Notes: generated from the letters alone by a model not told the origin. A DNA stretch of 64,000 nucleotides from Candidatus Woesearchaeota archaeon (GCA_964447685.1 CAYUTI010000001.1:40338-104337), one strand, 5' to 3'. Shown: positions 1 through 64,000, counted from the first letter of the stretch. A program made the numbers and translations.

Positions 1-20
1 ATTTTTTGTTTTTGGTATTT

Positions 21-650
21 TCATATTGATTCTGCTCTTTTGTTCTTTATTAGCAAGTTAGCTATTTCCATTGGTAAATTGGCCATATCTTCCTTTTCAA
101 AAGGGCCATAGTTATTCATGTCAGAACCTACAAATTTAGGTACTTCATGAGTAAGTCTTATCAACTTAGTAGTATTTTCCTCTTTTTCGCTTTTTAAAGG
201 TTTTGATTGGGATAATTGTTCTATTTTAGGTTCTTTTGCTGATAGAATATTCAATAGAATAGATGTTCTGTGGGTATTTAGAGTGCTTAGGATATTGTTA
301 TATAATGACTTTTCTTCTTCTAACATAGCTGCTGTTTCCTTTGCTTGTTGGGTTCTAGAGGCAAATAAGGCTATTTGAATGATTTTGGATTCTCTTCTTT
401 CATATAGTTCTTTTAGGATTCTTTGAATATTCTCTAGTTGCCTTCTTGTTTTTTGAGTTTCTAAAGATGAAAATATTGAGGACTTACTTTCTTGAGAATT
501 AAGAATTGATGTTTTTTCGTTTATGTATTGAGTAACATTCTTGAAGAAGGTCTTATCTAGTGGTTGGAGCTCTTTTCTGAACTTTTCTCTCCTTAATATT
601 TCATATAAAGTTTCATAAGTAATGATTGTTGAAGGTTCTTTTTCTGACAT
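21..650 (-). CDS. probable GINS subunit (Gins51/Sld5-like)
   Basis: 209 aa. N-terminal 'ITYETLYEILRREK..LQPLDKTFF' and C-terminal 'YGPFEKEDMANLPMEIANLLIK' resemble archaeal Gins51 A and B domains. Recognised by eye only. Confidence 0.5.
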   Translation of the reverse strand: MSEKEPSTIITYETLYEILRREKFRKELQPLDKTFFKNVTQYINEKTSILNSQESKSSIFSSLETQKTRRQLENIQRILKELYERRESKIIQIALFASRTQQAKETAAMLEEEKSLYNNILSTLNTHRTSILLNILSAKEPKIEQLSQSKPLKSEKEENTTKLIRLTHEVPKFVGSDMNNYGPFEKEDMANLPMEIANLLIKNKRAESI

Positions 651-734
651 AATATGAAGTATATTGAAGTCTCTTAAATATTTTTGTATTTTTTAAGAGA
701 TATGTTTAAAAAGGCTGTTTGGTTTTGATTAATT

Positions 735-1859
735 ATGTATAAGATTAAAGAAAAACCTGAAGATTTCATAGTTAAAGAAGAAATGAAGTTAGATCTAAAA
801 GATTCTGGTAAAGTCATTCTTTTTAAATTAACCAAGAAAGGATGGAACACTTTGAATGCTATTCTAGAAATTGCTAAAAGAACAGGTGTTAGCACAGGTA
901 ATTTTAATGTTGCAGGGAATAAGGATAAGTATGCGGTTACTTCTCAGTATGTTTCTGTTTCTGGAGTTTCAAAAGAGAGATTGGAGAGCTTGAGTATAAA
1001 GGATATTTCAATTGAAGTTTTAGGTTATGGGGATCATAGACTGGCTTTGGGGGATTTATCTGGTAACCATTTTAAAATTGTTGTTCGTAATTTAGATAAT
1101 GATAAAATTAGAGTTTTGGATTCTATTCCTAATTATTTTGATGATCAGAGATTTGGAGGAGGTTTAAGGGGGAATAATGCTACTGTTGGAAAATTATTAG
1201 TTCTTAAAAAATATGAAGAAGCAATGAAAACTTATCTTGGAAAACCTTTTCGTAGAGAAATGAAACAAGAAAGAGAATTTAGGAAGTTTGTTGATGAGAA
1301 CTGGGAAGATTGGGAAGGTGCTTTGGAAAAATGTCCGAAACATTTAGTCCATGAAAGAGAGATTTTAGAATATTTATTAGACCATCATAAAGATTATGTA
1401 GGTGCATTTAATCGTTTGAATAAAAAGGTTTTGAGTATGTTTATCCATGCTTATCAATCTTTGTTATGGAATCAAGTAGTTTCTGAATATCTTCGAACAA
1501 AAGGAGAATATTATGAAGTACCTTATTCTCAAGGGAAATTAGTTTTTTCTGAGATGAAGCAAGAAAATATTAAGATTCCAATCATTGGTTTTTTAACTGA
1601 ATTCAATAATCCTGATATTGAAAAGATTTATTCTAAGGTTTTATCTAAGGAGGGCATTAGTTTTAAAGATTTTATTAATAAACAAATTAGATATCTAAGT
1701 TCTGAAGGTGTTAATCGTGATGCTTTTATTCCTGTTAAAGATTTAAAATATAAATTTAGTTCTGATGAGAAGTTTCTTAACAAGAAGAAGTGTGTTTTAG
1801 AGTTTAGTTTAGGAAAGGGAAGTTATGGTAGTTTAGTTGTTAAAGGGTTGTTTAGTTAA
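735..1859 (+). CDS. truD: tRNA pseudouridine synthase D (TruD/Pus7 family)
   Basis: 'PEDFIVKE' N-terminus, catalytic 'GNKDKYAVTSQ' and 'NYFDDQRFGG' motifs typical of TruD. Confidence 0.9.
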   Translation: MYKIKEKPEDFIVKEEMKLDLKDSGKVILFKLTKKGWNTLNAILEIAKRTGVSTGNFNVAGNKDKYAVTSQYVSVSGVSKERLESLSIKDISIEVLGYGDHRLALGDLSGNHFKIVVRNLDNDKIRVLDSIPNYFDDQRFGGGLRGNNATVGKLLVLKKYEEAMKTYLGKPFRREMKQEREFRKFVDENWEDWEGALEKCPKHLVHEREILEYLLDHHKDYVGAFNRLNKKVLSMFIHAYQSLLWNQVVSEYLRTKGEYYEVPYSQGKLVFSEMKQENIKIPIIGFLTEFNNPDIEKIYSKVLSKEGISFKDFINKQIRYLSSEGVNRDAFIPVKDLKYKFSSDEKFLNKKKCVLEFSLGKGSYGSLVVKGLFS

Positions 1860-1890
1860 TTTTATAAAGAATATTTCTTAGTTTATTGTT

Positions 1891-3015
1891 ATGTTTGGCT
1901 CACTTAAAAAGAAATTACAGGATGCTGTAGGTAAATTCAGTAAAAAGGTAGATGAAGAGGTAGCTGATGTAGAGGAACCTATTGAAGAAATTAAAGAACC
2001 TGTTGAGGAATTAAAAGAGGAACCTGAAGAAGAGAAGGAAGAAGAGATTTCTGAAGAACCTGTTGAAGAAGTTAAAGAAGAAGAGATTCCTGAAGAACCA
2101 GAAGAGGAATCAGAAGAAGAAGTTGAAAAAGTTAAAGATAAAAGAGGTTTCTTAACAAAAATAAGAGAAAAAGTAATCACTAAGAAAATTTCTGAGAAAA
2201 AGTTTGATGAGTTATTTTGGGAGTTAGAAGTTATCTTACTGGAAAATAATGTTGCTGTTGAGGTTATTGAAAAAATTAAAAGTGATTTGAAAGAAAAATT
2301 AGTTGATCAACCTATACCTAAGAGAGAAATTCAAAATAAGATTGTTGAAGGTTTGAGAGAGAGTATTGATGAGATTTTATCTGTGGAAGGTTTTGATTTA
2401 GTTGAGAAATCTAAAGAGGGTAAACCTTATGTTATTGCTTTTATTGGAATTAATGGTTCTGGTAAAACTACTACTATTGCTAAGGTAGCTAATATGTTTA
2501 AAGAAAGTGGTAAGAGTGTGGTGTTAGCTGCTTGTGATACATTTAGAGCTGCAGCAATTGAGCAGTTAGATGATTGGGCTAAGAAGTTAGAGATTCCTAT
2601 TTTGAAAGGTAAGTATGGTGCTGATGCTGCTTCTATTGCATTTGATGCTGTAAAACATGCTGGTGCTAAAGGTATTGATGTTGTTTTAATTGATACCGCT
2701 GGTAGATTGCATAGTAATGCTGATTTGATGAAAGAGTTAGAAAAATTAATTAGAGTTGCTAAGCCTGATTTGAAGATTTTTGTTGGTGAATCTATAACTG
2801 GAAATGATTGTGTTGAGCAAGCTAAAGAGTTTGATGAATCTACTGGTATTGATGCTGTTATTTTGAGTAAAGCTGATGTTGATGATAAAGGTGGAGCTGC
2901 GATTTCTGTTGGTTATGTTACTGGAAAACCTATTATTTATTTGGGGAATGGTCAGGAACTTAAAGACCTGAAGAAATTTGATAAAGATGAGTTGATTAAA
3001 ACTCTAGGGTTATAG
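1891..3015 (+). CDS. ftsY: signal recognition particle receptor FtsY
   Basis: Acidic E/K-rich N-terminus, then an SRP GTPase core: 'GINGSGKTTTIAK', 'DTAGR', 'SKADVDDKGG'. Confidence 0.95.
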   Translation: MFGSLKKKLQDAVGKFSKKVDEEVADVEEPIEEIKEPVEELKEEPEEEKEEEISEEPVEEVKEEEIPEEPEEESEEEVEKVKDKRGFLTKIREKVITKKISEKKFDELFWELEVILLENNVAVEVIEKIKSDLKEKLVDQPIPKREIQNKIVEGLRESIDEILSVEGFDLVEKSKEGKPYVIAFIGINGSGKTTTIAKVANMFKESGKSVVLAACDTFRAAAIEQLDDWAKKLEIPILKGKYGADAASIAFDAVKHAGAKGIDVVLIDTAGRLHSNADLMKELEKLIRVAKPDLKIFVGESITGNDCVEQAKEFDESTGIDAVILSKADVDDKGGAAISVGYVTGKPIIYLGNGQELKDLKKFDKDELIKTLGL

Positions 3016-3020
3016 TTTTT

Positions 3021-3030
3021 TCACTAGTGA
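3021..3030. promoter_or_regulatory. 10-bp palindrome TCACTAGTGA (copy 1)
   Basis: A perfect palindrome about 55 nt upstream of the 'AAGGTATAT' TATA box of the gene at 3113. Confidence 0.45.
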
Positions 3031-3112
3031 AAGATATTCTGTCAAGGGTGCCCTAGGTGAAAATGTGATTATATTGACAAGGTATATTAAAAGGACTTTA
3101 TTTAGATAAGGT

Positions 3113-3571
3113 ATGGAAACGGAAAACCCCTTGAAGTGTGTAGTTGTATGCGATCGAACTCTTTTAGATTCTAATCGTTATCCTAATGTGGAGATTATTC
3201 CTGATCTTTTGAGTAAAGATTATACTCCAGCAGATGCTAATCCTAAAATTAAAAAATTCTTAGATATCGTTAGTTCCAAGGGTGTTAAGGTTGCTGTTAT
3301 GGGTTGGGGAAGTGAAACTCCTGATCCGAGATATACTAATTTTTTATCTAGTTTGGGCTTAGGAGACATTGTTGATGATGTATTCACTGAAGATACAACC
3401 TTGGATTTTGATCCTCCTTATGTTAAAGCTCAAAATGCTTATGGTCTTACTAGAGAGCAAATGGCTTTTATTGCTACCCCTCGTGATATGGAAATTTATA
3501 AATATACAAGAGTTCCACAGTTAGTAGATTGTACTAATGGTGGTTTAACTAAATTACTTGAGCGGATATAA
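3113..3571 (+). CDS. hypothetical protein, weak HAD-like resemblance with degenerate motif I
   Basis: 152 aa. 'VVVCDRTLLD' sits where HAD motif I (hhhhDxDxT) would be, but the catalytic Asp pair is not intact. TATA-like 'AAGGTATATTAAAA' lies about 25 nt upstream. Confidence 0.35.
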   Translation: METENPLKCVVVCDRTLLDSNRYPNVEIIPDLLSKDYTPADANPKIKKFLDIVSSKGVKVAVMGWGSETPDPRYTNFLSSLGLGDIVDDVFTEDTTLDFDPPYVKAQNAYGLTREQMAFIATPRDMEIYKYTRVPQLVDCTNGGLTKLLERI

Positions 3572-3576
3572 CTCTC

Positions 3577-4056
3577 TTAGTAGGAGATGCTTATTATTCT
3601 TTCTTTTTCTCCAGTAATTTTATTTTCTCTATATACTTCATTCCCTAAACTTTGGATAGCTTCTCTTAATGCTCCTGGTTCAAAAGATCCTGCTTTGGTA
3701 GGATCGTAATCTTGTGCTTCAATTACTAATTGGGTATTGCCTTTTTTAGTAGTAGCTATCAAACGTCTTAATTTACCTATTAAGTCAGTTCTGTTTTTTG
3801 CTTCTTCTATTTTGGTAATGATTGTTTCTACTCCATTTAATCCAAAAATACTTTGGTGTTCTAAGAATGTTTCAAAATCTCTTACACTCCTTTCTACTCC
3901 AGAATAATTTCCTTCAGCTTTATACCTTAAACGTATTGAAGTAATTTTATCTCCGAAGGGTGCAGCTTTCTGTAATATTGCTTGATCTGGTGTGTACTCT
4001 TTTTTTCCTTCAGCTGCTTCTTCCATATTAAATGTTTGATTTTTTATTGTGTTCAT
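3577..4056 (-). CDS. hypothetical protein
   Basis: 159-aa ORF with a strong GGAGGA Shine-Dalgarno 5-10 nt upstream. No family recognised. Confidence 0.55.
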   Translation of the reverse strand: MNTIKNQTFNMEEAAEGKKEYTPDQAILQKAAPFGDKITSIRLRYKAEGNYSGVERSVRDFETFLEHQSIFGLNGVETIITKIEEAKNRTDLIGKLRRLIATTKKGNTQLVIEAQDYDPTKAGSFEPGALREAIQSLGNEVYRENKITGEKERIISISY

Positions 4057-4067
4057 TTTGTCCTCCT

Positions 4068-4083
4068 GCGAGAAAGCTCTCGC
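4068..4083 (-). promoter_or_regulatory. GC-rich hairpin between the kinase stop and the SD of the 159-aa gene
   Basis: GCGAGA-AAGC-TCTCGC: a 6-bp perfect stem in an otherwise AT-rich spacer, directly 5' of GGAGGA on the minus strand. Confidence 0.4.
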
Positions 4084-4099
4084 TAGTTTGATTTATTTT

Positions 4100-5458
4100 T
4101 TAAATTTGGAAACGCCAAGAGTCTCCAGTTATGTAATCATCAAGACTTAGGTGTTCTTCTCCATTTTTTATTTCTTCAAAAAACTCTTTTGCATAATCTT
4201 GATTTCCAGGATGATCAATTCTATATTGGGCAAGAGCATCTCCCCATTTAAGGGCAAATTCTTTTGGTAAACCTAAGTTTAAACACATCATCATTCCTCC
4301 TAATGCTGTGTCTCCTGCTGCTCCAAAACTAGGTTTTGAAGAGTGATGCAAATTGAAGTTCTTATTATTTGATAATAAATCATAAGCTTCTTCTTTTGTG
4401 ATTATCATTGCTCCTTTACTTCCCATAGTACAGCAGATTACTGCCTCTGGATTCTTTTCTAGAATGTATTCTATTCCTTGATGAAAATCCTTTCTAGTTA
4501 TAGTCATGACTTCTTCATTATTTTCATAAAAACCATCTACTTTAGATAAAAATTTATCAACTATGGATCCGTTTTTTCTGTATGTTGATTCGGTCACTGC
4601 AAGAAATGTTTTAAGTTCTTCATGGTTTAGTGCATCTAGGCATCTTCTAAATAATTTTGGATTTTTTATGCTATTTAGCACTATTTGATGGATATCATTT
4701 TTGTAAACTTCTGCATCTAATGATTCTTCAAATTCTCCTTGGTCTCCTATGAAATCATTGAATGGAGTACTTAGAATTATTTTACTAGTCCCTAATTCTA
4801 CAACATGGTTCTCACCAATTTTATAACCTTCTGGTTTTATTAGTGTTGGTATGCCATTGCTCCATTGAGTTCTTACTTTAAATTGTCTAAGGTATTCGTC
4901 TAATTTACTTTCTTCAGAATCTGGAGCGATATAATATAAGTTCGTGTTTTCAAGAGGAGTAGTATTTATCCCTTTAATTTTTCCATGACGTATGAAATAT
5001 TCTCTCGTTACGGCTGCTGCAATTATCATACCTAGGCCTGAACCTCCATACTGACTTTTTCCAGTATTTAGTTTTATAATTTCTTTGTTGGGATCTATTT
5101 TTTTAATTTCTTTTAGAGGTATTTTTCCTTCAAACCAACCTTTCCAGGAATTAGTATCATTGTTTTTTCCGTTTCTTACTGCAAGTTGTTTTCTTACTTC
5201 TTCTATATTAACTTCATATCTTGTTATTTCTTCTTTATTATTGAATTCATATATCCCCTCTATAGGGGGTTCGAATCCATTTCCATTTTTATCATAATCT
5301 CTATATTTTGCTTCGTTAAAAGAATCCATTAAATCTGCTACATGCTGACTAACAACCCCTATTGATTTTGCTATGTAAGTAATTAGTGCTTGATCTATTT
5401 GGGGTTCAGTTTGTTTGATTAAATGTTTTAAGTTTTTCATGAAAATAGTTAAAATCAA
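4100..5458 (-). CDS. ADP-dependent sugar kinase family protein (ADP-GK/ADP-PFK-like, ribokinase superfamily)
   Basis: 452 aa, the typical length. 'YGGSGLGMIIAA' matches the GGNAGIMAN-type motif, 'LNHEEL' the NExE motif, and C-terminal 'GAAGDTALGG' the GxGD motif. Confidence 0.55.
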   Translation of the reverse strand: MILTIFMKNLKHLIKQTEPQIDQALITYIAKSIGVVSQHVADLMDSFNEAKYRDYDKNGNGFEPPIEGIYEFNNKEEITRYEVNIEEVRKQLAVRNGKNNDTNSWKGWFEGKIPLKEIKKIDPNKEIIKLNTGKSQYGGSGLGMIIAAAVTREYFIRHGKIKGINTTPLENTNLYYIAPDSEESKLDEYLRQFKVRTQWSNGIPTLIKPEGYKIGENHVVELGTSKIILSTPFNDFIGDQGEFEESLDAEVYKNDIHQIVLNSIKNPKLFRRCLDALNHEELKTFLAVTESTYRKNGSIVDKFLSKVDGFYENNEEVMTITRKDFHQGIEYILEKNPEAVICCTMGSKGAMIITKEEAYDLLSNNKNFNLHHSSKPSFGAAGDTALGGMMMCLNLGLPKEFALKWGDALAQYRIDHPGNQDYAKEFFEEIKNGEEHLSLDDYITGDSWRFQI

Positions 5459-5635
5459 ATTTTCTTTTATTTATTGTCCATATTTTTCTTATTCACTATA
5501 AGCTTTGATATTTCAATGGAAGGTAGAACATAGTAAGATATCTAGTTGAGGGAAGAATTGGTTTCGATATCTTTGAAATGATTTGCTTAGTGTTAGAATA
5601 TAATCTATAAAGTTTATATTTTGCAATACTCTGAG

Positions 5636-5671
5636 TAGTGACGATATATGTCACACTATCTTCACTAGTGA
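5636..5671. promoter_or_regulatory. operator-like cluster: TAGTGAC-N7-GTCAC plus palindrome TCACTAGTGA (copy 2, 5662-5671)
   Basis: Lies in the divergent spacer between the kinase gene and the AbrB-PhoU gene, immediately upstream of the 'AAGGTATATAAA' TATA box. Confidence 0.45.
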
Positions 5672-5719
5672 CTATATTCGAAAGGTATATAAATATAGTT
5701 TTTTGATATAAGATATACA

Positions 5720-6733
5720 ATGCTAAACACTAGAAGAAAAATCATAAAACAAGGACACAATACCCTCACTATGACTTTACCTTCCAAGTGGGTTAAGGAT
5801 TTTAATATTAAGGCAGGGGACGAAGTTGACCTTATCGAAAGAGATAATGGTCTTTTCCTGAGTACTGAAAAGAAACAAGAAAACCTCAGAGCTACAGTAG
5901 ACATTTCTGATTTAGATATTAGGACTATATGGAAATATTTCCAGAGTCCATATAGAGAGGGTTATGATGAGATTAAGGTTTGCTTTAATTTAGATGCTGA
6001 ATATGATAGCCCTTATAAGTATTTTACAAGTCATGATCTTGATGGAAGACATGTTAAGAAAAATAAGTTTACTCCTTTTGAAACTATCCAGCAAATCACA
6101 AATAGGTTTGTAGGTTTAGAAGTGATTGAACACCATAAAGATTATTGTATAGTAAAAGATATGGGAGAAATTTCCAGTAAGGAGTTTAACTCTTCACTTA
6201 GGAGAGTATTTTTATTAATTCAACAAATGGCAGAGGAAGTAGTTGAAGCTATGAAAACTGGTAATATCACTTTGTTAAAACATGCACATGACATTGATAC
6301 AAATATTGATAAGTTCCATGACTTCTGTGTAAGAGTCTTGAATAAAACTGGATTTAAAGATGTTAGAAAGAGTCATGTAATCTTCACTATCTTGTATCTG
6401 CTAGAATTAATTGGAGATGAGTTTAAACATATTGCTTTTGATATGGTTCAAGACATCGATAAGAAGAAATTTGATAACTTGCTAGAAATAGGTGAGATGA
6501 TTTTAGAACAGATTAATAGCTATACAGATTTATATTATGGTTATGAAAAACAAAAAGTTATTGATATGTCTGAAAAAAGTACTGAGATTTATTTTTACTT
6601 GCCTAAATTGTATAAAAAAGAAGCAAAGAGTACTAAGGCAGGAGATGATGTCTTTAAGGTATTTGATCATTTCAGAAGAGTTAATATGTATCTACTTTGT
6701 TTGGTAGAACTAAGAATTGAGATGGAATATTAG
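5720..6733 (+). CDS. AbrB/SpoVT-domain + PhoU-like regulator
   Basis: N-terminal 'KQGHNTLTMTLPSKWVKDFNIKAGDEVDL' is a SpoVT/AbrB swapped-hairpin signature. The remaining ~280 aa are helical, like archaeal PhoU homologues. Confidence 0.6.
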   Translation: MLNTRRKIIKQGHNTLTMTLPSKWVKDFNIKAGDEVDLIERDNGLFLSTEKKQENLRATVDISDLDIRTIWKYFQSPYREGYDEIKVCFNLDAEYDSPYKYFTSHDLDGRHVKKNKFTPFETIQQITNRFVGLEVIEHHKDYCIVKDMGEISSKEFNSSLRRVFLLIQQMAEEVVEAMKTGNITLLKHAHDIDTNIDKFHDFCVRVLNKTGFKDVRKSHVIFTILYLLELIGDEFKHIAFDMVQDIDKKKFDNLLEIGEMILEQINSYTDLYYGYEKQKVIDMSEKSTEIYFYLPKLYKKEAKSTKAGDDVFKVFDHFRRVNMYLLCLVELRIEMEY

Positions 6734-6771
6734 TTCGTTAACTTTAAATAAGCTTTTTTCTTCTTTATTTT

Positions 6772-8124
6772 ATGGTTTTGGATAAATTAGGCAGTAGTTT
6801 AAAAGAAAGTTTGAAGAAAATAACTAAATCAGTTTTTGTAGATGAGAGACTGATAGATGAATTAGTTAGGGATATTCAGAGAGCTTTATTGGCTGCTGAT
6901 GTTAATGTTCAATTAGTTTTTGATTTGAGTAAGAAGATAAAAGAGAGAGCTTTAGCTGAAAAAGATATTAAAGGTATTAGTCCTAAGGAACATTTAGTTA
7001 AGATTGTTTATGAAGAGTTAACTAATTTTATGGGGGGTGAAAAATCTGAGATTGCTTTTGGTAAGAAGAAACCCTTTAAGATAATGATGGTTGGTTTGTT
7101 TGGTTCTGGTAAAACTACTTGTATTGGAAAGTTAGCTAAGTATTATGCTTCTCGTGGTAAAAAGGTTGCTGCTATAGGTTTAGATGTTTGGAGGCCTGCT
7201 GCAATGGAACAGTTAGAGAATAATTGTGAAAAGGCTGGAGTAAAATGCTTTATTAAAAAAGGTGAGAAAAATCCTTTTAAAATTTGGGAAGAGTTTGAAG
7301 CTAAATTAAGTTCTTACGATCTAGTTCTTGTAGATACTGCTGGTAGAGATGCTTTGAATGATGAATTAATTGAAGAAATTGAAAATGTTAATAAGATGAT
7401 TAAGCCTGATGAAGTATTTTTAGTTATTAGTGCTGATATTGGTCAGACTGCACAAAAACAAGCTGAGCAATTCCATAAGAGTTGTGGAGTTACCGGTGTT
7501 ATAATTACTAAGATGGATGGTAGTGCTAAAGGTGGTGGAGCATTAGCTGCTACATCTATTACTAAAGCACCTATCAAATTTATTGGTGTTGGTGAAAAGG
7601 TTGATGATTTAGAAAGTTTTAATCCTAAAGGTTTTGTTGGTCGTTTATTAGGGATGGGGGATATTGAAGCTTTATTAGAGAAAGCAGAGTTAGCTATTGA
7701 TAAAGAGAAAGCTGAAGATATGGGTAAGAAATTCTTGAAAGGTGATTTTAACTTTTTAGATTTGTATGAGCAAATGGCTGCTATGAAAAAGATGGGTAGT
7801 TTATCTAAATTGTTAGATATGATTCCTGGTTTTGGTGGTGCTCAAATTCCTAAAGAAATGCTTGATGTTCAAGAAGGTAAATTGGAAAAGTGGAAGTATA
7901 TTCTTCAAAGCTTTACAAAGAAAGAATTAGAAAATCCCGAGATTATCACAGGAAGCAGAATAGATCGTGCGGCTAAGGGTTCAGGTGTAAAAACTTCTGA
8001 AGTTCGTGAATTACTGAAACAATATAGGATGAGTAAGAAAATGATGAAAGCGATGAAAGGAATGGGTGATAATTTGGATATGAATAAGATGATGAGAAAA
8101 TTTAAAGGGAAAAAGGTGTTTTAG
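6772..8124 (+). CDS. srp54: signal recognition particle protein SRP54
   Basis: 'GLFGSGKTT', 'DTAGR', 'TKMDGSAKGGGA' and a Met-rich C-terminal M domain. Confidence 0.95.
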   Translation: MVLDKLGSSLKESLKKITKSVFVDERLIDELVRDIQRALLAADVNVQLVFDLSKKIKERALAEKDIKGISPKEHLVKIVYEELTNFMGGEKSEIAFGKKKPFKIMMVGLFGSGKTTCIGKLAKYYASRGKKVAAIGLDVWRPAAMEQLENNCEKAGVKCFIKKGEKNPFKIWEEFEAKLSSYDLVLVDTAGRDALNDELIEEIENVNKMIKPDEVFLVISADIGQTAQKQAEQFHKSCGVTGVIITKMDGSAKGGGALAATSITKAPIKFIGVGEKVDDLESFNPKGFVGRLLGMGDIEALLEKAELAIDKEKAEDMGKKFLKGDFNFLDLYEQMAAMKKMGSLSKLLDMIPGFGGAQIPKEMLDVQEGKLEKWKYILQSFTKKELENPEIITGSRIDRAAKGSGVKTSEVRELLKQYRMSKKMMKAMKGMGDNLDMNKMMRKFKGKKVF

Positions 8125-8378
8125 GCTTTCCCATAAATAATTCTTTGAATTAATAAAAGATACCATAAGGTTGCATTTACTCCTGCGATTATTGCTGAGA
8201 AATATAAATTTAAACTGAAAAATGAAAATGCCATTAAATACAATCCCAAACTTGTAATAGCTCCTGTTTGTAAAGTTATGTGGCCTTTTTTTCCTTTGAA
8301 TCCATAGATTACTTGTTTGAGTAAACCATAACCAAAAGCTAAATTAGTTACTGCTATTAGTGTATCTTGCCAAACCAT
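8121..8378 (-). CDS. small 3-TM membrane protein (possibly SemiSWEET/PQ-loop-like)
   Basis: 85 aa with three hydrophobic segments and a basic loop 'GFKGKKG' after TM1. The PQ motif is not conserved (KQ). Confidence 0.35.
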   Translation of the reverse strand: MVWQDTLIAVTNLAFGYGLLKQVIYGFKGKKGHITLQTGAITSLGLYLMAFSFFSLNLYFSAIIAGVNATLWYLLLIQRIIYGKA

Positions 8379-8463
8379 AAATATTATTGAATTTTTAGTT
8401 TTATATAGATTGTTAAGGTATAACGTTAACTTTATAAACTATGTTCTATAGCACATATTTAAG

Positions 8464-9060
8464 ATGGAAGAGATTGGAAGAGGTGCAGAAGCTGTATTGC
8501 TAAAAGATGGAAATAAGTTGTTAAAGCAACGAATTAGAAAGGGGTATAGGCATGAAGAATTAGATTTTATGTTGAGAAGAAGGCCTACTAGAGTTGAAGT
8601 TAAGCTATTAGGAAAAGCTGCTGAATTTATTAATGTTCCTAAGGTTCATGAAAGTTCTGATAAAGATATGAGTATTGTAATGGACTTTATAGATGGTAAT
8701 AGAGTTAAGGATGTTTTTAATTCTGTGGATAGAGTTGAAGTTTGTAAACAAATTGGTAGAGATGTTGCTAAGTTACATGCTAATAATTTGATTCATGGAG
8801 ATTTAACTACTTCAAATTTATTATTGAAAGGAGAAGATTTATTTTTTATTGATTTTGGATTAGGTTTTATTTCTGATAAAACTGAAGATAAAGCTGTTGA
8901 TTTGAGATTATTGAGACAGGCTTTAGAGAGTAAACATTATGATTTTCCTGAAGCTTTTGAGTATGTGTTAACAGGTTATTCTGAGTGGAATGGTTCTAAA
9001 GAAGTTTTGAATAGATTAGAGAAAGTTGAAGGTAGAGGAAGATATAAACAGCAAGTTTAG
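8464..9060 (+). CDS. bud32: Kae1-associated kinase Bud32 (KEOPS)
   Basis: Small RIO-like kinase: 'RGAEAVL', 'HGDLTTSNLLL', 'IDFGL'. Confidence 0.85.
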   Translation: MEEIGRGAEAVLLKDGNKLLKQRIRKGYRHEELDFMLRRRPTRVEVKLLGKAAEFINVPKVHESSDKDMSIVMDFIDGNRVKDVFNSVDRVEVCKQIGRDVAKLHANNLIHGDLTTSNLLLKGEDLFFIDFGLGFISDKTEDKAVDLRLLRQALESKHYDFPEAFEYVLTGYSEWNGSKEVLNRLEKVEGRGRYKQQV

Positions 9061-9096
9061 AAAGATATTTAAACTTTAAAGTCTTAGTAGAAATAG

Positions 9097-9777
9097 GTGA
9101 TTAAAACTAATTTTGATGAATATAAACTAGCTGAATTAGTAGGTATTATTTTAGGAGATGGGCATATGCATAGTACTTGTAATAGTTTAACTATTGTTGG
9201 TTCTTTAGAAGATTTGAATTATTATAAACAAAATGTTATTTCTCTTTTTTATGATTTGTTTGGTTTAAAGCCTACTATAAGAAAAAGAAATAGTGAAAAT
9301 GCTTATTATCTTCAATTAGAAAATAAAGAAGTGTTTAAGTTTTTGATGAATGATATAGGTTTGATAAGAGGCAATAAGAAAAATGCGAGGATTCCTAAAT
9401 TTATTCTTGAAAATAAAAAATTAATTCCTTTCTTTTTAAGAGGTTTATTTGATACTGATGGTTGTCTTAAATTTTCTAAACAAACTAGAAATAAAAATTA
9501 TTATCCTAGGTTACAATTTTGTTTTAGAGATACTTTTTTTGCTAAGCAGGTTAAACCTTTATTAGAAAATGAAGGGTTTAGTGTGGGCTTTTGGAAAGAA
9601 AATAGGTATAATGGACTTGTGTTTTATCAAATTTCTGGAAAAGAAAACTTAGAAGCGTGGATGAATAAAATAAATCCAAGAAATATGGTTCATGTGACTA
9701 AATATCTTTTTTGGAAAAAACATGGTTTTTATATCCCTAAGTCTTCTTTAAAATTTATATTAAATGCTTTAAATTAA
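9097..9777 (+). CDS. free-standing LAGLIDADG homing-endonuclease-like protein
   Basis: Two motifs, 'LAELVGIILGDGHM' and 'LRGLFDTDGCL'. GTG start. No flanking extein or intron context. Confidence 0.75.
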   Translation: MIKTNFDEYKLAELVGIILGDGHMHSTCNSLTIVGSLEDLNYYKQNVISLFYDLFGLKPTIRKRNSENAYYLQLENKEVFKFLMNDIGLIRGNKKNARIPKFILENKKLIPFFLRGLFDTDGCLKFSKQTRNKNYYPRLQFCFRDTFFAKQVKPLLENEGFSVGFWKENRYNGLVFYQISGKENLEAWMNKINPRNMVHVTKYLFWKKHGFYIPKSSLKFILNALN

Positions 9778-9820
9778 GAACATAAATTTTATAAACCTTC
9801 TTTTAAGATTATTATAGTAT

Positions 9821-9893
9821 AGCCCTGTAGTGTAGCGGCCAATCATTGTGCCCTTTGGAGGCATAGACGGCAGTTCGAATCTGCCCAGGGCTA
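9821..9893 (+). tRNA. tRNA-Gln(TTG)
   Basis: Acceptor AGCCCTG/CAGGGCT (A1-U72, typical of archaeal Gln). Anticodon arm GTGCC-CTTTGGA-GGCAT. T-arm GGCAG-TTCGAAT-CTGCC. Confidence 0.85.
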
Positions 9894-10023
9894 ATTAGTA
9901 ACTTTTATAAACACTTATTTCTAGTTATTTAGTAATAGATCGAGGGGTAAGTTGGTTGAAAAACGAGCTTATGCTGGAGACTTGGTAGAATTCTAAGTCA
10001 AATCTCTCGAAGGAGAAAATAAA

Positions 10024-10479
10024 ATGGCAAGAAGATTTTCAAGAAAGAAAGGTAAAAGTGGAAGTACTAGACCAGTTAGAAAAACAAAACCTGCTTGGGT
10101 TATTCATGATGAGAAAGAAGTAGAACAATTGGTTATTAAATTAGCTAAATCTGGTAAAACTTCTAGTGAGATAGGTATTATATTGAGAGATAGTTATGGT
10201 ATTCCTGATGTAAGGATTATAACTAAGAAAAAAATTAATAAGATTTTAGAAGAAAATAAATTAAGTTCTAAATTACCTGAGGATTTAATTGCTTTGATTA
10301 GAAGACAAGTTAATTTGATGAAACATATAGAACATAATAAAATGGATATGACCTCTAAGAGGGGTATACAATTAACTGAAAGTAAGATTAAAGGATTAGT
10401 TAAGTATTATAAGAAAATAGGAAAACTGCCTAAAGATTGGAGCTATGACGCAACTAAAGCTAAACTTTTGATTGAGTGA
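10024..10479 (+). CDS. rps15: 30S ribosomal protein S15 (uS15)
   Basis: 'MARRFSRKKGKSGSTRP' N-terminus and length typical of archaeal S15P/S13e. AGGAG SD upstream. Confidence 0.95.
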   Translation: MARRFSRKKGKSGSTRPVRKTKPAWVIHDEKEVEQLVIKLAKSGKTSSEIGIILRDSYGIPDVRIITKKKINKILEENKLSSKLPEDLIALIRRQVNLMKHIEHNKMDMTSKRGIQLTESKIKGLVKYYKKIGKLPKDWSYDATKAKLLIE

Positions 10480-10481
10480 TA

Positions 10482-11876
10482 ATGGATTCTTCTACTTTTT
10501 TTTTAGGTTTAAAAGAATCTGTTAAAAAGTTTAATGAAATAGATAGGGATAAGCCAATCCGAATCATCAGTCATTTGGATGCGGATGGTTTGTCTGCTGT
10601 TTCTATTTTAATGAAAGCATTACAAAGAGATAAAAGAAAATTTGTGGTAAGCATTGTTAAACAATTGAATGAAACTTTATTAAAAGAATTAACAATTGAA
10701 GATTATTCTTATTATATTTTTTGTGATTTAGGATCTAGTGTTTTAAATCTTATTTCTGAAACTTTAAAAAATAAAAAAATCTTTATTCTGGATCATCATA
10801 AACCTGAACTAGTTAAAGGAGGAGTAGTCCATGTTAATCCTCATTTGTATGGAATTAATGGTGCTAAAGAGATAAGTGGTGCAGGTGTTGTTTATTTCTT
10901 TTCTAAATTCCTGAATGAAAAAAATAAAGATTTAGCATATCTTGCATTGGTTGGAGCAATAGGAGATGTTCAGGAGTGTAAAGGTTTTTCAGGGTTAAAT
11001 GATATGATTTTAAAAGATGCGGTAGATACTGGTAAAATAGAAGTTAAAGAAGGATTAGGTTTATTTGGGATGCATACTAAATCATTGCATAAGGTCCTAG
11101 AATATAGTTTTAATCCTTACATACCAAGTGTTAGTGGTAGTGAACGAGGGGCTATTAAATTTTTAGAAGAATTAGGAATTGAATTAAAAAAGAATGGAAA
11201 GTTTAGAAAACTAATTGATTTAGAAGAAGAAGAGCTTAAGAAACTAATTACTGGAATCATTCTTAAGAGAATGGGTAGTGAAGAGAACACTGAAGAAGTT
11301 TTAGGTCCTATTTATTTGCTAAAAGATGTTGAAGAAGGAGAAGTTATAAAAGACCTTAAAGAGTTTAGTACTTTATTGAATTCTTGTGGAAGAATGGGCA
11401 AGCCAAGTTTGGGTGTAGGAACTTGTTTAGGAAACCCTAAGCTCAAAGAAAAAGCTGTAGATATACTTGTTGATTATAGACAGGAAATAATTAAGTCATT
11501 AAACTGGTTTTATAGTAATAGGGGTTCTAATAAGATCGTTGAGAAGGATAATTATGTTTTAATTAATGCAGAAGAAAATGTTAAAGATACTATGATCGGG
11601 ACTTTAGCTTCGATAATCTCTAAATCTAATTTTTATAAGAGGGGTTTTGTGATTGTAGCTTTTGCACATACTTTAGATGGAGATATTAAAGTTAGTTTGA
11701 GAGTGAATGCAGATATTGATTTAAGAGAAGTTATTAAGAAAGTTTCTGAAAAAGTAGGAGGGGTTGCAGGAGGCCATAAACAAGCTTGTGGAGCCTTAAT
11801 CTCCCAAAATAATGAAAAAGAATTTTTAGATTTAATCGGTAAACTTTTAGATAAAATGGTTATTAAACTAGAATAG
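10482..11876 (+). CDS. RecJ-like DHH phosphoesterase (GAN/Cdc45-like)
   Basis: 'ISHLDADGLSA' and 'LDHH' DHH motifs plus a C-terminal 'GGHKQACGA' DHHA1 motif. The S15-RecJ pairing is conserved in archaea. Confidence 0.8.
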   Translation: MDSSTFFLGLKESVKKFNEIDRDKPIRIISHLDADGLSAVSILMKALQRDKRKFVVSIVKQLNETLLKELTIEDYSYYIFCDLGSSVLNLISETLKNKKIFILDHHKPELVKGGVVHVNPHLYGINGAKEISGAGVVYFFSKFLNEKNKDLAYLALVGAIGDVQECKGFSGLNDMILKDAVDTGKIEVKEGLGLFGMHTKSLHKVLEYSFNPYIPSVSGSERGAIKFLEELGIELKKNGKFRKLIDLEEEELKKLITGIILKRMGSEENTEEVLGPIYLLKDVEEGEVIKDLKEFSTLLNSCGRMGKPSLGVGTCLGNPKLKEKAVDILVDYRQEIIKSLNWFYSNRGSNKIVEKDNYVLINAEENVKDTMIGTLASIISKSNFYKRGFVIVAFAHTLDGDIKVSLRVNADIDLREVIKKVSEKVGGVAGGHKQACGALISQNNEKEFLDLIGKLLDKMVIKLE

Positions 11877-11914
11877 AAAGGTTTATAAGCTTAATTTAGT
11901 GGTGATTGATTAAA

Positions 11915-12490
11915 ATGGTTGAAAAAAAAGCACCAAAAGAATCAAAAAAAGTAAAGAAAAAGCAATGGTTTGAAATAACTGCACCTAAATTATTTAGTAG
12001 TGTAAAAATAGGTGAGACCTTAGCTTATACTGCTGATCTTTTAAAAGATAAAACCTTGGATATTTCTGTTGCTGATTTAACTGGAGATATGAAAAGGCAA
12101 AACATAAAGGTTAATTTTAAAGTTACTGGTTTAGAAGGTGCTAAAGCATCTACTGAAGTTATAGGTTATAGTATTTCTGTAGCACATTTAAGAAAATTTG
12201 TTAGATCTGGTACTAGAAAAATTGAAGATTCTTTTATGTCTAAGAGTAAAGATGGTGTTAACATAAGAGTTAAAACACTTTACTTGACTAAAAAGATTGT
12301 TCAAAGAGGTATTCTTACTAAAATTAGAGGAGAAGGCAGAGCTTTTGTTAATGAAGAGTTTGGTAAATTGAAATTTGAAGAGATCATTAAAAATGCTGTT
12401 GATTATAAATTCCAAATTGGTTTGAAGAAAAAACTTAAGAAGATTTATCCTTTAGGAAGTTGTGAATTTAAGAGTCTTAAGAAGTTATAG
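11915..12490 (+). CDS. rps3ae: 30S ribosomal protein S3Ae (eS1)
   Basis: 'KKKQWFEITAPKLF' N-terminus. GGTGAT SD precedes the ATG at 11915. Confidence 0.9.
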   Translation: MVEKKAPKESKKVKKKQWFEITAPKLFSSVKIGETLAYTADLLKDKTLDISVADLTGDMKRQNIKVNFKVTGLEGAKASTEVIGYSISVAHLRKFVRSGTRKIEDSFMSKSKDGVNIRVKTLYLTKKIVQRGILTKIRGEGRAFVNEEFGKLKFEEIIKNAVDYKFQIGLKKKLKKIYPLGSCEFKSLKKL

Positions 12491-12528
12491 AAAGGTTTTT
12501 AAGGTTTAGATTTTAATTCTTTTATTAT

Positions 12529-12614
12529 GCCTCGGTGGCTTAGTAGCTATAGCGGCGGACTTGTATTTTACTCGAGAAATCCGCAGGTCGTGGGTGCAAC
12601 TCCCATCCGAGGCT
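12529..12614 (+). tRNA. tRNA-Thr(TGT) with 13-nt intron at 37/38
   Basis: Acceptor GCCTCGG/CCGAGGC. Anticodon stem GCGGA/TCCGC encloses CTTG-TAT-TTTACT-CGAG-AAA, a bulge-helix-bulge reading that gives the mature loop CTTGTAA. The T-loop reads TGCAACT, which is atypical. Confidence 0.65.
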
Positions 12615-12658
12615 TTTTCGTTAAATTTAATAAGTTATTTTTCTTAATTTTATTATAA

Positions 12659-12731
12659 GGGCTTGTGATCTAGTGGCTATGATGTCGCTTTGACTTAGCG
12701 AATATCCCCGGTTCGAGTCCGGGCAGGCCCA
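12659..12731 (+). tRNA. tRNA-Val(GAC)
   Basis: Acceptor GGGCTTG/CAGGCCC. Anticodon arm TCGCT-TTGACTT-AGCGA. T-arm CCCGG-TTCGAGT-CCGGG. Confidence 0.8.
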
Positions 12732-12746
12732 CTTTTTATGGTAAGC

Positions 12747-12756
12747 TTTATATATA
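12747..12756 (+). promoter_or_regulatory. TATA box for a leaderless transcript of the 12778 operon
   Basis: 'TTTATATATA' lies 22-31 nt upstream of the ATG at 12778 and is preceded by the purine-rich 'GTAAGC'. Confidence 0.5.
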
Positions 12757-12777
12757 TTGGAAAGTGTATTTAATACA

Positions 12778-14766
12778 ATGAAAAAAAGAGGACAGGTTAC
12801 TTTATTTATCATAATTGGAATTGTCTTAGTTGTTTTAATAAGTAGCGTTTATATGTATCGTGATAGGTTGTTTACAAGTTCTTGGGAAAATGAATTAGAG
12901 AAGAGTGCAGTTGTTCCTGATCAAGCTCAAGGTATTAAAAATTTTGTGGATGATTGTTTGTATGAAGTTAGTAATGAAGCTTTAATTAAGTTAGGAACTC
13001 AAGGTGGTTATGTCAATATTCCTGGTCAAAGTTATTATGGTAATGTTGGTTTGAGTGGAAATAGATTAAGTATGTTTTCTAATAATGCTTTGGAAGTTGC
13101 TTATTGGTTGTATACTGAATCAAATGGTGTACAAAAGTTAGCAGTACCCTCGATTGATATGATGGAAAGAGAATTAAATGGTTATGTTAAAGAAGGTTTT
13201 ATTGAATGTATTGGTGGATTTAGTGATTATGAAGCACAAGGGTATTATATTGAGTATGGTTCTGTTGTTGTTGAGAGTGATATTCGTGAAGAAGATGTTT
13301 TGTTTAAAGTTACTATGCCTTTACATATTGAGATTAATGATTTTAGTTTTGATTTCTTACCTTTCTATAGAAGAGCTGAAGTTAAGTTTGGTAAGTTATT
13401 AGATTTAGCTTTTAAGATTATGGAAAAAGAGAATGAAGAGTATTTCTTTGAGGAAAAAGCTTTAGATATTTTGAGAGTTTATGACGAAGTTCCTTATGAT
13501 GGTGTTTTGATGGAGTGTTTGCCTAGATTTTGGACTGTGGAGGGTGTTAAAAGAGATTTTAGAAATATTTTGTTTAATAATATTCAATTTATTAAGGTCA
13601 AAAATACAGATTATAATACTGGAACTAAGTATAATTACTTTATCTGGGATGTAGGTGTTGATGAACCTGATTTACAAGTTAATTTCATGTATATGCCCGG
13701 TTGGCCAGTTGATTTTCTTGTTGAACCTAATGAGAATGGAGTTATGCAAAGTGAAAGCGTTACCACAAATGTTGCTTCTGGATTTGGAGCTGTTTTGAGT
13801 AGTATCATTTGTATGCATAATTATCACTTTGTTTATAGTATTAGATATCCTATTTTAGTTTCATTACATGATCCTGCTGCTTTAGATGGAGAAGGATTTA
13901 GTTTAAATTTTGCTTTACAAGCAATTATTGAAAATAATCAACCAAGAATGGATACAAGAAGTGGATTATATTATGGTGTTGAAGATGATGGTTATTGTGA
14001 GAGAGTTGGAAGTTTACTTAGTGTTGATAGTTTTGATGATGAAGGTTCTAGATTAGATAATGTTACAATTAGCTATAATTGTTTAGCTAGTAATTGTTTT
14101 ATTGGTAGAACTAATGAAGAAGGAATGTTAGACGAATTAGCACCGTCTTGTTTTAATGGGGTTTTAACTGCAACTAAAGAACCTGATTATCATAAGGATA
14201 GTGTGATTATTTCTACTAATACTGATGCAGGAGTAAGTGTTACTTTAGAGAAGTTTTATATTTTAAATTATAGTGTTGATGTTGTTCGGAAAGGTGCTTC
14301 TTTAAGTAGAGTTGGAAGTGAGTTAACTTCTAGTGAGAAAGCAGTTATTGTTCTGGAGAATGAAGAAAAAGATTACACTACAGTTTTAGTTTATCCAGAT
14401 ATGAAAGAGGTTAAATTAATCTCTGGTGATTATCAAGTACAAAGTTATATTTTAAGCGAAGGTAAAGTTAGTATTCCTGGTCAAACTATTAACAAATGTG
14501 TTGATGTTCCTAAAGATGGTTTATTAGGTATCATTGGTCAGACTAAACAAGAATGCTTTGATGTTAAGATTGATCCTGTTGAAGTTAATCAGGTAATGAG
14601 TGGAGGAAACTCCTATGATTGGAGAGTTACTAAATCAAGTTTGATTAATGGAGAAGAGATATTATTTTATATTCCTTATTATGGTGTAAGTAAGAGTATT
14701 GAAGATATAAATAGTACATTAAATCAAATAGAGGGAGGAGATGTTATTTATCCCAAGATAATATGA
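12778..14766 (+). CDS. large protein with class-III (prepilin-like) signal peptide
   Basis: The ATG at 12778 gives 'MKKRGQVTLFIIIGIVLVVLI', a [KR]G|Q cleavage-type motif plus a hydrophobic helix. The N-terminal ~90 aa are paralogous to the ORF at 24201. Confidence 0.7.
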   Translation: MKKRGQVTLFIIIGIVLVVLISSVYMYRDRLFTSSWENELEKSAVVPDQAQGIKNFVDDCLYEVSNEALIKLGTQGGYVNIPGQSYYGNVGLSGNRLSMFSNNALEVAYWLYTESNGVQKLAVPSIDMMERELNGYVKEGFIECIGGFSDYEAQGYYIEYGSVVVESDIREEDVLFKVTMPLHIEINDFSFDFLPFYRRAEVKFGKLLDLAFKIMEKENEEYFFEEKALDILRVYDEVPYDGVLMECLPRFWTVEGVKRDFRNILFNNIQFIKVKNTDYNTGTKYNYFIWDVGVDEPDLQVNFMYMPGWPVDFLVEPNENGVMQSESVTTNVASGFGAVLSSIICMHNYHFVYSIRYPILVSLHDPAALDGEGFSLNFALQAIIENNQPRMDTRSGLYYGVEDDGYCERVGSLLSVDSFDDEGSRLDNVTISYNCLASNCFIGRTNEEGMLDELAPSCFNGVLTATKEPDYHKDSVIISTNTDAGVSVTLEKFYILNYSVDVVRKGASLSRVGSELTSSEKAVIVLENEEKDYTTVLVYPDMKEVKLISGDYQVQSYILSEGKVSIPGQTINKCVDVPKDGLLGIIGQTKQECFDVKIDPVEVNQVMSGGNSYDWRVTKSSLINGEEILFYIPYYGVSKSIEDINSTLNQIEGGDVIYPKII

Positions 14767-17700
14767 ATAGAAAAAGTTTGGTGATATTTTGTATCTTTTT
14801 ATTAATGAGTATTCCTTTTACTAGTGCGGAGATTGATTCTTCTGGATTAGATATTGAAACAACAGATATTAGTTCTGAAACTTTTGAGGGTGATACTGAA
14901 GATATTAGTGTTCAGGTTGGAAGTTATGAACCTCCAGTTTTAGTTTCTGCTTTATTAGAGCAACAACAAGTTCCTATTTATGCTAACTTATTTGCAATTA
15001 CTACAAAACCTTTAGCGAGTACTCCTGAAATTGAGAGAGTAAGTATTAGACAGGTAGGAGGTAATAGAAGTTATGTTGGTTCAGTAGGTTATCGTAAACC
15101 TGATCAATATTCTTTTGGTGATTTAGGTTATATTGAACTTCGTTTGAAACAAATTCCTAAAGAAAGTGATGTTCCTAACAATATTGAAGTTGATTTGGAA
15201 GCAGATATTCGGTTTAAGTATCAGGAAGAAAGTAGTGCTGGACAAGGAATAATTGGAATGAGGGTTTTGGAGGAAGATAATTTTTATGATGAAAAAGATC
15301 TTTATGCTATCCAAGAAGGCAGAGGGTATTTAAGACTAAGAAGTGTGGTTGGAACTACTGCTAATTTTGTACTTTATGATGAGTCTGTTAATGAGTTAAC
15401 TAAATTTGGTGTAAGAGAAGGTTCTGTGAGTAATACTTTAAGATTAGATAAAGAATCAAATGAGTATGAAGATAAAGTGCGGATTAGAGTTGATGATATT
15501 AAGAAAGGCGGAGTTAGAGCTGAAATTTCTATTGCTGAGGAGGATTATGAAGTCACTAAAGGAGATATGCTTGTTGAAGATTTCCCTTGGAAAGTTAGTG
15601 CTATCTCTCCTGCTAAAGATGGTAAAAAAGATTATATTGTTCTAACTCGTGGAAGTAATACGGTTTATATTGTTGAAGGTTATGAAAGTTTTAATGATTT
15701 GGAAACTTTGTATGATCATTCTAATCAGATGAGTACTGAAGTTGGATTAAAAAGTAGTGGCGAATCTGATGTTTCTGTAGGTACCTTTGGAGTTTATGAT
15801 AATAAAAGGCTTCTTGATTCTTTAGATTTGCTAAAAAGTGATCTTACTAAAAGTTTTGGTGAAGCTTATTATATTCATATAAAAAATATTAATGAGGAGA
15901 GTGAAGGTAAAGCTACATTTAGAGTTGCGGATAAAGATGGAAATGTTGCGGTAGTTACTCATGCTCTTGGTGAAGAACTTGCAAGAATAGAAGGTTGTAC
16001 AGTTATTAATGAAGATTATAAAAAATGTACTTTAGAAGATATTTCTGATAATTATGTTAAGATTCGGGTTCCTGTATTTGATACTAAAGAAAATGGAGAG
16101 AGAGTATGTAAGGCTGATAAAATTGTTCGTTTGAATTTGAATGATAATGATAATACTGATTTGATTTGTGATAAAACTTTTCAGTTAGCTAATATTGATT
16201 CTGGAGATGAAGTTGATGTTTCTGTCTTAGCCGGGGAGGGTGAAGGAAGAAGTTTATCTAGATTTAGTTTGAATATCCCTGTTGAGAAGAGACCTATTAA
16301 TCTTACTACTGATGAAATTGATAAACAAATAAATGAAACATTGGAGTTGATTGAAAACTTAAATAAAACTATTTCAACATTAGAAGAGTTTACTCAAACC
16401 TTGGCTTATGCTTGTTATGGTGTTATGGCTTTGGCTACTGTAGGAAGATTCTTTTCTTCTGGAGTAGGCCCTACTGCTAGATTAGAGGTTGCAGAAGTTT
16501 ATCATGATAGGTATGCTGATTATAAAACAAAAGGTGGAGATAAAACTTATAATGATTGGTTAAGGGATTCAAGTTTGGGAGGAGGAACTACGCAGTATGA
16601 AAAAGATGTTAGTGCTATGAGAAATTCTCTGAAGACCTATGAAGATCAAATTAAAAGTTTTAACTTTGATGAGGCGAGATTAAGTGATGTTTATGAAGGT
16701 GGAGATCCAAGAGGTTATGATCTGGCTAAAGGAGCAGGTAGTTTAAATTCTCAAGATCAAAAGGATTTAATCAGATATAAAATGATTATGGAAAATACTC
16801 CTGAAGGAAGTATATTATATACTGAAGCTGAATCAAATTATAATTCTATTGTAAAAAGAATTACAGAAGTTTCTGAGAATTATGATGATGTTCGGAGTGG
16901 TTTTGAACAAAGTGTTGCAGGTTTACATTTAACTGCTGGAACTGCAGGATATTTTGAAGCTTTAGCAGTTTACCAGAGAAGTGTTAGGACTGAAACAGAT
17001 GCTAAATCCTCTAAGTTAGATAAAAGTAAGATTTTCCAAGTGGAGGGTAAGTTTTATTATTATGATGGAACTCAACCTAAAGAATTAATTAAAATTGGAG
17101 ATTGTTATTCTCCTAAAGGTACAAGTGAGTGTTATAAAATTCAAGGTATGAATGTTAATGCTTATGACTTTGTAGGTACTCCTGATATTCAAGTTAATTC
17201 TAAAAAAATGGTTACGGTTTTACCTCTGACTACAGATAAGTGTTTTTACACTGGAAGCTCTACTGAAAATTTTGATCTTTATAAAAACGGGTTGTTTATT
17301 AGAATAGAATATCATCCTGATTATGGACGAGTAGAAAAAGTTTATCTGTATAATGTTGGACAAGATGGTGTAATTGGTGGGAAGGGTGATCAATTTGTAT
17401 CTTCTTATTCAAGGGATGAAACTGTAAATAAAGATGCGATTAGAGATTTCCAAAGATTTGAAAGTTGTATTAAGGATGCTAATGAAGCTGTTGCTAAGGG
17501 AGATAGTAAAGTAAGGTTTGAAGGTAAGAGTTATCAAGTTAATGATGAAACCACTACAGATAGAGTCGGTGGACAGTGTCAGGATGTAATGAGTGCAGGT
17601 ATGTGTAAGATGGTATTTTTAGTTTGTGATCCTGTTATGTGTCCTAGTTCAAGATGTAACCTTAATGGAAAATATCAAGTGGATAATGTAATACAGAGTG

Positions 17701-19850
17701 GTATTGTTGGAAGTGCGGTTTTATGTTTACCTAAGAGTGTTTGTTTATCTGGTATTGTTGCAGGTTTAAAAAATTTACAAAGTGTATTCCAAGGTTATCA
17801 TGATTGTTTGGTTTCTGCTAAGATTGAGCAGCAGAGTATTGGTATTTGTAATGAGATAAGAAGTATTTGGCTTTGTGATATTATCTGGAGAGAAGTAATG
17901 ACCATCCTAAAACTTAAGGGAGGTTTACTAAAGGGCATTTTTAACAAAGCTGAAGAGTTGAGTGGAGGAGGAGAATATGTTACAGGTGGTTATGAGAGTG
18001 CTAAACAAACTGTAGATTACTTTACTAATAATTATGCAAATAATGTTTTTGATTCATACAAAGGAAGAAGTACTAATGAGATTGGTGCAGAAATATGTAA
18101 GAGTGTTATTTTTGGAGAGGGTCCTAGTTTAGGTGATCTTTTTGAAGATGCAGTTCAATTACAAAATCCTGTTCAGTTTACTGCTTACTTCACTGAAGCT
18201 CCACATTCTGCTAGAGCAGGTACTTCTAGATATGATGTTTATTATCACATTTATGCAGGAGATGAAGATGTTAGTTTCCAGGTTTATTTGCAAGGGGCTG
18301 AGGGTAATGTTAAATTTGGAAGTGGAAGTTTGAGGCCTGGAGAGTTTGCTGATGAAAGTGTGTATAAGGTTGCTGGTTCAGGAATGCAGGAAATTTGTGT
18401 AGTTTTGAATGGTCAGAAAGAGTGTGGATTTGGTAAGATTGTAAGTTCAAGTGCGGCTATTAGTCAAATGGGTGATATGTATGCTAAATATAAATTGACA
18501 CAAAATGTTAATTCTGAAAGTGATTGTAGAGATGAGATGGGTGTTAATTTGGAGTGTGCTGTAAATAATCCTGGAAAACCTTATGGTGAAGATGATAAAT
18601 GGGTAGAAGTAGGTAGTTGTGGTAAGGATGATCTTGGTAATAGTTTAGGTAAGTGTTGGATGGAAAAAGAAAGTTTAAAAGATGCTACCTCGGGAAATGC
18701 AGGTAATATTGATGAGGAGATTTTAGAAGCTCAGTGTGATGCTTATGTTTGTGATTTGAGAACTAATACTTGTAATAATCAAGTTTATAAAATTAGTACT
18801 TATAGTTCATGTTGTAAAGATTCTACTGCTTGTGTTTCAGGAGATATAGAAGGTAATGCTTTAATTAATGAGGATGAGATTAATTATTTGAAAAGTAAAT
18901 ATGCTGAGGGTCTTGTTTCTGAATTAGTTAGTAAACTTAAAAATCTTGATTGTGAATTAAAAGTTGAGACTATGTCAAATGAAGTTTTAAATTATTATTC
19001 TGGAAGATGTTATTATCAACAAGCTTTCAGTTTGTCTGGTGAAAATCAAGAAGAAATGTTAGAGAAGGCTGAAAGTAAGTTTAGGAATGTTGCTAGTGGC
19101 GATCTTAATGTGTTGGCTAATTATTGGTTAGCTGAGATTTATATTAAACTTTGTAAGAAAAATAATTTTGAAGATGCTAAGAAAGTTTTTGAGAGGGGTG
19201 TTAGTGATAATAATTTGAAGAAAGTTTATGAAGGTTACTCTTTAGATGGTAAAGAAGTTAGTGATGATTGTGAGAAGGAGGACAGTAGTAGAGATGTCGT
19301 TCAAGTTAGTAAAGAGAATGAAGATGAAATATATGTTAAGGAAATTAAAATTGGAGATATAGTTGTTTATACTTATCCTGGTAGATTTAATGAGTTAGTT
19401 AAAGGGGGTTCTTATCCTTTAAAGGTGATTTTTAATAAAAATCCTGAAACTTTTAATCTTAAATTGGAGGGAGATAATGTTGAGTGCAGTATGGATAAAG
19501 ATTTTGAGTTTAGTTGTGGGGAAAATATTTTTGCTGGAAAAAATCAATATACTTTGTATTTTTCTGGAGGTGTTTTAACTGAATCTCTGTCTTTGATTCT
19601 TGAAAATAATGAAGAAACTGTTGAATCTGGGAAGGCCTTTCTTTGTAGGTTGCCTTATAGGGATGAAATTTATTATTATTGTTTAGATTCTGGAAGGTGT
19701 AGTGATTATGGTTTTTCTAATTTTAAAGTTTTTGGAGAAAAAAATCAAGAATTTTCAGGAAATGTTGTTTGTCAAAATACATGTAATAATTATGGAAAAG
19801 TTGATGATACTATATGCGATTTAGAGGGATTAGATAAATTTGCAAAATGA
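14763..19850 (+). CDS. giant secreted protein (1695 aa), no recognised domain
   Basis: Sec-type signal 'MNRKSLVIFCIFLLMSIPFTSA'. ATGA overlaps at both ends. Internal hydrophobic segment and a Cys-rich core. Confidence 0.8.
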   Translation: MNRKSLVIFCIFLLMSIPFTSAEIDSSGLDIETTDISSETFEGDTEDISVQVGSYEPPVLVSALLEQQQVPIYANLFAITTKPLASTPEIERVSIRQVGGNRSYVGSVGYRKPDQYSFGDLGYIELRLKQIPKESDVPNNIEVDLEADIRFKYQEESSAGQGIIGMRVLEEDNFYDEKDLYAIQEGRGYLRLRSVVGTTANFVLYDESVNELTKFGVREGSVSNTLRLDKESNEYEDKVRIRVDDIKKGGVRAEISIAEEDYEVTKGDMLVEDFPWKVSAISPAKDGKKDYIVLTRGSNTVYIVEGYESFNDLETLYDHSNQMSTEVGLKSSGESDVSVGTFGVYDNKRLLDSLDLLKSDLTKSFGEAYYIHIKNINEESEGKATFRVADKDGNVAVVTHALGEELARIEGCTVINEDYKKCTLEDISDNYVKIRVPVFDTKENGERVCKADKIVRLNLNDNDNTDLICDKTFQLANIDSGDEVDVSVLAGEGEGRSLSRFSLNIPVEKRPINLTTDEIDKQINETLELIENLNKTISTLEEFTQTLAYACYGVMALATVGRFFSSGVGPTARLEVAEVYHDRYADYKTKGGDKTYNDWLRDSSLGGGTTQYEKDVSAMRNSLKTYEDQIKSFNFDEARLSDVYEGGDPRGYDLAKGAGSLNSQDQKDLIRYKMIMENTPEGSILYTEAESNYNSIVKRITEVSENYDDVRSGFEQSVAGLHLTAGTAGYFEALAVYQRSVRTETDAKSSKLDKSKIFQVEGKFYYYDGTQPKELIKIGDCYSPKGTSECYKIQGMNVNAYDFVGTPDIQVNSKKMVTVLPLTTDKCFYTGSSTENFDLYKNGLFIRIEYHPDYGRVEKVYLYNVGQDGVIGGKGDQFVSSYSRDETVNKDAIRDFQRFESCIKDANEAVAKGDSKVRFEGKSYQVNDETTTDRVGGQCQDVMSAGMCKMVFLVCDPVMCPSSRCNLNGKYQVDNVIQSGIVGSAVLCLPKSVCLSGIVAGLKNLQSVFQGYHDCLVSAKIEQQSIGICNEIRSIWLCDIIWREVMTILKLKGGLLKGIFNKAEELSGGGEYVTGGYESAKQTVDYFTNNYANNVFDSYKGRSTNEIGAEICKSVIFGEGPSLGDLFEDAVQLQNPVQFTAYFTEAPHSARAGTSRYDVYYHIYAGDEDVSFQVYLQGAEGNVKFGSGSLRPGEFADESVYKVAGSGMQEICVVLNGQKECGFGKIVSSSAAISQMGDMYAKYKLTQNVNSESDCRDEMGVNLECAVNNPGKPYGEDDKWVEVGSCGKDDLGNSLGKCWMEKESLKDATSGNAGNIDEEILEAQCDAYVCDLRTNTCNNQVYKISTYSSCCKDSTACVSGDIEGNALINEDEINYLKSKYAEGLVSELVSKLKNLDCELKVETMSNEVLNYYSGRCYYQQAFSLSGENQEEMLEKAESKFRNVASGDLNVLANYWLAEIYIKLCKKNNFEDAKKVFERGVSDNNLKKVYEGYSLDGKEVSDDCEKEDSSRDVVQVSKENEDEIYVKEIKIGDIVVYTYPGRFNELVKGGSYPLKVIFNKNPETFNLKLEGDNVECSMDKDFEFSCGENIFAGKNQYTLYFSGGVLTESLSLILENNEETVESGKAFLCRLPYRDEIYYYCLDSGRCSDYGFSNFKVFGEKNQEFSGNVVCQNTCNNYGKVDDTICDLEGLDKFAK

Positions 19851-20554
19851 AAAAATTCCTTAAAATTTTAAAGTATGTTTTACCCCTTGATTTAGTTTGT
19901 GTTATCTTAAGTTATTTCTTACTTATCTTTGGTGTTGAGAAGTTATATAATTATTATGATGAGATTAGTTCTTTTGAGCCTTTAATCAATAGTATGGTTA
20001 ATAATCTTGATTTGAGTGCAATGAGTTCTGCTCTAGAAACTATTAATCAGAGTTTAGCTAATATGTATTTTATTATATTTGTTGGTGTGTTATTGTTATT
20101 TATGTTGATGATGTTTAGTCAGAGTATAAATTGGAAAATAAGTTCTGATGGTGCTAAGAGGTTGTTTGAAAATTATAATGAATATTTTTGGAATTTTGTT
20201 CTGATTAGTTTTGTATTTTTGGTTTTGCCTCTCCTATTCTTGAATGTGTTTGGTATTAAGATTTTCTTTTTCTTTTATTTAGTAATGGTATATTTTTGTT
20301 TAATTGGTTATGGGTTGTTAAATGAGTTTAATGGAGCTAAATTGTTTAATGAGATTTTTGTTAGAAGTTTTAAAGAAGTAAATTTGTTGTTGGTTTATTT
20401 AGGATTATTAGTTTTTGAGTTTGGTTGTTTTGTATTGTTTATGATAATGAGTAATATTTATTCTTTTTTGATTTCTGGTTTAGTTTGTGTTGTTTTAGCT
20501 TTGATAGGGTATGCTTGGGTCAGATTTTATTTTTGTGGTGTTCTTGGAGAATAA
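19847..20554 (+). CDS. polytopic membrane protein (YFWN-motif family)
   Basis: 235 aa with about 5-6 hydrophobic helices. 'YFWNFVLISFVFLVL' matches 'YFWNVVLLRFMIFLI' of the ORF at 29477. Confidence 0.7.
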   Translation: MKKFLKILKYVLPLDLVCVILSYFLLIFGVEKLYNYYDEISSFEPLINSMVNNLDLSAMSSALETINQSLANMYFIIFVGVLLLFMLMMFSQSINWKISSDGAKRLFENYNEYFWNFVLISFVFLVLPLLFLNVFGIKIFFFFYLVMVYFCLIGYGLLNEFNGAKLFNEIFVRSFKEVNLLLVYLGLLVFEFGCFVLFMIMSNIYSFLISGLVCVVLALIGYAWVRFYFCGVLGE

Positions 20555-20556
20555 AG

Positions 20557-20692
20557 TGCGGGAGACAGGGTTCGAACCTGCGCAGACACTAAGCCAATGG
20601 GTCTCTTACCTTTATGGTCCTAAGCTTGGACTTCTAATGATTTTTGTAAATCATCTAGGATCCATCCCGTTTGACCACTCCGGCACTCCCGC
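20557..20692 (-). tRNA. class II tRNA, probably tRNA-Leu(TAG), with one or two introns
   Basis: On the minus strand: acceptor GCGGGAG/CTCCCGC plus A73, D-arm GCCGGAGTGGTCAAACGG, T-arm GCAGG-TTCGAAC-CCTGT. The gene is 136 nt, about 50 nt too long. Candidate anticodon stem TGGAT/GTCCA encloses a TGATTT-ACAA-AAATCA hairpin. GCTTAG is duplicated in the variable region. Confidence 0.6.
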
Positions 20693-20731
20693 GTGATAAG
20701 TATTAGAGAATTGGAGGCTTTAAAAAGTTTT

Positions 20732-22213
20732 TTATAATTGTTTTTGGAGTTTGCAAGGATCCATTTCTAAGAATATTCTAGATTCAAACTTATCCTTGAG
20801 TACATTTGCTAAAAATCCTGAGATATTGGAGTTTGAATTAAGCATGAAAGGATAACCAAAATGAACGTCTGTTCCCAAAGCTGCAAAGAAAAATCCTATT
20901 GCTACTGCTTTTTCTGTGATTGGTTTTGGGCATGAAACTAAGAAAGGCATGTCTGTTATTTTTTTGTTGTTCATATCTGCTAGCCTTTTGAAGGTTTCTG
21001 CTATCCTTGCATTGTTAACACAACTGCCCATATGGAAAACTCTTTTTCCATCTAGTAATCCTGCTTGGCCTAATTTGAAGGCCATGCAACCTGTTGTTAG
21101 AATAATATAATCTTTACTTAATTTTTTATAAGTTTCTTCCCATTTTTCTGTAACTCGAGGATTGTTGCAACCTATTACCGCTATTACTCCTTTGATTTTT
21201 TTCTTTTTGATATCTTCTGATATTTTTTCTAGATTTAGATTGTCTGGAGTAAAGCCTACTGTTACATTTGTTTTTTTGTTTTTAGGAATCTTTATTTTTT
21301 TTCTATTCTTTTTGTTAGCTCTTGCTATTTTGAAGATTCTTTGTACAATAAGTCTCACTGTTTTTTTATTAAATGGTAGATGTAAGGCATGAGGCATTCT
21401 CGCTAGGTTATTTGTAGTGATTAATCTAGTATGATAACACTCTACTAAATTGGATAGAGAAGGCATTACACACTGAACATCTACAACCATTGCTTCTATT
21501 GCACCTGTTGCGATGACATCTTCTTGCAAAACAAAATTAGCTGCTTGAGGGATGCCATATCTATTTAGGATTGAAGCGCCTGTACAACAAACTCCAATTA
21601 AATTTATATCTTTGTTCTCTGGTTTTTTTGCTTCTTCTGCCATTACTGAAGCTAGAGTTGGTTCATGACCATGAACTGCTATATTTACTTTATTTGGATT
21701 TATAACTCCTAAATCTATTTTTCCTTTTGTTATTTTTGGCTTTCCATGATAACTATCTTCTAGTTCTGTGGCTAGATACATCCCATAATAACCATCAATT
21801 ATTCCTAGTTTCATAGCTAGTTTGAGAATGTGTTGATAATCTGCATCTACACCCATTGTTGAAGCGTGTAATGATTCTGAGATATCTTTGAAATGTTCAT
21901 ATCTTACTTTTGGAACTATATCTAAATCATTCCATAGTTTGTATAAGTAAGGTGGAGCTTTTTTCTTTATATAATTCTTAGGGTATTTTTTTTCTTGGAA
22001 CTTTAAAACATGATAAGCATGACCTGCATGAGTTGCTGCACCGCCTGCTACAAATCTTAGAATATTTCTTGAGGTTACAACATCTAAATTTGCACCACAA
22101 ACTCCTGTTTTATTTGTCTGTGTAAGAATACAAGGACCCATCAAGCAGTGTTTACAACAATAACTGTGTAAGCCTATCTGACAAGATGGCTGCTTCAACC
22201 TCTCTTTTAACAT
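20732..22213 (-). CDS. compact CooS-like Ni-Fe-S protein (anaerobic CO dehydrogenase catalytic subunit family)
   Basis: N-terminal C-x7-CC-x2-C-x4-C pattern, then 'VHGHEP', 'GVCCTG', 'DVQCVMPS', 'VIGCNNPR', 'TTGCMAF', 'MGSCVNNAR'. Confidence 0.8.
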   Translation of the reverse strand: MLKERLKQPSCQIGLHSYCCKHCLMGPCILTQTNKTGVCGANLDVVTSRNILRFVAGGAATHAGHAYHVLKFQEKKYPKNYIKKKAPPYLYKLWNDLDIVPKVRYEHFKDISESLHASTMGVDADYQHILKLAMKLGIIDGYYGMYLATELEDSYHGKPKITKGKIDLGVINPNKVNIAVHGHEPTLASVMAEEAKKPENKDINLIGVCCTGASILNRYGIPQAANFVLQEDVIATGAIEAMVVDVQCVMPSLSNLVECYHTRLITTNNLARMPHALHLPFNKKTVRLIVQRIFKIARANKKNRKKIKIPKNKKTNVTVGFTPDNLNLEKISEDIKKKKIKGVIAVIGCNNPRVTEKWEETYKKLSKDYIILTTGCMAFKLGQAGLLDGKRVFHMGSCVNNARIAETFKRLADMNNKKITDMPFLVSCPKPITEKAVAIGFFFAALGTDVHFGYPFMLNSNSNISGFLANVLKDKFESRIFLEMDPCKLQKQL

Positions 22214-22243
22214 ATAATTGTTAAGAAGTTATTCTTTAAAAAG

Positions 22244-22411
22244 TTATTTCTTTTGCCAGCTATAAGATCTAAGTTTTTTAGATTTGCCAAATCCGCAAGA
22301 TGAACATTCAGACTTCTTTTTATGATAAGTTGCCTTACCGCATCTTCTACATCTGATGTGAAGTTTTGCTTTTCCTCTCTTACCTGCAGAGCCAGTTCCT
22401 TTACTTCCCAT
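22244..22411 (-). CDS. rpl37e: 50S ribosomal protein L37e (eL37)
   Basis: Not in the ORF track (55 aa): 'MGSKGTGSAGKRGKAKLHIRCRRCGKATYHKKKSECSSCGFGKSKKLRSYSWQKK'. C4 zinc ribbon. Lies directly downstream of LSm, as in many archaea. Confidence 0.85.
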   Translation of the reverse strand: MGSKGTGSAGKRGKAKLHIRCRRCGKATYHKKKSECSSCGFGKSKKLRSYSWQKK

Positions 22412-22415
22412 TTTC

Positions 22416-22640
22416 TTATTGTGGTGCTATCAGGATTATCGTGTCGCCTCTAATAAATGCTGTGCCTACTTTCCTTTTTAATTCACCGTCTACGTATTCT
22501 TCAGCTTCTGTTAGAACAGTATTAATATGAATGTCAAAAGCTTTTAGGTTTCCTATAAACTGTTTTCCGTTTTTTAATTCTATAATAACTCTTTTATTTC
22601 TTGCTGCGTTTAACGCATCTAATGGTCTTTCTGATTCCAT
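22416..22640 (-). CDS. Sm-like archaeal protein (LSm/SmAP)
   Basis: 'RPLDALNAARNKRVIIELKNGKQFIGNLKAFDIHINTVL..RGDTIILI' contains Sm1 and Sm2 motifs. Confidence 0.9.
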   Translation of the reverse strand: MESERPLDALNAARNKRVIIELKNGKQFIGNLKAFDIHINTVLTEAEEYVDGELKRKVGTAFIRGDTIILIAPQ

Positions 22641-22747
22641 GGTAAAGCCTCCTAATATTCAAAATTCTAATTTATTGTGTTTATAAAGGTTTCTGATTAG
22701 TTTTTTTAATAGTAAAGTTTTTAAACTCATTTTTTGAAGAAATATGT

Positions 22748-23125
22748 ATGGCAAGAAGCAAATTAAGAGCAAATACCAAATCTTCGGGTGGAAGATATAA
22801 AAGAATTAAAGGTAAAAAGCTGAAAGATTTAGCTGGTGAACCAACTTTAACTAAATTAGGTCAGTTAAGAGTTAAATTTGAAAGAGTTAAAGGTGGCTCT
22901 AGAAAGTATTCTGTATTAAGAGCTGAAGAAATTAATGTATATGATCCTAAAACCAAAAAGTATTCTAAACAAAAAGTTGAGGCAGTAATTGAGAATCCTG
23001 CAAATAGACATTATGTTAGACGTAATATTCTAACTAAAGGAACTGTTGTTAAAACCCCTGCAGGTAACGCTAGAATAACTAACCGACCTGGTCAAGAAGG
23101 TTCTGTTAACGCAATTTTAATTTAA
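22748..23125 (+). CDS. rps8e: 30S ribosomal protein S8e (eS8)
   Basis: 125 aa with a basic N-terminus 'KSSGGRYKRIKGKK' and 'ENPANRHYVRRNILTKG'. Confidence 0.9.
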   Translation: MARSKLRANTKSSGGRYKRIKGKKLKDLAGEPTLTKLGQLRVKFERVKGGSRKYSVLRAEEINVYDPKTKKYSKQKVEAVIENPANRHYVRRNILTKGTVVKTPAGNARITNRPGQEGSVNAILI

Positions 23126-23164
23126 GGTTTCCACGAGAAATTAAGGGTTTTTTTATATACTTTC

Positions 23165-23184
23165 CGAAAGCTTTATATACTACT
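23165..23184 (+). promoter_or_regulatory. BRE/TATA promoter of tfb
   Basis: 'CGAAAGCTTTATATACTACT'. The identical 20-mer recurs at 60228-60247. Confidence 0.55.
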
Positions 23185-23251
23185 TGTTTCAATTCTTTTT
23201 AAAGCTTATGGCTATATAAACTTTTTGGTATAATCCTGGGGGTAAAAAACA

Positions 23252-24175
23252 ATGGTTCACCAACATTACATAAAAAAGTGCCCTGAGTGTGGGGGTATTA
23301 ATTTAATTCTTAATAAAGAAAAAGGTGAGGTTATCTGTAAAGATTGTGGTCTTGTAATTGAAGAAAAATTAGTTGATTTTGGTCCTGAATGGAGAGATTT
23401 TGAAGATGGTGATGGTTCTGGAAGAAGAACTGGTGCACCTATGACTTATACTAAATTTGATAGAGGTTTAAGTACTGATATCGGTCAAAAAGGAGATATT
23501 TATGCTTTAGCTGGTAAAGGAAGGAATAAGTTCTTTAGATTAAGAAAATGGCAATATAGAATATCTACTGCTATTGAAAGAAACTTGAAACTTGCTTTGG
23601 CAGAATTGAAAAGAGTTGCTTCTTATTTGAAATTACCTAAATCTGTTGAAGAAGAATCTTCAAGGATTTATACTATGGCTGTTCAAAGAGGTTTAGTTAG
23701 AGGTAGATCAATGGAATCTGTTGTTGCTGGAGCACTTTATGCTGCATGTAGAAGACATGAAGTTCCTAGAACCTTGGATGAACTTTCAGAAGCTTCTGGA
23801 ATTGATAAAAAAGAAATTGGAAGAACTTATAGATTTGTAACTAGAGAATTAGGGATAAGGATCTTGCCTAGTAATCCTATTGATTATATACCTAGATTTG
23901 CTTCGGCTTTGAAATTATCTGCTGAAACTCAGAGTAAAGCTGTTGAGATTTTAGAGAAAGCACAGAAAGCTGAATTAACTTCTGGTAGAGGACCTACTGG
24001 TATCGCTGCTGCTTCATTATATGTTGCTGCTTTGTTAAATAATGAGAAGAGAACACAAAGAGAAGTTGCAGATATTGCAGGTGTTACTGAAGTTACAATT
24101 AGAAATAGGTATAAAGAATTATTAAAAGAGCTTAATTTGAAAGAAAAAGTTAAGAAGAAGAATAAAAAAGCTTAA
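23252..24175 (+). CDS. tfb: transcription initiation factor B (TFB)
   Basis: Zn ribbon 'CPECGG..CKDCG' followed by two cyclin-like repeats. GGGGGT SD upstream. Confidence 0.95.
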   Translation: MVHQHYIKKCPECGGINLILNKEKGEVICKDCGLVIEEKLVDFGPEWRDFEDGDGSGRRTGAPMTYTKFDRGLSTDIGQKGDIYALAGKGRNKFFRLRKWQYRISTAIERNLKLALAELKRVASYLKLPKSVEEESSRIYTMAVQRGLVRGRSMESVVAGALYAACRRHEVPRTLDELSEASGIDKKEIGRTYRFVTRELGIRILPSNPIDYIPRFASALKLSAETQSKAVEILEKAQKAELTSGRGPTGIAAASLYVAALLNNEKRTQREVADIAGVTEVTIRNRYKELLKELNLKEKVKKKNKKA

Positions 24176-24200
24176 ATATTATATTCTTTATATTTTCTCT

Positions 24201-24965
24201 ATGAAAAAGAGAGGTCAGGTTACTATATTAATTATTATGGGTCTTGTTGTAGTTGTAGTTGTTGGTTTGTTAATTTTTATTTTAATCCGATCTAATACAA
24301 ATATGGATTCTACTACCCCTGGTATTGTTTCTGAGGATATTACTAGTACTCTTAGTGAAGAGATTGAAAGTTGTATGGATGCAGGTTTATTAGATGCTCT
24401 TGATTTGGTTTATTATTATGGAGGGCATTTACAATCTACTCCTTATAATTTTACTTATTCTGGTAGATTAGTTAATTTGTTATGTTATGATGAAAAGGAT
24501 GGAATGATAAGTTTTCTAAATCCTAATTTTATTATTGAGAACAAAATCTCTAATTATGTGGTTCAATATACCTCTGAATGCATGAACTTTGAAAAATATG
24601 AAAGAGAAGGATATGTTATTGAAAAAGAAATACCCTCTGCTGAAGTTTTAATCGGCGATAAAAAAGTTTCAGTTGTATTAAGTTGGGTTGTTAGTTTTAA
24701 TAGAGAAGGTTCCACTAATAGATTAGAAGAATTTTCAGTTTCTGTTAATTCTGGTTTAGGTACTTTACTAGACATAGTTAATGATATTGTAGAGGAAGAG
24801 ATTATTGATGATTTTACTGGTCAAGAGTTGGTTGATTATAGGTTAACTATAGATCCTACTTTAAAAATTGTTAGAGATGATATTACCTCTTCGGTGAGTG
24901 TTTATAATCTAACTTATCCAAAAGAGCAAAATAGTTTCTATTTTGGTTGTAGGAGGACTAAATGA
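24201..24965 (+). CDS. protein with class-III (prepilin-like) signal peptide, short paralogue of 12778
   Basis: 'MKKRGQVTILIIMGLVVVVVV'. 'EEIESCMDAGLLDALDLVYYYGGHL' aligns with 'KNFVDDCLYEVSNEALIKLGTQGGYV' of the 669-aa protein. Confidence 0.7.
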   Translation: MKKRGQVTILIIMGLVVVVVVGLLIFILIRSNTNMDSTTPGIVSEDITSTLSEEIESCMDAGLLDALDLVYYYGGHLQSTPYNFTYSGRLVNLLCYDEKDGMISFLNPNFIIENKISNYVVQYTSECMNFEKYEREGYVIEKEIPSAEVLIGDKKVSVVLSWVVSFNREGSTNRLEEFSVSVNSGLGTLLDIVNDIVEEEIIDDFTGQELVDYRLTIDPTLKIVRDDITSSVSVYNLTYPKEQNSFYFGCRRTK

Positions 24966-27900
24966 AGAAATTCCTTTTAATGTTTTTATTATGTGTGGGA
25001 TTGGTTAGTGCTGCTACGGATTATTGTTGTGAAAAAACTTTAGAGGGTGAATACTGTGTGGATACGGATTATTCTGATTGTGATTTGAGTTATCAGTTTT
25101 TAGGAGTACCTTGTTCTGAGACTACCTTTTGTGAGAGAAGTTGTTGTGTTACAGAGGCAGGTTGTTATTCTGGAATCCGTGAAGGAAGATGTATTTATTC
25201 TTTAGGAGGGGATTCAGAACCGGGTGATTGTGATATCTATCAAGGTATTATTCCTGAGTGTACAATGGGGTGTTGTAACATTAATGGCATGGATTGTTCT
25301 GAAACTAATCAACTTAAATGTACTGAACAAGGTAATCTATCTGGCGGAAATTATACTTTTTATATGGGTATGAGTGAGAACCAATGTTTATCAATGTGTG
25401 AGATTGAAGATGTTAAAGGTTGTTGTGTTGATGAGAGTGGTTATTTTTATACTTCAAGAGGATTATGTTTGGGAGAATTTAATGAAGGTCAGTATTGTAG
25501 TAGTATTTCTGGAAGTGGATGTACTGCTAGATTTAATAAAGGTTGTGATAATGGTGATGTAATTTGGTATGATTCTTGTGGAAATTATGAAGGTATTGCT
25601 GAAGATTGTGATTTGGGTCAAGCTACAACTTGTGGTTGTGATTATTCTTATTATGCTAGTGATTGTAATTCTTATGATTTGAAATGTAAATTCTTAGGTT
25701 GTGATACTTTAGAGGGAAATAAATCTTTTAATCAAACTTGGTGTGATATTATGCCTGAAGATAATGATCCTAGAGTTTTTGAGCCTGAAAGATTTATGTG
25801 GCATAAGTTTACAACAAGTTTAGAAAGTTCTGGAACTTGTACTAGCGAGGATGGTATGGAAAATTTGGTGAAGAGTATCCCTGGCAACTTGGCTGGCGGA
25901 ACTTTTATTGATAATATAGGTGATGTTGTTTTAGAGGTTGTGGATTGGGTTCTTTATACTCCTATTTTTGTTGGATGGCGTTTTGTTCTTGAACCTGTTT
26001 TTGATTCTATCCTTGGATGTGGAACCACCACTATTTGTCATGATATCCTACAACCAATTATTCCTGATTATAGTTTTATTGGAGGGGAAGGCATTTGTAA
26101 TTTTGGAGAGTGTAGTGATATGGGCTTATTTATTACTTGCGATACTCAAAGTCCTCCGGGAGGATTATGTGAATGGGAACCTAATGCTGAATTTGCTGCA
26201 ACTTCTGATGATGGAGATAAAGGAGGAACACCCGCTTATTTGAATATTAAAGCTGATTCTGATCTTAAATGGTTTGGAATTTTTAAAGGTGAAACTTGTG
26301 ATAATTCTCGTACTAAATTTACTGCTCAAGCTTATTTTGATTTAGTTGATGGGGTGGGTTTTATTTCAGTTCCAGATAAAGAGGGTTATGAATTTGGGGA
26401 TAGACATTTTGTAAAAACTTGTAGTTATGGGGAAGAAGTTCTTTTGGAAGCTTGTGATGAAGATAGAGGAGAAGTTTGTATTGATGGAGCTTGTATGAGA
26501 AATGATTATAAAAGTTGTAATAATTGTGGTATTAATTGTACTCAAGAACAATGTGAAGCTTTAGGAGATTGTGAGTTAATCCCTATGTGGTATGGTTGTC
26601 ATGGAAGGGATTGTGATGAAGAATGGGCAAGTGGAAAAATAGATTATGCTTCTGATAAATGGTTTGGTAAACTAACTTGTGTTCCTAAATATCCTCCTGG
26701 AACAGGAAATACTTGTGGAAATTGTTATGATGAAGACTATGATGAAGACACTGCAAAAGGATTTCATTACTTACCTTTGCCTTATCCCGAATTTTGGGAG
26801 AGTGAATCTGATCTTCCATATATAGATTGTCCTGGATGTGTTGAGCAATGGCAGTGTGGAAATCAAGAATGTTCTAGAGAAGGAGATTGTTATTGGACTT
26901 TTGAATTTCCTGTTAATACTGATGAAGAAATTGAAGCTGCTGAAGAAAATGATTTACCTCTTGTTAAATATGCACATACTTATTGTTTACCTATTGAACC
27001 TCCTGAATTTGGAAATTGTAGTGTTTGTAATGGAAATGATTTAAGACCTTGTAGTAAATATACTTGTGAAGCTTTAGGTAAGAATTGTAATTTTGATAGA
27101 GAGATTAACTTTTGTTATTCAAATGGAAGTAATTATACTATCGCTCCTGTTGAGCTAAAGGTTGGAGAGTTCTTTGAAAAACCTTGTACGGATAAATGGT
27201 ATTGTAGTCCTTGGAGTACATGCGGTAGTGTTTATGATACTAGAACTAGAACTTGTATAGAAATTAATGGTTGTAATGTTATTAGTAATAAACCTGATCC
27301 TTTTGAAAGTCAAGCATGTAGTCAGACTTTAGAGTGTGAAGATAAGGATGGGGATGGTTATGGCAGGAATTGTTTTGAAGAGTTAAGTGGAACTTTAATT
27401 GATAAACAAAAGGATTGTAATGATGAAGCTTTTAATATAAACCCTTCAGCTATGGAAGTTTGTGATGGCATTGATAATGATTGTGATAATGCGATTGATG
27501 AGACCTGTGCTTGTGTTCAGGGAGATAGTAGAAACTGCGGTGTTACTACTGGAACTTGTAACCAAGGAATTCAATTTTGTGTTAATGGTGTTTGGAGTAT
27601 CTGTGGAGGAAATTCTTATACTTCAATAACTGAAGAGATTTGTGATGAAATTGATAATGATTGTGATGGACAGGTTGATGAAGTTTGTGCTTGTTTAGAT
27701 GGGGCTACTCAGCAATGTGGTAGTGATAAAGGCGTTTGTACTAAAGGAACACAAACTTGTGTTGATGGGAATTGGACAATCTGTGAAGGTGGTTTTGATG
27801 GTAATGCTGAGATTTGTACTAATACTTTAGATGATGATTGTGATGGTCTAATCGATAGTTTAGATGATAATTGTCAGGTTACAACTGAACTTTGTTATGA

Positions 27901-28387
27901 TCATATTCAGAATGGAAATGAAGAAGGAGTAGATTGTGGAGGAAGTTGTACTAGTTGTTCTATAATTAAAGATCCTACTTGTGATGATTTTATTAGAAAC
28001 CAGGGTGAAGATCAGGTAGATTGTGGAGGGCCTTGTGATCCTTGTGAAGATATAGTTTATGTTGAAGGTGAAATGGATGAAGAAGAAGAGATAGTTTATG
28101 AAGAAGAAGGTGATTCTGATGAAGGAAGTAACTTCCCTTGGTTTTGGCTGATTTTATTTTTAATAATCTTATTAGTTTTAGCTGGAGGTTATTATCTTTA
28201 TAGATCTAGAAATTTAAAAAATAAGAAAAGTCCAGAGCCTGTTAAAAATCTTGAGAGAAAAGTTTTAGTAAGTAAACCTCCTGCTCCTAAAAAAGAGATT
28301 ATTACTACTCAGAAACCTAAAAAACAATTTAAGAGCGAATTGGATGAACGGTTAGAAAAGAGTTTTGAGGAAGCTAAAAAACTTTAA
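24962..28387 (+). CDS. 1141-aa Cys-rich surface protein with C-terminal TM anchor
   Basis: Signal 'MKKFLLMFLLCVGLVSA', dense Cys throughout, and a mosaic of Cys modules. C-terminal 'FPWFWLILFLIILLVLAGGYYLY' is followed by a Lys-rich tail. Confidence 0.8.
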   Translation: MKKFLLMFLLCVGLVSAATDYCCEKTLEGEYCVDTDYSDCDLSYQFLGVPCSETTFCERSCCVTEAGCYSGIREGRCIYSLGGDSEPGDCDIYQGIIPECTMGCCNINGMDCSETNQLKCTEQGNLSGGNYTFYMGMSENQCLSMCEIEDVKGCCVDESGYFYTSRGLCLGEFNEGQYCSSISGSGCTARFNKGCDNGDVIWYDSCGNYEGIAEDCDLGQATTCGCDYSYYASDCNSYDLKCKFLGCDTLEGNKSFNQTWCDIMPEDNDPRVFEPERFMWHKFTTSLESSGTCTSEDGMENLVKSIPGNLAGGTFIDNIGDVVLEVVDWVLYTPIFVGWRFVLEPVFDSILGCGTTTICHDILQPIIPDYSFIGGEGICNFGECSDMGLFITCDTQSPPGGLCEWEPNAEFAATSDDGDKGGTPAYLNIKADSDLKWFGIFKGETCDNSRTKFTAQAYFDLVDGVGFISVPDKEGYEFGDRHFVKTCSYGEEVLLEACDEDRGEVCIDGACMRNDYKSCNNCGINCTQEQCEALGDCELIPMWYGCHGRDCDEEWASGKIDYASDKWFGKLTCVPKYPPGTGNTCGNCYDEDYDEDTAKGFHYLPLPYPEFWESESDLPYIDCPGCVEQWQCGNQECSREGDCYWTFEFPVNTDEEIEAAEENDLPLVKYAHTYCLPIEPPEFGNCSVCNGNDLRPCSKYTCEALGKNCNFDREINFCYSNGSNYTIAPVELKVGEFFEKPCTDKWYCSPWSTCGSVYDTRTRTCIEINGCNVISNKPDPFESQACSQTLECEDKDGDGYGRNCFEELSGTLIDKQKDCNDEAFNINPSAMEVCDGIDNDCDNAIDETCACVQGDSRNCGVTTGTCNQGIQFCVNGVWSICGGNSYTSITEEICDEIDNDCDGQVDEVCACLDGATQQCGSDKGVCTKGTQTCVDGNWTICEGGFDGNAEICTNTLDDDCDGLIDSLDDNCQVTTELCYDHIQNGNEEGVDCGGSCTSCSIIKDPTCDDFIRNQGEDQVDCGGPCDPCEDIVYVEGEMDEEEEIVYEEEGDSDEGSNFPWFWLILFLIILLVLAGGYYLYRSRNLKNKKSPEPVKNLERKVLVSKPPAPKKEIITTQKPKKQFKSELDERLEKSFEEAKKL
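27197..27277 (+). other. thrombospondin-type-1-like Cys module
   Basis: 'WYCSPWSTCGSVYDTRTRTCIEINGCN' resembles the TSP1 pattern WSxWSxC..RxRxC. Confidence 0.45.
27455..27874 (+). repeat. three tandem ~60-aa Cys modules with DNDCD motif
   Basis: 'EVCDGIDNDCDNAIDETCAC', 'EICDEIDNDCDGQVDEVCAC' and 'EICTNTLDDDCDGLIDSLDDNC' start at 27455, 27635 and 27809. They resemble the MopE-type putative metal-binding motif. Confidence 0.7.
27893..28045 (+). repeat. two tandem NG..E..VDCGG.C..C modules
   Basis: 'CYDHIQNGNEEGVDCGGSCTSC' and 'CDDFIRNQGEDQVDCGGPCDPC'. Confidence 0.7.
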
Positions 28388-29429
28388 TTAATCTTTTTAT
28401 TTCTAAATCTGTTTTTATTGCTTCTGGTGCAAAATGTGTTCTTGAAGCTTTGTAACCTTTTGATTTTATCTTTTTAATTATTTCTTCTACTTTTGGTATT
28501 TCTTTTTTGTAAACTTTTCCTATTCTGTGAGTATCATAATAAAAAGGAATTGGAAGTTCTTGTTTTATTGTTTCTATTAATGGGATAGTTATTGGTTTTA
28601 GAATCTCTTTATCTTGAATTTCTTTTGAATAAATTGGTCCTGCATATTGTATTGGTTTTTTACAATTTGGACACGTTTTTTCTAAAGGTAAGGTGTTTAG
28701 ATTTCTGTATAAACATTTTGGGCAGTATTCTAAGTATTTCTGTTCTTTAAGAACATTATCTGTTTCTGTAATTGATTTTTTTGAGATTAAGAAAGTTCTC
28801 ATATAGTGATGAATAGAATAGGATAAAATTGGAATTAATGCCTTTTCATATTGAGCTGCTATGTTTTGAGCTTTAGTTATTAGAATTCTTGTACCGAGTT
28901 CTTTACTAAATTCTGTTTTTAAAGGTTTTATAGAATATTTTCTTAGACAAGCTTTTTCTGAAGATCCTGTTAATGCTGCGGTATCTGTTGCTGTTAAAGC
29001 TAATATTCCATTGTGTTTTAATGCTCTCACTGCTGTATCTAAAAAATGAATTGGTGGTCCGAAAGGGTCTATATCAATATAATCATAACCTTCTGATTCT
29101 TTTAGTAGAAGGTTAGCGTCTTTGTTGGTTGTAGTTGCTTTGAGATTATTTAATTTTAGATTCTTTCTTATTAAGTTGTAAGAAGTTTTATCTACATCAT
29201 TGATTGTTACATCTTTTGATTTAGTTTCTTTTAAAATTCTTAAGCCTCTTATACCTGTTCCTGCTAGAGGTAAACAAATAGATTTTGGTTTTAATGTTTT
29301 AATTATTTCTATTGAGATATCTCTATTAAGTTTCATTAGAGGATTATAAAACACTGGAAGTTTCTTTGATATTTTAGTTTCTTTTGGAATATAAAATTTT
29401 ACATGATTTTCTTCTGATATCTTAAACAT
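28374..29429 (-). CDS. trm1: tRNA (guanine26-N2)-dimethyltransferase Trm1
   Basis: 'FYNPLMKLNRDISI', 'PFGPP' and a Cys4 finger 'CPKC..CPNC'. Confidence 0.9.
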   Translation of the reverse strand: MFKISEENHVKFYIPKETKISKKLPVFYNPLMKLNRDISIEIIKTLKPKSICLPLAGTGIRGLRILKETKSKDVTINDVDKTSYNLIRKNLKLNNLKATTTNKDANLLLKESEGYDYIDIDPFGPPIHFLDTAVRALKHNGILALTATDTAALTGSSEKACLRKYSIKPLKTEFSKELGTRILITKAQNIAAQYEKALIPILSYSIHHYMRTFLISKKSITETDNVLKEQKYLEYCPKCLYRNLNTLPLEKTCPNCKKPIQYAGPIYSKEIQDKEILKPITIPLIETIKQELPIPFYYDTHRIGKVYKKEIPKVEEIIKKIKSKGYKASRTHFAPEAIKTDLEIKRLIKVF

Positions 29430-29476
29430 GTCTATTTAGGTAAAGTTTTTAAATTAAAAGGGTTTCGTTTTTTAGT

Positions 29477-30274
29477 ATGTATAAAGAAGTTTTTTTTAAG
29501 AGTTGGAAGGGTTTGTTTAATAATCTTTATTTGATCATTCCTGACTTACTCTATTTAGCATTTATGACTGGATTAGGATTAGTATTAGCTTGGTTTGGTG
29601 GTTTTTGGGGCGTGTTTGATTATTTTTTAGGTGGAGTTACTCCTTCTACTGAATCTGTTTTGAATTTTTTAGAGATAAATTGGATTAAACTGTTGATTTC
29701 TGCGATAATATTTTTTATTAGTAGTTTTATGGTTGGTGCATCTATTGTAGCTTTTAAGTATATCTTGATGAAGAATATTGTAATGGGGAATAAATTTAGT
29801 TTTATTCGCGTTTATAAGACTGTAGGAGGATATTTTTGGAATGTGGTTTTGTTGAGGTTTATGATCTTTTTAATTATGATCCCTGTTTTTGTTTTGTGGG
29901 GACTTATGTTCTATCTTGGCTTTGAAAATCAAGGCTATCTTCTTAAAATTCTTGGGCTTATAGTTATGATCCTGAGTATGGTTCTTGTTAAATGGGTGTT
30001 TTTATTTGTTTATCCAGTTATGTTTTTGAAAAGTAATAATGCGTATAAATCTTTGAAAGGGTCATTTGCCTTTTTTAAGAATCATTTTAAGATTGTGTTG
30101 TTTTCTTGGTTGATTTTAGTATTTGCTGCAGGGGTATTTAGCGCAATTGTTTCTTTGTTAAGCTCTTTTATTGTAGGAATCATCTTAGTATTCGCTATTA
30201 GATCTACTTTAAATGTTTTTATTAAAGTTTGGGGAGAACTATTCCTGTTTTATATTTATGACCTAAAGAGTTAG
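29477..30274 (+). CDS. polytopic membrane protein (YFWN-motif family), paralogue of 19847
   Basis: 265 aa, multi-TM. It shares the 'YFWN[FV]VL' segment and overall layout with the 235-aa protein. Confidence 0.65.
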   Translation: MYKEVFFKSWKGLFNNLYLIIPDLLYLAFMTGLGLVLAWFGGFWGVFDYFLGGVTPSTESVLNFLEINWIKLLISAIIFFISSFMVGASIVAFKYILMKNIVMGNKFSFIRVYKTVGGYFWNVVLLRFMIFLIMIPVFVLWGLMFYLGFENQGYLLKILGLIVMILSMVLVKWVFLFVYPVMFLKSNNAYKSLKGSFAFFKNHFKIVLFSWLILVFAAGVFSAIVSLLSSFIVGIILVFAIRSTLNVFIKVWGELFLFYIYDLKS

Positions 30275-31156
30275 GTTTTGTAAGTCTTTAGTTATAATAG
30301 TATTTTTGAATACACTTTTTGCTTCTTTTTCTATTTCTTTATCGGTTTTATATCTTTGACTGATATGGTTTATAGCTAGTTGTTTAGCCTTAGCTTTTTT
30401 TGCAATAGTTGCTGTTTGTTTTACTGTTAAATGCTTGTATCTATCTGCTTTTTCTTTAAGTTCATCTAAGTGAGTTGCTTCTGAAATTAGTAAGTCTGCA
30501 TCTTTTGCTATTTTGTTTATGTTTGGGCATTGTTTAGTATCTGTGATTATTGCTATTTTCTTTCCTGGTTTTATGGTAGTTGCTTGTGAAGCTTTAATTA
30601 GCTTGTTTTTAAATTTGATATCCTTTCCTTGTTGTAAATCTTTTAAAATTGGATGTTGACTTAAATTGAATTTTTTTAAGTAGGTTAAATTTATTTTTCT
30701 TGTATCTTTTTCTTTGAAAATAAATCCTAAGGTTGGTGCTGAGTGATCTAAAGGATAAGCTTCTAGTATAAAGTCTTCAGTTTCTGCGAATTTTCCTTTG
30801 CTTATTTCTGTTATTGTGTAGTTTATTTTTTCTGTACAGATGAAAGAAGACATTAATTGTTTAAGATATTTTTTTGTTCCCTTTGGTCCGTAGATTTCTA
30901 GAGTTTTTTGATAATTTGAAGCACCTAGTGTTTGAATGAATCCAGGAATTCCTAGTATATGATCCCCGTGCCAGTGTGAAATTAATAGTTTTGTAATCTT
31001 TGGTGGAGCTATTTTTGCTTTTCTTAGTTGTAATTGAGTCCCTTCTCCACAGTCTATTAGAATGTTTTCTGATTTGTAAGAAATTAAAGTTGCAGGGTGA
31101 TTTCTAGTTGGAGTAGGTATCATTGATCCAGTTCCGAGGAAAGTTATTTGTATCAT
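30263..31156 (-). CDS. rnz: ribonuclease Z (tRNA 3' endonuclease)
   Basis: Metallo-beta-lactamase 'HWHGDH'. N-terminal 'ITFLGTGSMIPT' is typical of RNase Z. Confidence 0.9.
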   Translation of the reverse strand: MIQITFLGTGSMIPTPTRNHPATLISYKSENILIDCGEGTQLQLRKAKIAPPKITKLLISHWHGDHILGIPGFIQTLGASNYQKTLEIYGPKGTKKYLKQLMSSFICTEKINYTITEISKGKFAETEDFILEAYPLDHSAPTLGFIFKEKDTRKINLTYLKKFNLSQHPILKDLQQGKDIKFKNKLIKASQATTIKPGKKIAIITDTKQCPNINKIAKDADLLISEATHLDELKEKADRYKHLTVKQTATIAKKAKAKQLAINHISQRYKTDKEIEKEAKSVFKNTIITKDLQNLTL

Positions 31157-31207
31157 AGAAAATATATATTGGAAAGGTTTTTAAATAGTTTTTGTTTTAG
31201 TTTTTAT

Positions 31208-31735
31208 ATGGTTAAGAAGGTTAAAGCCACTTTAGTGAAAGAAATGGTCTTAGCTGATGACTGTAACGAGACTCGTGAGTTGTATAATAGTTCTCGGTAT
31301 GGAGAGCCAGTTGATGGTCGATTTCAGTATAGTTTAGTGGAAGCTTTATTCTTATTTGAAACTAATAAGTTACTTCTTTATGATTACCGTAAGAAGAAAT
31401 TAGACTTTAAGAGTTTTTTAGCTAGAGTTGTTAAAATTGATTCTGGTTTCTTAGTTCGATATAATGTTTATAAAGATTTGAGGAAGAGAGGTTATATTGT
31501 TAAAACTGCTTTAAAGTTTGGAGCTGGTTTTAGAGTTTATGATAGAGGTGTTAAACCTGGTGATGATCATGCTAGGTGGGTAGTTTTTCCTGTTCATGAG
31601 GCTGATCACTTTACTTGGTATGAATTTGCTGCTAAAAATAGAGTTGCTCATAGTACTAGGAAGAAATTATTGTTAGGTGTAGTTGATGATGAGGGTGATG
31701 TGAGTTATTGGGAAAGCTCATGGGTTAAACCTTAG
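31208..31735 (+). CDS. endA: tRNA-splicing endonuclease EndA (short, ~176 aa)
   Basis: 'RGYIVKTALKFGAGFRVY' and 'HARWVV'. The start is placed at the ATG at 31208, since the longer ORF overlaps rnz. Confidence 0.85.
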   Translation: MVKKVKATLVKEMVLADDCNETRELYNSSRYGEPVDGRFQYSLVEALFLFETNKLLLYDYRKKKLDFKSFLARVVKIDSGFLVRYNVYKDLRKRGYIVKTALKFGAGFRVYDRGVKPGDDHARWVVFPVHEADHFTWYEFAAKNRVAHSTRKKLLLGVVDDEGDVSYWESSWVKP

Positions 31736-31783
31736 CTTTCTGCTACAACAAAGCTTTTAAATTTCTAGTGTTGTTGTTTTCTC

Positions 31784-32674
31784 ATGAATGATGAAGTTAA
31801 AGGGAAGGTGATAGATTTTGTTAAGAAATCTGGTCCTGTATTGCCTGTTCAGATTTCTAAAGTGATGGGGGATAACATCCTATTTGCTGGTGCGGTTTTA
31901 TCTGAATTGGTGGCTAATAAGAAAGTTCTGATTAGTAATTTAAAAGTTGGAGCAAGTCCTATTTATTATACTGCTGAGCAAAAAGCTAAATTAGTTGATT
32001 ATTTAAAACATTTAAGTCAAAGGCCTAGACAAGCTGCTGAATTGTTGATGGAAAAAAAGGTTTTAAGGGATATAACTGTTGAACCTTGGCAGAGGGTTGC
32101 TTTACGTGAAGCTAAAGATTTTGCAGTTCCTTTGAAAGTTAATTTAAACAATGAAAGTGAGATTTTTTGGAGATGGTATTTGTTGAGTAATGATGAAGCG
32201 GCAGTTTTAATCAAAAAAGAATTAGGTATTGAAGAGAAAAAAGAAGTTCAAGAAAAGATTGTTCCTGAAAAGAAGGAAGAGAAAGTTATTGAAAAACCAA
32301 AAGAGATTGAGAAACCTAAGAAAATTATTGAAGAGGTTAAACCTAAAGTTGAGAAAAAAGATAAAGGTGAATTTTATGATGCTTTGTTGGAGTATTTTAG
32401 AGGAAATCAGATTAAGGTTTTGAAAGATGATTTTATTCGTAAAAATCGTGAGATGGAATTTGTTGTTCGAGTTGGAAGTCCAATTGGAGAGTTGGAGTAT
32501 TTTGTAGTTGCTAAGAATAAGAAAAAGATAAATGATGCTGAAATAAGTCTTGCTTATAATAAAGGTCAAAATTTACGTTTACCTGTATTGTTCTTGAGCT
32601 CTGGAGAATTAACTAAAAAAGCTGAAACCTTTATTGAGAAAGATATGAGAGGAATTGTTTTTAGAAAAGTTTAA
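31784..32674 (+). CDS. hypothetical protein with winged-helix-like N-terminus and K/E-rich linker
   Basis: 296 aa. N-terminal 'VIDFVKKSGPVLPVQISKVMG' is wHTH-like, followed by a long KE-rich spacer and a compact C-terminal domain. Confidence 0.4.
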   Translation: MNDEVKGKVIDFVKKSGPVLPVQISKVMGDNILFAGAVLSELVANKKVLISNLKVGASPIYYTAEQKAKLVDYLKHLSQRPRQAAELLMEKKVLRDITVEPWQRVALREAKDFAVPLKVNLNNESEIFWRWYLLSNDEAAVLIKKELGIEEKKEVQEKIVPEKKEEKVIEKPKEIEKPKKIIEEVKPKVEKKDKGEFYDALLEYFRGNQIKVLKDDFIRKNREMEFVVRVGSPIGELEYFVVAKNKKKINDAEISLAYNKGQNLRLPVLFLSSGELTKKAETFIEKDMRGIVFRKV

Positions 32675-32695
32675 TATGTATTCTGTAGTTTGATA

Positions 32696-33115
32696 ATGTT
32701 TTTAAGTTTAGGTTCTGTATTATTAGGTATGGGTATAAGGCTGAATAATTTGGATTTAGTGAATAGGATTATACTTGAACAGGGTTATAGGGAGGGTCTT
32801 GCTTGTTTTAATCCTGAACCTGTTAGATATGTTAAGGATCAATCTGTTGAAAGAGTTTTGGTTTATGCTAACTTAGGTATGCCTTTACAATTAGAATTAA
32901 CTGATCTCACTTTTAGATATTATCGTGATTTTAAGAGTGAAGAAGAATGGGATAAAAGAGTAAAGGATGTTGGTTTGTTAAAAGCGAGAGAGGGAGAGCT
33001 AATTACTGTGACTTTCTATTTAGAAGATAAAACCTTTAAAGTGGGTTTTGAGGACACTGAAGATTATTGGACTATTTCTGAAATTTGTGAATCTCTTGGT
33101 TGGAAAGAATTATAG
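32696..33115 (+). CDS. hypothetical protein
   Basis: ORF of about 139 aa with no recognisable family. Confidence 0.45.
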   Translation: MFLSLGSVLLGMGIRLNNLDLVNRIILEQGYREGLACFNPEPVRYVKDQSVERVLVYANLGMPLQLELTDLTFRYYRDFKSEEEWDKRVKDVGLLKAREGELITVTFYLEDKTFKVGFEDTEDYWTISEICESLGWKEL

Positions 33116-33229
33116 TTTTTTATCTAAATTTTCTAGTTTCGCTTTTAGATTATGAAGTTTTTTCATATGGGTGCCTATTATTGCCATGCCTACTAAAAGT
33201 AATAACGAACCTAATGTTATGATTTCCAT
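33110..33229 (-). CDS. possible 39-aa single-TM micro-protein
   Basis: 'MEIITLGSLLLLVGMAIIGTHMKKLHNLKAKLENLDKKL'. Read by eye in a gap between genes. No SD seen. Confidence 0.25.
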   Translation of the reverse strand: MEIITLGSLLLLVGMAIIGTHMKKLHNLKAKLENLDKKL

Positions 33230-33303
33230 AGTTGTTATTAGTATGTTTTGATATTTAAAGCTATTGGAAATCTTTTTAAAGTGTATTCTAGAGTATATAA
33301 GTC

Positions 33304-34464
33304 ATGGAACTATTAGCACCTGTTGGAAATATGGCGATGTTTAGAGCTGCTGTTGATAGCGGAGCAGATGCTGTTTATTTTGGTTTGGATTCTTTTACAA
33401 TGAGGGCTAAGACTGGTTTGAGCTTTAAGGATTTAGATTCTATGGCTGAGTTTAAAGTTAAGAAGTATTTGACTTTGAATTCTATTGTTTATAGTAATGA
33501 AATTTCTAAATTAGATAAGATTTTAGATAAAGTAAAAGGGAAAGTAGATGCTATTATATGTTGGGATATGGCTGTTGTTTCTAAAGCTCTGGCTAAAGGT
33601 TTTGAAGTTCATTTGAGTACTCAAGCAAGTGTAGCTAATGTTGAAGCTGCTAAGTTTTACAAGAAATTAGGTGTTAAAAGGGTAATCTTGGCTAGAGAGT
33701 GTAATTTGAAGGATATTAAGCAGATAGCTAAGGTGATTGATGTTGAGTGTTTTGTCCATGGAGCAATGTGTGTTGCAGTTTCTGGAAGATGTTTTATGAG
33801 TGATCATTTGTATGGTAAGAGTGCTAATAGAGGAGAGTGTTTACATCCTTGTAGGCGAAGTTATGAGATTAGAGATATTGAAACTGATAAAAAATTAAGA
33901 TTAGAAGGAAATTATGTTTTGAGCTCTAAAGATCTTTGTGTATTACCTTTTATTGATAAGCTTAGAAAAGCGGGAGTAAAGTCTCTAAAGATTGAGGGAA
34001 GAGGAAGGAGTGTTGAGTATGTGAAGTATGTTGTTGCTGTTTATAGAGAAGCTATTGATAACCCTAAAGCAGATGTTAATAAATTAATGAGTAAATTGGA
34101 GCAAGTTTACAATAAAGGATTTTGTTCAGGATTCTATTTAGATAAACCTGGTTCAGAAGGTTATAGCGATGTTTATGGAAGTAAGGCTACTAGTAAAAAA
34201 ATAGAAGTTGGTAGAGTTTTAAATTATTATAAAAAAAATAAAGTTATGTTATTAGAATTAACAAGTTCTGGTTTATCTAAAGATGATAATATATTGATTG
34301 TTGGAAATAAGACTGGAATGATAGAAATGAAAGTTTCTGAGATGGAGATTGATCATGAGAAGGTTAATAAAGTTAATAAAGGGAAGTTGGTAGGTATTAG
34401 AGTAGATAAAGTTGTAAGAAAAGGAGATTGGGTTTACAAATGGCAGAATACATCTTTGAATTAG
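33304..34464 (+). CDS. peptidase U32 family protein (RlhA/TrhP-like)
   Basis: 'ELLAPVGN' N-terminus and the U32 signature 'ECFVHGAMCVAVSGRCFMS'. Confidence 0.85.
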   Translation: MELLAPVGNMAMFRAAVDSGADAVYFGLDSFTMRAKTGLSFKDLDSMAEFKVKKYLTLNSIVYSNEISKLDKILDKVKGKVDAIICWDMAVVSKALAKGFEVHLSTQASVANVEAAKFYKKLGVKRVILARECNLKDIKQIAKVIDVECFVHGAMCVAVSGRCFMSDHLYGKSANRGECLHPCRRSYEIRDIETDKKLRLEGNYVLSSKDLCVLPFIDKLRKAGVKSLKIEGRGRSVEYVKYVVAVYREAIDNPKADVNKLMSKLEQVYNKGFCSGFYLDKPGSEGYSDVYGSKATSKKIEVGRVLNYYKKNKVMLLELTSSGLSKDDNILIVGNKTGMIEMKVSEMEIDHEKVNKVNKGKLVGIRVDKVVRKGDWVYKWQNTSLN

Positions 34465-35510
34465 GAAGAGATAAGGAATTGAGTTTAGCTGAATTGTATA
34501 GTTACTTCACTGCCAGAAAAATTAAATATAATTTCATTGGTCAAGATAAGAATATTGCTGTTTTTGATTTGCCTAAATTAGATTTCAAGAAAGTTATAAA
34601 GGATTTAGGTGGAACTGTTAAGATTGGTGAAGTAAAAGAGGTTAGTAAATTAGAGTATAAAGGTTCTAAAAATAAAATTAGATATGGACTTGATGTTTAC
34701 AAGGGAGAAGATAAGTGGGTTTTAGATGAGTTAAAACAAATTTTTAAACAAGATAAGTTAAGAGCTACAAGAGTTAAGCAAAAGTTTAGTGGAAATATCA
34801 TGCCTTCTAAATCTGTTAATTTAGATTATGAAGTTATGCTTTATGAAGATAAGGTTGCTGAAGTTATTGCTGTTTTCGATCCTAGAGAGTATAAGCGGAG
34901 GGATCAAAGACCTGTATTAGATCCTTTGAGAGTTAGTAGTATTAGATTGAGTAAGATCTTAATTAATTTGAGTCAGGCTAAAGAGGGAGATAGGTTAGTT
35001 GATCCTTTTTGTGGTGTTGGGACTATTATTCAGGAAGCTGTTTTAATGGGAATGAAAGTTGCAGGTATTGAGAAAGATAATAAGTCGGTTAAAGATGCTA
35101 GAGAAAATTTAAAATGGATTGGTAAGCATGGTTGGACTATTATGAGGGGAGATGCTTTAGAGTTAAGTAAATCTGTAAATAAAGTTGATGCTGTTGCTAC
35201 TGAACCTTATTTAGGACCTTTCTTGAAGAAATTGCCTAGTGTAAGATCTTCTAAGAAAACTATGGATGAGTTAAAAGAGATGTATTCTACATTTTTAGAT
35301 GAGTTGAGTAAGGTTTTAGAGGGTAAGGCTGCGATTATTGTACCTAGATTTAGAACTAGAGGTAAAAAACAGATTACTATGAATTTTGGAGAGTTAATTG
35401 AAAATAAAGGATTTAAGGTTGTTTCTTTGGAAAATGTAGAGTTTCCTATTATTTATTACCCTGAGAAGGCTAAACTTATTAGGGAAATATGGGTTATAGA
35501 GAAGGCGTAA
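34440..35510 (+). CDS. Trm11/Trm-G10-like RNA (guanine-N2) methyltransferase
   Basis: 'LVDPFCGVGTIIQEA' SAM motif and 'ATEPYLG' (the DPPY-type motif). AAGGAG SD precedes the ATG at 34440. Confidence 0.7.
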   Translation: MAEYIFELGRDKELSLAELYSYFTARKIKYNFIGQDKNIAVFDLPKLDFKKVIKDLGGTVKIGEVKEVSKLEYKGSKNKIRYGLDVYKGEDKWVLDELKQIFKQDKLRATRVKQKFSGNIMPSKSVNLDYEVMLYEDKVAEVIAVFDPREYKRRDQRPVLDPLRVSSIRLSKILINLSQAKEGDRLVDPFCGVGTIIQEAVLMGMKVAGIEKDNKSVKDARENLKWIGKHGWTIMRGDALELSKSVNKVDAVATEPYLGPFLKKLPSVRSSKKTMDELKEMYSTFLDELSKVLEGKAAIIVPRFRTRGKKQITMNFGELIENKGFKVVSLENVEFPIIYYPEKAKLIREIWVIEKA

Positions 35511-35543
35511 GGTTTAAAAAGGCGTTTTTTGATAGTTTTTAAT

Positions 35544-35732
35544 ATGGGAAGAATAAAAACCACAGTAATCAAGAGAACTGCAATTGAATTGCATGAAAAA
35601 CATAGTGCTAAGTTTAGCAAGGACTTTCAAAAGAATAAAAAAGTTGTTGATGAGCTAGCTGATGTTCCTTCTAAGAAATTCAGGAATATAATTGCAGGGT
35701 ATGTTACTAGATTAAAGAAACAAGAAGAGTAA
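35544..35732 (+). CDS. rps17e: 30S ribosomal protein S17e (eS17)
   Basis: 'MGRIKTTVIKRTAIELHEKH'. Confidence 0.9.
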   Translation: MGRIKTTVIKRTAIELHEKHSAKFSKDFQKNKKVVDELADVPSKKFRNIIAGYVTRLKKQEE

Positions 35733-35828
35733 TTCTTATTTTATTCTATGGAAATATTTAAATAGCTGTTTACTCTCTTAGAGTTTGATTAAGTTGAAAG
35801 ACTTAATTGGATAGGTAATAACTTAAAT

Positions 35829-36155
35829 ATGGAGAGTGATAGAATGACTGGAGAGAGTGGAGCAATTAGAGGAAGAGCAGATGACCATACTGTGTTTATA
35901 GGTCCAAAACCTTTTATGAATTATGTTACAGGGGTTGTTATGCAATTTACAACACAGGGTGCAGATGAAGTAGTGATAAAGGCAAGAGGTAAATTTATTT
36001 CTAAAGCAGTAGATATTTCTGAAGTAGCAAGTAAGAGATTTTTAGAAGGCCAAGTTGCTTTAAAAGATATTAAGATTGATAGTGAAGAATTTGAAAACAA
36101 AGAAGGAAAACAAGTTAGAGTAAGTACTATTGAATTATCTTTATCAAAACAATAG
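35829..36155 (+). CDS. albA: DNA/RNA-binding protein Alba
   Basis: 'VFIGPKPFMNYVTGVVMQF..VVIKARGKFISKAVDISE'. Confidence 0.9.
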   Translation: MESDRMTGESGAIRGRADDHTVFIGPKPFMNYVTGVVMQFTTQGADEVVIKARGKFISKAVDISEVASKRFLEGQVALKDIKIDSEEFENKEGKQVRVSTIELSLSKQ

Positions 36156-36229
36156 TTCTTTTTTTATTTTTTATTCAAAAGTTTTAAATAGTCTGAAGGA
36201 TAAATTAATTTTCATAAAGAGGTGCTTTG

Positions 36230-37933
36230 ATGGAGAATATTCTTTTAACAATGAGTGGAAACTTGTTCTTAGAGATTGGTCTCATGATTATCTTGGCTTC
36301 TTTGTTTGCAATTGTTGCTAGATTACTTAAACAACCTTTAATTCCAGCTTATGTTTTGGTAGGTATTGTTTTAGGTCCTTTGGGTGTGGGTTTAATTCAA
36401 GATATGGAAGTAATTAGAACTTTAAGTGAGATAGGTATTGCTTTCTTATTATTTGTTGTTGGTTTAGAGATGAATATTAGTAAGTTGAAAAAAGTTGGTT
36501 TTGTGGCCGGTGTTGGTGGAACAATCCAGGTTGTTTTGACTTTTGCATTGGGTTATGGATTAGCTTTATTATTAGGTTTTAATTCTATGAATTCTGTGTT
36601 TTTAGGTTTAGTCTTAGCATTTTCAAGTACGATGGTTGTTGTTAAGTTATTAAGTGATAAAAATGAGATCAGTACTTTACATGGTAGGATTGTTTTAGGT
36701 ATTTTATTGATGCAGGATATTTTAGTTATCTTAGTTTTGAGTGTTATTGGTGATTTGAGCAATGTAATGGTGATTTTCCCTGCTTTATTAAAAGGGGTGT
36801 TGTTGTTAGCTATTGTGATATTATTAAGTAAGTATGTATTGGGAAGCTTATTTAGGTTTGCTGCTAAGTCTCAGGAACTGTTATTATTATGTTCTTTAGC
36901 TGCAGTGTTTGTATTTTCTCTATTGGCAGTGTTATTAGATTTCTCAATTGTTGTTGGAGCTTTCTTAATTGGTGTTGGTTTAGCTTCTTTACCTTATAAT
37001 TTTGATATTATTGGAAGAATTAAACCTTTGAGAGATTTCTTTGCTTTGATATTCTTTGTAAGTTTAGGAATGGAAATTGTTTGGTTGAGTAATGGAGCTT
37101 TAATTCCTATGTTAGTATTTTTAGGAGCAATCATCATTTTGAAACCTTTGATAATTTTAGTAATTATAAGTCTATTTAATTATGAAAAGAGAACTGGTTT
37201 TTTAACTGCTATTTCTTTAGGGCAGATTAGTGAGTTCTCATTGATTTTAATTTCTACGGGAATGGCTTTAGGCTATGTTAATCAAGAAATACTTTCTATG
37301 ACAGTTATTTTTGCTGTAGTTAGTATAACTTTAACTACTTACTTTATTGAGTATGATAATTTGTTGTATAAGAAAATGGATTGGTTTTTAGGCGTGTTTG
37401 AGTATTTGAACACGGGTAAAAAGAGATTGGGTTATGTTGCTAAAGGAACTAAGAAGAAAGTTGTAATTTTTGGAAGTCATAGAATAGGAAGTATGGTTTT
37501 GAATAATTTGGATAAATTGAAGAGAGGAGTATTGGTTGTTGATTATGATCCTGAAATTATTGAGCAGTTAAAAGAGGAAAAAGTAAGTTGTATGTATGGA
37601 GATATTTCTAATGTTGAGATTCTTGAAAGGATCCCTTGGAAAGATGTTAAATTAGTACTGAGTACTGCTAAGAGTGAAGAAGATAATTTATTTTTGATAG
37701 AGTATGTAAAAGAAAATTATCCTAAAGTGAAAGTTATAGTTACTGCTTCTCATTTAGATGAGGCTTTGAATTTATATGAAATGGGTGCTGATTATGTTGT
37801 TGTGCCTACTATTAGTTCTGGAGATTTGGTAAGTCATCTTGTGGGTAAATTTTTAGATGGTGGTGTTGATCTGAAAAGTATGAGAAATAAGCATATTAAG
37901 CATTTATTGAATGTTGAGCTTTATGGTAAATAA
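36230..37933 (+). CDS. Kef-type monovalent cation:proton antiporter (CPA2) with C-terminal RCK/TrkA-N domain
   Basis: About 12 TM helices, then 'VVIFGSHRIGSMV' (a Rossmann GxGxxG-like motif). GAGGTG SD. Confidence 0.85.
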   Translation: MENILLTMSGNLFLEIGLMIILASLFAIVARLLKQPLIPAYVLVGIVLGPLGVGLIQDMEVIRTLSEIGIAFLLFVVGLEMNISKLKKVGFVAGVGGTIQVVLTFALGYGLALLLGFNSMNSVFLGLVLAFSSTMVVVKLLSDKNEISTLHGRIVLGILLMQDILVILVLSVIGDLSNVMVIFPALLKGVLLLAIVILLSKYVLGSLFRFAAKSQELLLLCSLAAVFVFSLLAVLLDFSIVVGAFLIGVGLASLPYNFDIIGRIKPLRDFFALIFFVSLGMEIVWLSNGALIPMLVFLGAIIILKPLIILVIISLFNYEKRTGFLTAISLGQISEFSLILISTGMALGYVNQEILSMTVIFAVVSITLTTYFIEYDNLLYKKMDWFLGVFEYLNTGKKRLGYVAKGTKKKVVIFGSHRIGSMVLNNLDKLKRGVLVVDYDPEIIEQLKEEKVSCMYGDISNVEILERIPWKDVKLVLSTAKSEEDNLFLIEYVKENYPKVKVIVTASHLDEALNLYEMGADYVVVPTISSGDLVSHLVGKFLDGGVDLKSMRNKHIKHLLNVELYGK

Positions 37934-37974
37934 CCGAAAGATTTAAATACTTATTTGTGTGTATAAATGTGTAT

Positions 37975-38316
37975 ATGAAATTTATATTGACTAAGAAGGA
38001 TATAATCGCTTTGAATCAAGAATTTGATTTTGGTACTTTGTATAATGAAGCTAATTTAGATTTTGCTTTGAGTTATGCTAAGAAAACTGAGAATTGGACA
38101 AAGGCTTTAGCTTTTTTAGTAAGAGCAATATTATTAGATCATGTTTTTGAAGAAGGAAATAAAAGAACTGCTATGTTATTAGTTAGAACTTATGTGAACT
38201 ATGAGGGTTATAAAACTTATGATGATAAACTTTTAATAATGATAAAAGAGATAATTTTAAAAAATATAACAAGTATAATCAAGATTGAGGATATGATAAA
38301 AAATGTCATCCACTAA
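37975..38316 (+). CDS. Doc/Fic-family toxin
   Basis: Fic/Doc motif 'HVFEEGNKRTA'. TATA 'ATTTAAATAC' lies about 27 nt upstream of the ATG at 37975. Confidence 0.75.
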   Translation: MKFILTKKDIIALNQEFDFGTLYNEANLDFALSYAKKTENWTKALAFLVRAILLDHVFEEGNKRTAMLLVRTYVNYEGYKTYDDKLLIMIKEIILKNITSIIKIEDMIKNVIH

Positions 38317-38548
38317 ATTTTTGAATATTGCTAAAGAAATGGTACGAAAAGATAAAGCTCTTTTTGATAGTTTGATAGAGTTTGAAAAAACTAAGAAAAT
38401 GAGAACTAAAACTAGATTGAATTTTACTATTGATAAGGCTGTTGCTGTTAAATTTAAGAAACTTTGTAGAAATAAAGGTTATAATATGAGTGCTAAAGTT
38501 GAACAGGCGATTGAAGATATTGTTGAAAAGAATAGTTCTAACAATTAA
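38303..38548 (+). CDS. ribbon-helix-helix (CopG-like) protein, putative antitoxin
   Basis: 'TRLNFTIDKAVAVKFKKLCRNKGYNMSAKVEQAIEDIV' fits a beta-strand plus two helices (RHH). It overlaps the Doc gene by 14 nt. Confidence 0.5.
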   Translation: MSSTKFLNIAKEMVRKDKALFDSLIEFEKTKKMRTKTRLNFTIDKAVAVKFKKLCRNKGYNMSAKVEQAIEDIVEKNSSNN

Positions 38549-38582
38549 ATAAATTTTTAAAGGTTTGAATTTTAATTATTTT

Positions 38583-38981
38583 ATGTTATTTTTTCAGCAT
38601 TTATTTGTGTCTATTTTGCCTTTTTTGGTAATATTTTATTTTGATATAGTTGGAGCTTTTATTTTTTTGGCTGTTAATTTGATTTTAGATTTTGATCATT
38701 ATCTTGCTTATGTTTTGAGATTTAAAAAGTTTAAAGGTTCTTATGAGTATTTCACTTCTATTAGAGGGGTTTGTGAGGATTTTTTTATTTTTCATTCAGT
38801 GGAGTTTATTTTATTGGTGTTCGTATTATCTTATTATTTTGATTATTTGTTATATGTATTTTTGGGATTGTTGGTTCATGTGCTTAGTGATGTTTATGAT
38901 TCTAAGAAACGTAAAGTAGATAGATATTTTTTGTTGGTTAAATGGATTAGAAAAGAGATATATGGCGCCAGGGAGATTTGA
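38583..38981 (+). CDS. hypothetical membrane protein
   Basis: About 4 hydrophobic segments with His/Asp residues ('DFDHY', 'HVLSDVYD'). The 3' end overlaps the minus-strand tRNA-Met. Confidence 0.4.
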   Translation: MLFFQHLFVSILPFLVIFYFDIVGAFIFLAVNLILDFDHYLAYVLRFKKFKGSYEYFTSIRGVCEDFFIFHSVEFILLVFVLSYYFDYLLYVFLGLLVHVLSDVYDSKKRKVDRYFLLVKWIRKEIYGAREI

Positions 38982-39036
38982 ACTCCCAACAACCAGCTCA
39001 TGAGACTGGTGTTCTACCAGGTTAAACTACAGCGCC
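38963..39036 (-). tRNA. tRNA-Met(CAT), elongator type (or Ile2)
   Basis: Acceptor GGCGCTG/TGGCGCC. Anticodon arm CCAGT-CTCATGA-GCTGG. T-arm GGGAG-TTCAAAT-CTCCC. Confidence 0.8.
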
Positions 39037-39063
39037 TTAGGATTTAATTTAGAATAAAGGTTT

Positions 39064-39462
39064 TTAAAGGTTTTCTTTGAGCTTTTTTAGGATTGTTTCT
39101 GTTTCGTTATCCTTATATTCTTTATTTCTCCAGTTGAATTGGAAACCGTCATCTTTGAATCTTGGGATAATGTGGAAGTGTAAATGAGGAACTGCTTGAC
39201 CTGCTGCTGGTTTATTGTTTTGCATGATGTTTATTCCGTCTGCTTCAATTGCTTTTGCTATTTTTTGAACTGTTTTAATTAGGTTTGTTAGAATGTTTTC
39301 TGGTAGTTCTTGAATAGTTTCGTAGTGTTTTTTAGGAATAACTAGAGTGTGGCCGTGGTTTATTGGTGAGATATCTAAGAATGCAAAGCTATGTTTATCT
39401 TCGTAAACAATATTTGCTGGTATTTCTTTGTTTATTATTTTACAAAATATACAGTTTTCCAT
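39064..39462 (-). CDS. HIT-family (histidine triad) nucleotide hydrolase
   Basis: 'CIFCKI' N-terminus and 'HLHFHIIPR'. Confidence 0.9.
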   Translation of the reverse strand: MENCIFCKIINKEIPANIVYEDKHSFAFLDISPINHGHTLVIPKKHYETIQELPENILTNLIKTVQKIAKAIEADGINIMQNNKPAAGQAVPHLHFHIIPRFKDDGFQFNWRNKEYKDNETETILKKLKENL

Positions 39463-39487
39463 GGTTCTTGTTTTATTTTTATTTTAT

Positions 39488-40132
39488 TTAAAGGTTGCCC
39501 CATGTGTTATCAGGGAACTGGTACTTTTGATTTTCTAAATAGAGGGGTAATTCTTCTTCCATTATTTCTTTCCATTTATTTGTAAGATCAATTAATAATT
39601 TTTTTGATGAGTATTTAATTGTTAAAGTCCCATATTTCAATTTTCTTTTTCTTTTATTATCTCCTGAATAGGGTATTGTTTTATTGAAAGAGGATATTGG
39701 AAGATTAAGTTTTTTACACCAAAATTCTTTTAATTTTTTTTCATTTTCAATATCTGCTTTTAATCTTAATCTTATTTTATCTTCATTAACATTTAATTTT
39801 CTTAAAAAGTTTATAAAGTGCCATATTAAAACTGGATCAGAATTTACGAATTCTACAGAAACGTTTCCTTTAGAGGGTTTTGTTCCTTCGCACCACCAAA
39901 TTAATAACCCTTTAAGTAAATCTTCTCTTTTTATATTTTTAAAAGAATAATTTTCCTCATGAATCTTCTTTTTGGTCTTAATTTTTCCTTGTTTAGCTAA
40001 TTTTCTTATTCTCATGCCTACAGCATTTGTAGAAACACATCCTATTTTTTTAGCTATCTCTTTATATTCTACCCCTTCTTTTCTCATTTCTATAATAAAG
40101 TCTAGTTCTTTTTTAGACCACTTCTTTTTCAT
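39488..40132 (-). CDS. HTH protein with degenerate single LAGLIDADG-like domain
   Basis: N-terminal 'WSKKELDFIIEMRKEGVEYKEIAKKIG' is HTH-like. 'LLKGLLIWWCEGTK' then 'VEFVNSDPVLIWHFINFLRKL' resembles a LAGLIDADG core. Confidence 0.35.
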   Translation of the reverse strand: MKKKWSKKELDFIIEMRKEGVEYKEIAKKIGCVSTNAVGMRIRKLAKQGKIKTKKKIHEENYSFKNIKREDLLKGLLIWWCEGTKPSKGNVSVEFVNSDPVLIWHFINFLRKLNVNEDKIRLRLKADIENEKKLKEFWCKKLNLPISSFNKTIPYSGDNKRKRKLKYGTLTIKYSSKKLLIDLTNKWKEIMEEELPLYLENQKYQFPDNTWGNL

Positions 40133-40191
40133 AAGTTATATATAGACCTTTGGAGTATATAAACTTTTTGTCTAAACTCTTGAGGTTATAA

Positions 40192-40285
40192 TGGACCTGT
40201 CGGGACTTTCGTACTTTTTTAAGTTTTCGAACCCGAGGCTTCCGCATAGCCAATGCGGCACTCTACCAGACTGAGCTACAGGCCC
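40192..40285 (-). tRNA. tRNA-Ala(GGC) with 20-nt intron in the T-loop
   Basis: Acceptor GGGCCTG/CAGGTCC. Anticodon arm CCGCA-TTGGCTA-TGCGG. T-stem TCGGG...CCCGA is interrupted, and GGG-TTCG-AAA-ACTT..AAGT-A-CGAA-AGT-CCC forms a bulge-helix-bulge. Confidence 0.75.
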
Positions 40286-40389
40286 TTAATTAGAAGTCCT
40301 ATTCTTTCCACCTTTTTTATAAACTCTATACTTTCTCTTTAGAATTTTTTCTTTCTTTGATTTTCTTTTAGTTGGAGTTGCGTATTCAG

Positions 40390-40581
40390 TCATTCTACCT
40401 TAATTGCTTTTTGAGGACAATTGAATTCACAAGCTTTACAACCTATACAATCATTAGGTCTTGCAACTTTACTTTTCTTTTCACCCTTTTCAAAAACATT
40501 TACTGGACAGAATGCTACACATTGCATTTCTTCTTTATCTTTGCATAAATTGCATTTATCACTTACTGTTGGTTTTGGCAT
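40390..40581 (-). CDS. 4Fe-4S ferredoxin
   Basis: 63 aa with 'CVAFCPVNVF' and 'CIGCKACEFNCP'. Confidence 0.85.
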   Translation of the reverse strand: MPKPTVSDKCNLCKDKEEMQCVAFCPVNVFEKGEKKSKVARPNDCIGCKACEFNCPQKAIKVE

Positions 40582-40783
40582 CTTTTTTTAACCTCTTATT
40601 CATTTTTTCAATTAGTTCATCAACTTCTTTATCTGATAAACCATGTGCTTTTGCACCTTCTTCTAAAGTTTCAAAAGCAGCCATATGGCATCCAATACAG
40701 TGCATACCTATCTCTAGTAAAGGTTCAACTGCTTCTGGATATTTCATAGCTATATCTTGTAATTTTGTTTTTTTAGTTATCAT
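40559..40783 (-). CDS. DUF1858 / hybrid-cluster-protein-associated redox disulfide protein
   Basis: 'IAMKYPEAVEPLLEIGMHCIGCHMAAFETLEEGAKAHGL' shows the typical CxxC core of this family. Confidence 0.8.
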   Translation of the reverse strand: MITKKTKLQDIAMKYPEAVEPLLEIGMHCIGCHMAAFETLEEGAKAHGLSDKEVDELIEKMNKRLKKDAKTNSK

Positions 40784-40830
40784 AGAATTCTTTAAAAGGT
40801 AATTGTTTATATGTTTTTTGTATTTGGATT

Positions 40831-41532
40831 CTATAGTTTTCTATTTAATGTAGAAATAGTTTTACTTAATAATTTTTTATAATCTTGTTTAACTGAATCT
40901 TTTGTTTTTTGGAAAGTGTCTTTAAGATCTTTAAATTTTATTTTTTGTGAGTATTTTTGTTTTGGTAGGAATTTAGTTAAAGCTAAGTATATTTTGATTA
41001 ATCTCATCCAAGAGTTAATTGTTTTTATATTTAATACTTGGAAACTGTTATTTAGTGCTTGATCTACTTCTTCTTTCTTTATATTAAAGAATTCTGCCAT
41101 ATGAACATTTAAATCATCTAAACCTGCTTTCTTGAAAGTTTCGTTATTGAAGTTTAGATTGTTTATTTCTGGGTGAGTTTTTAATAATTCTAAATCTAGA
41201 GCTAATTCTACTAAACCATGAATTACATCTGGGTGGATATTTGAGTCTTTTTTTAGGGATTTTATCTTTTTAAGAACATAACCTGCATGGACTGGATTAT
41301 CTGTTAAAATATGAGTTTGTATTCCTTTAATGAAGTATCTATAATCTCCTTTATCTTCTAAGAATTTTGCAAATCTAAGCATTGGTTTGTGATTAAAAAT
41401 AGGTTTTTTGTAAAGAAATGCTTCTAAATCTGGAAAAATAGAGCCTATTAAGTATTGTAATTGCTCTCTTTCTTTAAGTTCTCTCTTTAAAGTGTTTTGA
41501 GCTACAAATAAGTGTGTTGCTGCTGATGGCAT
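40831..41532 (-). CDS. hypothetical protein (possible metal-dependent hydrolase)
   Basis: 233 aa, His-rich ('ATHLF', 'QTHILTDNPVH', 'IHPDVIHG'). No firm family. Confidence 0.35.
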   Translation of the reverse strand: MPSAATHLFVAQNTLKRELKEREQLQYLIGSIFPDLEAFLYKKPIFNHKPMLRFAKFLEDKGDYRYFIKGIQTHILTDNPVHAGYVLKKIKSLKKDSNIHPDVIHGLVELALDLELLKTHPEINNLNFNNETFKKAGLDDLNVHMAEFFNIKKEEVDQALNNSFQVLNIKTINSWMRLIKIYLALTKFLPKQKYSQKIKFKDLKDTFQKTKDSVKQDYKKLLSKTISTLNRKL

Positions 41533-41651
41533 AGTTTTAACCTCTGATTTATGTTATTTAATATGTTTTTATGCTTTATAAATGTTACTGTTTAGTGGTG
41601 ACGAATGGAAAGGTTTAAAAAGAGTTAAAAATCTATTAAAAAATGACAAGA

Positions 41652-41675
41652 ATACATTTTACATTAAGAATGTAT
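41652..41675 (-). terminator. hairpin plus T-tract just after the glyS stop
   Basis: ATACATT-N10-AATGTAT lies 3 nt past the stop codon and is followed on the minus strand by TTTTTT. Confidence 0.4.
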
Positions 41676-41677
41676 GA

Positions 41678-43198
41678 CTAAATCTTTTTACCCGCTTTTT
41701 CAAACTTAATTTCTTGGTTTAGAAGTTTTTTTAAAGTTTCAATTAAATCTTTTCTTTTTATTCTTATTTGTTTTGTAGAATCTCTATCTCTGATTGTTAC
41801 ATCTTTCTTTTTACTATCAAAATCTATTGTAATACAGTAAGGAATACCTTGTTCATCTGCTCTAGCATATCTCCTACCTACTGAACCTGAAGTGTCATGT
41901 GTACAAGTAAATTCTGTTTTTAATTCGTCATAAACCTCTCTTGATTCTTCTTTTAGTTTGTTGGTTAAAGGAAATACTCCTACTTTTATTGGTGCTATCT
42001 TAGGATGTAAGTTAAGAACTATATTTCCACGTTTTTTATCATCATTGTAAGCATCAGTTATTACAGCTAAAAAAACACGTTCCATTCCAAATGTTGGTTC
42101 TATTACTCTAGGAATCACTTTTTGTTTTGTATCTTCATCGAAAAGTTCTAAATTCTTTTTACTTTCTTTTATATGTTGGGTTAGATCATATTGTCCTCTA
42201 TTTGCATTACCTGCTATTTCTTTTGAACCGAAAGGAAACAAATAATCTAAATCAAAAGTTGCTGAAGAATAATGTGAAAGTTCATCTTTTGTATGTTCTC
42301 TTATCTTTATATTTTTAGGGTCAATACCTAATTTATTAAACCAGATTGCTTGTTCAGCTAACCAATAAGCATGCCATTCTCCTAATTTTTTCTTTTTAAT
42401 CAAATCCTCTATCTTTGTTGTTTTTAATGTGTCTTTATCTTTCTTTTGTGTTTCTTCATCTAATAAGTTTATTTCAACATTTAGATGCTTTTTAGTTAAA
42501 AGAGAACATTTTTTCTCATCAGGATGTATAAAAAATTCAAATTCTCCAATTGTGAATTCTCTTGAACGGAATATAAAATCTCGAGGGGATATTTCATTTC
42601 TAAAACACTTTCCGATCTGAGCAATTCCAAAAGGAAGTTTTTTTCTAGTAGTTTCTGCTACATTTTTGAAATTCATAAACATAGCTTGTGCAGTTTCTCC
42701 TCTAAGGTAGACTGTAGACTTCTCTCCTTCTACTGAACCTACAGAAGTTTGGAATAATAAATTAAAATTCTTTGCACCATCAAAATTGTTAGATGAGCAG
42801 TTTGGACATTTTATTTTTTTTTCATGTATAACTTTATCTATTTCTTTATCTGAAAACCCTTCTACTTTAAGTCCAGTTTGATCTTCTATTAATTGATCTG
42901 CTCTATATCTTTCATTACATTTCTTACATTCAATTAGAGTATCTCCAAAAGAAGCTAAATGTCCTGAAGCCTTCCAAGTTCTTGGATGGGAAATGATAGA
43001 CCCTTCAATACCTGTCATATTTTCTTTATCTTGGACAAAATGTTTCCACCAGTTTGCTTTAATGTTGTTCATTAATTCTACACCTAATGGACCTAAGTCC
43101 CAGAAGCCAGATAACCCCCCATAAATTTCTGAATCAGGAAAGATGAATCCCTTTACCTTACAAAAGTTTGCTAGTTCTTCAGTTGTTAGTTTTGTCAT
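41678..43198 (-). CDS. glyS: glycine--tRNA ligase (archaeal/eukaryotic alpha2 type)
   Basis: 'FIFPDSEIYGGLSGFWDLGPLGVELMNNIK', 'FRNEISPR', 'GFGMERV'-type 'TFGMERV'. The start is set at the ATG at 43198, which abuts the Dph2-like stop. Confidence 0.9.
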   Translation of the reverse strand: MTKLTTEELANFCKVKGFIFPDSEIYGGLSGFWDLGPLGVELMNNIKANWWKHFVQDKENMTGIEGSIISHPRTWKASGHLASFGDTLIECKKCNERYRADQLIEDQTGLKVEGFSDKEIDKVIHEKKIKCPNCSSNNFDGAKNFNLLFQTSVGSVEGEKSTVYLRGETAQAMFMNFKNVAETTRKKLPFGIAQIGKCFRNEISPRDFIFRSREFTIGEFEFFIHPDEKKCSLLTKKHLNVEINLLDEETQKKDKDTLKTTKIEDLIKKKKLGEWHAYWLAEQAIWFNKLGIDPKNIKIREHTKDELSHYSSATFDLDYLFPFGSKEIAGNANRGQYDLTQHIKESKKNLELFDEDTKQKVIPRVIEPTFGMERVFLAVITDAYNDDKKRGNIVLNLHPKIAPIKVGVFPLTNKLKEESREVYDELKTEFTCTHDTSGSVGRRYARADEQGIPYCITIDFDSKKKDVTIRDRDSTKQIRIKRKDLIETLKKLLNQEIKFEKAGKKI

Positions 43199-43200
43199 TA

Positions 43201-43791
43201 TTAATTTGGTAAATCTTCTAGGTTTATAATGTTTTTGGATTCTATCCTTGAGCATGCTGTATTTATCCATATATCAATATCTGGGAAATTTTCTAGTTCA
43301 TTTACATTATTGAATAAGAAAATATAAGATTCTTTGTTTAATTTCTTTTTAAGTTCTAAAGCTTTTTTAAGATTATTTTGTCCGGGTTTTGTTGAAACTA
43401 TGATGCCTATTTTATCTGATAAAATAAATTGGGATTGTTTTGCTTTGATTTTCTTTTCGTGATCTTCTACTATCTTTGGGTCTAGTTGATGAAATAAGTT
43501 TGTTGCAGGATTAAGAACATAAACAGGTTTTTTAGTTTCTATTGCTATTCTAATAGGGTGAAACTGTCCTGTACCAATGAAAAGTATCGAGTCCACCTTT
43601 AAGTCTTTACAACAAGAAGCATTGCATCCTAGGATTTGACCTGCTATGATTGAGTTAGGTAATTTTTTTTGGATATCTTTTAGTTGATGGAGGTATTGAA
43701 CTGTTGTAGCTATTGCGAAAGAACCTTCTATTTTTACTTTAGAAACATCTATTGGTTCTGTTACTTCTGCTGGGATAAAAAGTGTTTTCAT
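43201..43791 (-). CDS. Dph2-like protein lacking the N-terminal domain
   Basis: 196 aa. It aligns by eye to roughly residues 100-330 of archaeal Dph2: 'GQILGCN', 'ILFIGTGQFHPIRIA', 'IGIIVSTKPGQ', 'INTACSRI'. Confidence 0.6.
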   Translation of the reverse strand: MKTLFIPAEVTEPIDVSKVKIEGSFAIATTVQYLHQLKDIQKKLPNSIIAGQILGCNASCCKDLKVDSILFIGTGQFHPIRIAIETKKPVYVLNPATNLFHQLDPKIVEDHEKKIKAKQSQFILSDKIGIIVSTKPGQNNLKKALELKKKLNKESYIFLFNNVNELENFPDIDIWINTACSRIESKNIINLEDLPN

Positions 43792-44321
43792 TTTTTAGAA
43801 ACTTTTAATTTTTCTACTACAGCTTTGTCAGAGATAATTGCTGAGTTTCCAGAAGGATCTTCTATAACAATCTTTAGTGGGATTTCTCCTAGAGATACTT
43901 TCCATAATTTTTTCAGTAAGTTTTTAGCATGTTTTTTAACTTCAGGTTCTTCTGATTCATCACGTTGTTGTTCTATTATTTCTTTAAACTTTTTTAATAA
44001 GCCTTCAATATTTGAAATGTAACCATCTGAAGCTGGACCTGGAGTGACTTCCATTTTCATCTTAGGAATCTTGACTGTTGCTTCTGAGGATTTTACAACT
44101 CTAATATTTTGATCTTTTTCATTATCTATAGTAATAGTTATTTTACAAGGTTCTTTTTGTTGCTCTGCTTCTACATCTGCTTTGTGGAATTTACAATTAG
44201 TACAAGTCATTGAGAATATGTAAACCTTACCAAAATAAGGTATCTCTTTCTCCTCTTCTCTTAGTGTTAGTGCCTTTTCATTGCAAAAAGGACATGGTTG
44301 ATTTTTTAGTTCATCAGTCAT
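43788..44321 (-). CDS. ZPR1-type zinc-finger protein
   Basis: 'CPFCNEKAL..IPYFGKVYIFSMTCTNCKF'. Confidence 0.8.
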   Translation of the reverse strand: MTDELKNQPCPFCNEKALTLREEEKEIPYFGKVYIFSMTCTNCKFHKADVEAEQQKEPCKITITIDNEKDQNIRVVKSSEATVKIPKMKMEVTPGPASDGYISNIEGLLKKFKEIIEQQRDESEEPEVKKHAKNLLKKLWKVSLGEIPLKIVIEDPSGNSAIISDKAVVEKLKVSKK

Positions 44322-44344
44322 AATGTTTAGAAATAAATAAGACT

Positions 44345-44764
44345 TTATAAATCTTCTTCTTCGTCAACTACTTGTGCTTTTTTAGAAGGTGCTCTATGAA
44401 CTTGAGCGAAAGCTGGAGTTGCTACAACCCAATCTTCACCAAAGCCTGCGATATCTCCTTCAATAGCATCACAAGTTTTTTTGATTTTGTTGATTGCTCT
44501 TTTAAGTTCGATTAAATCTTTATCTCTTAAAGGTTTAATATTAAGAAGTGTGATAGTATATCCTTCTCTTAAAGCATCTAAAGCAGGTTTTATATCTTCA
44601 AATTCATTAATGATAAATGGTTTTACAACAACCTTAGATCTCTTTTCAGCTCTTGGTGTTGAGTTAATCTCTATATAATCTTCTGAGAACTCGTCAGGGT
44701 ATTCAATACCTTGTTCATATGAGCCAATAAGCTTTTCTTTAAAGTCGGATAATAGCCTCTTCAT
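44345..44764 (-). CDS. sepF: SepF-like cell-division protein (DUF552)
   Basis: 'VVVKPFIINEFEDIKPALDALREGYTITLLNIKPL..CDAIEGDIAGFGEDWVVATP'. Confidence 0.8.
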   Translation of the reverse strand: MKRLLSDFKEKLIGSYEQGIEYPDEFSEDYIEINSTPRAEKRSKVVVKPFIINEFEDIKPALDALREGYTITLLNIKPLRDKDLIELKRAINKIKKTCDAIEGDIAGFGEDWVVATPAFAQVHRAPSKKAQVVDEEEDL

Positions 44765-44813
44765 TTTTTCTCCTTTTTTTATGAGTATAGTATTATTTAT
44801 AAAGATTTCTGTA

Positions 44814-45059
44814 TTATATTCTCTCTAATGAACTAACTATGTTCCATAATTGGGTTCTTGTGTAAGAAGGAACGTTTGGGTTTTCTGATAATTCATCCAG
44901 CTCTTGTAGGGTTTTATTAACTTTAACAGCAATCTCTTTTTCTTCTTTTAATGCTGCGATAGCACTTGTTATCTTAATTTTTACATTTTTAGGAGTACTA
45001 TCATCACATTCTAATTGATTTAATATTTCAATTACTTCTAAAATTATTTCTTCGCTCAT
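44814..45059 (-). CDS. UPF0147-family small helical protein
   Basis: 81 aa. 'DDSTPKNVKIKITSAIAALK' resembles the conserved archaeal UPF0147. Sits in the prefoldin-beta operon. Confidence 0.55.
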   Translation of the reverse strand: MSEEIILEVIEILNQLECDDSTPKNVKIKITSAIAALKEEKEIAVKVNKTLQELDELSENPNVPSYTRTQLWNIVSSLERI

Positions 45060-45394
45060 TTTTCTAGAGTTTTCATTACTTCTTCTTGAATAGGATTTAT
45101 TTGATTTTCTACTTCTTTTTCTTGTTTCTCTAAGTTTTTGATTCTTATTTCTGTGGTTTCTTTCTTTTCTTCTAATTCTTTTTTCAGATCTTCTTTATTT
45201 GATTCAATCATAACTGGTCCTACTATCTTGTAAGCTTGACCTTTAGTTTTTTCCAATTCTTTTAATGAGTTTTCTAATTCTAGAAGATGAGTTTGAAATT
45301 GTTGTTTTTGCATCAAGAAAGTTTGTAATCTTTGTTCTAGCATTTGTAATTTAGCGATTTTTTCTTCTATCTCTTTAGGTAATTTTTGAGTCAT
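45056..45394 (-). CDS. pfdB: prefoldin beta subunit
   Basis: 112-aa coiled-coil / beta-hairpin / coiled-coil pattern, 'AYKIVGPVMIE'. Confidence 0.85.
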   Translation of the reverse strand: MTQKLPKEIEEKIAKLQMLEQRLQTFLMQKQQFQTHLLELENSLKELEKTKGQAYKIVGPVMIESNKEDLKKELEEKKETTEIRIKNLEKQEKEVENQINPIQEEVMKTLEK

Positions 45395-45528
45395 TTTGCT
45401 TTTATGTTCTTAGCGTTTGTTCTTGGTTTAAATAGAATTTTTGAACCGCAATAAGGACACCTTATTCTTTTCTTTAAGTATTCTTTTTTGATTATTTTTC
45501 CACAGTCAAAACATTTATATGAGCTCAT
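45391..45528 (-). CDS. rpoP: DNA-directed RNA polymerase subunit P (Rpo12)
   Basis: Not in the ORF track (45 aa): 'MSSYKCFDCGKIIKKEYLKKRIRCPYCGSKILFKPRTNAKNIKAK'. ATGA overlaps with both neighbours. Confidence 0.8.
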   Translation of the reverse strand: MSSYKCFDCGKIIKKEYLKKRIRCPYCGSKILFKPRTNAKNIKAK

Positions 45529-45740
45529 TTTGGAGTGTAAGCCCTCCCAGTGAATTTAGCTTTACAAGAAGTACATTCATAGATTCCTGTTGAAACTCTC
45601 TTAACTGTTTTTTTTGAGCAGAATTCACATTTATGTCTCTGCTTCTGTTTGTTTTCTATTTCTAAGACACGTTTCTTTATTCTTTTACCGTACCTTACTC
45701 CGAAACGTCCTGCGGATCCAACTTTCTTTGTTTTTGGCAT
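45525..45740 (-). CDS. rpl37ae: 50S ribosomal protein L37Ae (eL43)
   Basis: 'KKVGSAGRFGVRYGKRIKKR' plus the zinc ribbon 'CEFC..CTSC'. Confidence 0.9.
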   Translation of the reverse strand: MPKTKKVGSAGRFGVRYGKRIKKRVLEIENKQKQRHKCEFCSKKTVKRVSTGIYECTSCKAKFTGRAYTPK

Positions 45741-45780
45741 TTTTAATTTGAGTTATTTTGTGTTTTTAAAGGTTTGGGTA

Positions 45781-45854
45781 TGGGGCTGCCCGGATTTGAA
45801 CCGGGGTCTACGGGTCCCAAACCCGCAATGATAGCCAAGCTACACTACAGCCCC
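45781..45854 (-). tRNA. tRNA-Pro(TGG)
   Basis: Acceptor GGGGCTG/CAGCCCC. Anticodon arm GCGGG-TTTGGGA-CCCGT. T-arm CCCGG-TTCAAAT-CCGGG. Confidence 0.85.
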
Positions 45855-45894
45855 TTGATAACAAAAATAAGAAAAAAGCAATTTATAAAGCTTA

Positions 45895-46587
45895 TTATTC
45901 TTTCTTTTCTTCAGCTGAAGCTTCTTCTTTAGGTTTCTCGTCCTCTGCAGGAGCTTCGCCTTCTTTAGCTTCTTCAGCAACAGCTTCTTTAGGTTTTTCT
46001 TCAGCAGCTTCTGCTTTCTTTATTTTTTCTAATTCTTTAGCTAAAGATGCTTTTACTTCTTCTAATTGTTTTTTAAGCTTTGAAGTTTTTTCAGGAGGTA
46101 CATTAGTCTTACCTGCTTCAATTTCAGAATTATATTTTCCTTCGTCAACTTCTTGACAAAATTCAGATCCAGTTTTTCCTTCAACTAAAAGTCCCATTGA
46201 ATTGCAAGTACCTGCTACAGATTTTACTGCGGACTTTAAATTAGGAGAATACATTGAATCTTTTTTCATTTGAGCAATTTTAATTACTTGTTCTACTGCT
46301 AAATTTGCTTTCTTTTCTTTATCAGGAAGTCCTGATCCTTTTTGTAAATTTATTTCTTTTTTGATTAGTTCTGAAGTTGGAGGTGTTCCTACTTCAATTG
46401 TGAAATCTTTAGTTTTTTCGTCAACATCTAAGGTTACAGGAACCTTCATACCTGCAAAAGCTTTAGTCTTTTCATTAACTTTTGCTAGAACATTAGCTAT
46501 GTTTATTTTTAGAGGTCCTAAAACCTGTCCTACTTGAGGACCTGCTGAGGCCTTTCCCCCATCCACCATTAAGTCAATTTTTACCAT
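45895..46587 (-). CDS. rpl11: 50S ribosomal protein L11 (uL11) with ~65-aa charged C-terminal extension
   Basis: 'VDGGKASAGPQVGQVLGPLKINI', 'FTIEVGTPPTSELIKK', then an A/E/K/P-rich tail. Confidence 0.9.
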   Translation of the reverse strand: MVKIDLMVDGGKASAGPQVGQVLGPLKINIANVLAKVNEKTKAFAGMKVPVTLDVDEKTKDFTIEVGTPPTSELIKKEINLQKGSGLPDKEKKANLAVEQVIKIAQMKKDSMYSPNLKSAVKSVAGTCNSMGLLVEGKTGSEFCQEVDEGKYNSEIEAGKTNVPPEKTSKLKKQLEEVKASLAKELEKIKKAEAAEEKPKEAVAEEAKEGEAPAEDEKPKEEASAEEKKE

Positions 46588-46589
46588 TT

Positions 46590-47057
46590 TTATTCTTCTT
46601 CTGAGTTTTCTTCTCCATCTCTCCTTATAACTTTTACGGAATCCATTTTAACTGTAATTGGAATTGGAACTGCTGCTTCTAATAATTCAACAACAACTTC
46701 TTCTTTAGTTTTATCGATTCTTGTAATTTTTGCATTTTCTCTTTTGAATGGTCCAGAGATAATTTCAACAATATCATTTTTCTTTATGTTAATTGGTGCT
46801 TTTACTTGTTCTAACATATGTTCAATTTCTTTATAGTCAATAGGTGCAGGCAATAGTCCTCTTGCATATGGAACTCCATGGAAAGATTCTTCTGCAGTTT
46901 CTCTATCTTCTGCTTCTATAAAAATATAACCTCTTAATCCATGAGGTCTGATTAAAGAATATACTGCTAAATTTTTCTTCTGTATGTGAGAAGCTAGAAA
47001 ATCAAATACTTGATCTTCCCTATTTGCAGTTGTTCTTAAAGCGAATATTTGTGTCAT
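46590..47057 (-). CDS. spt5: transcription elongation factor Spt5 (NusG)
   Basis: NGN domain 'IFALRTTANREDQV' and KOW 'KKNDIVEIISGPFKRENAKITRID'. Confidence 0.9.
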   Translation of the reverse strand: MTQIFALRTTANREDQVFDFLASHIQKKNLAVYSLIRPHGLRGYIFIEAEDRETAEESFHGVPYARGLLPAPIDYKEIEHMLEQVKAPINIKKNDIVEIISGPFKRENAKITRIDKTKEEVVVELLEAAVPIPITVKMDSVKVIRRDGEENSEEE

Positions 47058-47236
47058 TTTGCTAAATTACCTATCATTTGTATCAAAAAACCAATTAATC
47101 CGATTAATAAAATACCTATTCCTGATACTTTTACAATAGCTTTAAACTCTTCTGTATTAGGTTTCTTAGTAATTTTAAGTACTCTAATGCTTTCTTTAGT
47201 AAAGCTCTTTAATTTAGTCATCTGATTAGTTAACAT
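47054..47236 (-). CDS. secE: preprotein translocase subunit SecE (Sec61-gamma)
   Basis: 60 aa with a single C-terminal TM. Conserved position upstream of spt5 and rpl11. Confidence 0.75.
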   Translation of the reverse strand: MLTNQMTKLKSFTKESIRVLKITKKPNTEEFKAIVKVSGIGILLIGLIGFLIQMIGNLAK

Positions 47237-47275
47237 ATGAGAAAATTAGAAAAAAAGGGTATTTAAAGGTTTTGG

Positions 47276-48436
47276 CTAATCTACGAATTCTATTCCTAAT
47301 TCTTCCTCTATTTCAGACTTAGCTTTTTGAGAAACTTTCTTCCTAGGTCCGAAGATTTGTGGTGAATTAACACCTGTTACGATCATCATTGCTCTTATAG
47401 TATCTTGAAGATCTTCTTGGATTTGTGCTCCCCAGATAATTCTAGCATCTTCATCTAGTTTTTCTGAAACAGTTTCTACAACTCTTCTTGCTTCTTCTAG
47501 AGTCATATCAGGTCCACCAGATACATTGATTAAAGCTCCTGTAGCACCAGCAATGTCTACGTCCAGTAAAGGATTTGAAATTGCTTTTTCTACTGCTTCA
47601 ACTGCTCTGTTTTCGGTATCTGATTCACCTACGCCAATCATTGAAACTCCTCCTTTGCCCATTACAGTTCTAATATCTGCAAAGTCTAGGTTAACTAAAC
47701 CTGCTTTAGTAACTAGTTCTGCAATTCCTTTTACAGCATTGGTTAGAATTTCATCTGCTACTTTGAATGCTGTGTGTAAAGGTAAGTCTGGAGCTAATTC
47801 TAAAAGTTTATCATTTGGAATGACTATTAATGTATCTACAATATTTTCTAATTTTTCTAAGCCCATAATTCCGTTTTCATATCTTCTTTGACCTTCCATC
47901 TCGAAAGGTATTGTAACTATTCCAACGGTTAAAGCACCTAATTTTTTTGCAATATCTGCAACTACTGGAGCTGAACCTGTACCTGTTCCTCCTCCTAAAC
48001 CGCAGGTGATAAAAATCATGTCTGCGCCTTGTAATTTTGATTTTATTTCATGTTCGGATTCTCTTGCAGCTTCTTCACCTACTTGGGGTATTGATCCTGC
48101 ACCTAATCCTTGAGTTAATTCTCTTCCAATTAAAATTTTTGCATCTGCATTAGTATATAATAAATCTTGAGCATCTGTATTGATGGCTAAAGTTTCTGCT
48201 CCAGTTATACCTACTTCTGTAATTCTATTGATAGTATTATTCCCTGCACCACCTGCACCAACTACTTTTATTTTTGCTTTTTGTTTAGCAAGAATTTGTT
48301 CTAATTCAGCATCTATATCTGATCTTTTCATAGGAGCCCCAGATTTGCTAATTAGTCCTCTTGGTACTGAAGTTTCCTCAGTATATACGTCTTGTGGGAT
48401 GTCTTCTCGGTTTTCTTCTTCAAATATGCTATCCAT
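47276..48436 (-). CDS. ftsZ: cell-division GTPase FtsZ
   Basis: 'GAGGAGNN' and '[13 protein letters not shown]' tubulin signature. Confidence 0.95.
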
Positions 48437-48496
48437 TTTCTACCTCATTTTAAGAATGATATTTGTTTATTAGGTAGAAGTTGTATTTAAAGATAA

Positions 48497-49150
48497 TTAT
48501 TCTTTAGTAGTTGTTTTAGAGTTGTTAAATTCAATCTCTTTTAATTCAGGTATTAAAGATTTCAGTTTGTCTTCTATAGGCTTTTGTAGTACATCTGGAA
48601 TGTTTTTAATAATTAACTTGTTATCTTTTAAATTTGTTTCAATAGGAAAATTAATAATGCTTAGGATTACATCTGCTTTCTCTTTTATATCTGTAATTAT
48701 CTTTTTAATTGTAACTTCATAGGTCACTGCTTTGTCTGCTAAAGGATGATTAAAATCTACAATTACTCTTCCTGATGAAACTGATCTTACTATACCTATT
48801 TGATTGTCAATATTAACTTGTAAACCTGGAAAAGGTGTTATTTTTTGGTCTTTGAACTTTTTTAATGGGATAATCTTGATTAATTTATTCTCTTTTTTTC
48901 CAAAAGCTTTTTCTGCTGGGATGTTTATTGTAAAGGTTTTATTTACTTCTTTATTTGGTAAGGCTTCATCTAGGCCTGGGATAACAAATTGTTGACCTTG
49001 GCAGATTTTAATAGGTTTGTAAGTGATATCTTTATTATAAATCTTAAATTTTTTAGCCTCTTCTTCTTTAGTTAAATCAAAAACTTGGTCAGTATTTGAT
49101 ATCTTTGCGATATAATCAAACTCTAGGAAATCTCCTTTTTTAGTTTTCAT
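48497..49150 (-). CDS. FKBP-type peptidyl-prolyl cis-trans isomerase (SlyD-like)
   Basis: 'KKGDFLEFDYIAK', 'FVIPGLDEAL', 'DFNHPLA'. Confidence 0.75.
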   Translation of the reverse strand: MKTKKGDFLEFDYIAKISNTDQVFDLTKEEEAKKFKIYNKDITYKPIKICQGQQFVIPGLDEALPNKEVNKTFTINIPAEKAFGKKENKLIKIIPLKKFKDQKITPFPGLQVNIDNQIGIVRSVSSGRVIVDFNHPLADKAVTYEVTIKKIITDIKEKADVILSIINFPIETNLKDNKLIIKNIPDVLQKPIEDKLKSLIPELKEIEFNNSKTTTKE

Positions 49151-49250
49151 GTTTAAAATTGTTTTTTTACCTTTTATATATATTTTGATTTTTTAATGTA
49201 ATCACTTTAGGATGTAAATCTTTATATATTAGTTTTTATTAGTAAATTTC

Positions 49251-49478
49251 ATGGGTACTGAATGGAGACGATACGTAGATCCCTTACTTAGAGAACATTT
49301 GTTAGCACAAATAAATGAAACGAGGGATCAAAAGAAAGCTATTGTTAAGGCTTCTAATAAAGCTAATGCTCAATTATGGATTGCTGTTGCTAATTTGTCT
49401 AAGCAAGTTTTTGATTTAAATTTAAAGTTAAATTACTTAGAAAGGGCTTTACAAGACATTGGTAGAAAAAAAGAGTAA
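49251..49478 (+). CDS. hypothetical small coiled-coil protein
   Basis: 75-aa ORF with no recognised family. Confidence 0.4.
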   Translation: MGTEWRRYVDPLLREHLLAQINETRDQKKAIVKASNKANAQLWIAVANLSKQVFDLNLKLNYLERALQDIGRKKE

Positions 49479-49511
49479 ACTTTATAAATGGGCTTTTTTC
49501 TTTAAGTTGTT

Positions 49512-49907
49512 ATGGGAGATATAAAACAAACTCATGCTACTTCATTAAAAAAAGGAAGTTATGTTATTTTTGATGGTTTAGCTTGTGTTGTAAGAAGTGT
49601 TCAAACCTCTAGACCTGGTAAACATGGTCATGCTAAATGTAGAGTTGAAGCGGTTAGTATGATTGGTAGTAAAAAGATAATCAAGATTATGCCTGGTCAT
49701 GATAAGGTTGATGTTCCTATTATTGAAAAGAGAACTGCCCAAGTTTTGAGTGTTTCTGGAGAGAAGGCAAGTGTAATGGATTCTGAAACCTTTGAAACAT
49801 TTGAGTTAGAAATACCTGAAGAGTTGAAAGGTGAGATTAAAGATGGCATTGAAGTGCTCTATTGGGTAATCTTAGATGATAAAATTATAAAACAAATAAA
49901 GAGTTAA
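49512..49907 (+). CDS. eif5a: translation initiation factor 5A (aIF5A)
   Basis: Hypusination loop 'TSRPGKHGHAKCRVEA'. Confidence 0.95.
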   Translation: MGDIKQTHATSLKKGSYVIFDGLACVVRSVQTSRPGKHGHAKCRVEAVSMIGSKKIIKIMPGHDKVDVPIIEKRTAQVLSVSGEKASVMDSETFETFELEIPEELKGEIKDGIEVLYWVILDDKIIKQIKS

Positions 49908-49908
49908 A

Positions 49909-50070
49909 ATGGTAAAATTTCCTGAAGCTAATATTCGAAGAACATATAGAATTTTCATTTGTAAAAAATGTAAAACAAAAAAGAGGGCATCACCGCTTAA
50001 GATTAACCTAGGTTTAGTTAGTTGTAGGAGATGCGGTGGAAAGAGGTTTAGAACCCCGCGTAAAAGATGA
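49909..50070 (+). CDS. rpl40e: 50S ribosomal protein L40e (eL40)
   Basis: Not in the ORF track (53 aa): 'MVKFPEANIRRTYRIFICKKCKTKKRASPLKINLGLVSCRRCGGKRFRTPRKR'. ATGA overlap with the next gene. Confidence 0.8.
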   Translation: MVKFPEANIRRTYRIFICKKCKTKKRASPLKINLGLVSCRRCGGKRFRTPRKR

Positions 50071-51245
50071 ACTTAGATTTGCTCTTTGCAATTCTTTTTT
50101 ATGGTTTATTGATCTTGTTTTTTTTAAAGCATAAAGATAAATTTGAAATACAAGGTAAGATTATCGCTTTGTATAAAACTAAGCTTGGTTTGAAATTAAT
50201 GGATAGATTAGCTAAGTTGAAAGGATTTGTGTTTTTTGGTTATCTTGGTGTGGTTGTTGGTTTTTTAGGGATGGGTTATATTTTTTATATTTTGATAAGT
50301 AAAACTGTTGGTTTTGTTCTGAATGGAGGAATTCCTCCTTTGGCTCCGGTTTTACCTGGAGTGACGATTCCTGGAATGCCTACTTTGGGATTTTGGCATT
50401 GGATTATTGCTATTTTTGTTGTTGCGGTATTACATGAGTTTAGTCATGGTATCTTAGCTAGGGCTCATGGATTGAAAGTTAAAAGTTCTGGTTTTGCACT
50501 TTTTGGTCCTATCTTAGCTGCTTTTGTTGAACCTGATGAAAAACAAATGGAAAAGGCTAGTAAGAAATCTCAATTAAGCGTTTATGCTGCTGGACCTTTC
50601 ATGAATATTGTTACAGGTTTCGTGTTTTTACTTTTATTAAACTATGGAGGAATGGCTTTACAGGAGAATGCTTTTGATATCAATGGAATCATGGTTGGTG
50701 AAATCGTTGATGGAAGTCCTGCTTTTGAATCTGGAATGGAAGCACCTTTAATTATAGAAAGTGTTAATGGGCAGATTATTGATAATCCTGAGGTTTTTGT
50801 TTCTGTGTTGGATGGCATTGAACCTGGTGATACTTTAGAGTTTGGTACAGATTTAGGTGATTATTCGGTTATTACGGTTGAGCATCCTGATAACTCTTCT
50901 AAGGGTTATGTAGGAATTTCTGGATTAACCCTTAATTATGAATTAGAAGAAGGAAGAAGTTCTTTATGGAATGGAATCTTTTGGATTAATCTTTTATTGC
51001 TGTGGTTATTTGTTATTAGTATAGGTATCGCTTTGTTTAATCTATTACCTATTGGGCCTGTTGATGGTGGAAGAATGTTTTATGTTTTATGTTTAAGTTT
51101 GTTTGATAAGTCTAAAGCTCAGAAAATTTGGACTTTTGTTAGTTTCTTTATTTTGGTACTGATAATCATTAATTTATTACCTTGGATTACAAAATTATTT
51201 GTTTGGTTATTTCATACTTTAGTATTTTTAATAACTTTATTCTAG
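50067..51245 (+). CDS. site-2 protease (peptidase M50) with PDZ domain
   Basis: 'HEFSHG', 'NLLPIGPVDGG', multiple TM helices and a central PDZ-like segment. Confidence 0.85.
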   Translation: MNLDLLFAILFYGLLILFFLKHKDKFEIQGKIIALYKTKLGLKLMDRLAKLKGFVFFGYLGVVVGFLGMGYIFYILISKTVGFVLNGGIPPLAPVLPGVTIPGMPTLGFWHWIIAIFVVAVLHEFSHGILARAHGLKVKSSGFALFGPILAAFVEPDEKQMEKASKKSQLSVYAAGPFMNIVTGFVFLLLLNYGGMALQENAFDINGIMVGEIVDGSPAFESGMEAPLIIESVNGQIIDNPEVFVSVLDGIEPGDTLEFGTDLGDYSVITVEHPDNSSKGYVGISGLTLNYELEEGRSSLWNGIFWINLLLLWLFVISIGIALFNLLPIGPVDGGRMFYVLCLSLFDKSKAQKIWTFVSFFILVLIIINLLPWITKLFVWLFHTLVFLITLF

Positions 51246-51286
51246 AATATAAATATTTATAAATCTTATTTTGATTAATTTTTTTA

Positions 51287-51535
51287 ATGAAAACTTATGA
51301 TGAAAATGGAAAATTGATTTTGAATACAAGTGACGAGTTCCAGGTTTATTTTACTTTATTGGGTTTATATAGTGCCACACAAAAACCTATTTTTAAATCA
51401 ACTCTATTGAAGGAATTGGGTGAAGTTATATTCTCTGTTGATTCTGCTTTAGATCATTTAGGTGAGGTTGGTGCAGTTAAGAGATATTGGACTTCTGATC
51501 AAGAATTAGAACAAATCATACCTATTGATTCTTAA
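51287..51535 (+). CDS. hypothetical protein
   Basis: 82-aa ORF with no recognised family. Confidence 0.4.
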   Translation: MKTYDENGKLILNTSDEFQVYFTLLGLYSATQKPIFKSTLLKELGEVIFSVDSALDHLGEVGAVKRYWTSDQELEQIIPIDS

Positions 51536-52220
51536 GAATGTAAATATATCTTGTTAGAGATCTATTTATCCTTGAAGGTATTATCTTGATTACTTTGTAA
51601 TTTGTTATTTTTATCTTCTTAGGGAAGGTGATTACCATGATTCCATCTTTTTTTAATATTGTTTTAGCATTGTTTAAGAAGTCTTTGTAAAGGTTTTTTT
51701 GAACTGTTGTTGAACGTCCAAAAGGAGGATCTGTTGCAATTGCGTCTGCTTTGATTTTTATTTTGGTTGCGTCTGCTTGGATTAACTTTGCTTTTTGTTT
51801 GAAATATTTGAGATTTGTTTTTGCTCTTTCTATCATATTTTTGTCAATATCTACACCTATTGGTTTTAGTTTTAGTAATGAAGCTTCTATTAAGATTGAA
51901 CCTGTTCCACAGAAAGGATCTAAAAGTGTTTGATTCTCTTTAATCCCTGTCAAGTTGATTAGAGTTCTTGCTAGTTTTGGTTGGATTGTTGCAGGATGTT
52001 TTGCTGGACGTTTTTCTGGAACTCTATCTTTGAAAGAAGTTTCATGGATTAATTTATTATTTTCATAAATCTTTTTTGTTTGTGCTAGTCTTGTTAAATC
52101 TTTTTTTGTGTTTAGGGTTAATCTATTCTCTTCTAGTTTGTATTTCTTTGGTTTGATAATTGTTAGTGCTTCTGTTAGTGAGAGTTCCAGGTTTTCTTTT
52201 GATAAGATTAGTGTTTTCAT
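51522..52220 (-). CDS. Trm11/Trm-G10-like RNA methyltransferase (short form)
   Basis: 'LLDPFCGTGSILIEA' and 'ATDPPFG'. Paralogous catalytic core to the ORF at 34440. Confidence 0.7.
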   Translation of the reverse strand: MKTLILSKENLELSLTEALTIIKPKKYKLEENRLTLNTKKDLTRLAQTKKIYENNKLIHETSFKDRVPEKRPAKHPATIQPKLARTLINLTGIKENQTLLDPFCGTGSILIEASLLKLKPIGVDIDKNMIERAKTNLKYFKQKAKLIQADATKIKIKADAIATDPPFGRSTTVQKNLYKDFLNNAKTILKKDGIMVITFPKKIKITNYKVIKIIPSRINRSLTRYIYILKNQ

Positions 52221-52861
52221 TTTATTTTTTTAAAAAATCCAAATAGAGTTGATATTTCTCTTGAGGTGGGTTGAGACTTTCCAATTATTCTTTTCCACAA
52301 TATTTTATATTTCTCTGGTGTTTTAAGATTTAAATTATCTGTTTTTTTGTTAATTAGTTTTAGTAATTGTTCTTTTTGATTTTTAGTTGCTAAGGTTATA
52401 GTAGATTCTTTATTGAAAATTTCATAGAAAATAATTGTTGCGGCATGTGAGAGATTTAGTGTGGGATATGATTTTGAAGAAGGAATATTGATAAGATAAT
52501 CACATTGCTCAATTTCTTCATTTGATAATCCATGTGATTCTCTCCCTAATAGAATTGCAGTTTGTTTATTTGGTTTGAAATCTTTTAGTTCTATTGGTGT
52601 TCTTGTTGTATTATAATCTCTTCCTATAATTGCAGTTGTTGCAACTAGTTCTGAAGCTTTGATTTGTTTTATATTTTTTAGAATCTTGGCTTTTTTTAAG
52701 ATATCTTTTGCATGTGATGCTCTATCTAAAGATTCTTTATCTAAGTGATTACATTTAGGATTGATTAGAATTAATTCTTTTAAATTGAAGTTTTTCATTG
52801 CTCTTGCTATTGCACCAATGTTTCCTGAAGTTTCTGGTTCAACTAAAACTATTTTTACCAT
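52217..52861 (-). CDS. SpoU-class RNA 2'-O-methyltransferase (TrmJ-like)
   Basis: 'IVLVEPETSGNIGAIARAMKNF', 'LLGRESHGLSNEE', 'IPSSKSYPTLNLSHA'. Confidence 0.8.
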   Translation of the reverse strand: MVKIVLVEPETSGNIGAIARAMKNFNLKELILINPKCNHLDKESLDRASHAKDILKKAKILKNIKQIKASELVATTAIIGRDYNTTRTPIELKDFKPNKQTAILLGRESHGLSNEEIEQCDYLINIPSSKSYPTLNLSHAATIIFYEIFNKESTITLATKNQKEQLLKLINKKTDNLNLKTPEKYKILWKRIIGKSQPTSREISTLFGFFKKIK

Positions 52862-52914
52862 TTGATATTTTACTATAGAAAGTTATTTAAATTAGTATTG
52901 GTTTTCATAAATTT

Positions 52915-53148
52915 ATGGATACATTAAAATCTACTTTGAAAAAATTACCACCTATTGAAAAGGTAATGATAAAAAAAGAAATTAAGAAATCTAGTTTGAA
53001 TTTAGATTCCAAAACTTCTGAATTAAATAAATTTGTTAAAGAAACTATTGAACAAGGTTATGATGAAGATAGAGTGAGGACAGTTTTGATTAGTGTTGGT
53101 TGGACTAAGGAACAAGTTGATAACGCTTTTGCGAAGTTAGAAAAATGA
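52915..53148 (+). CDS. hypothetical small protein
   Basis: 77 aa. C-terminal 'GYDEDRVRTVLISVGWTKEQVDNAF' is a small helical module common in uncultured archaea. Confidence 0.4.
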   Translation: MDTLKSTLKKLPPIEKVMIKKEIKKSSLNLDSKTSELNKFVKETIEQGYDEDRVRTVLISVGWTKEQVDNAFAKLEK

Positions 53149-53894
53149 TAGTTGATGTTCATGCTCATTTAGATTTTGATCAGTTTAATTCTGATCTGGA
53201 TTCTGTAATTGAAAGAGCCAAACAAGTTGGTGTTAAAGTTATTATTAATAATGGTGTTGATATTGCTACTAATCGTAAAAGTTTAGAGTTAGCTGAGAAG
53301 TATAATATTGTTAAAGTGGCCTTAGGTTTTTATCCAATTGAAGCTTTAGAAGCTGGAATGGATGCTGTGAAAAAAGAAATTGAGTTTATTCGAAGTGTTA
53401 AAAATAAAATTGTAGCAATAGGAGAGATTGGTATAGATCTAAAGAACAATTCTGATCTAAATGGCCAAAAAGAGGTCTTTGAGCTGTTTTTAGATTTAGC
53501 TAAGGAACTGGATTTACCTGTAATTGTTCATTCTCGTCAAGCTGAAAAAGAAGTTGTTGAGATTCTTGAGAATAAAAAAATGAAAAAAGTTATTATGCAT
53601 TGTTTTCATGGTTCCTTAGAATTGGTTTTAAGATGTGAAAAGAATGGTTGGTACTTTTCTATACCTCCGGTGATCTTAAGAAGTTTAACTTTTCAACAAT
53701 TAGTGAGTAATGTTTCTGCTGATCAACTATTAACTGAGACTGATAGTCCATTTTTAGCTCCACCACCTAAGCAAAGAAATGAACCTTCATTTATTGTTTA
53801 TACGATAAATAAAATTGCAGAATTAAAAAATTTAGATGAAGAAGAAGTGAAAAATATTCTCTTTAGAAATTTTCAGACACTTTTTTCTAAATAG
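53145..53894 (+). CDS. tatD: TatD-family metal-dependent hydrolase/DNase
   Basis: 'VDVHAHLDF', 'IGEIGID', 'VIVHSR', 'ETDSPFL'. Confidence 0.9.
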   Translation: MIVDVHAHLDFDQFNSDLDSVIERAKQVGVKVIINNGVDIATNRKSLELAEKYNIVKVALGFYPIEALEAGMDAVKKEIEFIRSVKNKIVAIGEIGIDLKNNSDLNGQKEVFELFLDLAKELDLPVIVHSRQAEKEVVEILENKKMKKVIMHCFHGSLELVLRCEKNGWYFSIPPVILRSLTFQQLVSNVSADQLLTETDSPFLAPPPKQRNEPSFIVYTINKIAELKNLDEEEVKNILFRNFQTLFSK

Positions 53895-53964
53895 AAACTT
53901 TTTTAAAGATTAAATTGCTTAAAAATATTAGTTTAATCATTATAAAAAAGGAGGATGATCAAAA

Positions 53965-54102
53965 ATGGTAAAGAAAAAAGCTGCCAAGAAAAAAGCTGCT
54001 CCTAAAAGAAAAGCTAAACCAAAGAAAAAAGCAGCACCAAAAAAGAAAGTTGTTAAGAAAAAAGCTACTAAGAAGAAAGCTGTTCGAAAAAAGAAAAAGT
54101 AA
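53965..54102 (+). CDS. 45-aa Lys/Ala-rich basic protein (histone-H1-tail-like)
   Basis: Not in the ORF track: 'MVKKKAAKKKAAPKRKAKPKKKAAPKKKVVKKKATKKKAVRKKKK'. AGGAGG SD lies 8 nt upstream. Confidence 0.5.
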   Translation: MVKKKAAKKKAAPKRKAKPKKKAAPKKKVVKKKATKKKAVRKKKK

Positions 54103-54147
54103 ATTTTTCAATAAGTTTTTAAATTCTTTTTTTTTATTTTTATTTCT

Positions 54148-55083
54148 ATGGATCTTATAATTAAAAAAAATTTAGAGAAACAAGGTTATCGTATTATTGG
54201 TTCAAATTCTGCTTGTAAGATTTGTACTTGGACTAAAAAAGCTATGTTTGATAAAGGATATTGTTATAAGCAACAGTTTTATGGGATTAATAGTCATAGA
54301 TGTTGTCAGATGACGCCTTGTATGACCTGTTCTAATTCGTGTTTATTCTGTTGGAGGGATGTTGATCTATTTAATAATACTAATTATATAGGGGATATTG
54401 ATGAACCTCAAGAGATTATTGATGGATGCATCTCTGCTCAGCGTCAATTGATAAATGGTTATCCTGGTAATTCAGATTTGAATAAGAAAAAATTTAAGGA
54501 AGCACAAGATCCTTTACATTTTGCAATTTCTTTATCTGGTGAACCTTCACTTTATCCTAAATTATCTGAGTTGATTCGTTCTTTGAAGAAGATGAAGAAG
54601 AGTTCATTTTTAGTTTCGAATGGAATGTTTCCTAAACAATTAAGTTCTCTTGAAGAACCTACTCAATTTTATTTGTCTTTAGATGCACCTAATAAAAAGT
54701 TGTATAAAGAAATTGATAGACCTTTGTTTTCTGATTATTGGGAAAGATTTAATTCAAGTTTAGAATTGATGAAATCATTTGGTAAAAGAAATACTTTACG
54801 AATAACTTTAGTTAAAGGTTTGAATGATTGTGATATCTCTGGTTATGTAAAATTGATTGAGAAAGCTGATCCTAAATTTGTTGAAGTAAAAAGTTATATG
54901 TTTGTTGGAGGGAGTAGAGGAAGATTAGTTATGGAAAACATGCCTTTGTTTCCTGATGTTTTGTCTTTTAGTGAGAAATTAAGTAGTGCATTAGGAATGA
55001 AAATTGTTGATAGTAAGAAAGAATCAAGAGTTTGTTTGTTGATGCATGAAGATTCTAAAAATAGGAAATTAAATTTTGATTAG
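54148..55083 (+). CDS. taw1: tRNA 4-demethylwyosine synthase (Taw1/Tyw1, radical SAM)
   Basis: Radical-SAM 'CSNSCLFCWR', upstream Cys cluster 'CKICTW..C', 'SLSGEPSLYP'. Confidence 0.85.
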   Translation: MDLIIKKNLEKQGYRIIGSNSACKICTWTKKAMFDKGYCYKQQFYGINSHRCCQMTPCMTCSNSCLFCWRDVDLFNNTNYIGDIDEPQEIIDGCISAQRQLINGYPGNSDLNKKKFKEAQDPLHFAISLSGEPSLYPKLSELIRSLKKMKKSSFLVSNGMFPKQLSSLEEPTQFYLSLDAPNKKLYKEIDRPLFSDYWERFNSSLELMKSFGKRNTLRITLVKGLNDCDISGYVKLIEKADPKFVEVKSYMFVGGSRGRLVMENMPLFPDVLSFSEKLSSALGMKIVDSKKESRVCLLMHEDSKNRKLNFD

Positions 55084-55661
55084 TCTTTATTAAACCTTTT
55101 AGCTTCTCTTTTCAGATTTCTTTTATTAATTGTGCACGGAATAAATTCTCTTAATCCTTTAGGTAGAGGTACTTCTTTAAAACTTAAATCTTCTGTGGTA
55201 CCATATAATTTAGTAAACTTTTTTCCTTTTTTTGTGATTATTGTTGGAAAACAATCTACGCCATAAACTTTACGTATAGCATAAGCCTCATCTTCTTTAA
55301 ATACAGTTATTTCTAATCCTGATTCTTTAAGTACTTTTTTTACAATATCACAATAATAACAATGATCTGATGTAAATTCAATTAGTTGTACTTCTTCTGA
55401 ATCTTCTGGAAATCCAAATTTTTGTTTTTCTAAAGCAAATTGATTCATAAAGAGAGGATCATTTTTTATTTGATCTATAGGTTTGTCTTTAAATTTTGTT
55501 TTGAAATCTTCATAGTCCATTAATTGTTCTTCTAACTGTGAGGGATTAGGAATATTTTCTAAATGTTTTACTCTTGGATAAAAACCTAAATATGCTATAA
55601 TTGGTACTGCTAAAGTTGAGATGCCTATACCTTGCAAGGTTCTTTTGAGATATTTTTTCAT
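55080..55661 (-). CDS. membrane-anchored thioredoxin/glutaredoxin-fold CxxC protein (copy 1)
   Basis: N-terminal signal anchor 'GIGISTLAVPIIAYLGF', 'HCYYC' active-site-like motif and 'CFPTII' (cis-Pro position). Paralogue of the ORF at 61825. Confidence 0.7.
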   Translation of the reverse strand: MKKYLKRTLQGIGISTLAVPIIAYLGFYPRVKHLENIPNPSQLEEQLMDYEDFKTKFKDKPIDQIKNDPLFMNQFALEKQKFGFPEDSEEVQLIEFTSDHCYYCDIVKKVLKESGLEITVFKEDEAYAIRKVYGVDCFPTIITKKGKKFTKLYGTTEDLSFKEVPLPKGLREFIPCTINKRNLKREAKRFNKD

Positions 55662-55681
55662 GTTTTTTATTAATTGTTTGG

Positions 55682-55702
55682 ATTATATAAACTTTTCTAT
55701 TT
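55682..55702 (-). promoter_or_regulatory. BRE/TATA of Trx-like gene copy 1
   Basis: The minus strand reads AAATAGAAAAGTTTATATAAT, 20-30 nt upstream of the ATG. The 15-nt core is shared with 62413-62427. Confidence 0.5.
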
Positions 55703-55801
55703 GTAACTACCTTCGAATGGTTATAGTTTAGGATAATCTTCTGAAATAGGAATATTTATATATTACTTGTCAATATTTAATTTTTAAATAAAGGGTGTTT
55801 A

Positions 55802-56221
55802 ATGAAAAATATAAATTATTTATCAATTTTTGGAATTGTTTTAGTATTGTTTCTTTTTTTGTGCGGTTGTTGTGGTAGTGATCAAATTGAAGCAGATTGT
55901 AAAAAAAAGTGTATGGGTTGTAGAAATAAAGCATGTACTTATGATTATTGTGCTGATAAGGGTTTGGTCTGTGATTATTCTGGTGGTGAAGGGGCTTGTA
56001 TTTCTTGTGAGACTTGGCAAGAATGTCCTCCTTGTCAAGGTTGCTTTGATAATATATGTAGAGCTCCTGAAGGTGATGAGATTGCTGCTGAGGGATGGAA
56101 TAACTTTTGTACTTCTTCATCAAGAAACCCTTATGATGAGAAAATGGAAGAAGAGTGTAATGGTCGTTCAGGGGATGTTTTATGTGGTACTGTTGATGGT
56201 TGTACACTTTGTACATATTAG
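55802..56221 (+). CDS. small Cys-rich secreted lipoprotein (copy-1 partner)
   Basis: 'LFLFLCGCCGS' lipobox-like signal and about 20 Cys in 139 aa. AGGGTG SD. Chosen over three overlapping ORFs on signal peptide and paralogy grounds. Confidence 0.65.
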   Translation: MKNINYLSIFGIVLVLFLFLCGCCGSDQIEADCKKKCMGCRNKACTYDYCADKGLVCDYSGGEGACISCETWQECPPCQGCFDNICRAPEGDEIAAEGWNNFCTSSSRNPYDEKMEEECNGRSGDVLCGTVDGCTLCTY

Positions 56222-56225
56222 TTCT

Positions 56226-56816
56226 TTAAATTTTGATTAGTTTACCAGTTGGTCCTGGATTGATTAGTAATGTTTTTCCTATTACATCTGTTTTGTTTGC
56301 GGTTTCATGTAAGTGTCCAGAGATATGAAGCATTGGTTTATATTTTTTAATAAAATTAGTATAGGATTCGCAACCTCTGTGACCTAAACTTGGAATATTA
56401 TCTACTTTGGTTCCATAAGCAGGTGCATGAGTTATTAGAATTAATTTTTTATCTTTTAATTCGGGTTCTATCTTTTTAATAAATTGTTCGAAGTTTCTGT
56501 CTTCTTCTGAGAAACCTCCTCCTCCGTATCCTATAAATAAGTAATCGTTTAGTTGGTAGATTGCTTTGTGGAAGAAGATTATGTTATTGTATTTTTTTGT
56601 TATTCGCTGTAAGATATCTGTTGATTCATGGTTCCCTGGTATAATAAGTAATGGTTTGTTTATATCTTTAAAATAGTTTAAAGTTTCTTCTGTTTTGTTT
56701 CCCCAGTTAGTGATATCTCCCGCACAAACTAATATATCTGCTTTTTCTGAGGCTTTTACTAATTGGTTTAATGCGGTTTTGTTTCCATGAGTGTCTACAA
56801 ATGCTAGTATTTTCAT
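56226..56816 (-). CDS. calcineurin-like metallophosphoesterase (YfcE/MJ0936 type)
   Basis: 'FVDTHGN', 'AGDITNWG', 'IPGNHES', 'ITHAP', 'SGHLHE'. Confidence 0.85.
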   Translation of the reverse strand: MKILAFVDTHGNKTALNQLVKASEKADILVCAGDITNWGNKTEETLNYFKDINKPLLIIPGNHESTDILQRITKKYNNIIFFHKAIYQLNDYLFIGYGGGGFSEEDRNFEQFIKKIEPELKDKKLILITHAPAYGTKVDNIPSLGHRGCESYTNFIKKYKPMLHISGHLHETANKTDVIGKTLLINPGPTGKLIKI

Positions 56817-56866
56817 GGTTTAGTTATTTAGGAAGGTTTTTATATATGTTTTGTTTTTAATTTTTT

Positions 56867-59800
56867 ATGAAAAAGAGGGTTTTGGTATTTGTTGTTTTTG
56901 TTTTAATAGTTCTTAGTGGTTGTACTACTGAGGAGAGACCTACAACAACTTGTACAATTAATGCTGAATGTAGTTCTACTGAAGAATGTATGGATGGATA
57001 TTGTAGAGTTTCTTTAGATTATACATGTAAAGAAATTGAAAATAGAATTGTTTTAACTTGGCCAGATGGTTATACTAGGGAATATTTAGATAGGTGTTAT
57101 TTCAAGGATTTAAATCCTGGAGACCCTGGTTATGATACTGGAATGACTCACCATAGTTGTACTGTTGATGCTGGAGGATTTTATGTTCATAATGAAGCGC
57201 CTGAGATATGTTCTTTAGGTTGTGTAGATGGAGGGAGTGCAGGAGATTATTGTCAGACTCCGTTTGAATGTGGAAATGCTCTTTGTGAAGTTGGAGAAAA
57301 TGTACAAAATTGTCTAGAAGATTGTGGAAATACAGGAACTATTCTTGGTTTTGAAGGAGATGGATTTATGTATGAACCTGTTAAGGCTTTATCTCCTGAT
57401 ATGTTTATTGATTCAGATGGTTCTTTTATAATAGTTCATGAAGGGGATACTACTACTAATCCTAGAGGTCTTGTTGATGTAGTTACATTAACTGATAATG
57501 TTTGGAATAAGAAAGATTCTTTCACTTTTTCTAGCTTATGTTTAGATCCTTCTATTTTTGAAATTGATGATGAATATTATGGGGTTGCTTATGAAGGTCC
57601 GGGTAATGATGGATGGATTAAATTTTTTAAGGCAGGTTTTGATGGATTAGATGAAACTCTTGTAGGAAGTTATGAATTTGATGGAGATCTTGCAAAAGAT
57701 GTTGAAGTAGTTAAGCTTTCTGAAGGTATTTTCGCCGCTTTTTATAGGGGTTCAGGTGGAGAGGTAACTACTTTTAGTTTAGATACTTCTAATCCTCAAT
57801 GGATTTATAAAACTCACTCAGAAGAACAAGAGCTTCAAGGAAGTGAACAAGGAGTTGATCTTCTTTATACTACTTTAGATTATAAGCCTACTTTTGATTA
57901 TATTCTCGATTCTGCCATTTTAACTATTAATTGTGTAGGAGATTTGGGATTAGATGATGAGGGACACGATTTTGATGAAAGAATGGATATATATATTGGA
58001 GGGGAATCAGTAGGTATATTTAATCTTCCTTGGGATAATTGTGTTTATTTAGATGAATATGCATTAACATTGGATGTTAAAAAATATATGCAAGATAATG
58101 GAAATTTACCCGCATTGACTTTAGATGGTACCCTGGATGTAAAAGATCCTTATGGTGACTGTAATGATTTTGTTGCTAAATGTAAAGTTAAATTAGATGT
58201 TATTGAAAAAACTCCAGAACCAAGGGGTGCCTTTATTGATTCAGGACAATTTGAAGCTCATGCAATAAATGATCCTCAACCAATTAAAGTTGGTCCAGAT
58301 ATATACGCTATATATTATTATGATACTAGCCTTTTAAAAACTGTAATTGCTACAGTAAGGGTGGGTTCTGATGGATCTATTTCAGATAGTCTAATAATTA
58401 ATAAGGTTATATTAGATGGTGTAAGTAGGAATGGATTTGATATTGAAAATGTTCAGGGAGATATATATCTTTTAACTGAGAAAAGTTTAAATTTTAAGAT
58501 TCGTACTATTCAAATTACTTCTGATGGAATTATAAATATAAATCTTAATAATAATCTTCTAGAGTTAGATGGAGGATTTGATTCAACTGATCTTGTTAGA
58601 TTAAAAGATGGGTGGTATGCGGTTATTTTTTCAGATGCAGATTTGAATGGAGGCATTAGAACCTTTAGGATTGCTCCTGATGGATCAATATTCCAGAGTG
58701 TTATAGGAGAAGTTTATTATGGGGAAAAAGTAAGACAACCTAGAATGCTTTCTTTAAAGAATAATGATTATCTTTTAACTTATTCTTCTGCTTTAGATTT
58801 TGGCGACGATGGTTCTGATGGATGGTTGAAGGTTATTAAAATTGCATCTAGTGGGATTAGTACAGGAAATTATGTTTGTGGAGATGGTACTTGTGATAGT
58901 TTTTATGGTGAAACTTCTTTAAATTGCTACCAAGATTGTGGATATGTTTGTGGAGATGGAATGTGCTCAATACCTTTGGAGGATCAGTATAAATGTGAAG
59001 AAGATTGTATTGACCCAATTATTTGTGGAGATGGTATTTGTGGTACAAGTGAGACCCTTGATAGTTGTGAACAAGATTGTTTTGCGGATATAACAGCTTC
59101 TTTGATATTTGAAGAAGGTATTTGTGTTAATCCTGATGCTATTAGGATTAATAATGAAATTTATGCTGTTGCTTATCATGATGCATATAAAGGAATTCTT
59201 AAAACTGTATCGCTTGTTGATGGTTCAGAAAAAATAATTGATAGTGAGATTTATGATGAACTAACTGTATATAATGATATAAACAAAGAGAGTAAAATAG
59301 TTCATATCAATGGAGATATTTATGCTGTTGCTTACTCAAATAGTAATGATAAAGGAAAAATTAAAACTTTTTCAATAACTTCTTCAGGAACTATTACTCC
59401 TATTGCTACTTTTGAACTTGAAACCTTAGTTTCAGTTAGTCCTGATGTTCTTCCTTTGAGTAATAATCTTTATGCTGTTGCATATGCTTCAAAAACAGAG
59501 AGTTTAGAAGGTTTTTGCGAAAGTTGTTGTGATGTATATGATGGTCGGGTGGAAATTGTTTCAATCTCTTTAGATGGTTCAACTATTCAGAGAAAATCTA
59601 CTTTAAATTTTGATACTCGGGCTATTTGTTCTCCCGATTTAGTAAAACTTTCTGATACTACTTTTGCTGTTGCTTATGAAGGTTTTGATGAGGATGGAAC
59701 TGTTAAGACTTTTGAGATTTCAAATTTAGGAACTACTATTAATGAAAGAACTAGTTATGTTTTTGATTCTGTGGTTGTAGCAAATCCGGAGATAATTAAT

Positions 59801-60220
59801 TTAGGTACGGGTACTTATGCAATTGCTTATCAACAGACTTCAAAAGGTATGTTAAAAACTTTAATAATAGGTTCTGATGGTTCTTCTATATCTGAAATTG
59901 AGTCTTCTTTATTTGCACCTTATTTAGCTAAATACCCTCAAATAATAAACATGGCTTTTGATAGATATGCTATGGTTTATACAGGTCTTGGCCAGGATAC
60001 TTCTGGAAACCTAGATGATGGAGAAGTTCTTTATTTAGATATTACTAATACAGGAATGATTGGTTCTGTTTTGAAATCTTCTATTTTTGGATCTCAAATA
60101 TTTAATCCAAAAATAATCAAATCTTCAGATCCTGAAAAATATGTAAGTGTTTATACTACAGGTTCTCAACATGGTGAAATTAGTAAGATGAGGCTTTGTG
60201 CTTTAGATGTTTGTTCTTAG
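56867..60220 (+). CDS. 1117-aa repeat-rich lipoprotein
   Basis: Lipobox 'VLSGC'. About 13 repeats of the type 'xYAVAY..G.[IL]KTF.I..DG[ST]' in two blocks, separated by Cys knots. Confidence 0.8.
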   Translation: MKKRVLVFVVFVLIVLSGCTTEERPTTTCTINAECSSTEECMDGYCRVSLDYTCKEIENRIVLTWPDGYTREYLDRCYFKDLNPGDPGYDTGMTHHSCTVDAGGFYVHNEAPEICSLGCVDGGSAGDYCQTPFECGNALCEVGENVQNCLEDCGNTGTILGFEGDGFMYEPVKALSPDMFIDSDGSFIIVHEGDTTTNPRGLVDVVTLTDNVWNKKDSFTFSSLCLDPSIFEIDDEYYGVAYEGPGNDGWIKFFKAGFDGLDETLVGSYEFDGDLAKDVEVVKLSEGIFAAFYRGSGGEVTTFSLDTSNPQWIYKTHSEEQELQGSEQGVDLLYTTLDYKPTFDYILDSAILTINCVGDLGLDDEGHDFDERMDIYIGGESVGIFNLPWDNCVYLDEYALTLDVKKYMQDNGNLPALTLDGTLDVKDPYGDCNDFVAKCKVKLDVIEKTPEPRGAFIDSGQFEAHAINDPQPIKVGPDIYAIYYYDTSLLKTVIATVRVGSDGSISDSLIINKVILDGVSRNGFDIENVQGDIYLLTEKSLNFKIRTIQITSDGIININLNNNLLELDGGFDSTDLVRLKDGWYAVIFSDADLNGGIRTFRIAPDGSIFQSVIGEVYYGEKVRQPRMLSLKNNDYLLTYSSALDFGDDGSDGWLKVIKIASSGISTGNYVCGDGTCDSFYGETSLNCYQDCGYVCGDGMCSIPLEDQYKCEEDCIDPIICGDGICGTSETLDSCEQDCFADITASLIFEEGICVNPDAIRINNEIYAVAYHDAYKGILKTVSLVDGSEKIIDSEIYDELTVYNDINKESKIVHINGDIYAVAYSNSNDKGKIKTFSITSSGTITPIATFELETLVSVSPDVLPLSNNLYAVAYASKTESLEGFCESCCDVYDGRVEIVSISLDGSTIQRKSTLNFDTRAICSPDLVKLSDTTFAVAYEGFDEDGTVKTFEISNLGTTINERTSYVFDSVVVANPEIINLGTGTYAIAYQQTSKGMLKTLIIGSDGSSISEIESSLFAPYLAKYPQIINMAFDRYAMVYTGLGQDTSGNLDDGEVLYLDITNTGMIGSVLKSSIFGSQIFNPKIIKSSDPEKYVSVYTTGSQHGEISKMRLCALDVCS
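58877..59080 (+). repeat. three tandem CGDGxC..C..DC knots
   Basis: 'CGDGTCDSFYGETSLNCYQDC', 'CGDGMCSIPLEDQYKCEEDC', 'CGDGICGTSETLDSCEQDC'. A fourth copy, 'CGNALCEVGENVQNCLEDC', lies at 57269-57325. Confidence 0.75.
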
Positions 60221-60227
60221 TTGGTTT

Positions 60228-60247
60228 CGAAAGCTTTATATACTACT
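60228..60247 (+). promoter_or_regulatory. BRE/TATA promoter of the propeller gene
   Basis: 'CGAAAGCTTTATATACTACT' is identical to the tfb promoter 20-mer. The ATG at 60279 is 32 nt downstream. Confidence 0.55.
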
Positions 60248-60278
60248 AAATAGTAATTACATATATCCAAACCATAAA

Positions 60279-61814
60279 ATGATGACTAAGAAATTAAGAC
60301 TTGTATTTGTAACTTTGGTTTTTATAATTTTAATAGTGGGTAATACTTTTGCAGGGTCTTTAAGCAATAATTGGGATATGTATGGTTATGATTTAGAAAA
60401 TACAGGGAATTACCCTGGAGAAATTGATCTTTTAGGTTTTGGTGAATACTGGACTTTTAAAACAAGTTCTGAAGTAGTAACTTCTCCTGCTATTAATGAA
60501 GGTGTTGCTTATTTTGGGAATAAGGATGGTTATTTTTATGCTGTAGACTTAGTTAATAGAAAAGAATTATGGAGCTATTATATTGGTTCTGAGATTTATT
60601 CTAGTCCTACTATATATGATGGAAAGGTGTATTTTGGTACTGATAACTACAATTTATATGCTTTAAATATCTATGATGGAAGTTTAGCTTGGATATATCA
60701 TACTTTCTTTTTAATTAGAGGTAGTCCTAGTGTTGCAGAAGGGAAAGTTGTTGTTGGTAGTTTAGATGGTAGAATCTATGTTGTTGATGCTGAAACTGGA
60801 TTATACAATTGGCATGTACAAACTGGAGATTGGATTTTTTCAACTCCTGCAATCAATAGTGTATTGGTTTATATTACTAGTTGGGATAATCATATTTATG
60901 CATTTGATTTAGATACAGGTAGAGAGATTTGGAAATATGCTATTGGAAATGTTATTTATTCAAGTCCTGTTGTTAAAGATGATATTGTTTACTTTGGTGG
61001 TTATGATAATAAAGTTTATGCTTTGGATGCTTACTATGGTTCAGTTGTTTGGAGTTATGATGTGGATTATCCTATCAGTGTTTCACCTTCTACAGATGGA
61101 GATTATGTTTATATTAGTAATGCTAATGGAATTCTTTATGCTTTAAAGAATGGTGAAGAGGTTTGGAGTGTTCAGTTAAATGGAAGATTTGTAAGATATA
61201 CTAAAGTTATTATTGTTGGAGATAAATTGTTTGTTGGTTCTTCTGATAATTATATTTATGCTTTAGATAAAACTGATGGTAGTGTATTATGGTCTTATAT
61301 GTTAAATGGAGGAATTAGAGAAAGTCCTAGTATTTATGAGGATTATATTGTTGTTGGAAGTGAAGATGGTTCTTTAAATGTATTTAGACCTGCTCAAGTT
61401 TGTGATGCGAGTTATGAATGTAAATCAAATGTTGAATTAGATGGAGAGGCTAGATGGTGTAGAGATTTTGGAGAAGGATATAACTGGTATACTTTAGAAG
61501 AAGGTATGAGTTATTGTGATGAAAATCTAGATAGAGGTAATACTGCTTATTGTGGAGATGTTGAAATTATCTGTGTTGATGATTTAAAATGGAAAACTTG
61601 TAGTTCTACTCTTCCTTGTAATACTCAGTTTAAAGTAAATGATGTCCAGTATTGGTGTAGAAACTTTAATGATGAAGGTTGGAAATGGACTAAACGTGCT
61701 AGTTGTAATTATCTTGGTTGTGAAGGCTTAGAATGTGTTAATTATTTGACTGGTGCTTATGCTTTTTGTAATAATGAAAGATTAGAATGCGGTATTAATG
61801 GTTGGTTTAAGTAA
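60279..61814 (+). CDS. PQQ-like (BamB-type) beta-propeller protein with C-terminal Cys/Trp-rich domain
   Basis: Signal anchor 'LVFVTLVFIILIVG'. About 8 repeats of 'G.VYFG..D..[LI]YA[LV]D...G...W'. The last ~140 aa are rich in Cys and Trp. Confidence 0.75.
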   Translation: MMTKKLRLVFVTLVFIILIVGNTFAGSLSNNWDMYGYDLENTGNYPGEIDLLGFGEYWTFKTSSEVVTSPAINEGVAYFGNKDGYFYAVDLVNRKELWSYYIGSEIYSSPTIYDGKVYFGTDNYNLYALNIYDGSLAWIYHTFFLIRGSPSVAEGKVVVGSLDGRIYVVDAETGLYNWHVQTGDWIFSTPAINSVLVYITSWDNHIYAFDLDTGREIWKYAIGNVIYSSPVVKDDIVYFGGYDNKVYALDAYYGSVVWSYDVDYPISVSPSTDGDYVYISNANGILYALKNGEEVWSVQLNGRFVRYTKVIIVGDKLFVGSSDNYIYALDKTDGSVLWSYMLNGGIRESPSIYEDYIVVGSEDGSLNVFRPAQVCDASYECKSNVELDGEARWCRDFGEGYNWYTLEEGMSYCDENLDRGNTAYCGDVEIICVDDLKWKTCSSTLPCNTQFKVNDVQYWCRNFNDEGWKWTKRASCNYLGCEGLECVNYLTGAYAFCNNERLECGINGWFK

Positions 61815-61824
61815 AAAACTATTT

Positions 61825-62385
61825 TTAATTTTCAAGTTTTTTAATTTCTCTTTCTATATTTTTTGGGCTTATGGTACAGGGTAGTAGATTATTAGATATT
61901 TGGTTTTCTACAACACCATATAGAACACTATATCTTGAATCATTTTTAATTATTAAACTTGGTGCATATTCAAGTCCATAAAGTTTTCTTATTGCACGGG
62001 CTTCATTTAAATTAATCTCATAATAGGAATATCCTTCCTCTTCCATTATTTTTTTACCTATAATGCAAGCTCCACATTTAGGGAGACTCATATAAATCAA
62101 TTCTATTTCGCCAGACTCTTCAGGAAATCCAAATGCTTCTTTTTCTAAAGCTAGTTGATTAATGAATTCTGGATCATTAATTAATTCATCTAAGGGTTTT
62201 TTATATAATTCTTTTGCTTCTTCTCTTTCCATTAATTCTCCTTCTAAAACTGAAGGGGTTGAAACAAATTTAGTAGGCTCAACGTGAGGTAAGAAATATA
62301 AATAAGTAGCCATAACTGTACTTACCAAGGTGAGTGTTAAACCATAAATGATGCTGTTTTTAGCTTTTTTATTGAGTTTTTTCAT
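61825..62385 (-). CDS. membrane-anchored thioredoxin/glutaredoxin-fold CxxC protein (copy 2)
   Basis: Signal anchor 'YGLTLTLVSTVMATYLYF', 'KCGAC', 'YAPSLII'. 'NDPEFINQLALEKEAFGFPEESGEIELI' aligns with copy 1. Confidence 0.7.
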   Translation of the reverse strand: MKKLNKKAKNSIIYGLTLTLVSTVMATYLYFLPHVEPTKFVSTPSVLEGELMEREEAKELYKKPLDELINDPEFINQLALEKEAFGFPEESGEIELIYMSLPKCGACIIGKKIMEEEGYSYYEINLNEARAIRKLYGLEYAPSLIIKNDSRYSVLYGVVENQISNNLLPCTISPKNIEREIKKLEN

Positions 62386-62404
62386 TAACTTTATTTTAAC
62401 TTTT

Positions 62405-62427
62405 TTAGTATTTAAACTTTTCTATTT
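62405..62427 (-). promoter_or_regulatory. BRE/TATA of Trx-like gene copy 2
   Basis: The minus strand reads AAATAGAAAAGTTTAAATACTAA. It lies at the same distance from the ATG as in copy 1. Confidence 0.5.
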
Positions 62428-62539
62428 TAGTCACTCTTTGATGGTAATACTTTGCTTTATCTTTAGAATATTAATGAAAAAGTTTATAAACTACTCTCTT
62501 TTAATATAATATCATTAAAAAATGGAGGAATTTGTAAAA

Positions 62540-63052
62540 ATGAAGAAGATATTATTAATCTTAATGTTTATTTGTTTTTTAGGCTTATTTATTGGTGGTT
62601 GTTGTAAAACTGATGAGGGATGTGATGATGAAAATGTTTGTACCACTGATACTTGTGTAGACCAATCATGTTCTAATGTACCTAACTCTAATCCTTGTGA
62701 TGATGGAAATCCTTGTACTAAGGGAGATAGATGTGCGGGTAGTGGAGGATGTATAGGTACTGATTTATGTGCTGATGAAGATAAAGTTTGTTATGTTGGA
62801 TCTGATGGAAATGCTCGATGTGTTGATTGTACCATAGATGATCAGTGCGGAGATTGTCGTTTTTGTAGAGATGGATCTTGTGTGTATGAATTTTCACTAG
62901 GTTGTTTATGTGATCCTTCTATGACTCCTGAAATAGGATGTAGTAGTGGGGTATGTGTTACTAAATATTGTAAACTCACTCAAGCGGGTTATGGTTTTGT
63001 AGTAGAAAATTGGGATCCGGTAGTAACTTGTGCATCAGCTGCTGAATGTTAA
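62540..63052 (+). CDS. small Cys-rich secreted lipoprotein (copy-2 partner)
   Basis: 'FLGLFIGGCCKT' lipobox-like signal, about 26 Cys in 170 aa, 'CDDENVCTTDTC..CDDGNPCTKGDRC' knots. GGAGG SD lies 11 nt upstream of the ATG at 62540. Confidence 0.7.
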   Translation: MKKILLILMFICFLGLFIGGCCKTDEGCDDENVCTTDTCVDQSCSNVPNSNPCDDGNPCTKGDRCAGSGGCIGTDLCADEDKVCYVGSDGNARCVDCTIDDQCGDCRFCRDGSCVYEFSLGCLCDPSMTPEIGCSSGVCVTKYCKLTQAGYGFVVENWDPVVTCASAAEC

Positions 63053-63103
63053 TTTTAATTTTTTCTTTCTCTTTTTTTTAATTTTTAATAAAATAAAAAA
63101 GGA

Positions 63104-63196
63104 TTAGTCTTCTAAATAACCAATCATAAACCAAGCTTCTGAACTGTCCATAAGTTCTTCCATTTCTTCTAAATCTTCTTTATTGTAAATGCTCAT
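63104..63196 (-). CDS. possible 30-aa acidic micro-ORF
   Basis: 'MSIYNKEDLEEMEELMDSSEAWFMIGYLED'. AGGAGGTGAT SD. ATGA overlap with the preceding micro-ORF. Confidence 0.3.
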   Translation of the reverse strand: MSIYNKEDLEEMEELMDSSEAWFMIGYLED

Positions 63197-63291
63197 AGCC
63201 TATCACCTCCTATATTATGTATATTAATTGGTAAATGTCTAAGCTGCTGCGAAAAAAGTTCTTCTATTGTTCGAATATCTAAGTCTTGCAT
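63193..63291 (-). CDS. possible 32-aa micro-ORF
   Basis: 'MQDLDIRTIEELFSQQLRHLPINIHNIGGDRL'. GGGGGTGG SD upstream. Confidence 0.3.
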   Translation of the reverse strand: MQDLDIRTIEELFSQQLRHLPINIHNIGGDRL

Positions 63292-63292
63292 T

Positions 63293-63442
63293 TTAGCCAC
63301 CCCCTAAGCTTTCCCTTCTTAGTAAATTCTTATAACTCATTATTGCTGTGGAGTTAATAAAATTAATATTGTCTATGTCACTTATTTTTTTTGAGTATTC
63401 ATCCCATGAAAGATAGCTCCGACTAAATAGTTTAAATTTCAT
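63293..63442 (-). CDS. possible 49-aa micro-ORF
   Basis: 'MKFKLFSRSYLSWDEYSKKISDIDNINFINSTAIMSYKNLLRRESLGGG'. GAGGTGAT SD. TATA 'TTTATATA' (minus strand) at about 63492-63499. Confidence 0.35.
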   Translation of the reverse strand: MKFKLFSRSYLSWDEYSKKISDIDNINFINSTAIMSYKNLLRRESLGGG

Positions 63443-63545
63443 TTTTATATCACCTCTAATTTTTTATGTTATTAGTTGTAAATCTAAGAGGGTATATAAA
63501 CCTGGCGCGGATGCTTGGCAAGTGTGACATAAATGTCAAAAATCT

Positions 63546-64000
63546 CTAGAACTCGTTTAAGGCCTTTTGACCATATTTTATGATTTTAGTTTGACCTTTT
63601 TCTTGCTTTTTTTCTGTGTTGATTACGCCTAATGATGTTAAATCTTCTATTTTTCTATGAAAAGTTCTGTAAGAAATATCATTATTTTGCGAATAGATAT
63701 CAAAAAGTTCTTTAGTACTCTTTCCGGAGTGTTCTTTTATCAAGTTTAAGATAGGTTCTTGTTCTTTGGGTATTGGTCTTGATGGTTTTTGATTTAATTT
63801 TGAAATTGCGTTTAAAGCATGTTTTGTTTCTATCTTTTTTACTGCTTCTGATTCTGCAATTAAAGCTGCTTCTTTTAATAAAAATAAACCTGTTCGTATA
63901 TCTTTTATCTCAAAAGTTTTTTTTGCTATTTCTGCGATTGCTTCTTCTGAGAGGATTCCTGAAGGAAAAGCAAATTCTGCTCTTTCTTTTAAAATACCTT
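63546..64000 (-). CDS. Orc1/Cdc6 replication initiator, C-terminal part (runs off the window)
   Basis: The frame stays open upstream of the tracked 65-aa ORF to the window edge: '..ILKERAEFAFPSGILSEEAIAEIAKKTFEIKDIRTGLFLLKEAALIAESE..' (AAA+ lid) plus a C-terminal winged helix 'ELFDIYSQ..ISYRTFHRKIEDLTSLGVI'. Confidence 0.75.
   Translation of the reverse strand, partial: GILKERAEFAFPSGILSEEAIAEIAKKTFEIKDIRTGLFLLKEAALIAESEAVKKIETKHALNAISKLNQKPSRPIPKEQEPILNLIKEHSGKSTKELFDIYSQNNDISYRTFHRKIEDLTSLGVINTEKKQEKGQTKIIKYGQKALNEF

What the first reader, a model, noticed from the sequence alone, without database searches (positions are those of the whole stretch)
24186..30274. Second, diverged copy of the same three-part module, interrupted by trm1
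The ORF at 24201 begins 'MKKRGQVTILIIMGLVVVVVV'; its first 8 residues are identical to those of the 12778 protein. It also shares a downstream block: 'EEIESCMDAGLLDALDLVYYYGGHL' versus 'KNFVDDCLYEVSNEALIKLGTQGGYV'. It is ATGA-coupled at 24962 to another giant secreted Cys-rich protein of 1141 aa. The membrane protein at 29477 shares 'YFWN[FV]VL[IL].F' and its overall layout with the 19847 membrane protein. Here it is separated from the giant gene by the opposite-strand trm1. The two giants do not look homologous to each other. The pattern is therefore a conserved 'pilin-like + membrane' chassis with a variable cargo. Two copies within 18 kb of a very compact genome imply strong selection.
Basis: seen in the sequence. 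Interest (0 to 1): 0.75.

Follow-up and report, generated by a model that had tools for sequence, protein, structure and literature searches.

The report
Paired pilin-like and giant surface genes
This tiny-genome (DPANN, Woesearchaeota-like) archaeon carries two related but distinct gene pairs, each a pilin-like membrane protein coupled to its own giant secreted protein; both pairs are widespread in this group and probably display large proteins on the cell surface, while the supposed third "membrane" part of the second copy is an unrelated housekeeping neighbour.

Summary
The sequence observations hold. The three-part reading holds only for the first module.

**The pilin-like genes are true homologues.** The 24201 ORF ("pilB", 254 aa) is homologous to the N-terminal ~230 aa of the 12778 protein ("pilA"), beyond the shared MKKRGQVT leader.

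**The two giants are unrelated.**

**The two membrane proteins are not detectably homologous.**
- The 29477 protein sits in a conserved membrane-protein/RNase Z/tRNA-endonuclease block in five other contigs.
- In the closest relative found, TFB is directly followed by that block. So pilB, the 24962 giant ("giantB") and trm1 look inserted here.

**pilB and giantB are not orphans.**
- A metagenome scan found 289 pilB relatives.
- Of 58 short (235-285 aa) copies with a downstream ORF, 42 are followed at once by a Cys-rich secreted protein. Its N-terminal ~250 aa ("CCEKT") matches giantB.
- No relative of either membrane protein lies near these pairs.

**Pairing is subtype-specific.** Long pilA-type genes (about 600-740 aa) pair with the giantA family. 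That family corresponds to the known large "lytic transglycosylase" proteins of Woese-/Pacearchaeota.

**Interpretation.** These are ancient paralogous two-gene cassettes, each a pilin-like adaptor with its own giant partner. Surface display or attachment is inferred, not shown.

The parts
24201..24965 (+). pilB: short pilin-like protein (254 aa). It has a class III-type leader MKKRG|QVT plus a hydrophobic helix, a conserved alpha/beta ectodomain with two invariant Cys (C58, C127), and a ~50 aa tail.
   Evidence: Homologous to pilA residues 1-~230. Full-length member of a 241-278 aa subfamily (family HMM E 1.2e-56 over HMM positions 1-245; 289 metagenome relatives). AF2 core pLDDT >90; no PDB fold match at E <= 1e-3.
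24951..24965 (+). Translational-coupling junction: AGGAGG (24951-24956), then ATGA where the giantB start codon overlaps the pilB stop codon.
   Evidence: Read directly from the sequence. The same -4 overlap recurs among pilB-type loci (some have other short overlaps or gaps) and is found in most pilA-type loci.
24962..28387 (+). giantB: 1141 aa Cys-rich (103 Cys) secreted, membrane-anchored protein.
   Evidence: ORF and composition. Not a giantA-family member.
24962..25741 (+). giantB N-terminal domain (residues 1-260): Sec signal peptide plus the 'CCEKT..G..C' Cys-rich domain. This domain defines the partner family of pilB-type genes.
   Evidence: BLASTP E 1e-8 to 3.5e-24 against the proteins directly downstream of pilB-type genes in about 25 loci. 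The family-1 HMM finds such a partner after 42 of 58 short pilin-like genes.
27182..28054 (+). giantB residues 741-1031: region containing the MopE-type putative metal-binding repeats.
   Evidence: Pfam PF11617, E 4.4e-15, 3 stretches. About 42% identical to ORFs in L009 and L078, and 38% to a stand-alone 468 aa protein in L089.
28133..28387 (+). giantB C-terminal TM anchor (residues ~1058-1080) and Lys-rich cytoplasmic tail.
   Evidence: Hydropathy scan and sequence.
12778..14766 (+). pilA: long pilin-like protein (662 aa). It has the same leader and N-domain, plus beta-sandwich domains.
   Evidence: 46 relatives in the protein database and 174 species genomes. AF2 pLDDT 83.6. The low-TM, domain-level fold matches are to multi-domain beta-sandwich surface proteins (TIE, SlaB, SdrD, Gram-positive pilins), presumably through the beta-rich part of the model.
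14763..19850 (+). giantA: 1695 aa secreted giant, cognate partner of pilA.
   Evidence: ATGA-coupled. Homologous giants follow the pilA-type gene in nearly all loci with enough sequence (tblastn hits in 80 loci). Relatives carry SLT or Metallophos domains; giantA itself has no SLT domain.
19847..20554 (+). memA: 6-TM protein, third gene of module A only.
   Evidence: The memA-family HMM hits a gene downstream of the giant in 28 other pilA-type loci.
28374..29429 (-). trm1 (tRNA m2,2G methyltransferase): a neighbour, not part of the cassette. Its 3' end overlaps the giantB 3' end by 14 nt (convergent).
   Evidence: Pfam TRM, E 1.2e-98.
29477..30274 (+). memB: polytopic membrane protein, NOT part of the cassette. 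It belongs to a conserved memB / RNase Z (minus strand) / EndA block.
   Evidence: Family of ~170 representatives. Synteny in L085-L089. L087 has the order S8e-TFB-memB-RNaseZ-EndA without pilB/giantB/trm1. Absent near all other pilin-like cassettes.

Best explanation
The region holds a two-gene cassette, not a three-part module.

**What the cassette is.** pilB is a small protein with an archaeal type IV pilin-like (class III) N-terminus and a conserved disulfide-type alpha/beta ectodomain. It is translationally coupled to giantB, a Cys-rich, Sec-secreted protein anchored by a C-terminal TM helix.

**How it relates to module A.** It is an ancient paralogue of pilA+giantA(+memA). Only the pilin-like N-domain is shared.

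**Pairing rule.** Each pilin-like subtype is tied to its own partner family:
- Long pilA-type genes pair with the giantA family. That family corresponds to the 'large lytic-transglycosylase proteins' described for Woese-/Pacearchaeota.
- Short pilB-type genes pair with 'CCEKT' Cys-rich proteins.
- A third short subtype pairs with a Cys-poor 630-760 aa family.

**Likely mechanism (inferred, not shown).**
1. The pilin-like protein is processed by the FlaK/PibD-type prepilin peptidase.
2. It is held in the membrane or in a short type IV pilus-like fibre.
3. Its ectodomain docks the N-terminal domain of the cognate giant.
4. The giant is thereby displayed on the cell surface for attachment to, or attack on, other cells.

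**The neighbours.** trm1 and the 29477 membrane protein are unrelated. The latter belongs to a conserved block with RNase Z and the tRNA-splicing endonuclease.
For: **Shown: pilB and pilA share a homologous N-domain.**

**Shown: the pilB-type pair is conserved.**
- The metagenome scan found 289 pilB relatives.
- Of 58 short copies with a downstream ORF, 42 have a giantB-type Cys-rich partner starting within a few bases.
- The cassettes are often tandemly repeated.

**Shown: the pilA-type pair is conserved.**
- The pilA-type gene is ATGA-coupled to a giantA homologue in nearly all loci with enough sequence.
- Subtype and partner family track each other: 77 giantA-family partners follow 599-739 aa pilin-like genes, and 36 Cys-rich partners follow 250-278 aa genes.

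**Shown: both types coexist in another genome.** An 829,411 bp genome, presumably AR20, holds both (L023 and L108).

**Shown: a fusion exists.** A single 860 aa protein in L089 joins the pilin-like N-domain to a Cys-rich stretch matching giantB 479-588.

**Shown: memB is excluded.**

**Supporting the inferred steps.**
- The leader K[KR]G-Q-V-T is nearly invariant in the pilA family, which was retrieved with an unrelated pattern.
- Woesearchaeota, including AR20, are reported to encode flaI, flaJ and flaK (PMC5994134).
- GiantA-family members carry SLT domains, interpreted in the literature as binding or degrading bacterial cell walls (PMC8204110, PMC9723730).
Against: - No pilin Pfam or NCBIfam model matches either protein.
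- The pilB ectodomain model has no pilin or other PDB fold match.
- The predicted N-terminal helix ends at about residue 33, rather than forming the long alpha-1 helix of classical pilins.
- No pilus ATPase, platform protein or prepilin peptidase was found. A Walker-A-type motif search of ORFs in the window and held loci found only SRP54/FtsY-like sequences, and a Pfam scan of 10 window proteins found none.
- Cleavage of the leader and any physical pilin-giant contact are untested.
- The N-terminal motif conservation in the metagenome set is partly imposed by the search pattern used.
Confidence: 0.6

Rival explanations
1. One reading: a three-part module built on a conserved 'pilin-like + membrane protein' chassis, with an exchangeable giant cargo between them. 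Here the second copy is split by trm1.
For: - Module A really is three-part: a memA-family gene lies downstream of the giant in 28 other loci.
- Both membrane proteins are ~235-265 aa with 6 TM segments.
- Both share an aromatic-aromatic-W/L-basic motif at a similar position. Global hhalign aligns it in register with 27.7% probability.
Against: - The memA-memB alignment is at chance level (z 1.9).
- Family HMMs do not cross-hit.
- Local hhalign probability is 3.8-13.6%.
- memB-family genes are absent from all 80 pilB-type loci and from the 83 other loci held around pilA-type genes.
- memB keeps its RNase Z/EndA neighbours in five other contigs. In L087 it directly follows TFB, with no pilin-like gene present.
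Confidence: 0.05
2. The conserved N-terminus is an uncleaved signal-anchor rather than a pilin signal. Each pair would then be a two-component envelope structure, with a membrane-anchored stalk and a large outer protein, comparable to SlaB/SlaA S-layers. No pilus machinery would be involved.
For: - The pilA model hits S-layer stalk protein SlaB and other multi-domain beta-sandwich surface proteins.
- There are no pilin family or fold matches.
- No pilus genes are linked to the cassettes.
- giantB has its own C-terminal membrane anchor.
Against: - The K[KR]G-Q-V-T motif is near-invariant right at the start of the hydrophobic helix. That is hard to explain for a plain TM anchor, and it matches archaeal prepilin cleavage sites (KG|Q; my own knowledge of EppA/PibD substrates).
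- pilB-type loci often continue with four small proteins that have similar leaders, like minor-pilin sets.
- Giants with SLT or phosphoesterase domains, and with very variable lengths, do not look like lattice-forming S-layer proteins.
Confidence: 0.22
3. The pilin-like protein is a dedicated export or folding helper for its giant partner. It would act as a pseudopilus-like piston (as in type II secretion) or a membrane-tethered chaperone for disulfide-rich giants. It would not be a structural carrier.
For: - Coupling is tight, consistent with 1:1 translational coupling, and the pairing is cognate.
- The partners are very large and, for giantB, extremely Cys-rich.
- Thioredoxin-like membrane proteins occur elsewhere in the window.
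Against: - The partners carry ordinary Sec signal peptides.
- pilA has about 400 extra residues containing beta-sandwich domains typical of exposed surface proteins.
- The L089 fusion protein would put helper and cargo in one chain.
Confidence: 0.12
4. The pilA/pilB resemblance is only compositional (signal peptide and hydrophobic helix), and the adjacency to giants is coincidence.
For: The strongest part of the pairwise alignment is the first 25 residues.
Against: - z is 6-8 without the first 30 residues.
- Cys, GG and other columns are invariant across the ectodomain.
- HMM matches cover about 200-245 positions.
- The pairing is seen in more than 100 independent loci.
Confidence: 0.01

Closest known systems
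[quoted passage not shown]
   Same: giantA is a clear homologue of these giants. It matches the giants in L002 and L003 at E 3e-80 and 7e-79, and its own family HMM at E ~0. The presumed AR20 member (L023) carries SLT at E 1e-22. Taxonomic range, size and N-terminal signal peptide are the same.
   Different: giantA lacks the SLT insert: it has 1 residue in those alignment columns and no Pfam hit. The papers I read do not mention the obligatory upstream pilin-like gene or the downstream 6-TM gene. giantB is not in this family at all.
Bacterial type IV pilus minor-pilin / PilY1 (PilC) tip-adhesin complexes; also the large DUF2341 proteins proposed as tip adhesins in Methanococcus pilus loci (PMC4858521)
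   Same: A pilin-type protein is encoded next to a ~1000+ aa non-pilin secreted protein that is thought to be presented by it. The small-pilin-like gene sets in some loci resemble minor-pilin operons.
   Different: There is no sequence or fold similarity to PilY1, DUF2341 or known pilins. The cassettes are not linked to pilus assembly genes. Here the pilin-like gene and the giant are a strict translationally coupled pair with subtype-specific pairing.
Modular type IV pilins (e.g. Streptococcus sanguinis PilB with a grafted adhesion module; PMC8179133)
   Same: pilA (662 aa), the 743 aa and 860 aa relatives carry extra modules grafted behind a pilin-like N-terminus. The L089 860 aa protein carries a giantB-like Cys-rich module.
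   Different: The grafted modules and the core domain are unrelated to those of bacterial modular pilins. In the window the 'module' is a separate gene.
Two-component archaeal S-layers (SlaA/SlaB of Sulfolobus)
   Same: A membrane-anchored beta-sandwich-rich protein is paired with a much larger outer protein. The pilA model matches SlaB chain 8qox_B at E 6e-7.
   Different: The TM score is only 0.13-0.18, which is domain-level similarity. The anchor is N-terminal with a prepilin-like motif rather than C-terminal. The giants are enzyme-bearing and highly variable.
GPDPase_memb / DUF7544 / DUF7847-type polytopic membrane proteins
   Same: A minority of memB-family members give weak Pfam hits to these families: 7, 4 and 3 of 60 members, best E 5e-7. 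Size and TM layout are similar.
   Different: The window's memB itself gives no hit. This concerns only the neighbour gene, not the cassette.

Membership tests
Archaeal type IV pilin-like (class III signal peptide) proteins | Short basic leader, Gly/Ala at -1, then ~20 hydrophobic residues at the extreme N-terminus | tested here: met
   pilB and pilA both have MKKRG|QVT followed by a hydrophobic helix. G5 and Q6 are invariant, and K3, T8 and G14 are nearly invariant, in the pilA family, which was retrieved with an unrelated pattern. The same holds in 70 short relatives, but there it is biased by the search pattern.
Archaeal type IV pilin-like (class III signal peptide) proteins | Match to curated pilin / class III signal models (Pfam, NCBIfam) | tested here: not met
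   No pilin-type family at E <= 0.1 for pilA or pilB. No PDB sequence match for the N-domain profile.
Archaeal type IV pilin-like (class III signal peptide) proteins | Pilin fold: long N-terminal alpha-helix packed on a beta-sheet or Ig-like head | tested here: inconclusive
   The models have a helix at residues 4-31/33, a break, then a helix-sheet-helix domain. Foldseek finds no pilin match for pilB (best E 1.2e-3, TM 0.19, unrelated protein).
Archaeal type IV pilin-like (class III signal peptide) proteins | Prepilin peptidase plus assembly ATPase and platform protein in the same genome | not testable with these tools
   None was found in the 64 kb window, based on a Pfam scan of 10 window proteins and a Walker-A-type motif search of window and held-locus ORFs. 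The rest of the genome is not available. The literature reports flaI/flaJ/flaK in Woesearchaeota, including AR20 (PMC5994134).
Woese-/Pacearchaeota large extracellular transglycosylase-domain proteins (fam00969) | Sequence homology to the family's giants, with signal peptide and size above 1,000 aa | tested here: met
   Met for giantA. Not met for giantB (HMM E 0.21).
Woese-/Pacearchaeota large extracellular transglycosylase-domain proteins (fam00969) | SLT (GH23) lytic transglycosylase domain | tested here: not met
   giantA has no Pfam hit at E <= 0.1. It has 1 residue in the alignment columns of the L023 (presumed AR20) SLT insert. SLT is present in the L023 and L003 relatives.
Short pilin-like + 'CCEKT' Cys-rich partner cassette (defined here) | 241-285 aa pilin-like protein matching the family HMM over its full length | tested here: met
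   pilB scores E 1.2e-56 over HMM positions 1-245.
Short pilin-like + 'CCEKT' Cys-rich partner cassette (defined here) | Immediately downstream Sec-secreted Cys-rich protein with the conserved ~250 aa N-domain | tested here: met
   giantB residues 1-260 match about 25 such partners at E 1e-8 to 3.5e-24. It starts at an ATGA overlap.
   See for homology and co-occurrence, and for synteny.
MopE-type putative metal-binding repeat proteins (PF11617) | Repeats above Pfam's gathering score | tested here: met
   giantB scores 56.1 bits against a cut-off of 27, with 3 stretches, e.g. residues 818-847. Metal binding itself was not tested.

The most novel reading that the evidence does not exclude
The conserved alpha/beta ectodomain behind the K[KR]GQVT leader is a previously unrecognised docking adaptor. 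Woese-/Pacearchaeota would use it to mount interchangeable families of giant proteins on a type IV pilus-like fibre or stalk. Those partners are lytic-transglycosylase giants, Cys-rich 'CCEKT' proteins and a third Cys-poor family. This would be the physical apparatus by which these ultra-small archaea seize, and perhaps breach, host cells. Cassette duplication, as in this window and in tandem arrays elsewhere, would diversify host range.
Probability: 0.3. Interest if true: 0.8.

Novelty: new variant of a known kind. Interest (0 to 1): 0.6.

Why it matters
Woesearchaeota and Pacearchaeota are abundant, uncultured archaea with tiny genomes. They are believed to live attached to other cells, but how they attach is unknown.

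The giant transglycosylase-bearing proteins were already flagged as candidates. This analysis adds three points:
- These giants are always encoded behind a pilin-like gene.
- A second, equally widespread cassette couples a shorter paralogue to Cys-rich giants.
- Pairing is subtype-specific.

This gives a concrete, testable hypothesis: pilin-like adaptor plus cognate giant equals surface display unit. It also supplies sequence profiles for annotating hundreds of 'hypothetical' genes.

Finally, it corrects the idea of a shared membrane component. The 29477 gene belongs instead to a conserved tRNA-processing neighbourhood.

Tried and rejected
**Searches that misled or failed**
- Word-indexed protein searches with pilB and with giantB residues 1-780 found only the query itself. 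This wrongly suggested orphans. The relatives are ~22-30% identical and appeared only with a pattern/profile scan.
- The search for related loci with broad alignments failed for lack of a conserved stretch. No context scan could therefore be run for the memB family. I used exact-sequence contig look-ups instead.

**Homology tests that came back negative**
- memA versus memB: pairwise comparison, shuffles, HMM cross-search and two hhalign runs were all negative or marginal.
- giantA versus giantB: pairwise and HMM tests were negative.
- Partner N-domains of the three families compared by hhalign: matches of only 4-19 columns at the N-terminal, signal-peptide end, probability 15-34%. So I found no shared 'docking' domain on the giant side.

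**Structure and family searches**
- Fold search of the pilA model gave only domain-level beta-sandwich matches (TM <= 0.18).
- Fold search of the pilB model gave nothing at E <= 1e-3.
- PDB sequence searches gave nothing.
- NCBIfam gave nothing.

**Other**
- A Walker-A-type motif search for pilus ATPases in ORFs of the window and held loci found only SRP54/FtsY-like sequences.
- Literature searches found the transglycosylase giants, but nothing on the pilin-like partner or the Cys-rich cassette.
- dN/dS was not attempted. The closest pilB relative is only ~28-30% identical.

Full report
**Setting**

The window is AT-rich (GC about 0.27-0.35). It encodes archaeal housekeeping genes: TFB, ribosomal protein S8e, trm1, an RNase Z-like metallo-beta-lactamase, a tRNA-splicing endonuclease homologue, and SRP54/FtsY-like GTPases. 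The best matches of its genes are MAGs labelled Woesearchaeota, Nanoarchaeota or 'archaeon'. I use these names:
- pilA: 12778-14766
- giantA: 14763-19850
- memA: 19847-20554
- pilB: 24201-24965
- giantB: 24962-28387
- memB: 29477-30274

**Checking the observation**

- pilA and pilB both begin MKKRGQVT followed by a hydrophobic helix.
- The pilB stop and giantB start overlap as ATGA at 24962-24965, with AGGAGG seven bases upstream.
- giantB has 103 cysteines (9.0%), a Sec-type signal peptide, three MopE-type repeats (Pfam E 4.4e-15), a C-terminal TM helix and a Lys-rich tail.
- The opposite-strand gene is trm1 (Pfam TRM, E 1e-98).

**Are the pilin-like proteins related?** Yes.
- BLASTP gives 27% identity over 159 residues, E 2e-5.
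- A Smith-Waterman shuffle test gives z = 14 for the full proteins. After deleting the first 30 residues z is still 6-8, and none of 500 shuffles reach the score.
- pilB also hits the N-terminal ~200-235 residues of pilA-type genes in 52 other loci, down to E 3e-17.
- An alignment shows invariant columns through the ectodomain: two Cys, GG, and several Tyr, Glu, Gly and Asp positions.
- So pilB corresponds to the N-terminal domain of pilA, plus a ~50-residue tail of its own.

**Are the giants related?** No.
- BLASTP best E is 0.21 and shuffle z is 1.05.
- An HMM built from 60 giantA-family members scores giantB at E 0.21.

**Are the membrane proteins related?** Not detectably.
- The pairwise score is reached by 27 of 500 shuffles (z 1.9).
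- memB has about 170 relatives at the 50% cluster level. memA has a family of its own downstream of giants.
- HMMs of the two families do not cross-hit.
- Profile-profile comparison gives 3.8%, 13.6% (local) and 27.7% (global) probability.
- The quoted YFWN motif is typical of the memB family. It is not conserved in the memA family, where the commonest residues at the first five motif positions are Y, L, L, K, F.
- A very remote relationship cannot be excluded, but nothing supports it.

**Module A is a real, widespread unit**

A scan of one genome per species found 174 species with a pilA relative. I examined the 80 fetched loci, plus loci found through exact protein look-ups.
- The pilA-type gene (about 600-740 aa) is followed, usually with the same 4-base overlap, by a 1,400-3,300 aa protein homologous to giantA.
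- A memA-family 6-7-TM protein lies downstream of the giant in 28 other loci.
- Relatives of giantA carry variable enzyme domains. SLT lytic transglycosylase occurs in L003 and in L023, which is from the complete genome of archaeon GW2011_AR20. A calcineurin-like phosphoesterase occurs in L011.
- giantA itself lacks the SLT insert.
- The papers I read mention neither the upstream pilin-like gene nor the downstream membrane gene.

**memB is a housekeeping neighbour**

Exact-sequence look-ups of four memB relatives gave five contigs. In every one the gene is followed by an opposite-strand RNase Z-like gene and then a tRNA-splicing endonuclease gene, exactly as in the window.

In L087 the order is memA-like, L37e, LSM, S8e, TFB, memB, RNase Z, EndA. 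L087 comes from MAG ARS1414. Its TFB is 88% identical and its LSM 82% identical to the window's. The window has the same order, with pilB, giantB and trm1 sitting between TFB and memB. The simplest reading is that these 5.3 kb were inserted or rearranged into a conserved block.

The memB-family HMM finds no member in the 83 other loci held around pilA-type genes, nor in the 80 loci around pilB-type genes. A few memB relatives give weak Pfam hits to GPDPase_memb, DUF7544 or DUF7847.

**pilB and giantB are not orphans**

Word-indexed searches had found nothing. A metagenome scan with an N-domain alignment led by pilB found more than 600 pattern matches, 289 of them confirmed as relatives. In the best 80 loci:
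- 69 encode short proteins of 235-285 aa, like pilB. pilB matches the HMM built from them at E 1.2e-56 over its full length.
- Of the 58 short copies with a downstream ORF, 42 are followed at once by a Cys-rich secreted protein. Its N-terminal ~250 residues begin 'CCEKT..G..C' after the signal peptide and are homologous to giantB residues 1-260 (E 1e-8 to 3.5e-24).
- Eight more are followed by a different, Cys-poor family of about 630-760 aa.
- The cassettes are often repeated in tandem. In several loci they are followed by four small proteins with similar leaders, and they often lie downstream of PCNA.
- Locus L108 lies on a contig of 829,411 bp, the same length as the AR20 chromosome. AR20 therefore presumably carries a pilB-type cassette about 200 kb from its pilA-type one.
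- Of the 85 sequences searched with the pilB-family HMM (all loci held at that point plus the window), only the window contains both types.

**Pairing rule**

I clustered the downstream partners by their first 350 residues.
- 77 giantA-type partners sit behind pilin-like genes of 599-739 aa.
- 36 Cys-rich partners (including giantB) sit behind genes of 250-278 aa.
- 6 Cys-poor partners sit behind genes of 241-253 aa.
- The three partner N-domains are not detectably related to each other.
- In L089 an 860 aa protein joins the pilin-like N-domain (HMM E 7e-30) to a Cys-rich extension that aligns with giantB 479-588 with matching Cys spacing. This is a gene-fusion hint that the two kinds of protein work together.

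**Structure and family searches**
- The pilA model (pLDDT 83.6) has an N-terminal helix, an alpha/beta domain and a long beta-rich remainder. Its fold matches are low-TM, domain-level hits to multi-domain beta-sandwich surface proteins: B. anthracis TIE, SlaB, SdrD and Gram-positive pilins.
- The pilB model has a confident core (pLDDT >90 for 115 residues) but no PDB fold match at E <= 1e-3.
- Pfam, NCBIfam and PDB sequence searches give nothing for the pilin-like proteins, giantA, memA or the giantB N-domain.

**How it most likely works**

*Shown:* two paralogous, translationally coupled gene pairs with subtype-specific pairing, conserved across many genomes.

*Inferred:*
- The K[KR]G|QVT leader is a prepilin-type (class III) signal. 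It is invariant at G and Q even in the pilA family, which was retrieved with an unrelated pattern. It resembles the KG|Q cleavage sites of archaeal pilins (my own knowledge).
- Woesearchaeota are reported to encode flaI, flaJ and flaK (PMC5994134).
- I therefore propose that the pilin-like protein is cleaved and held in the membrane or in a short pilus-like fibre, and that its ectodomain docks the N-domain of its cognate giant.
- The giant is thereby displayed for adhesion. For SLT-bearing relatives of giantA, it could also attack bacterial cell walls.

*Against this:*
- There are no pilin model or fold matches.
- No linked pilus machinery was found.
- giantB has its own membrane anchor.

*Main rival (about 0.2):* an uncleaved signal-anchor stalk plus outer protein, forming an S-layer-like two-component envelope structure. 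A dedicated export-helper role is a lesser rival.

**Verdict**

The 'second copy of the same three-part module' is instead a different, two-gene member of a wider cassette superfamily. The membrane gene and trm1 are unrelated neighbours.

As far as I could find, neither the coupling of a pilin-like adaptor to the known transglycosylase giants nor the second Cys-rich cassette has been described. Function remains inferred.

Noticed in passing
window 28374-31735; L085-L089: The memB-family membrane gene is consistently embedded among RNA-processing genes. RNase Z (opposite strand, 3' ends overlapping by 12 nt in several genomes) and tRNA-splicing endonuclease lie downstream. Upstream is trm1 here, RtcA in L088 and TFB in L087. 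This is a conserved neighbourhood of unknown meaning for a polytopic membrane protein.
   Followed up: partly
window 56867-60220, 60207-61814, 62522-63052: More secreted proteins lie near the end of the window. One is a 1117 aa Cys-containing protein with a lipoprotein-like 'LSGC' start and no Pfam hit. It overlaps the start of a PQQ/beta-propeller protein. A third is a 176 aa protein with 14.8% Cys. This may be another surface-protein cluster.
   Followed up: partly
window 55080-55661 (-) and 61825-62385 (-): Two small proteins with hydrophobic N-termini. The first has weak thioredoxin-fold hits (E 3.5e-4). It is a possible extracytoplasmic disulfide-handling factor, which would be relevant to the many Cys-rich secreted proteins.
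   Followed up: partly
L099, L103, L108, L127, L128, L143, L158 (downstream of the Cys-rich partners): Many pilB-type loci continue with a conserved run of four small (about 140-350 aa) proteins. Each has a basic leader plus hydrophobic helix, like a minor-pilin set. In some loci a further, likely secreted protein follows. PCNA is a frequent upstream neighbour (Pfam-confirmed in L108).
   Followed up: partly
L101, L121, L128, L143, L154, L158, L160: In a 'short' variant the Cys-rich partner (about 500-700 aa, 6-9% Cys) is followed by a 594-802 aa protein with 1-4 hydrophobic segments. That protein has a conserved N-terminus of the type 'KG.xAxxQIxILxxG'. The 1,100-1,400 aa partners in other loci may be fusions of the two.
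   Followed up: no
L089 999-7912: Right next to a memB homologue lies a stand-alone 468 aa protein that is 38% identical to giantB 741-1141 (MopE repeats, TM anchor and tail). It is followed by a 972 aa protein, and on the opposite strand by the 860 aa pilin-like/Cys-rich fusion. This is the only other case seen of pilin-like genes beside the memB block.
   Followed up: partly
L004 5589-12232: A distant pilA relative (743 aa) sits last in a four-gene operon (1018, 176, 279 and 743 aa) rather than first. This is a different arrangement of what may be the same system.
   Followed up: no
window 12529-12614: tRNA-Thr(TGT) is 86 nt long, longer than the neighbouring 74-75 nt tRNAs, so it possibly contains an intron. 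tRNA-Thr and tRNA-Val lie directly upstream of pilA.
   Followed up: no
window 1891-8124 versus L007, L048, L059: SRP54- and FtsY-like GTPase genes lie upstream of the pilA-type cassette. In L007, L048 and L059 the SRP54-like gene lies about 4-9 kb upstream; in the window the distance is about 4.7-11 kb. Module A may therefore occupy a syntenic position.
   Followed up: no
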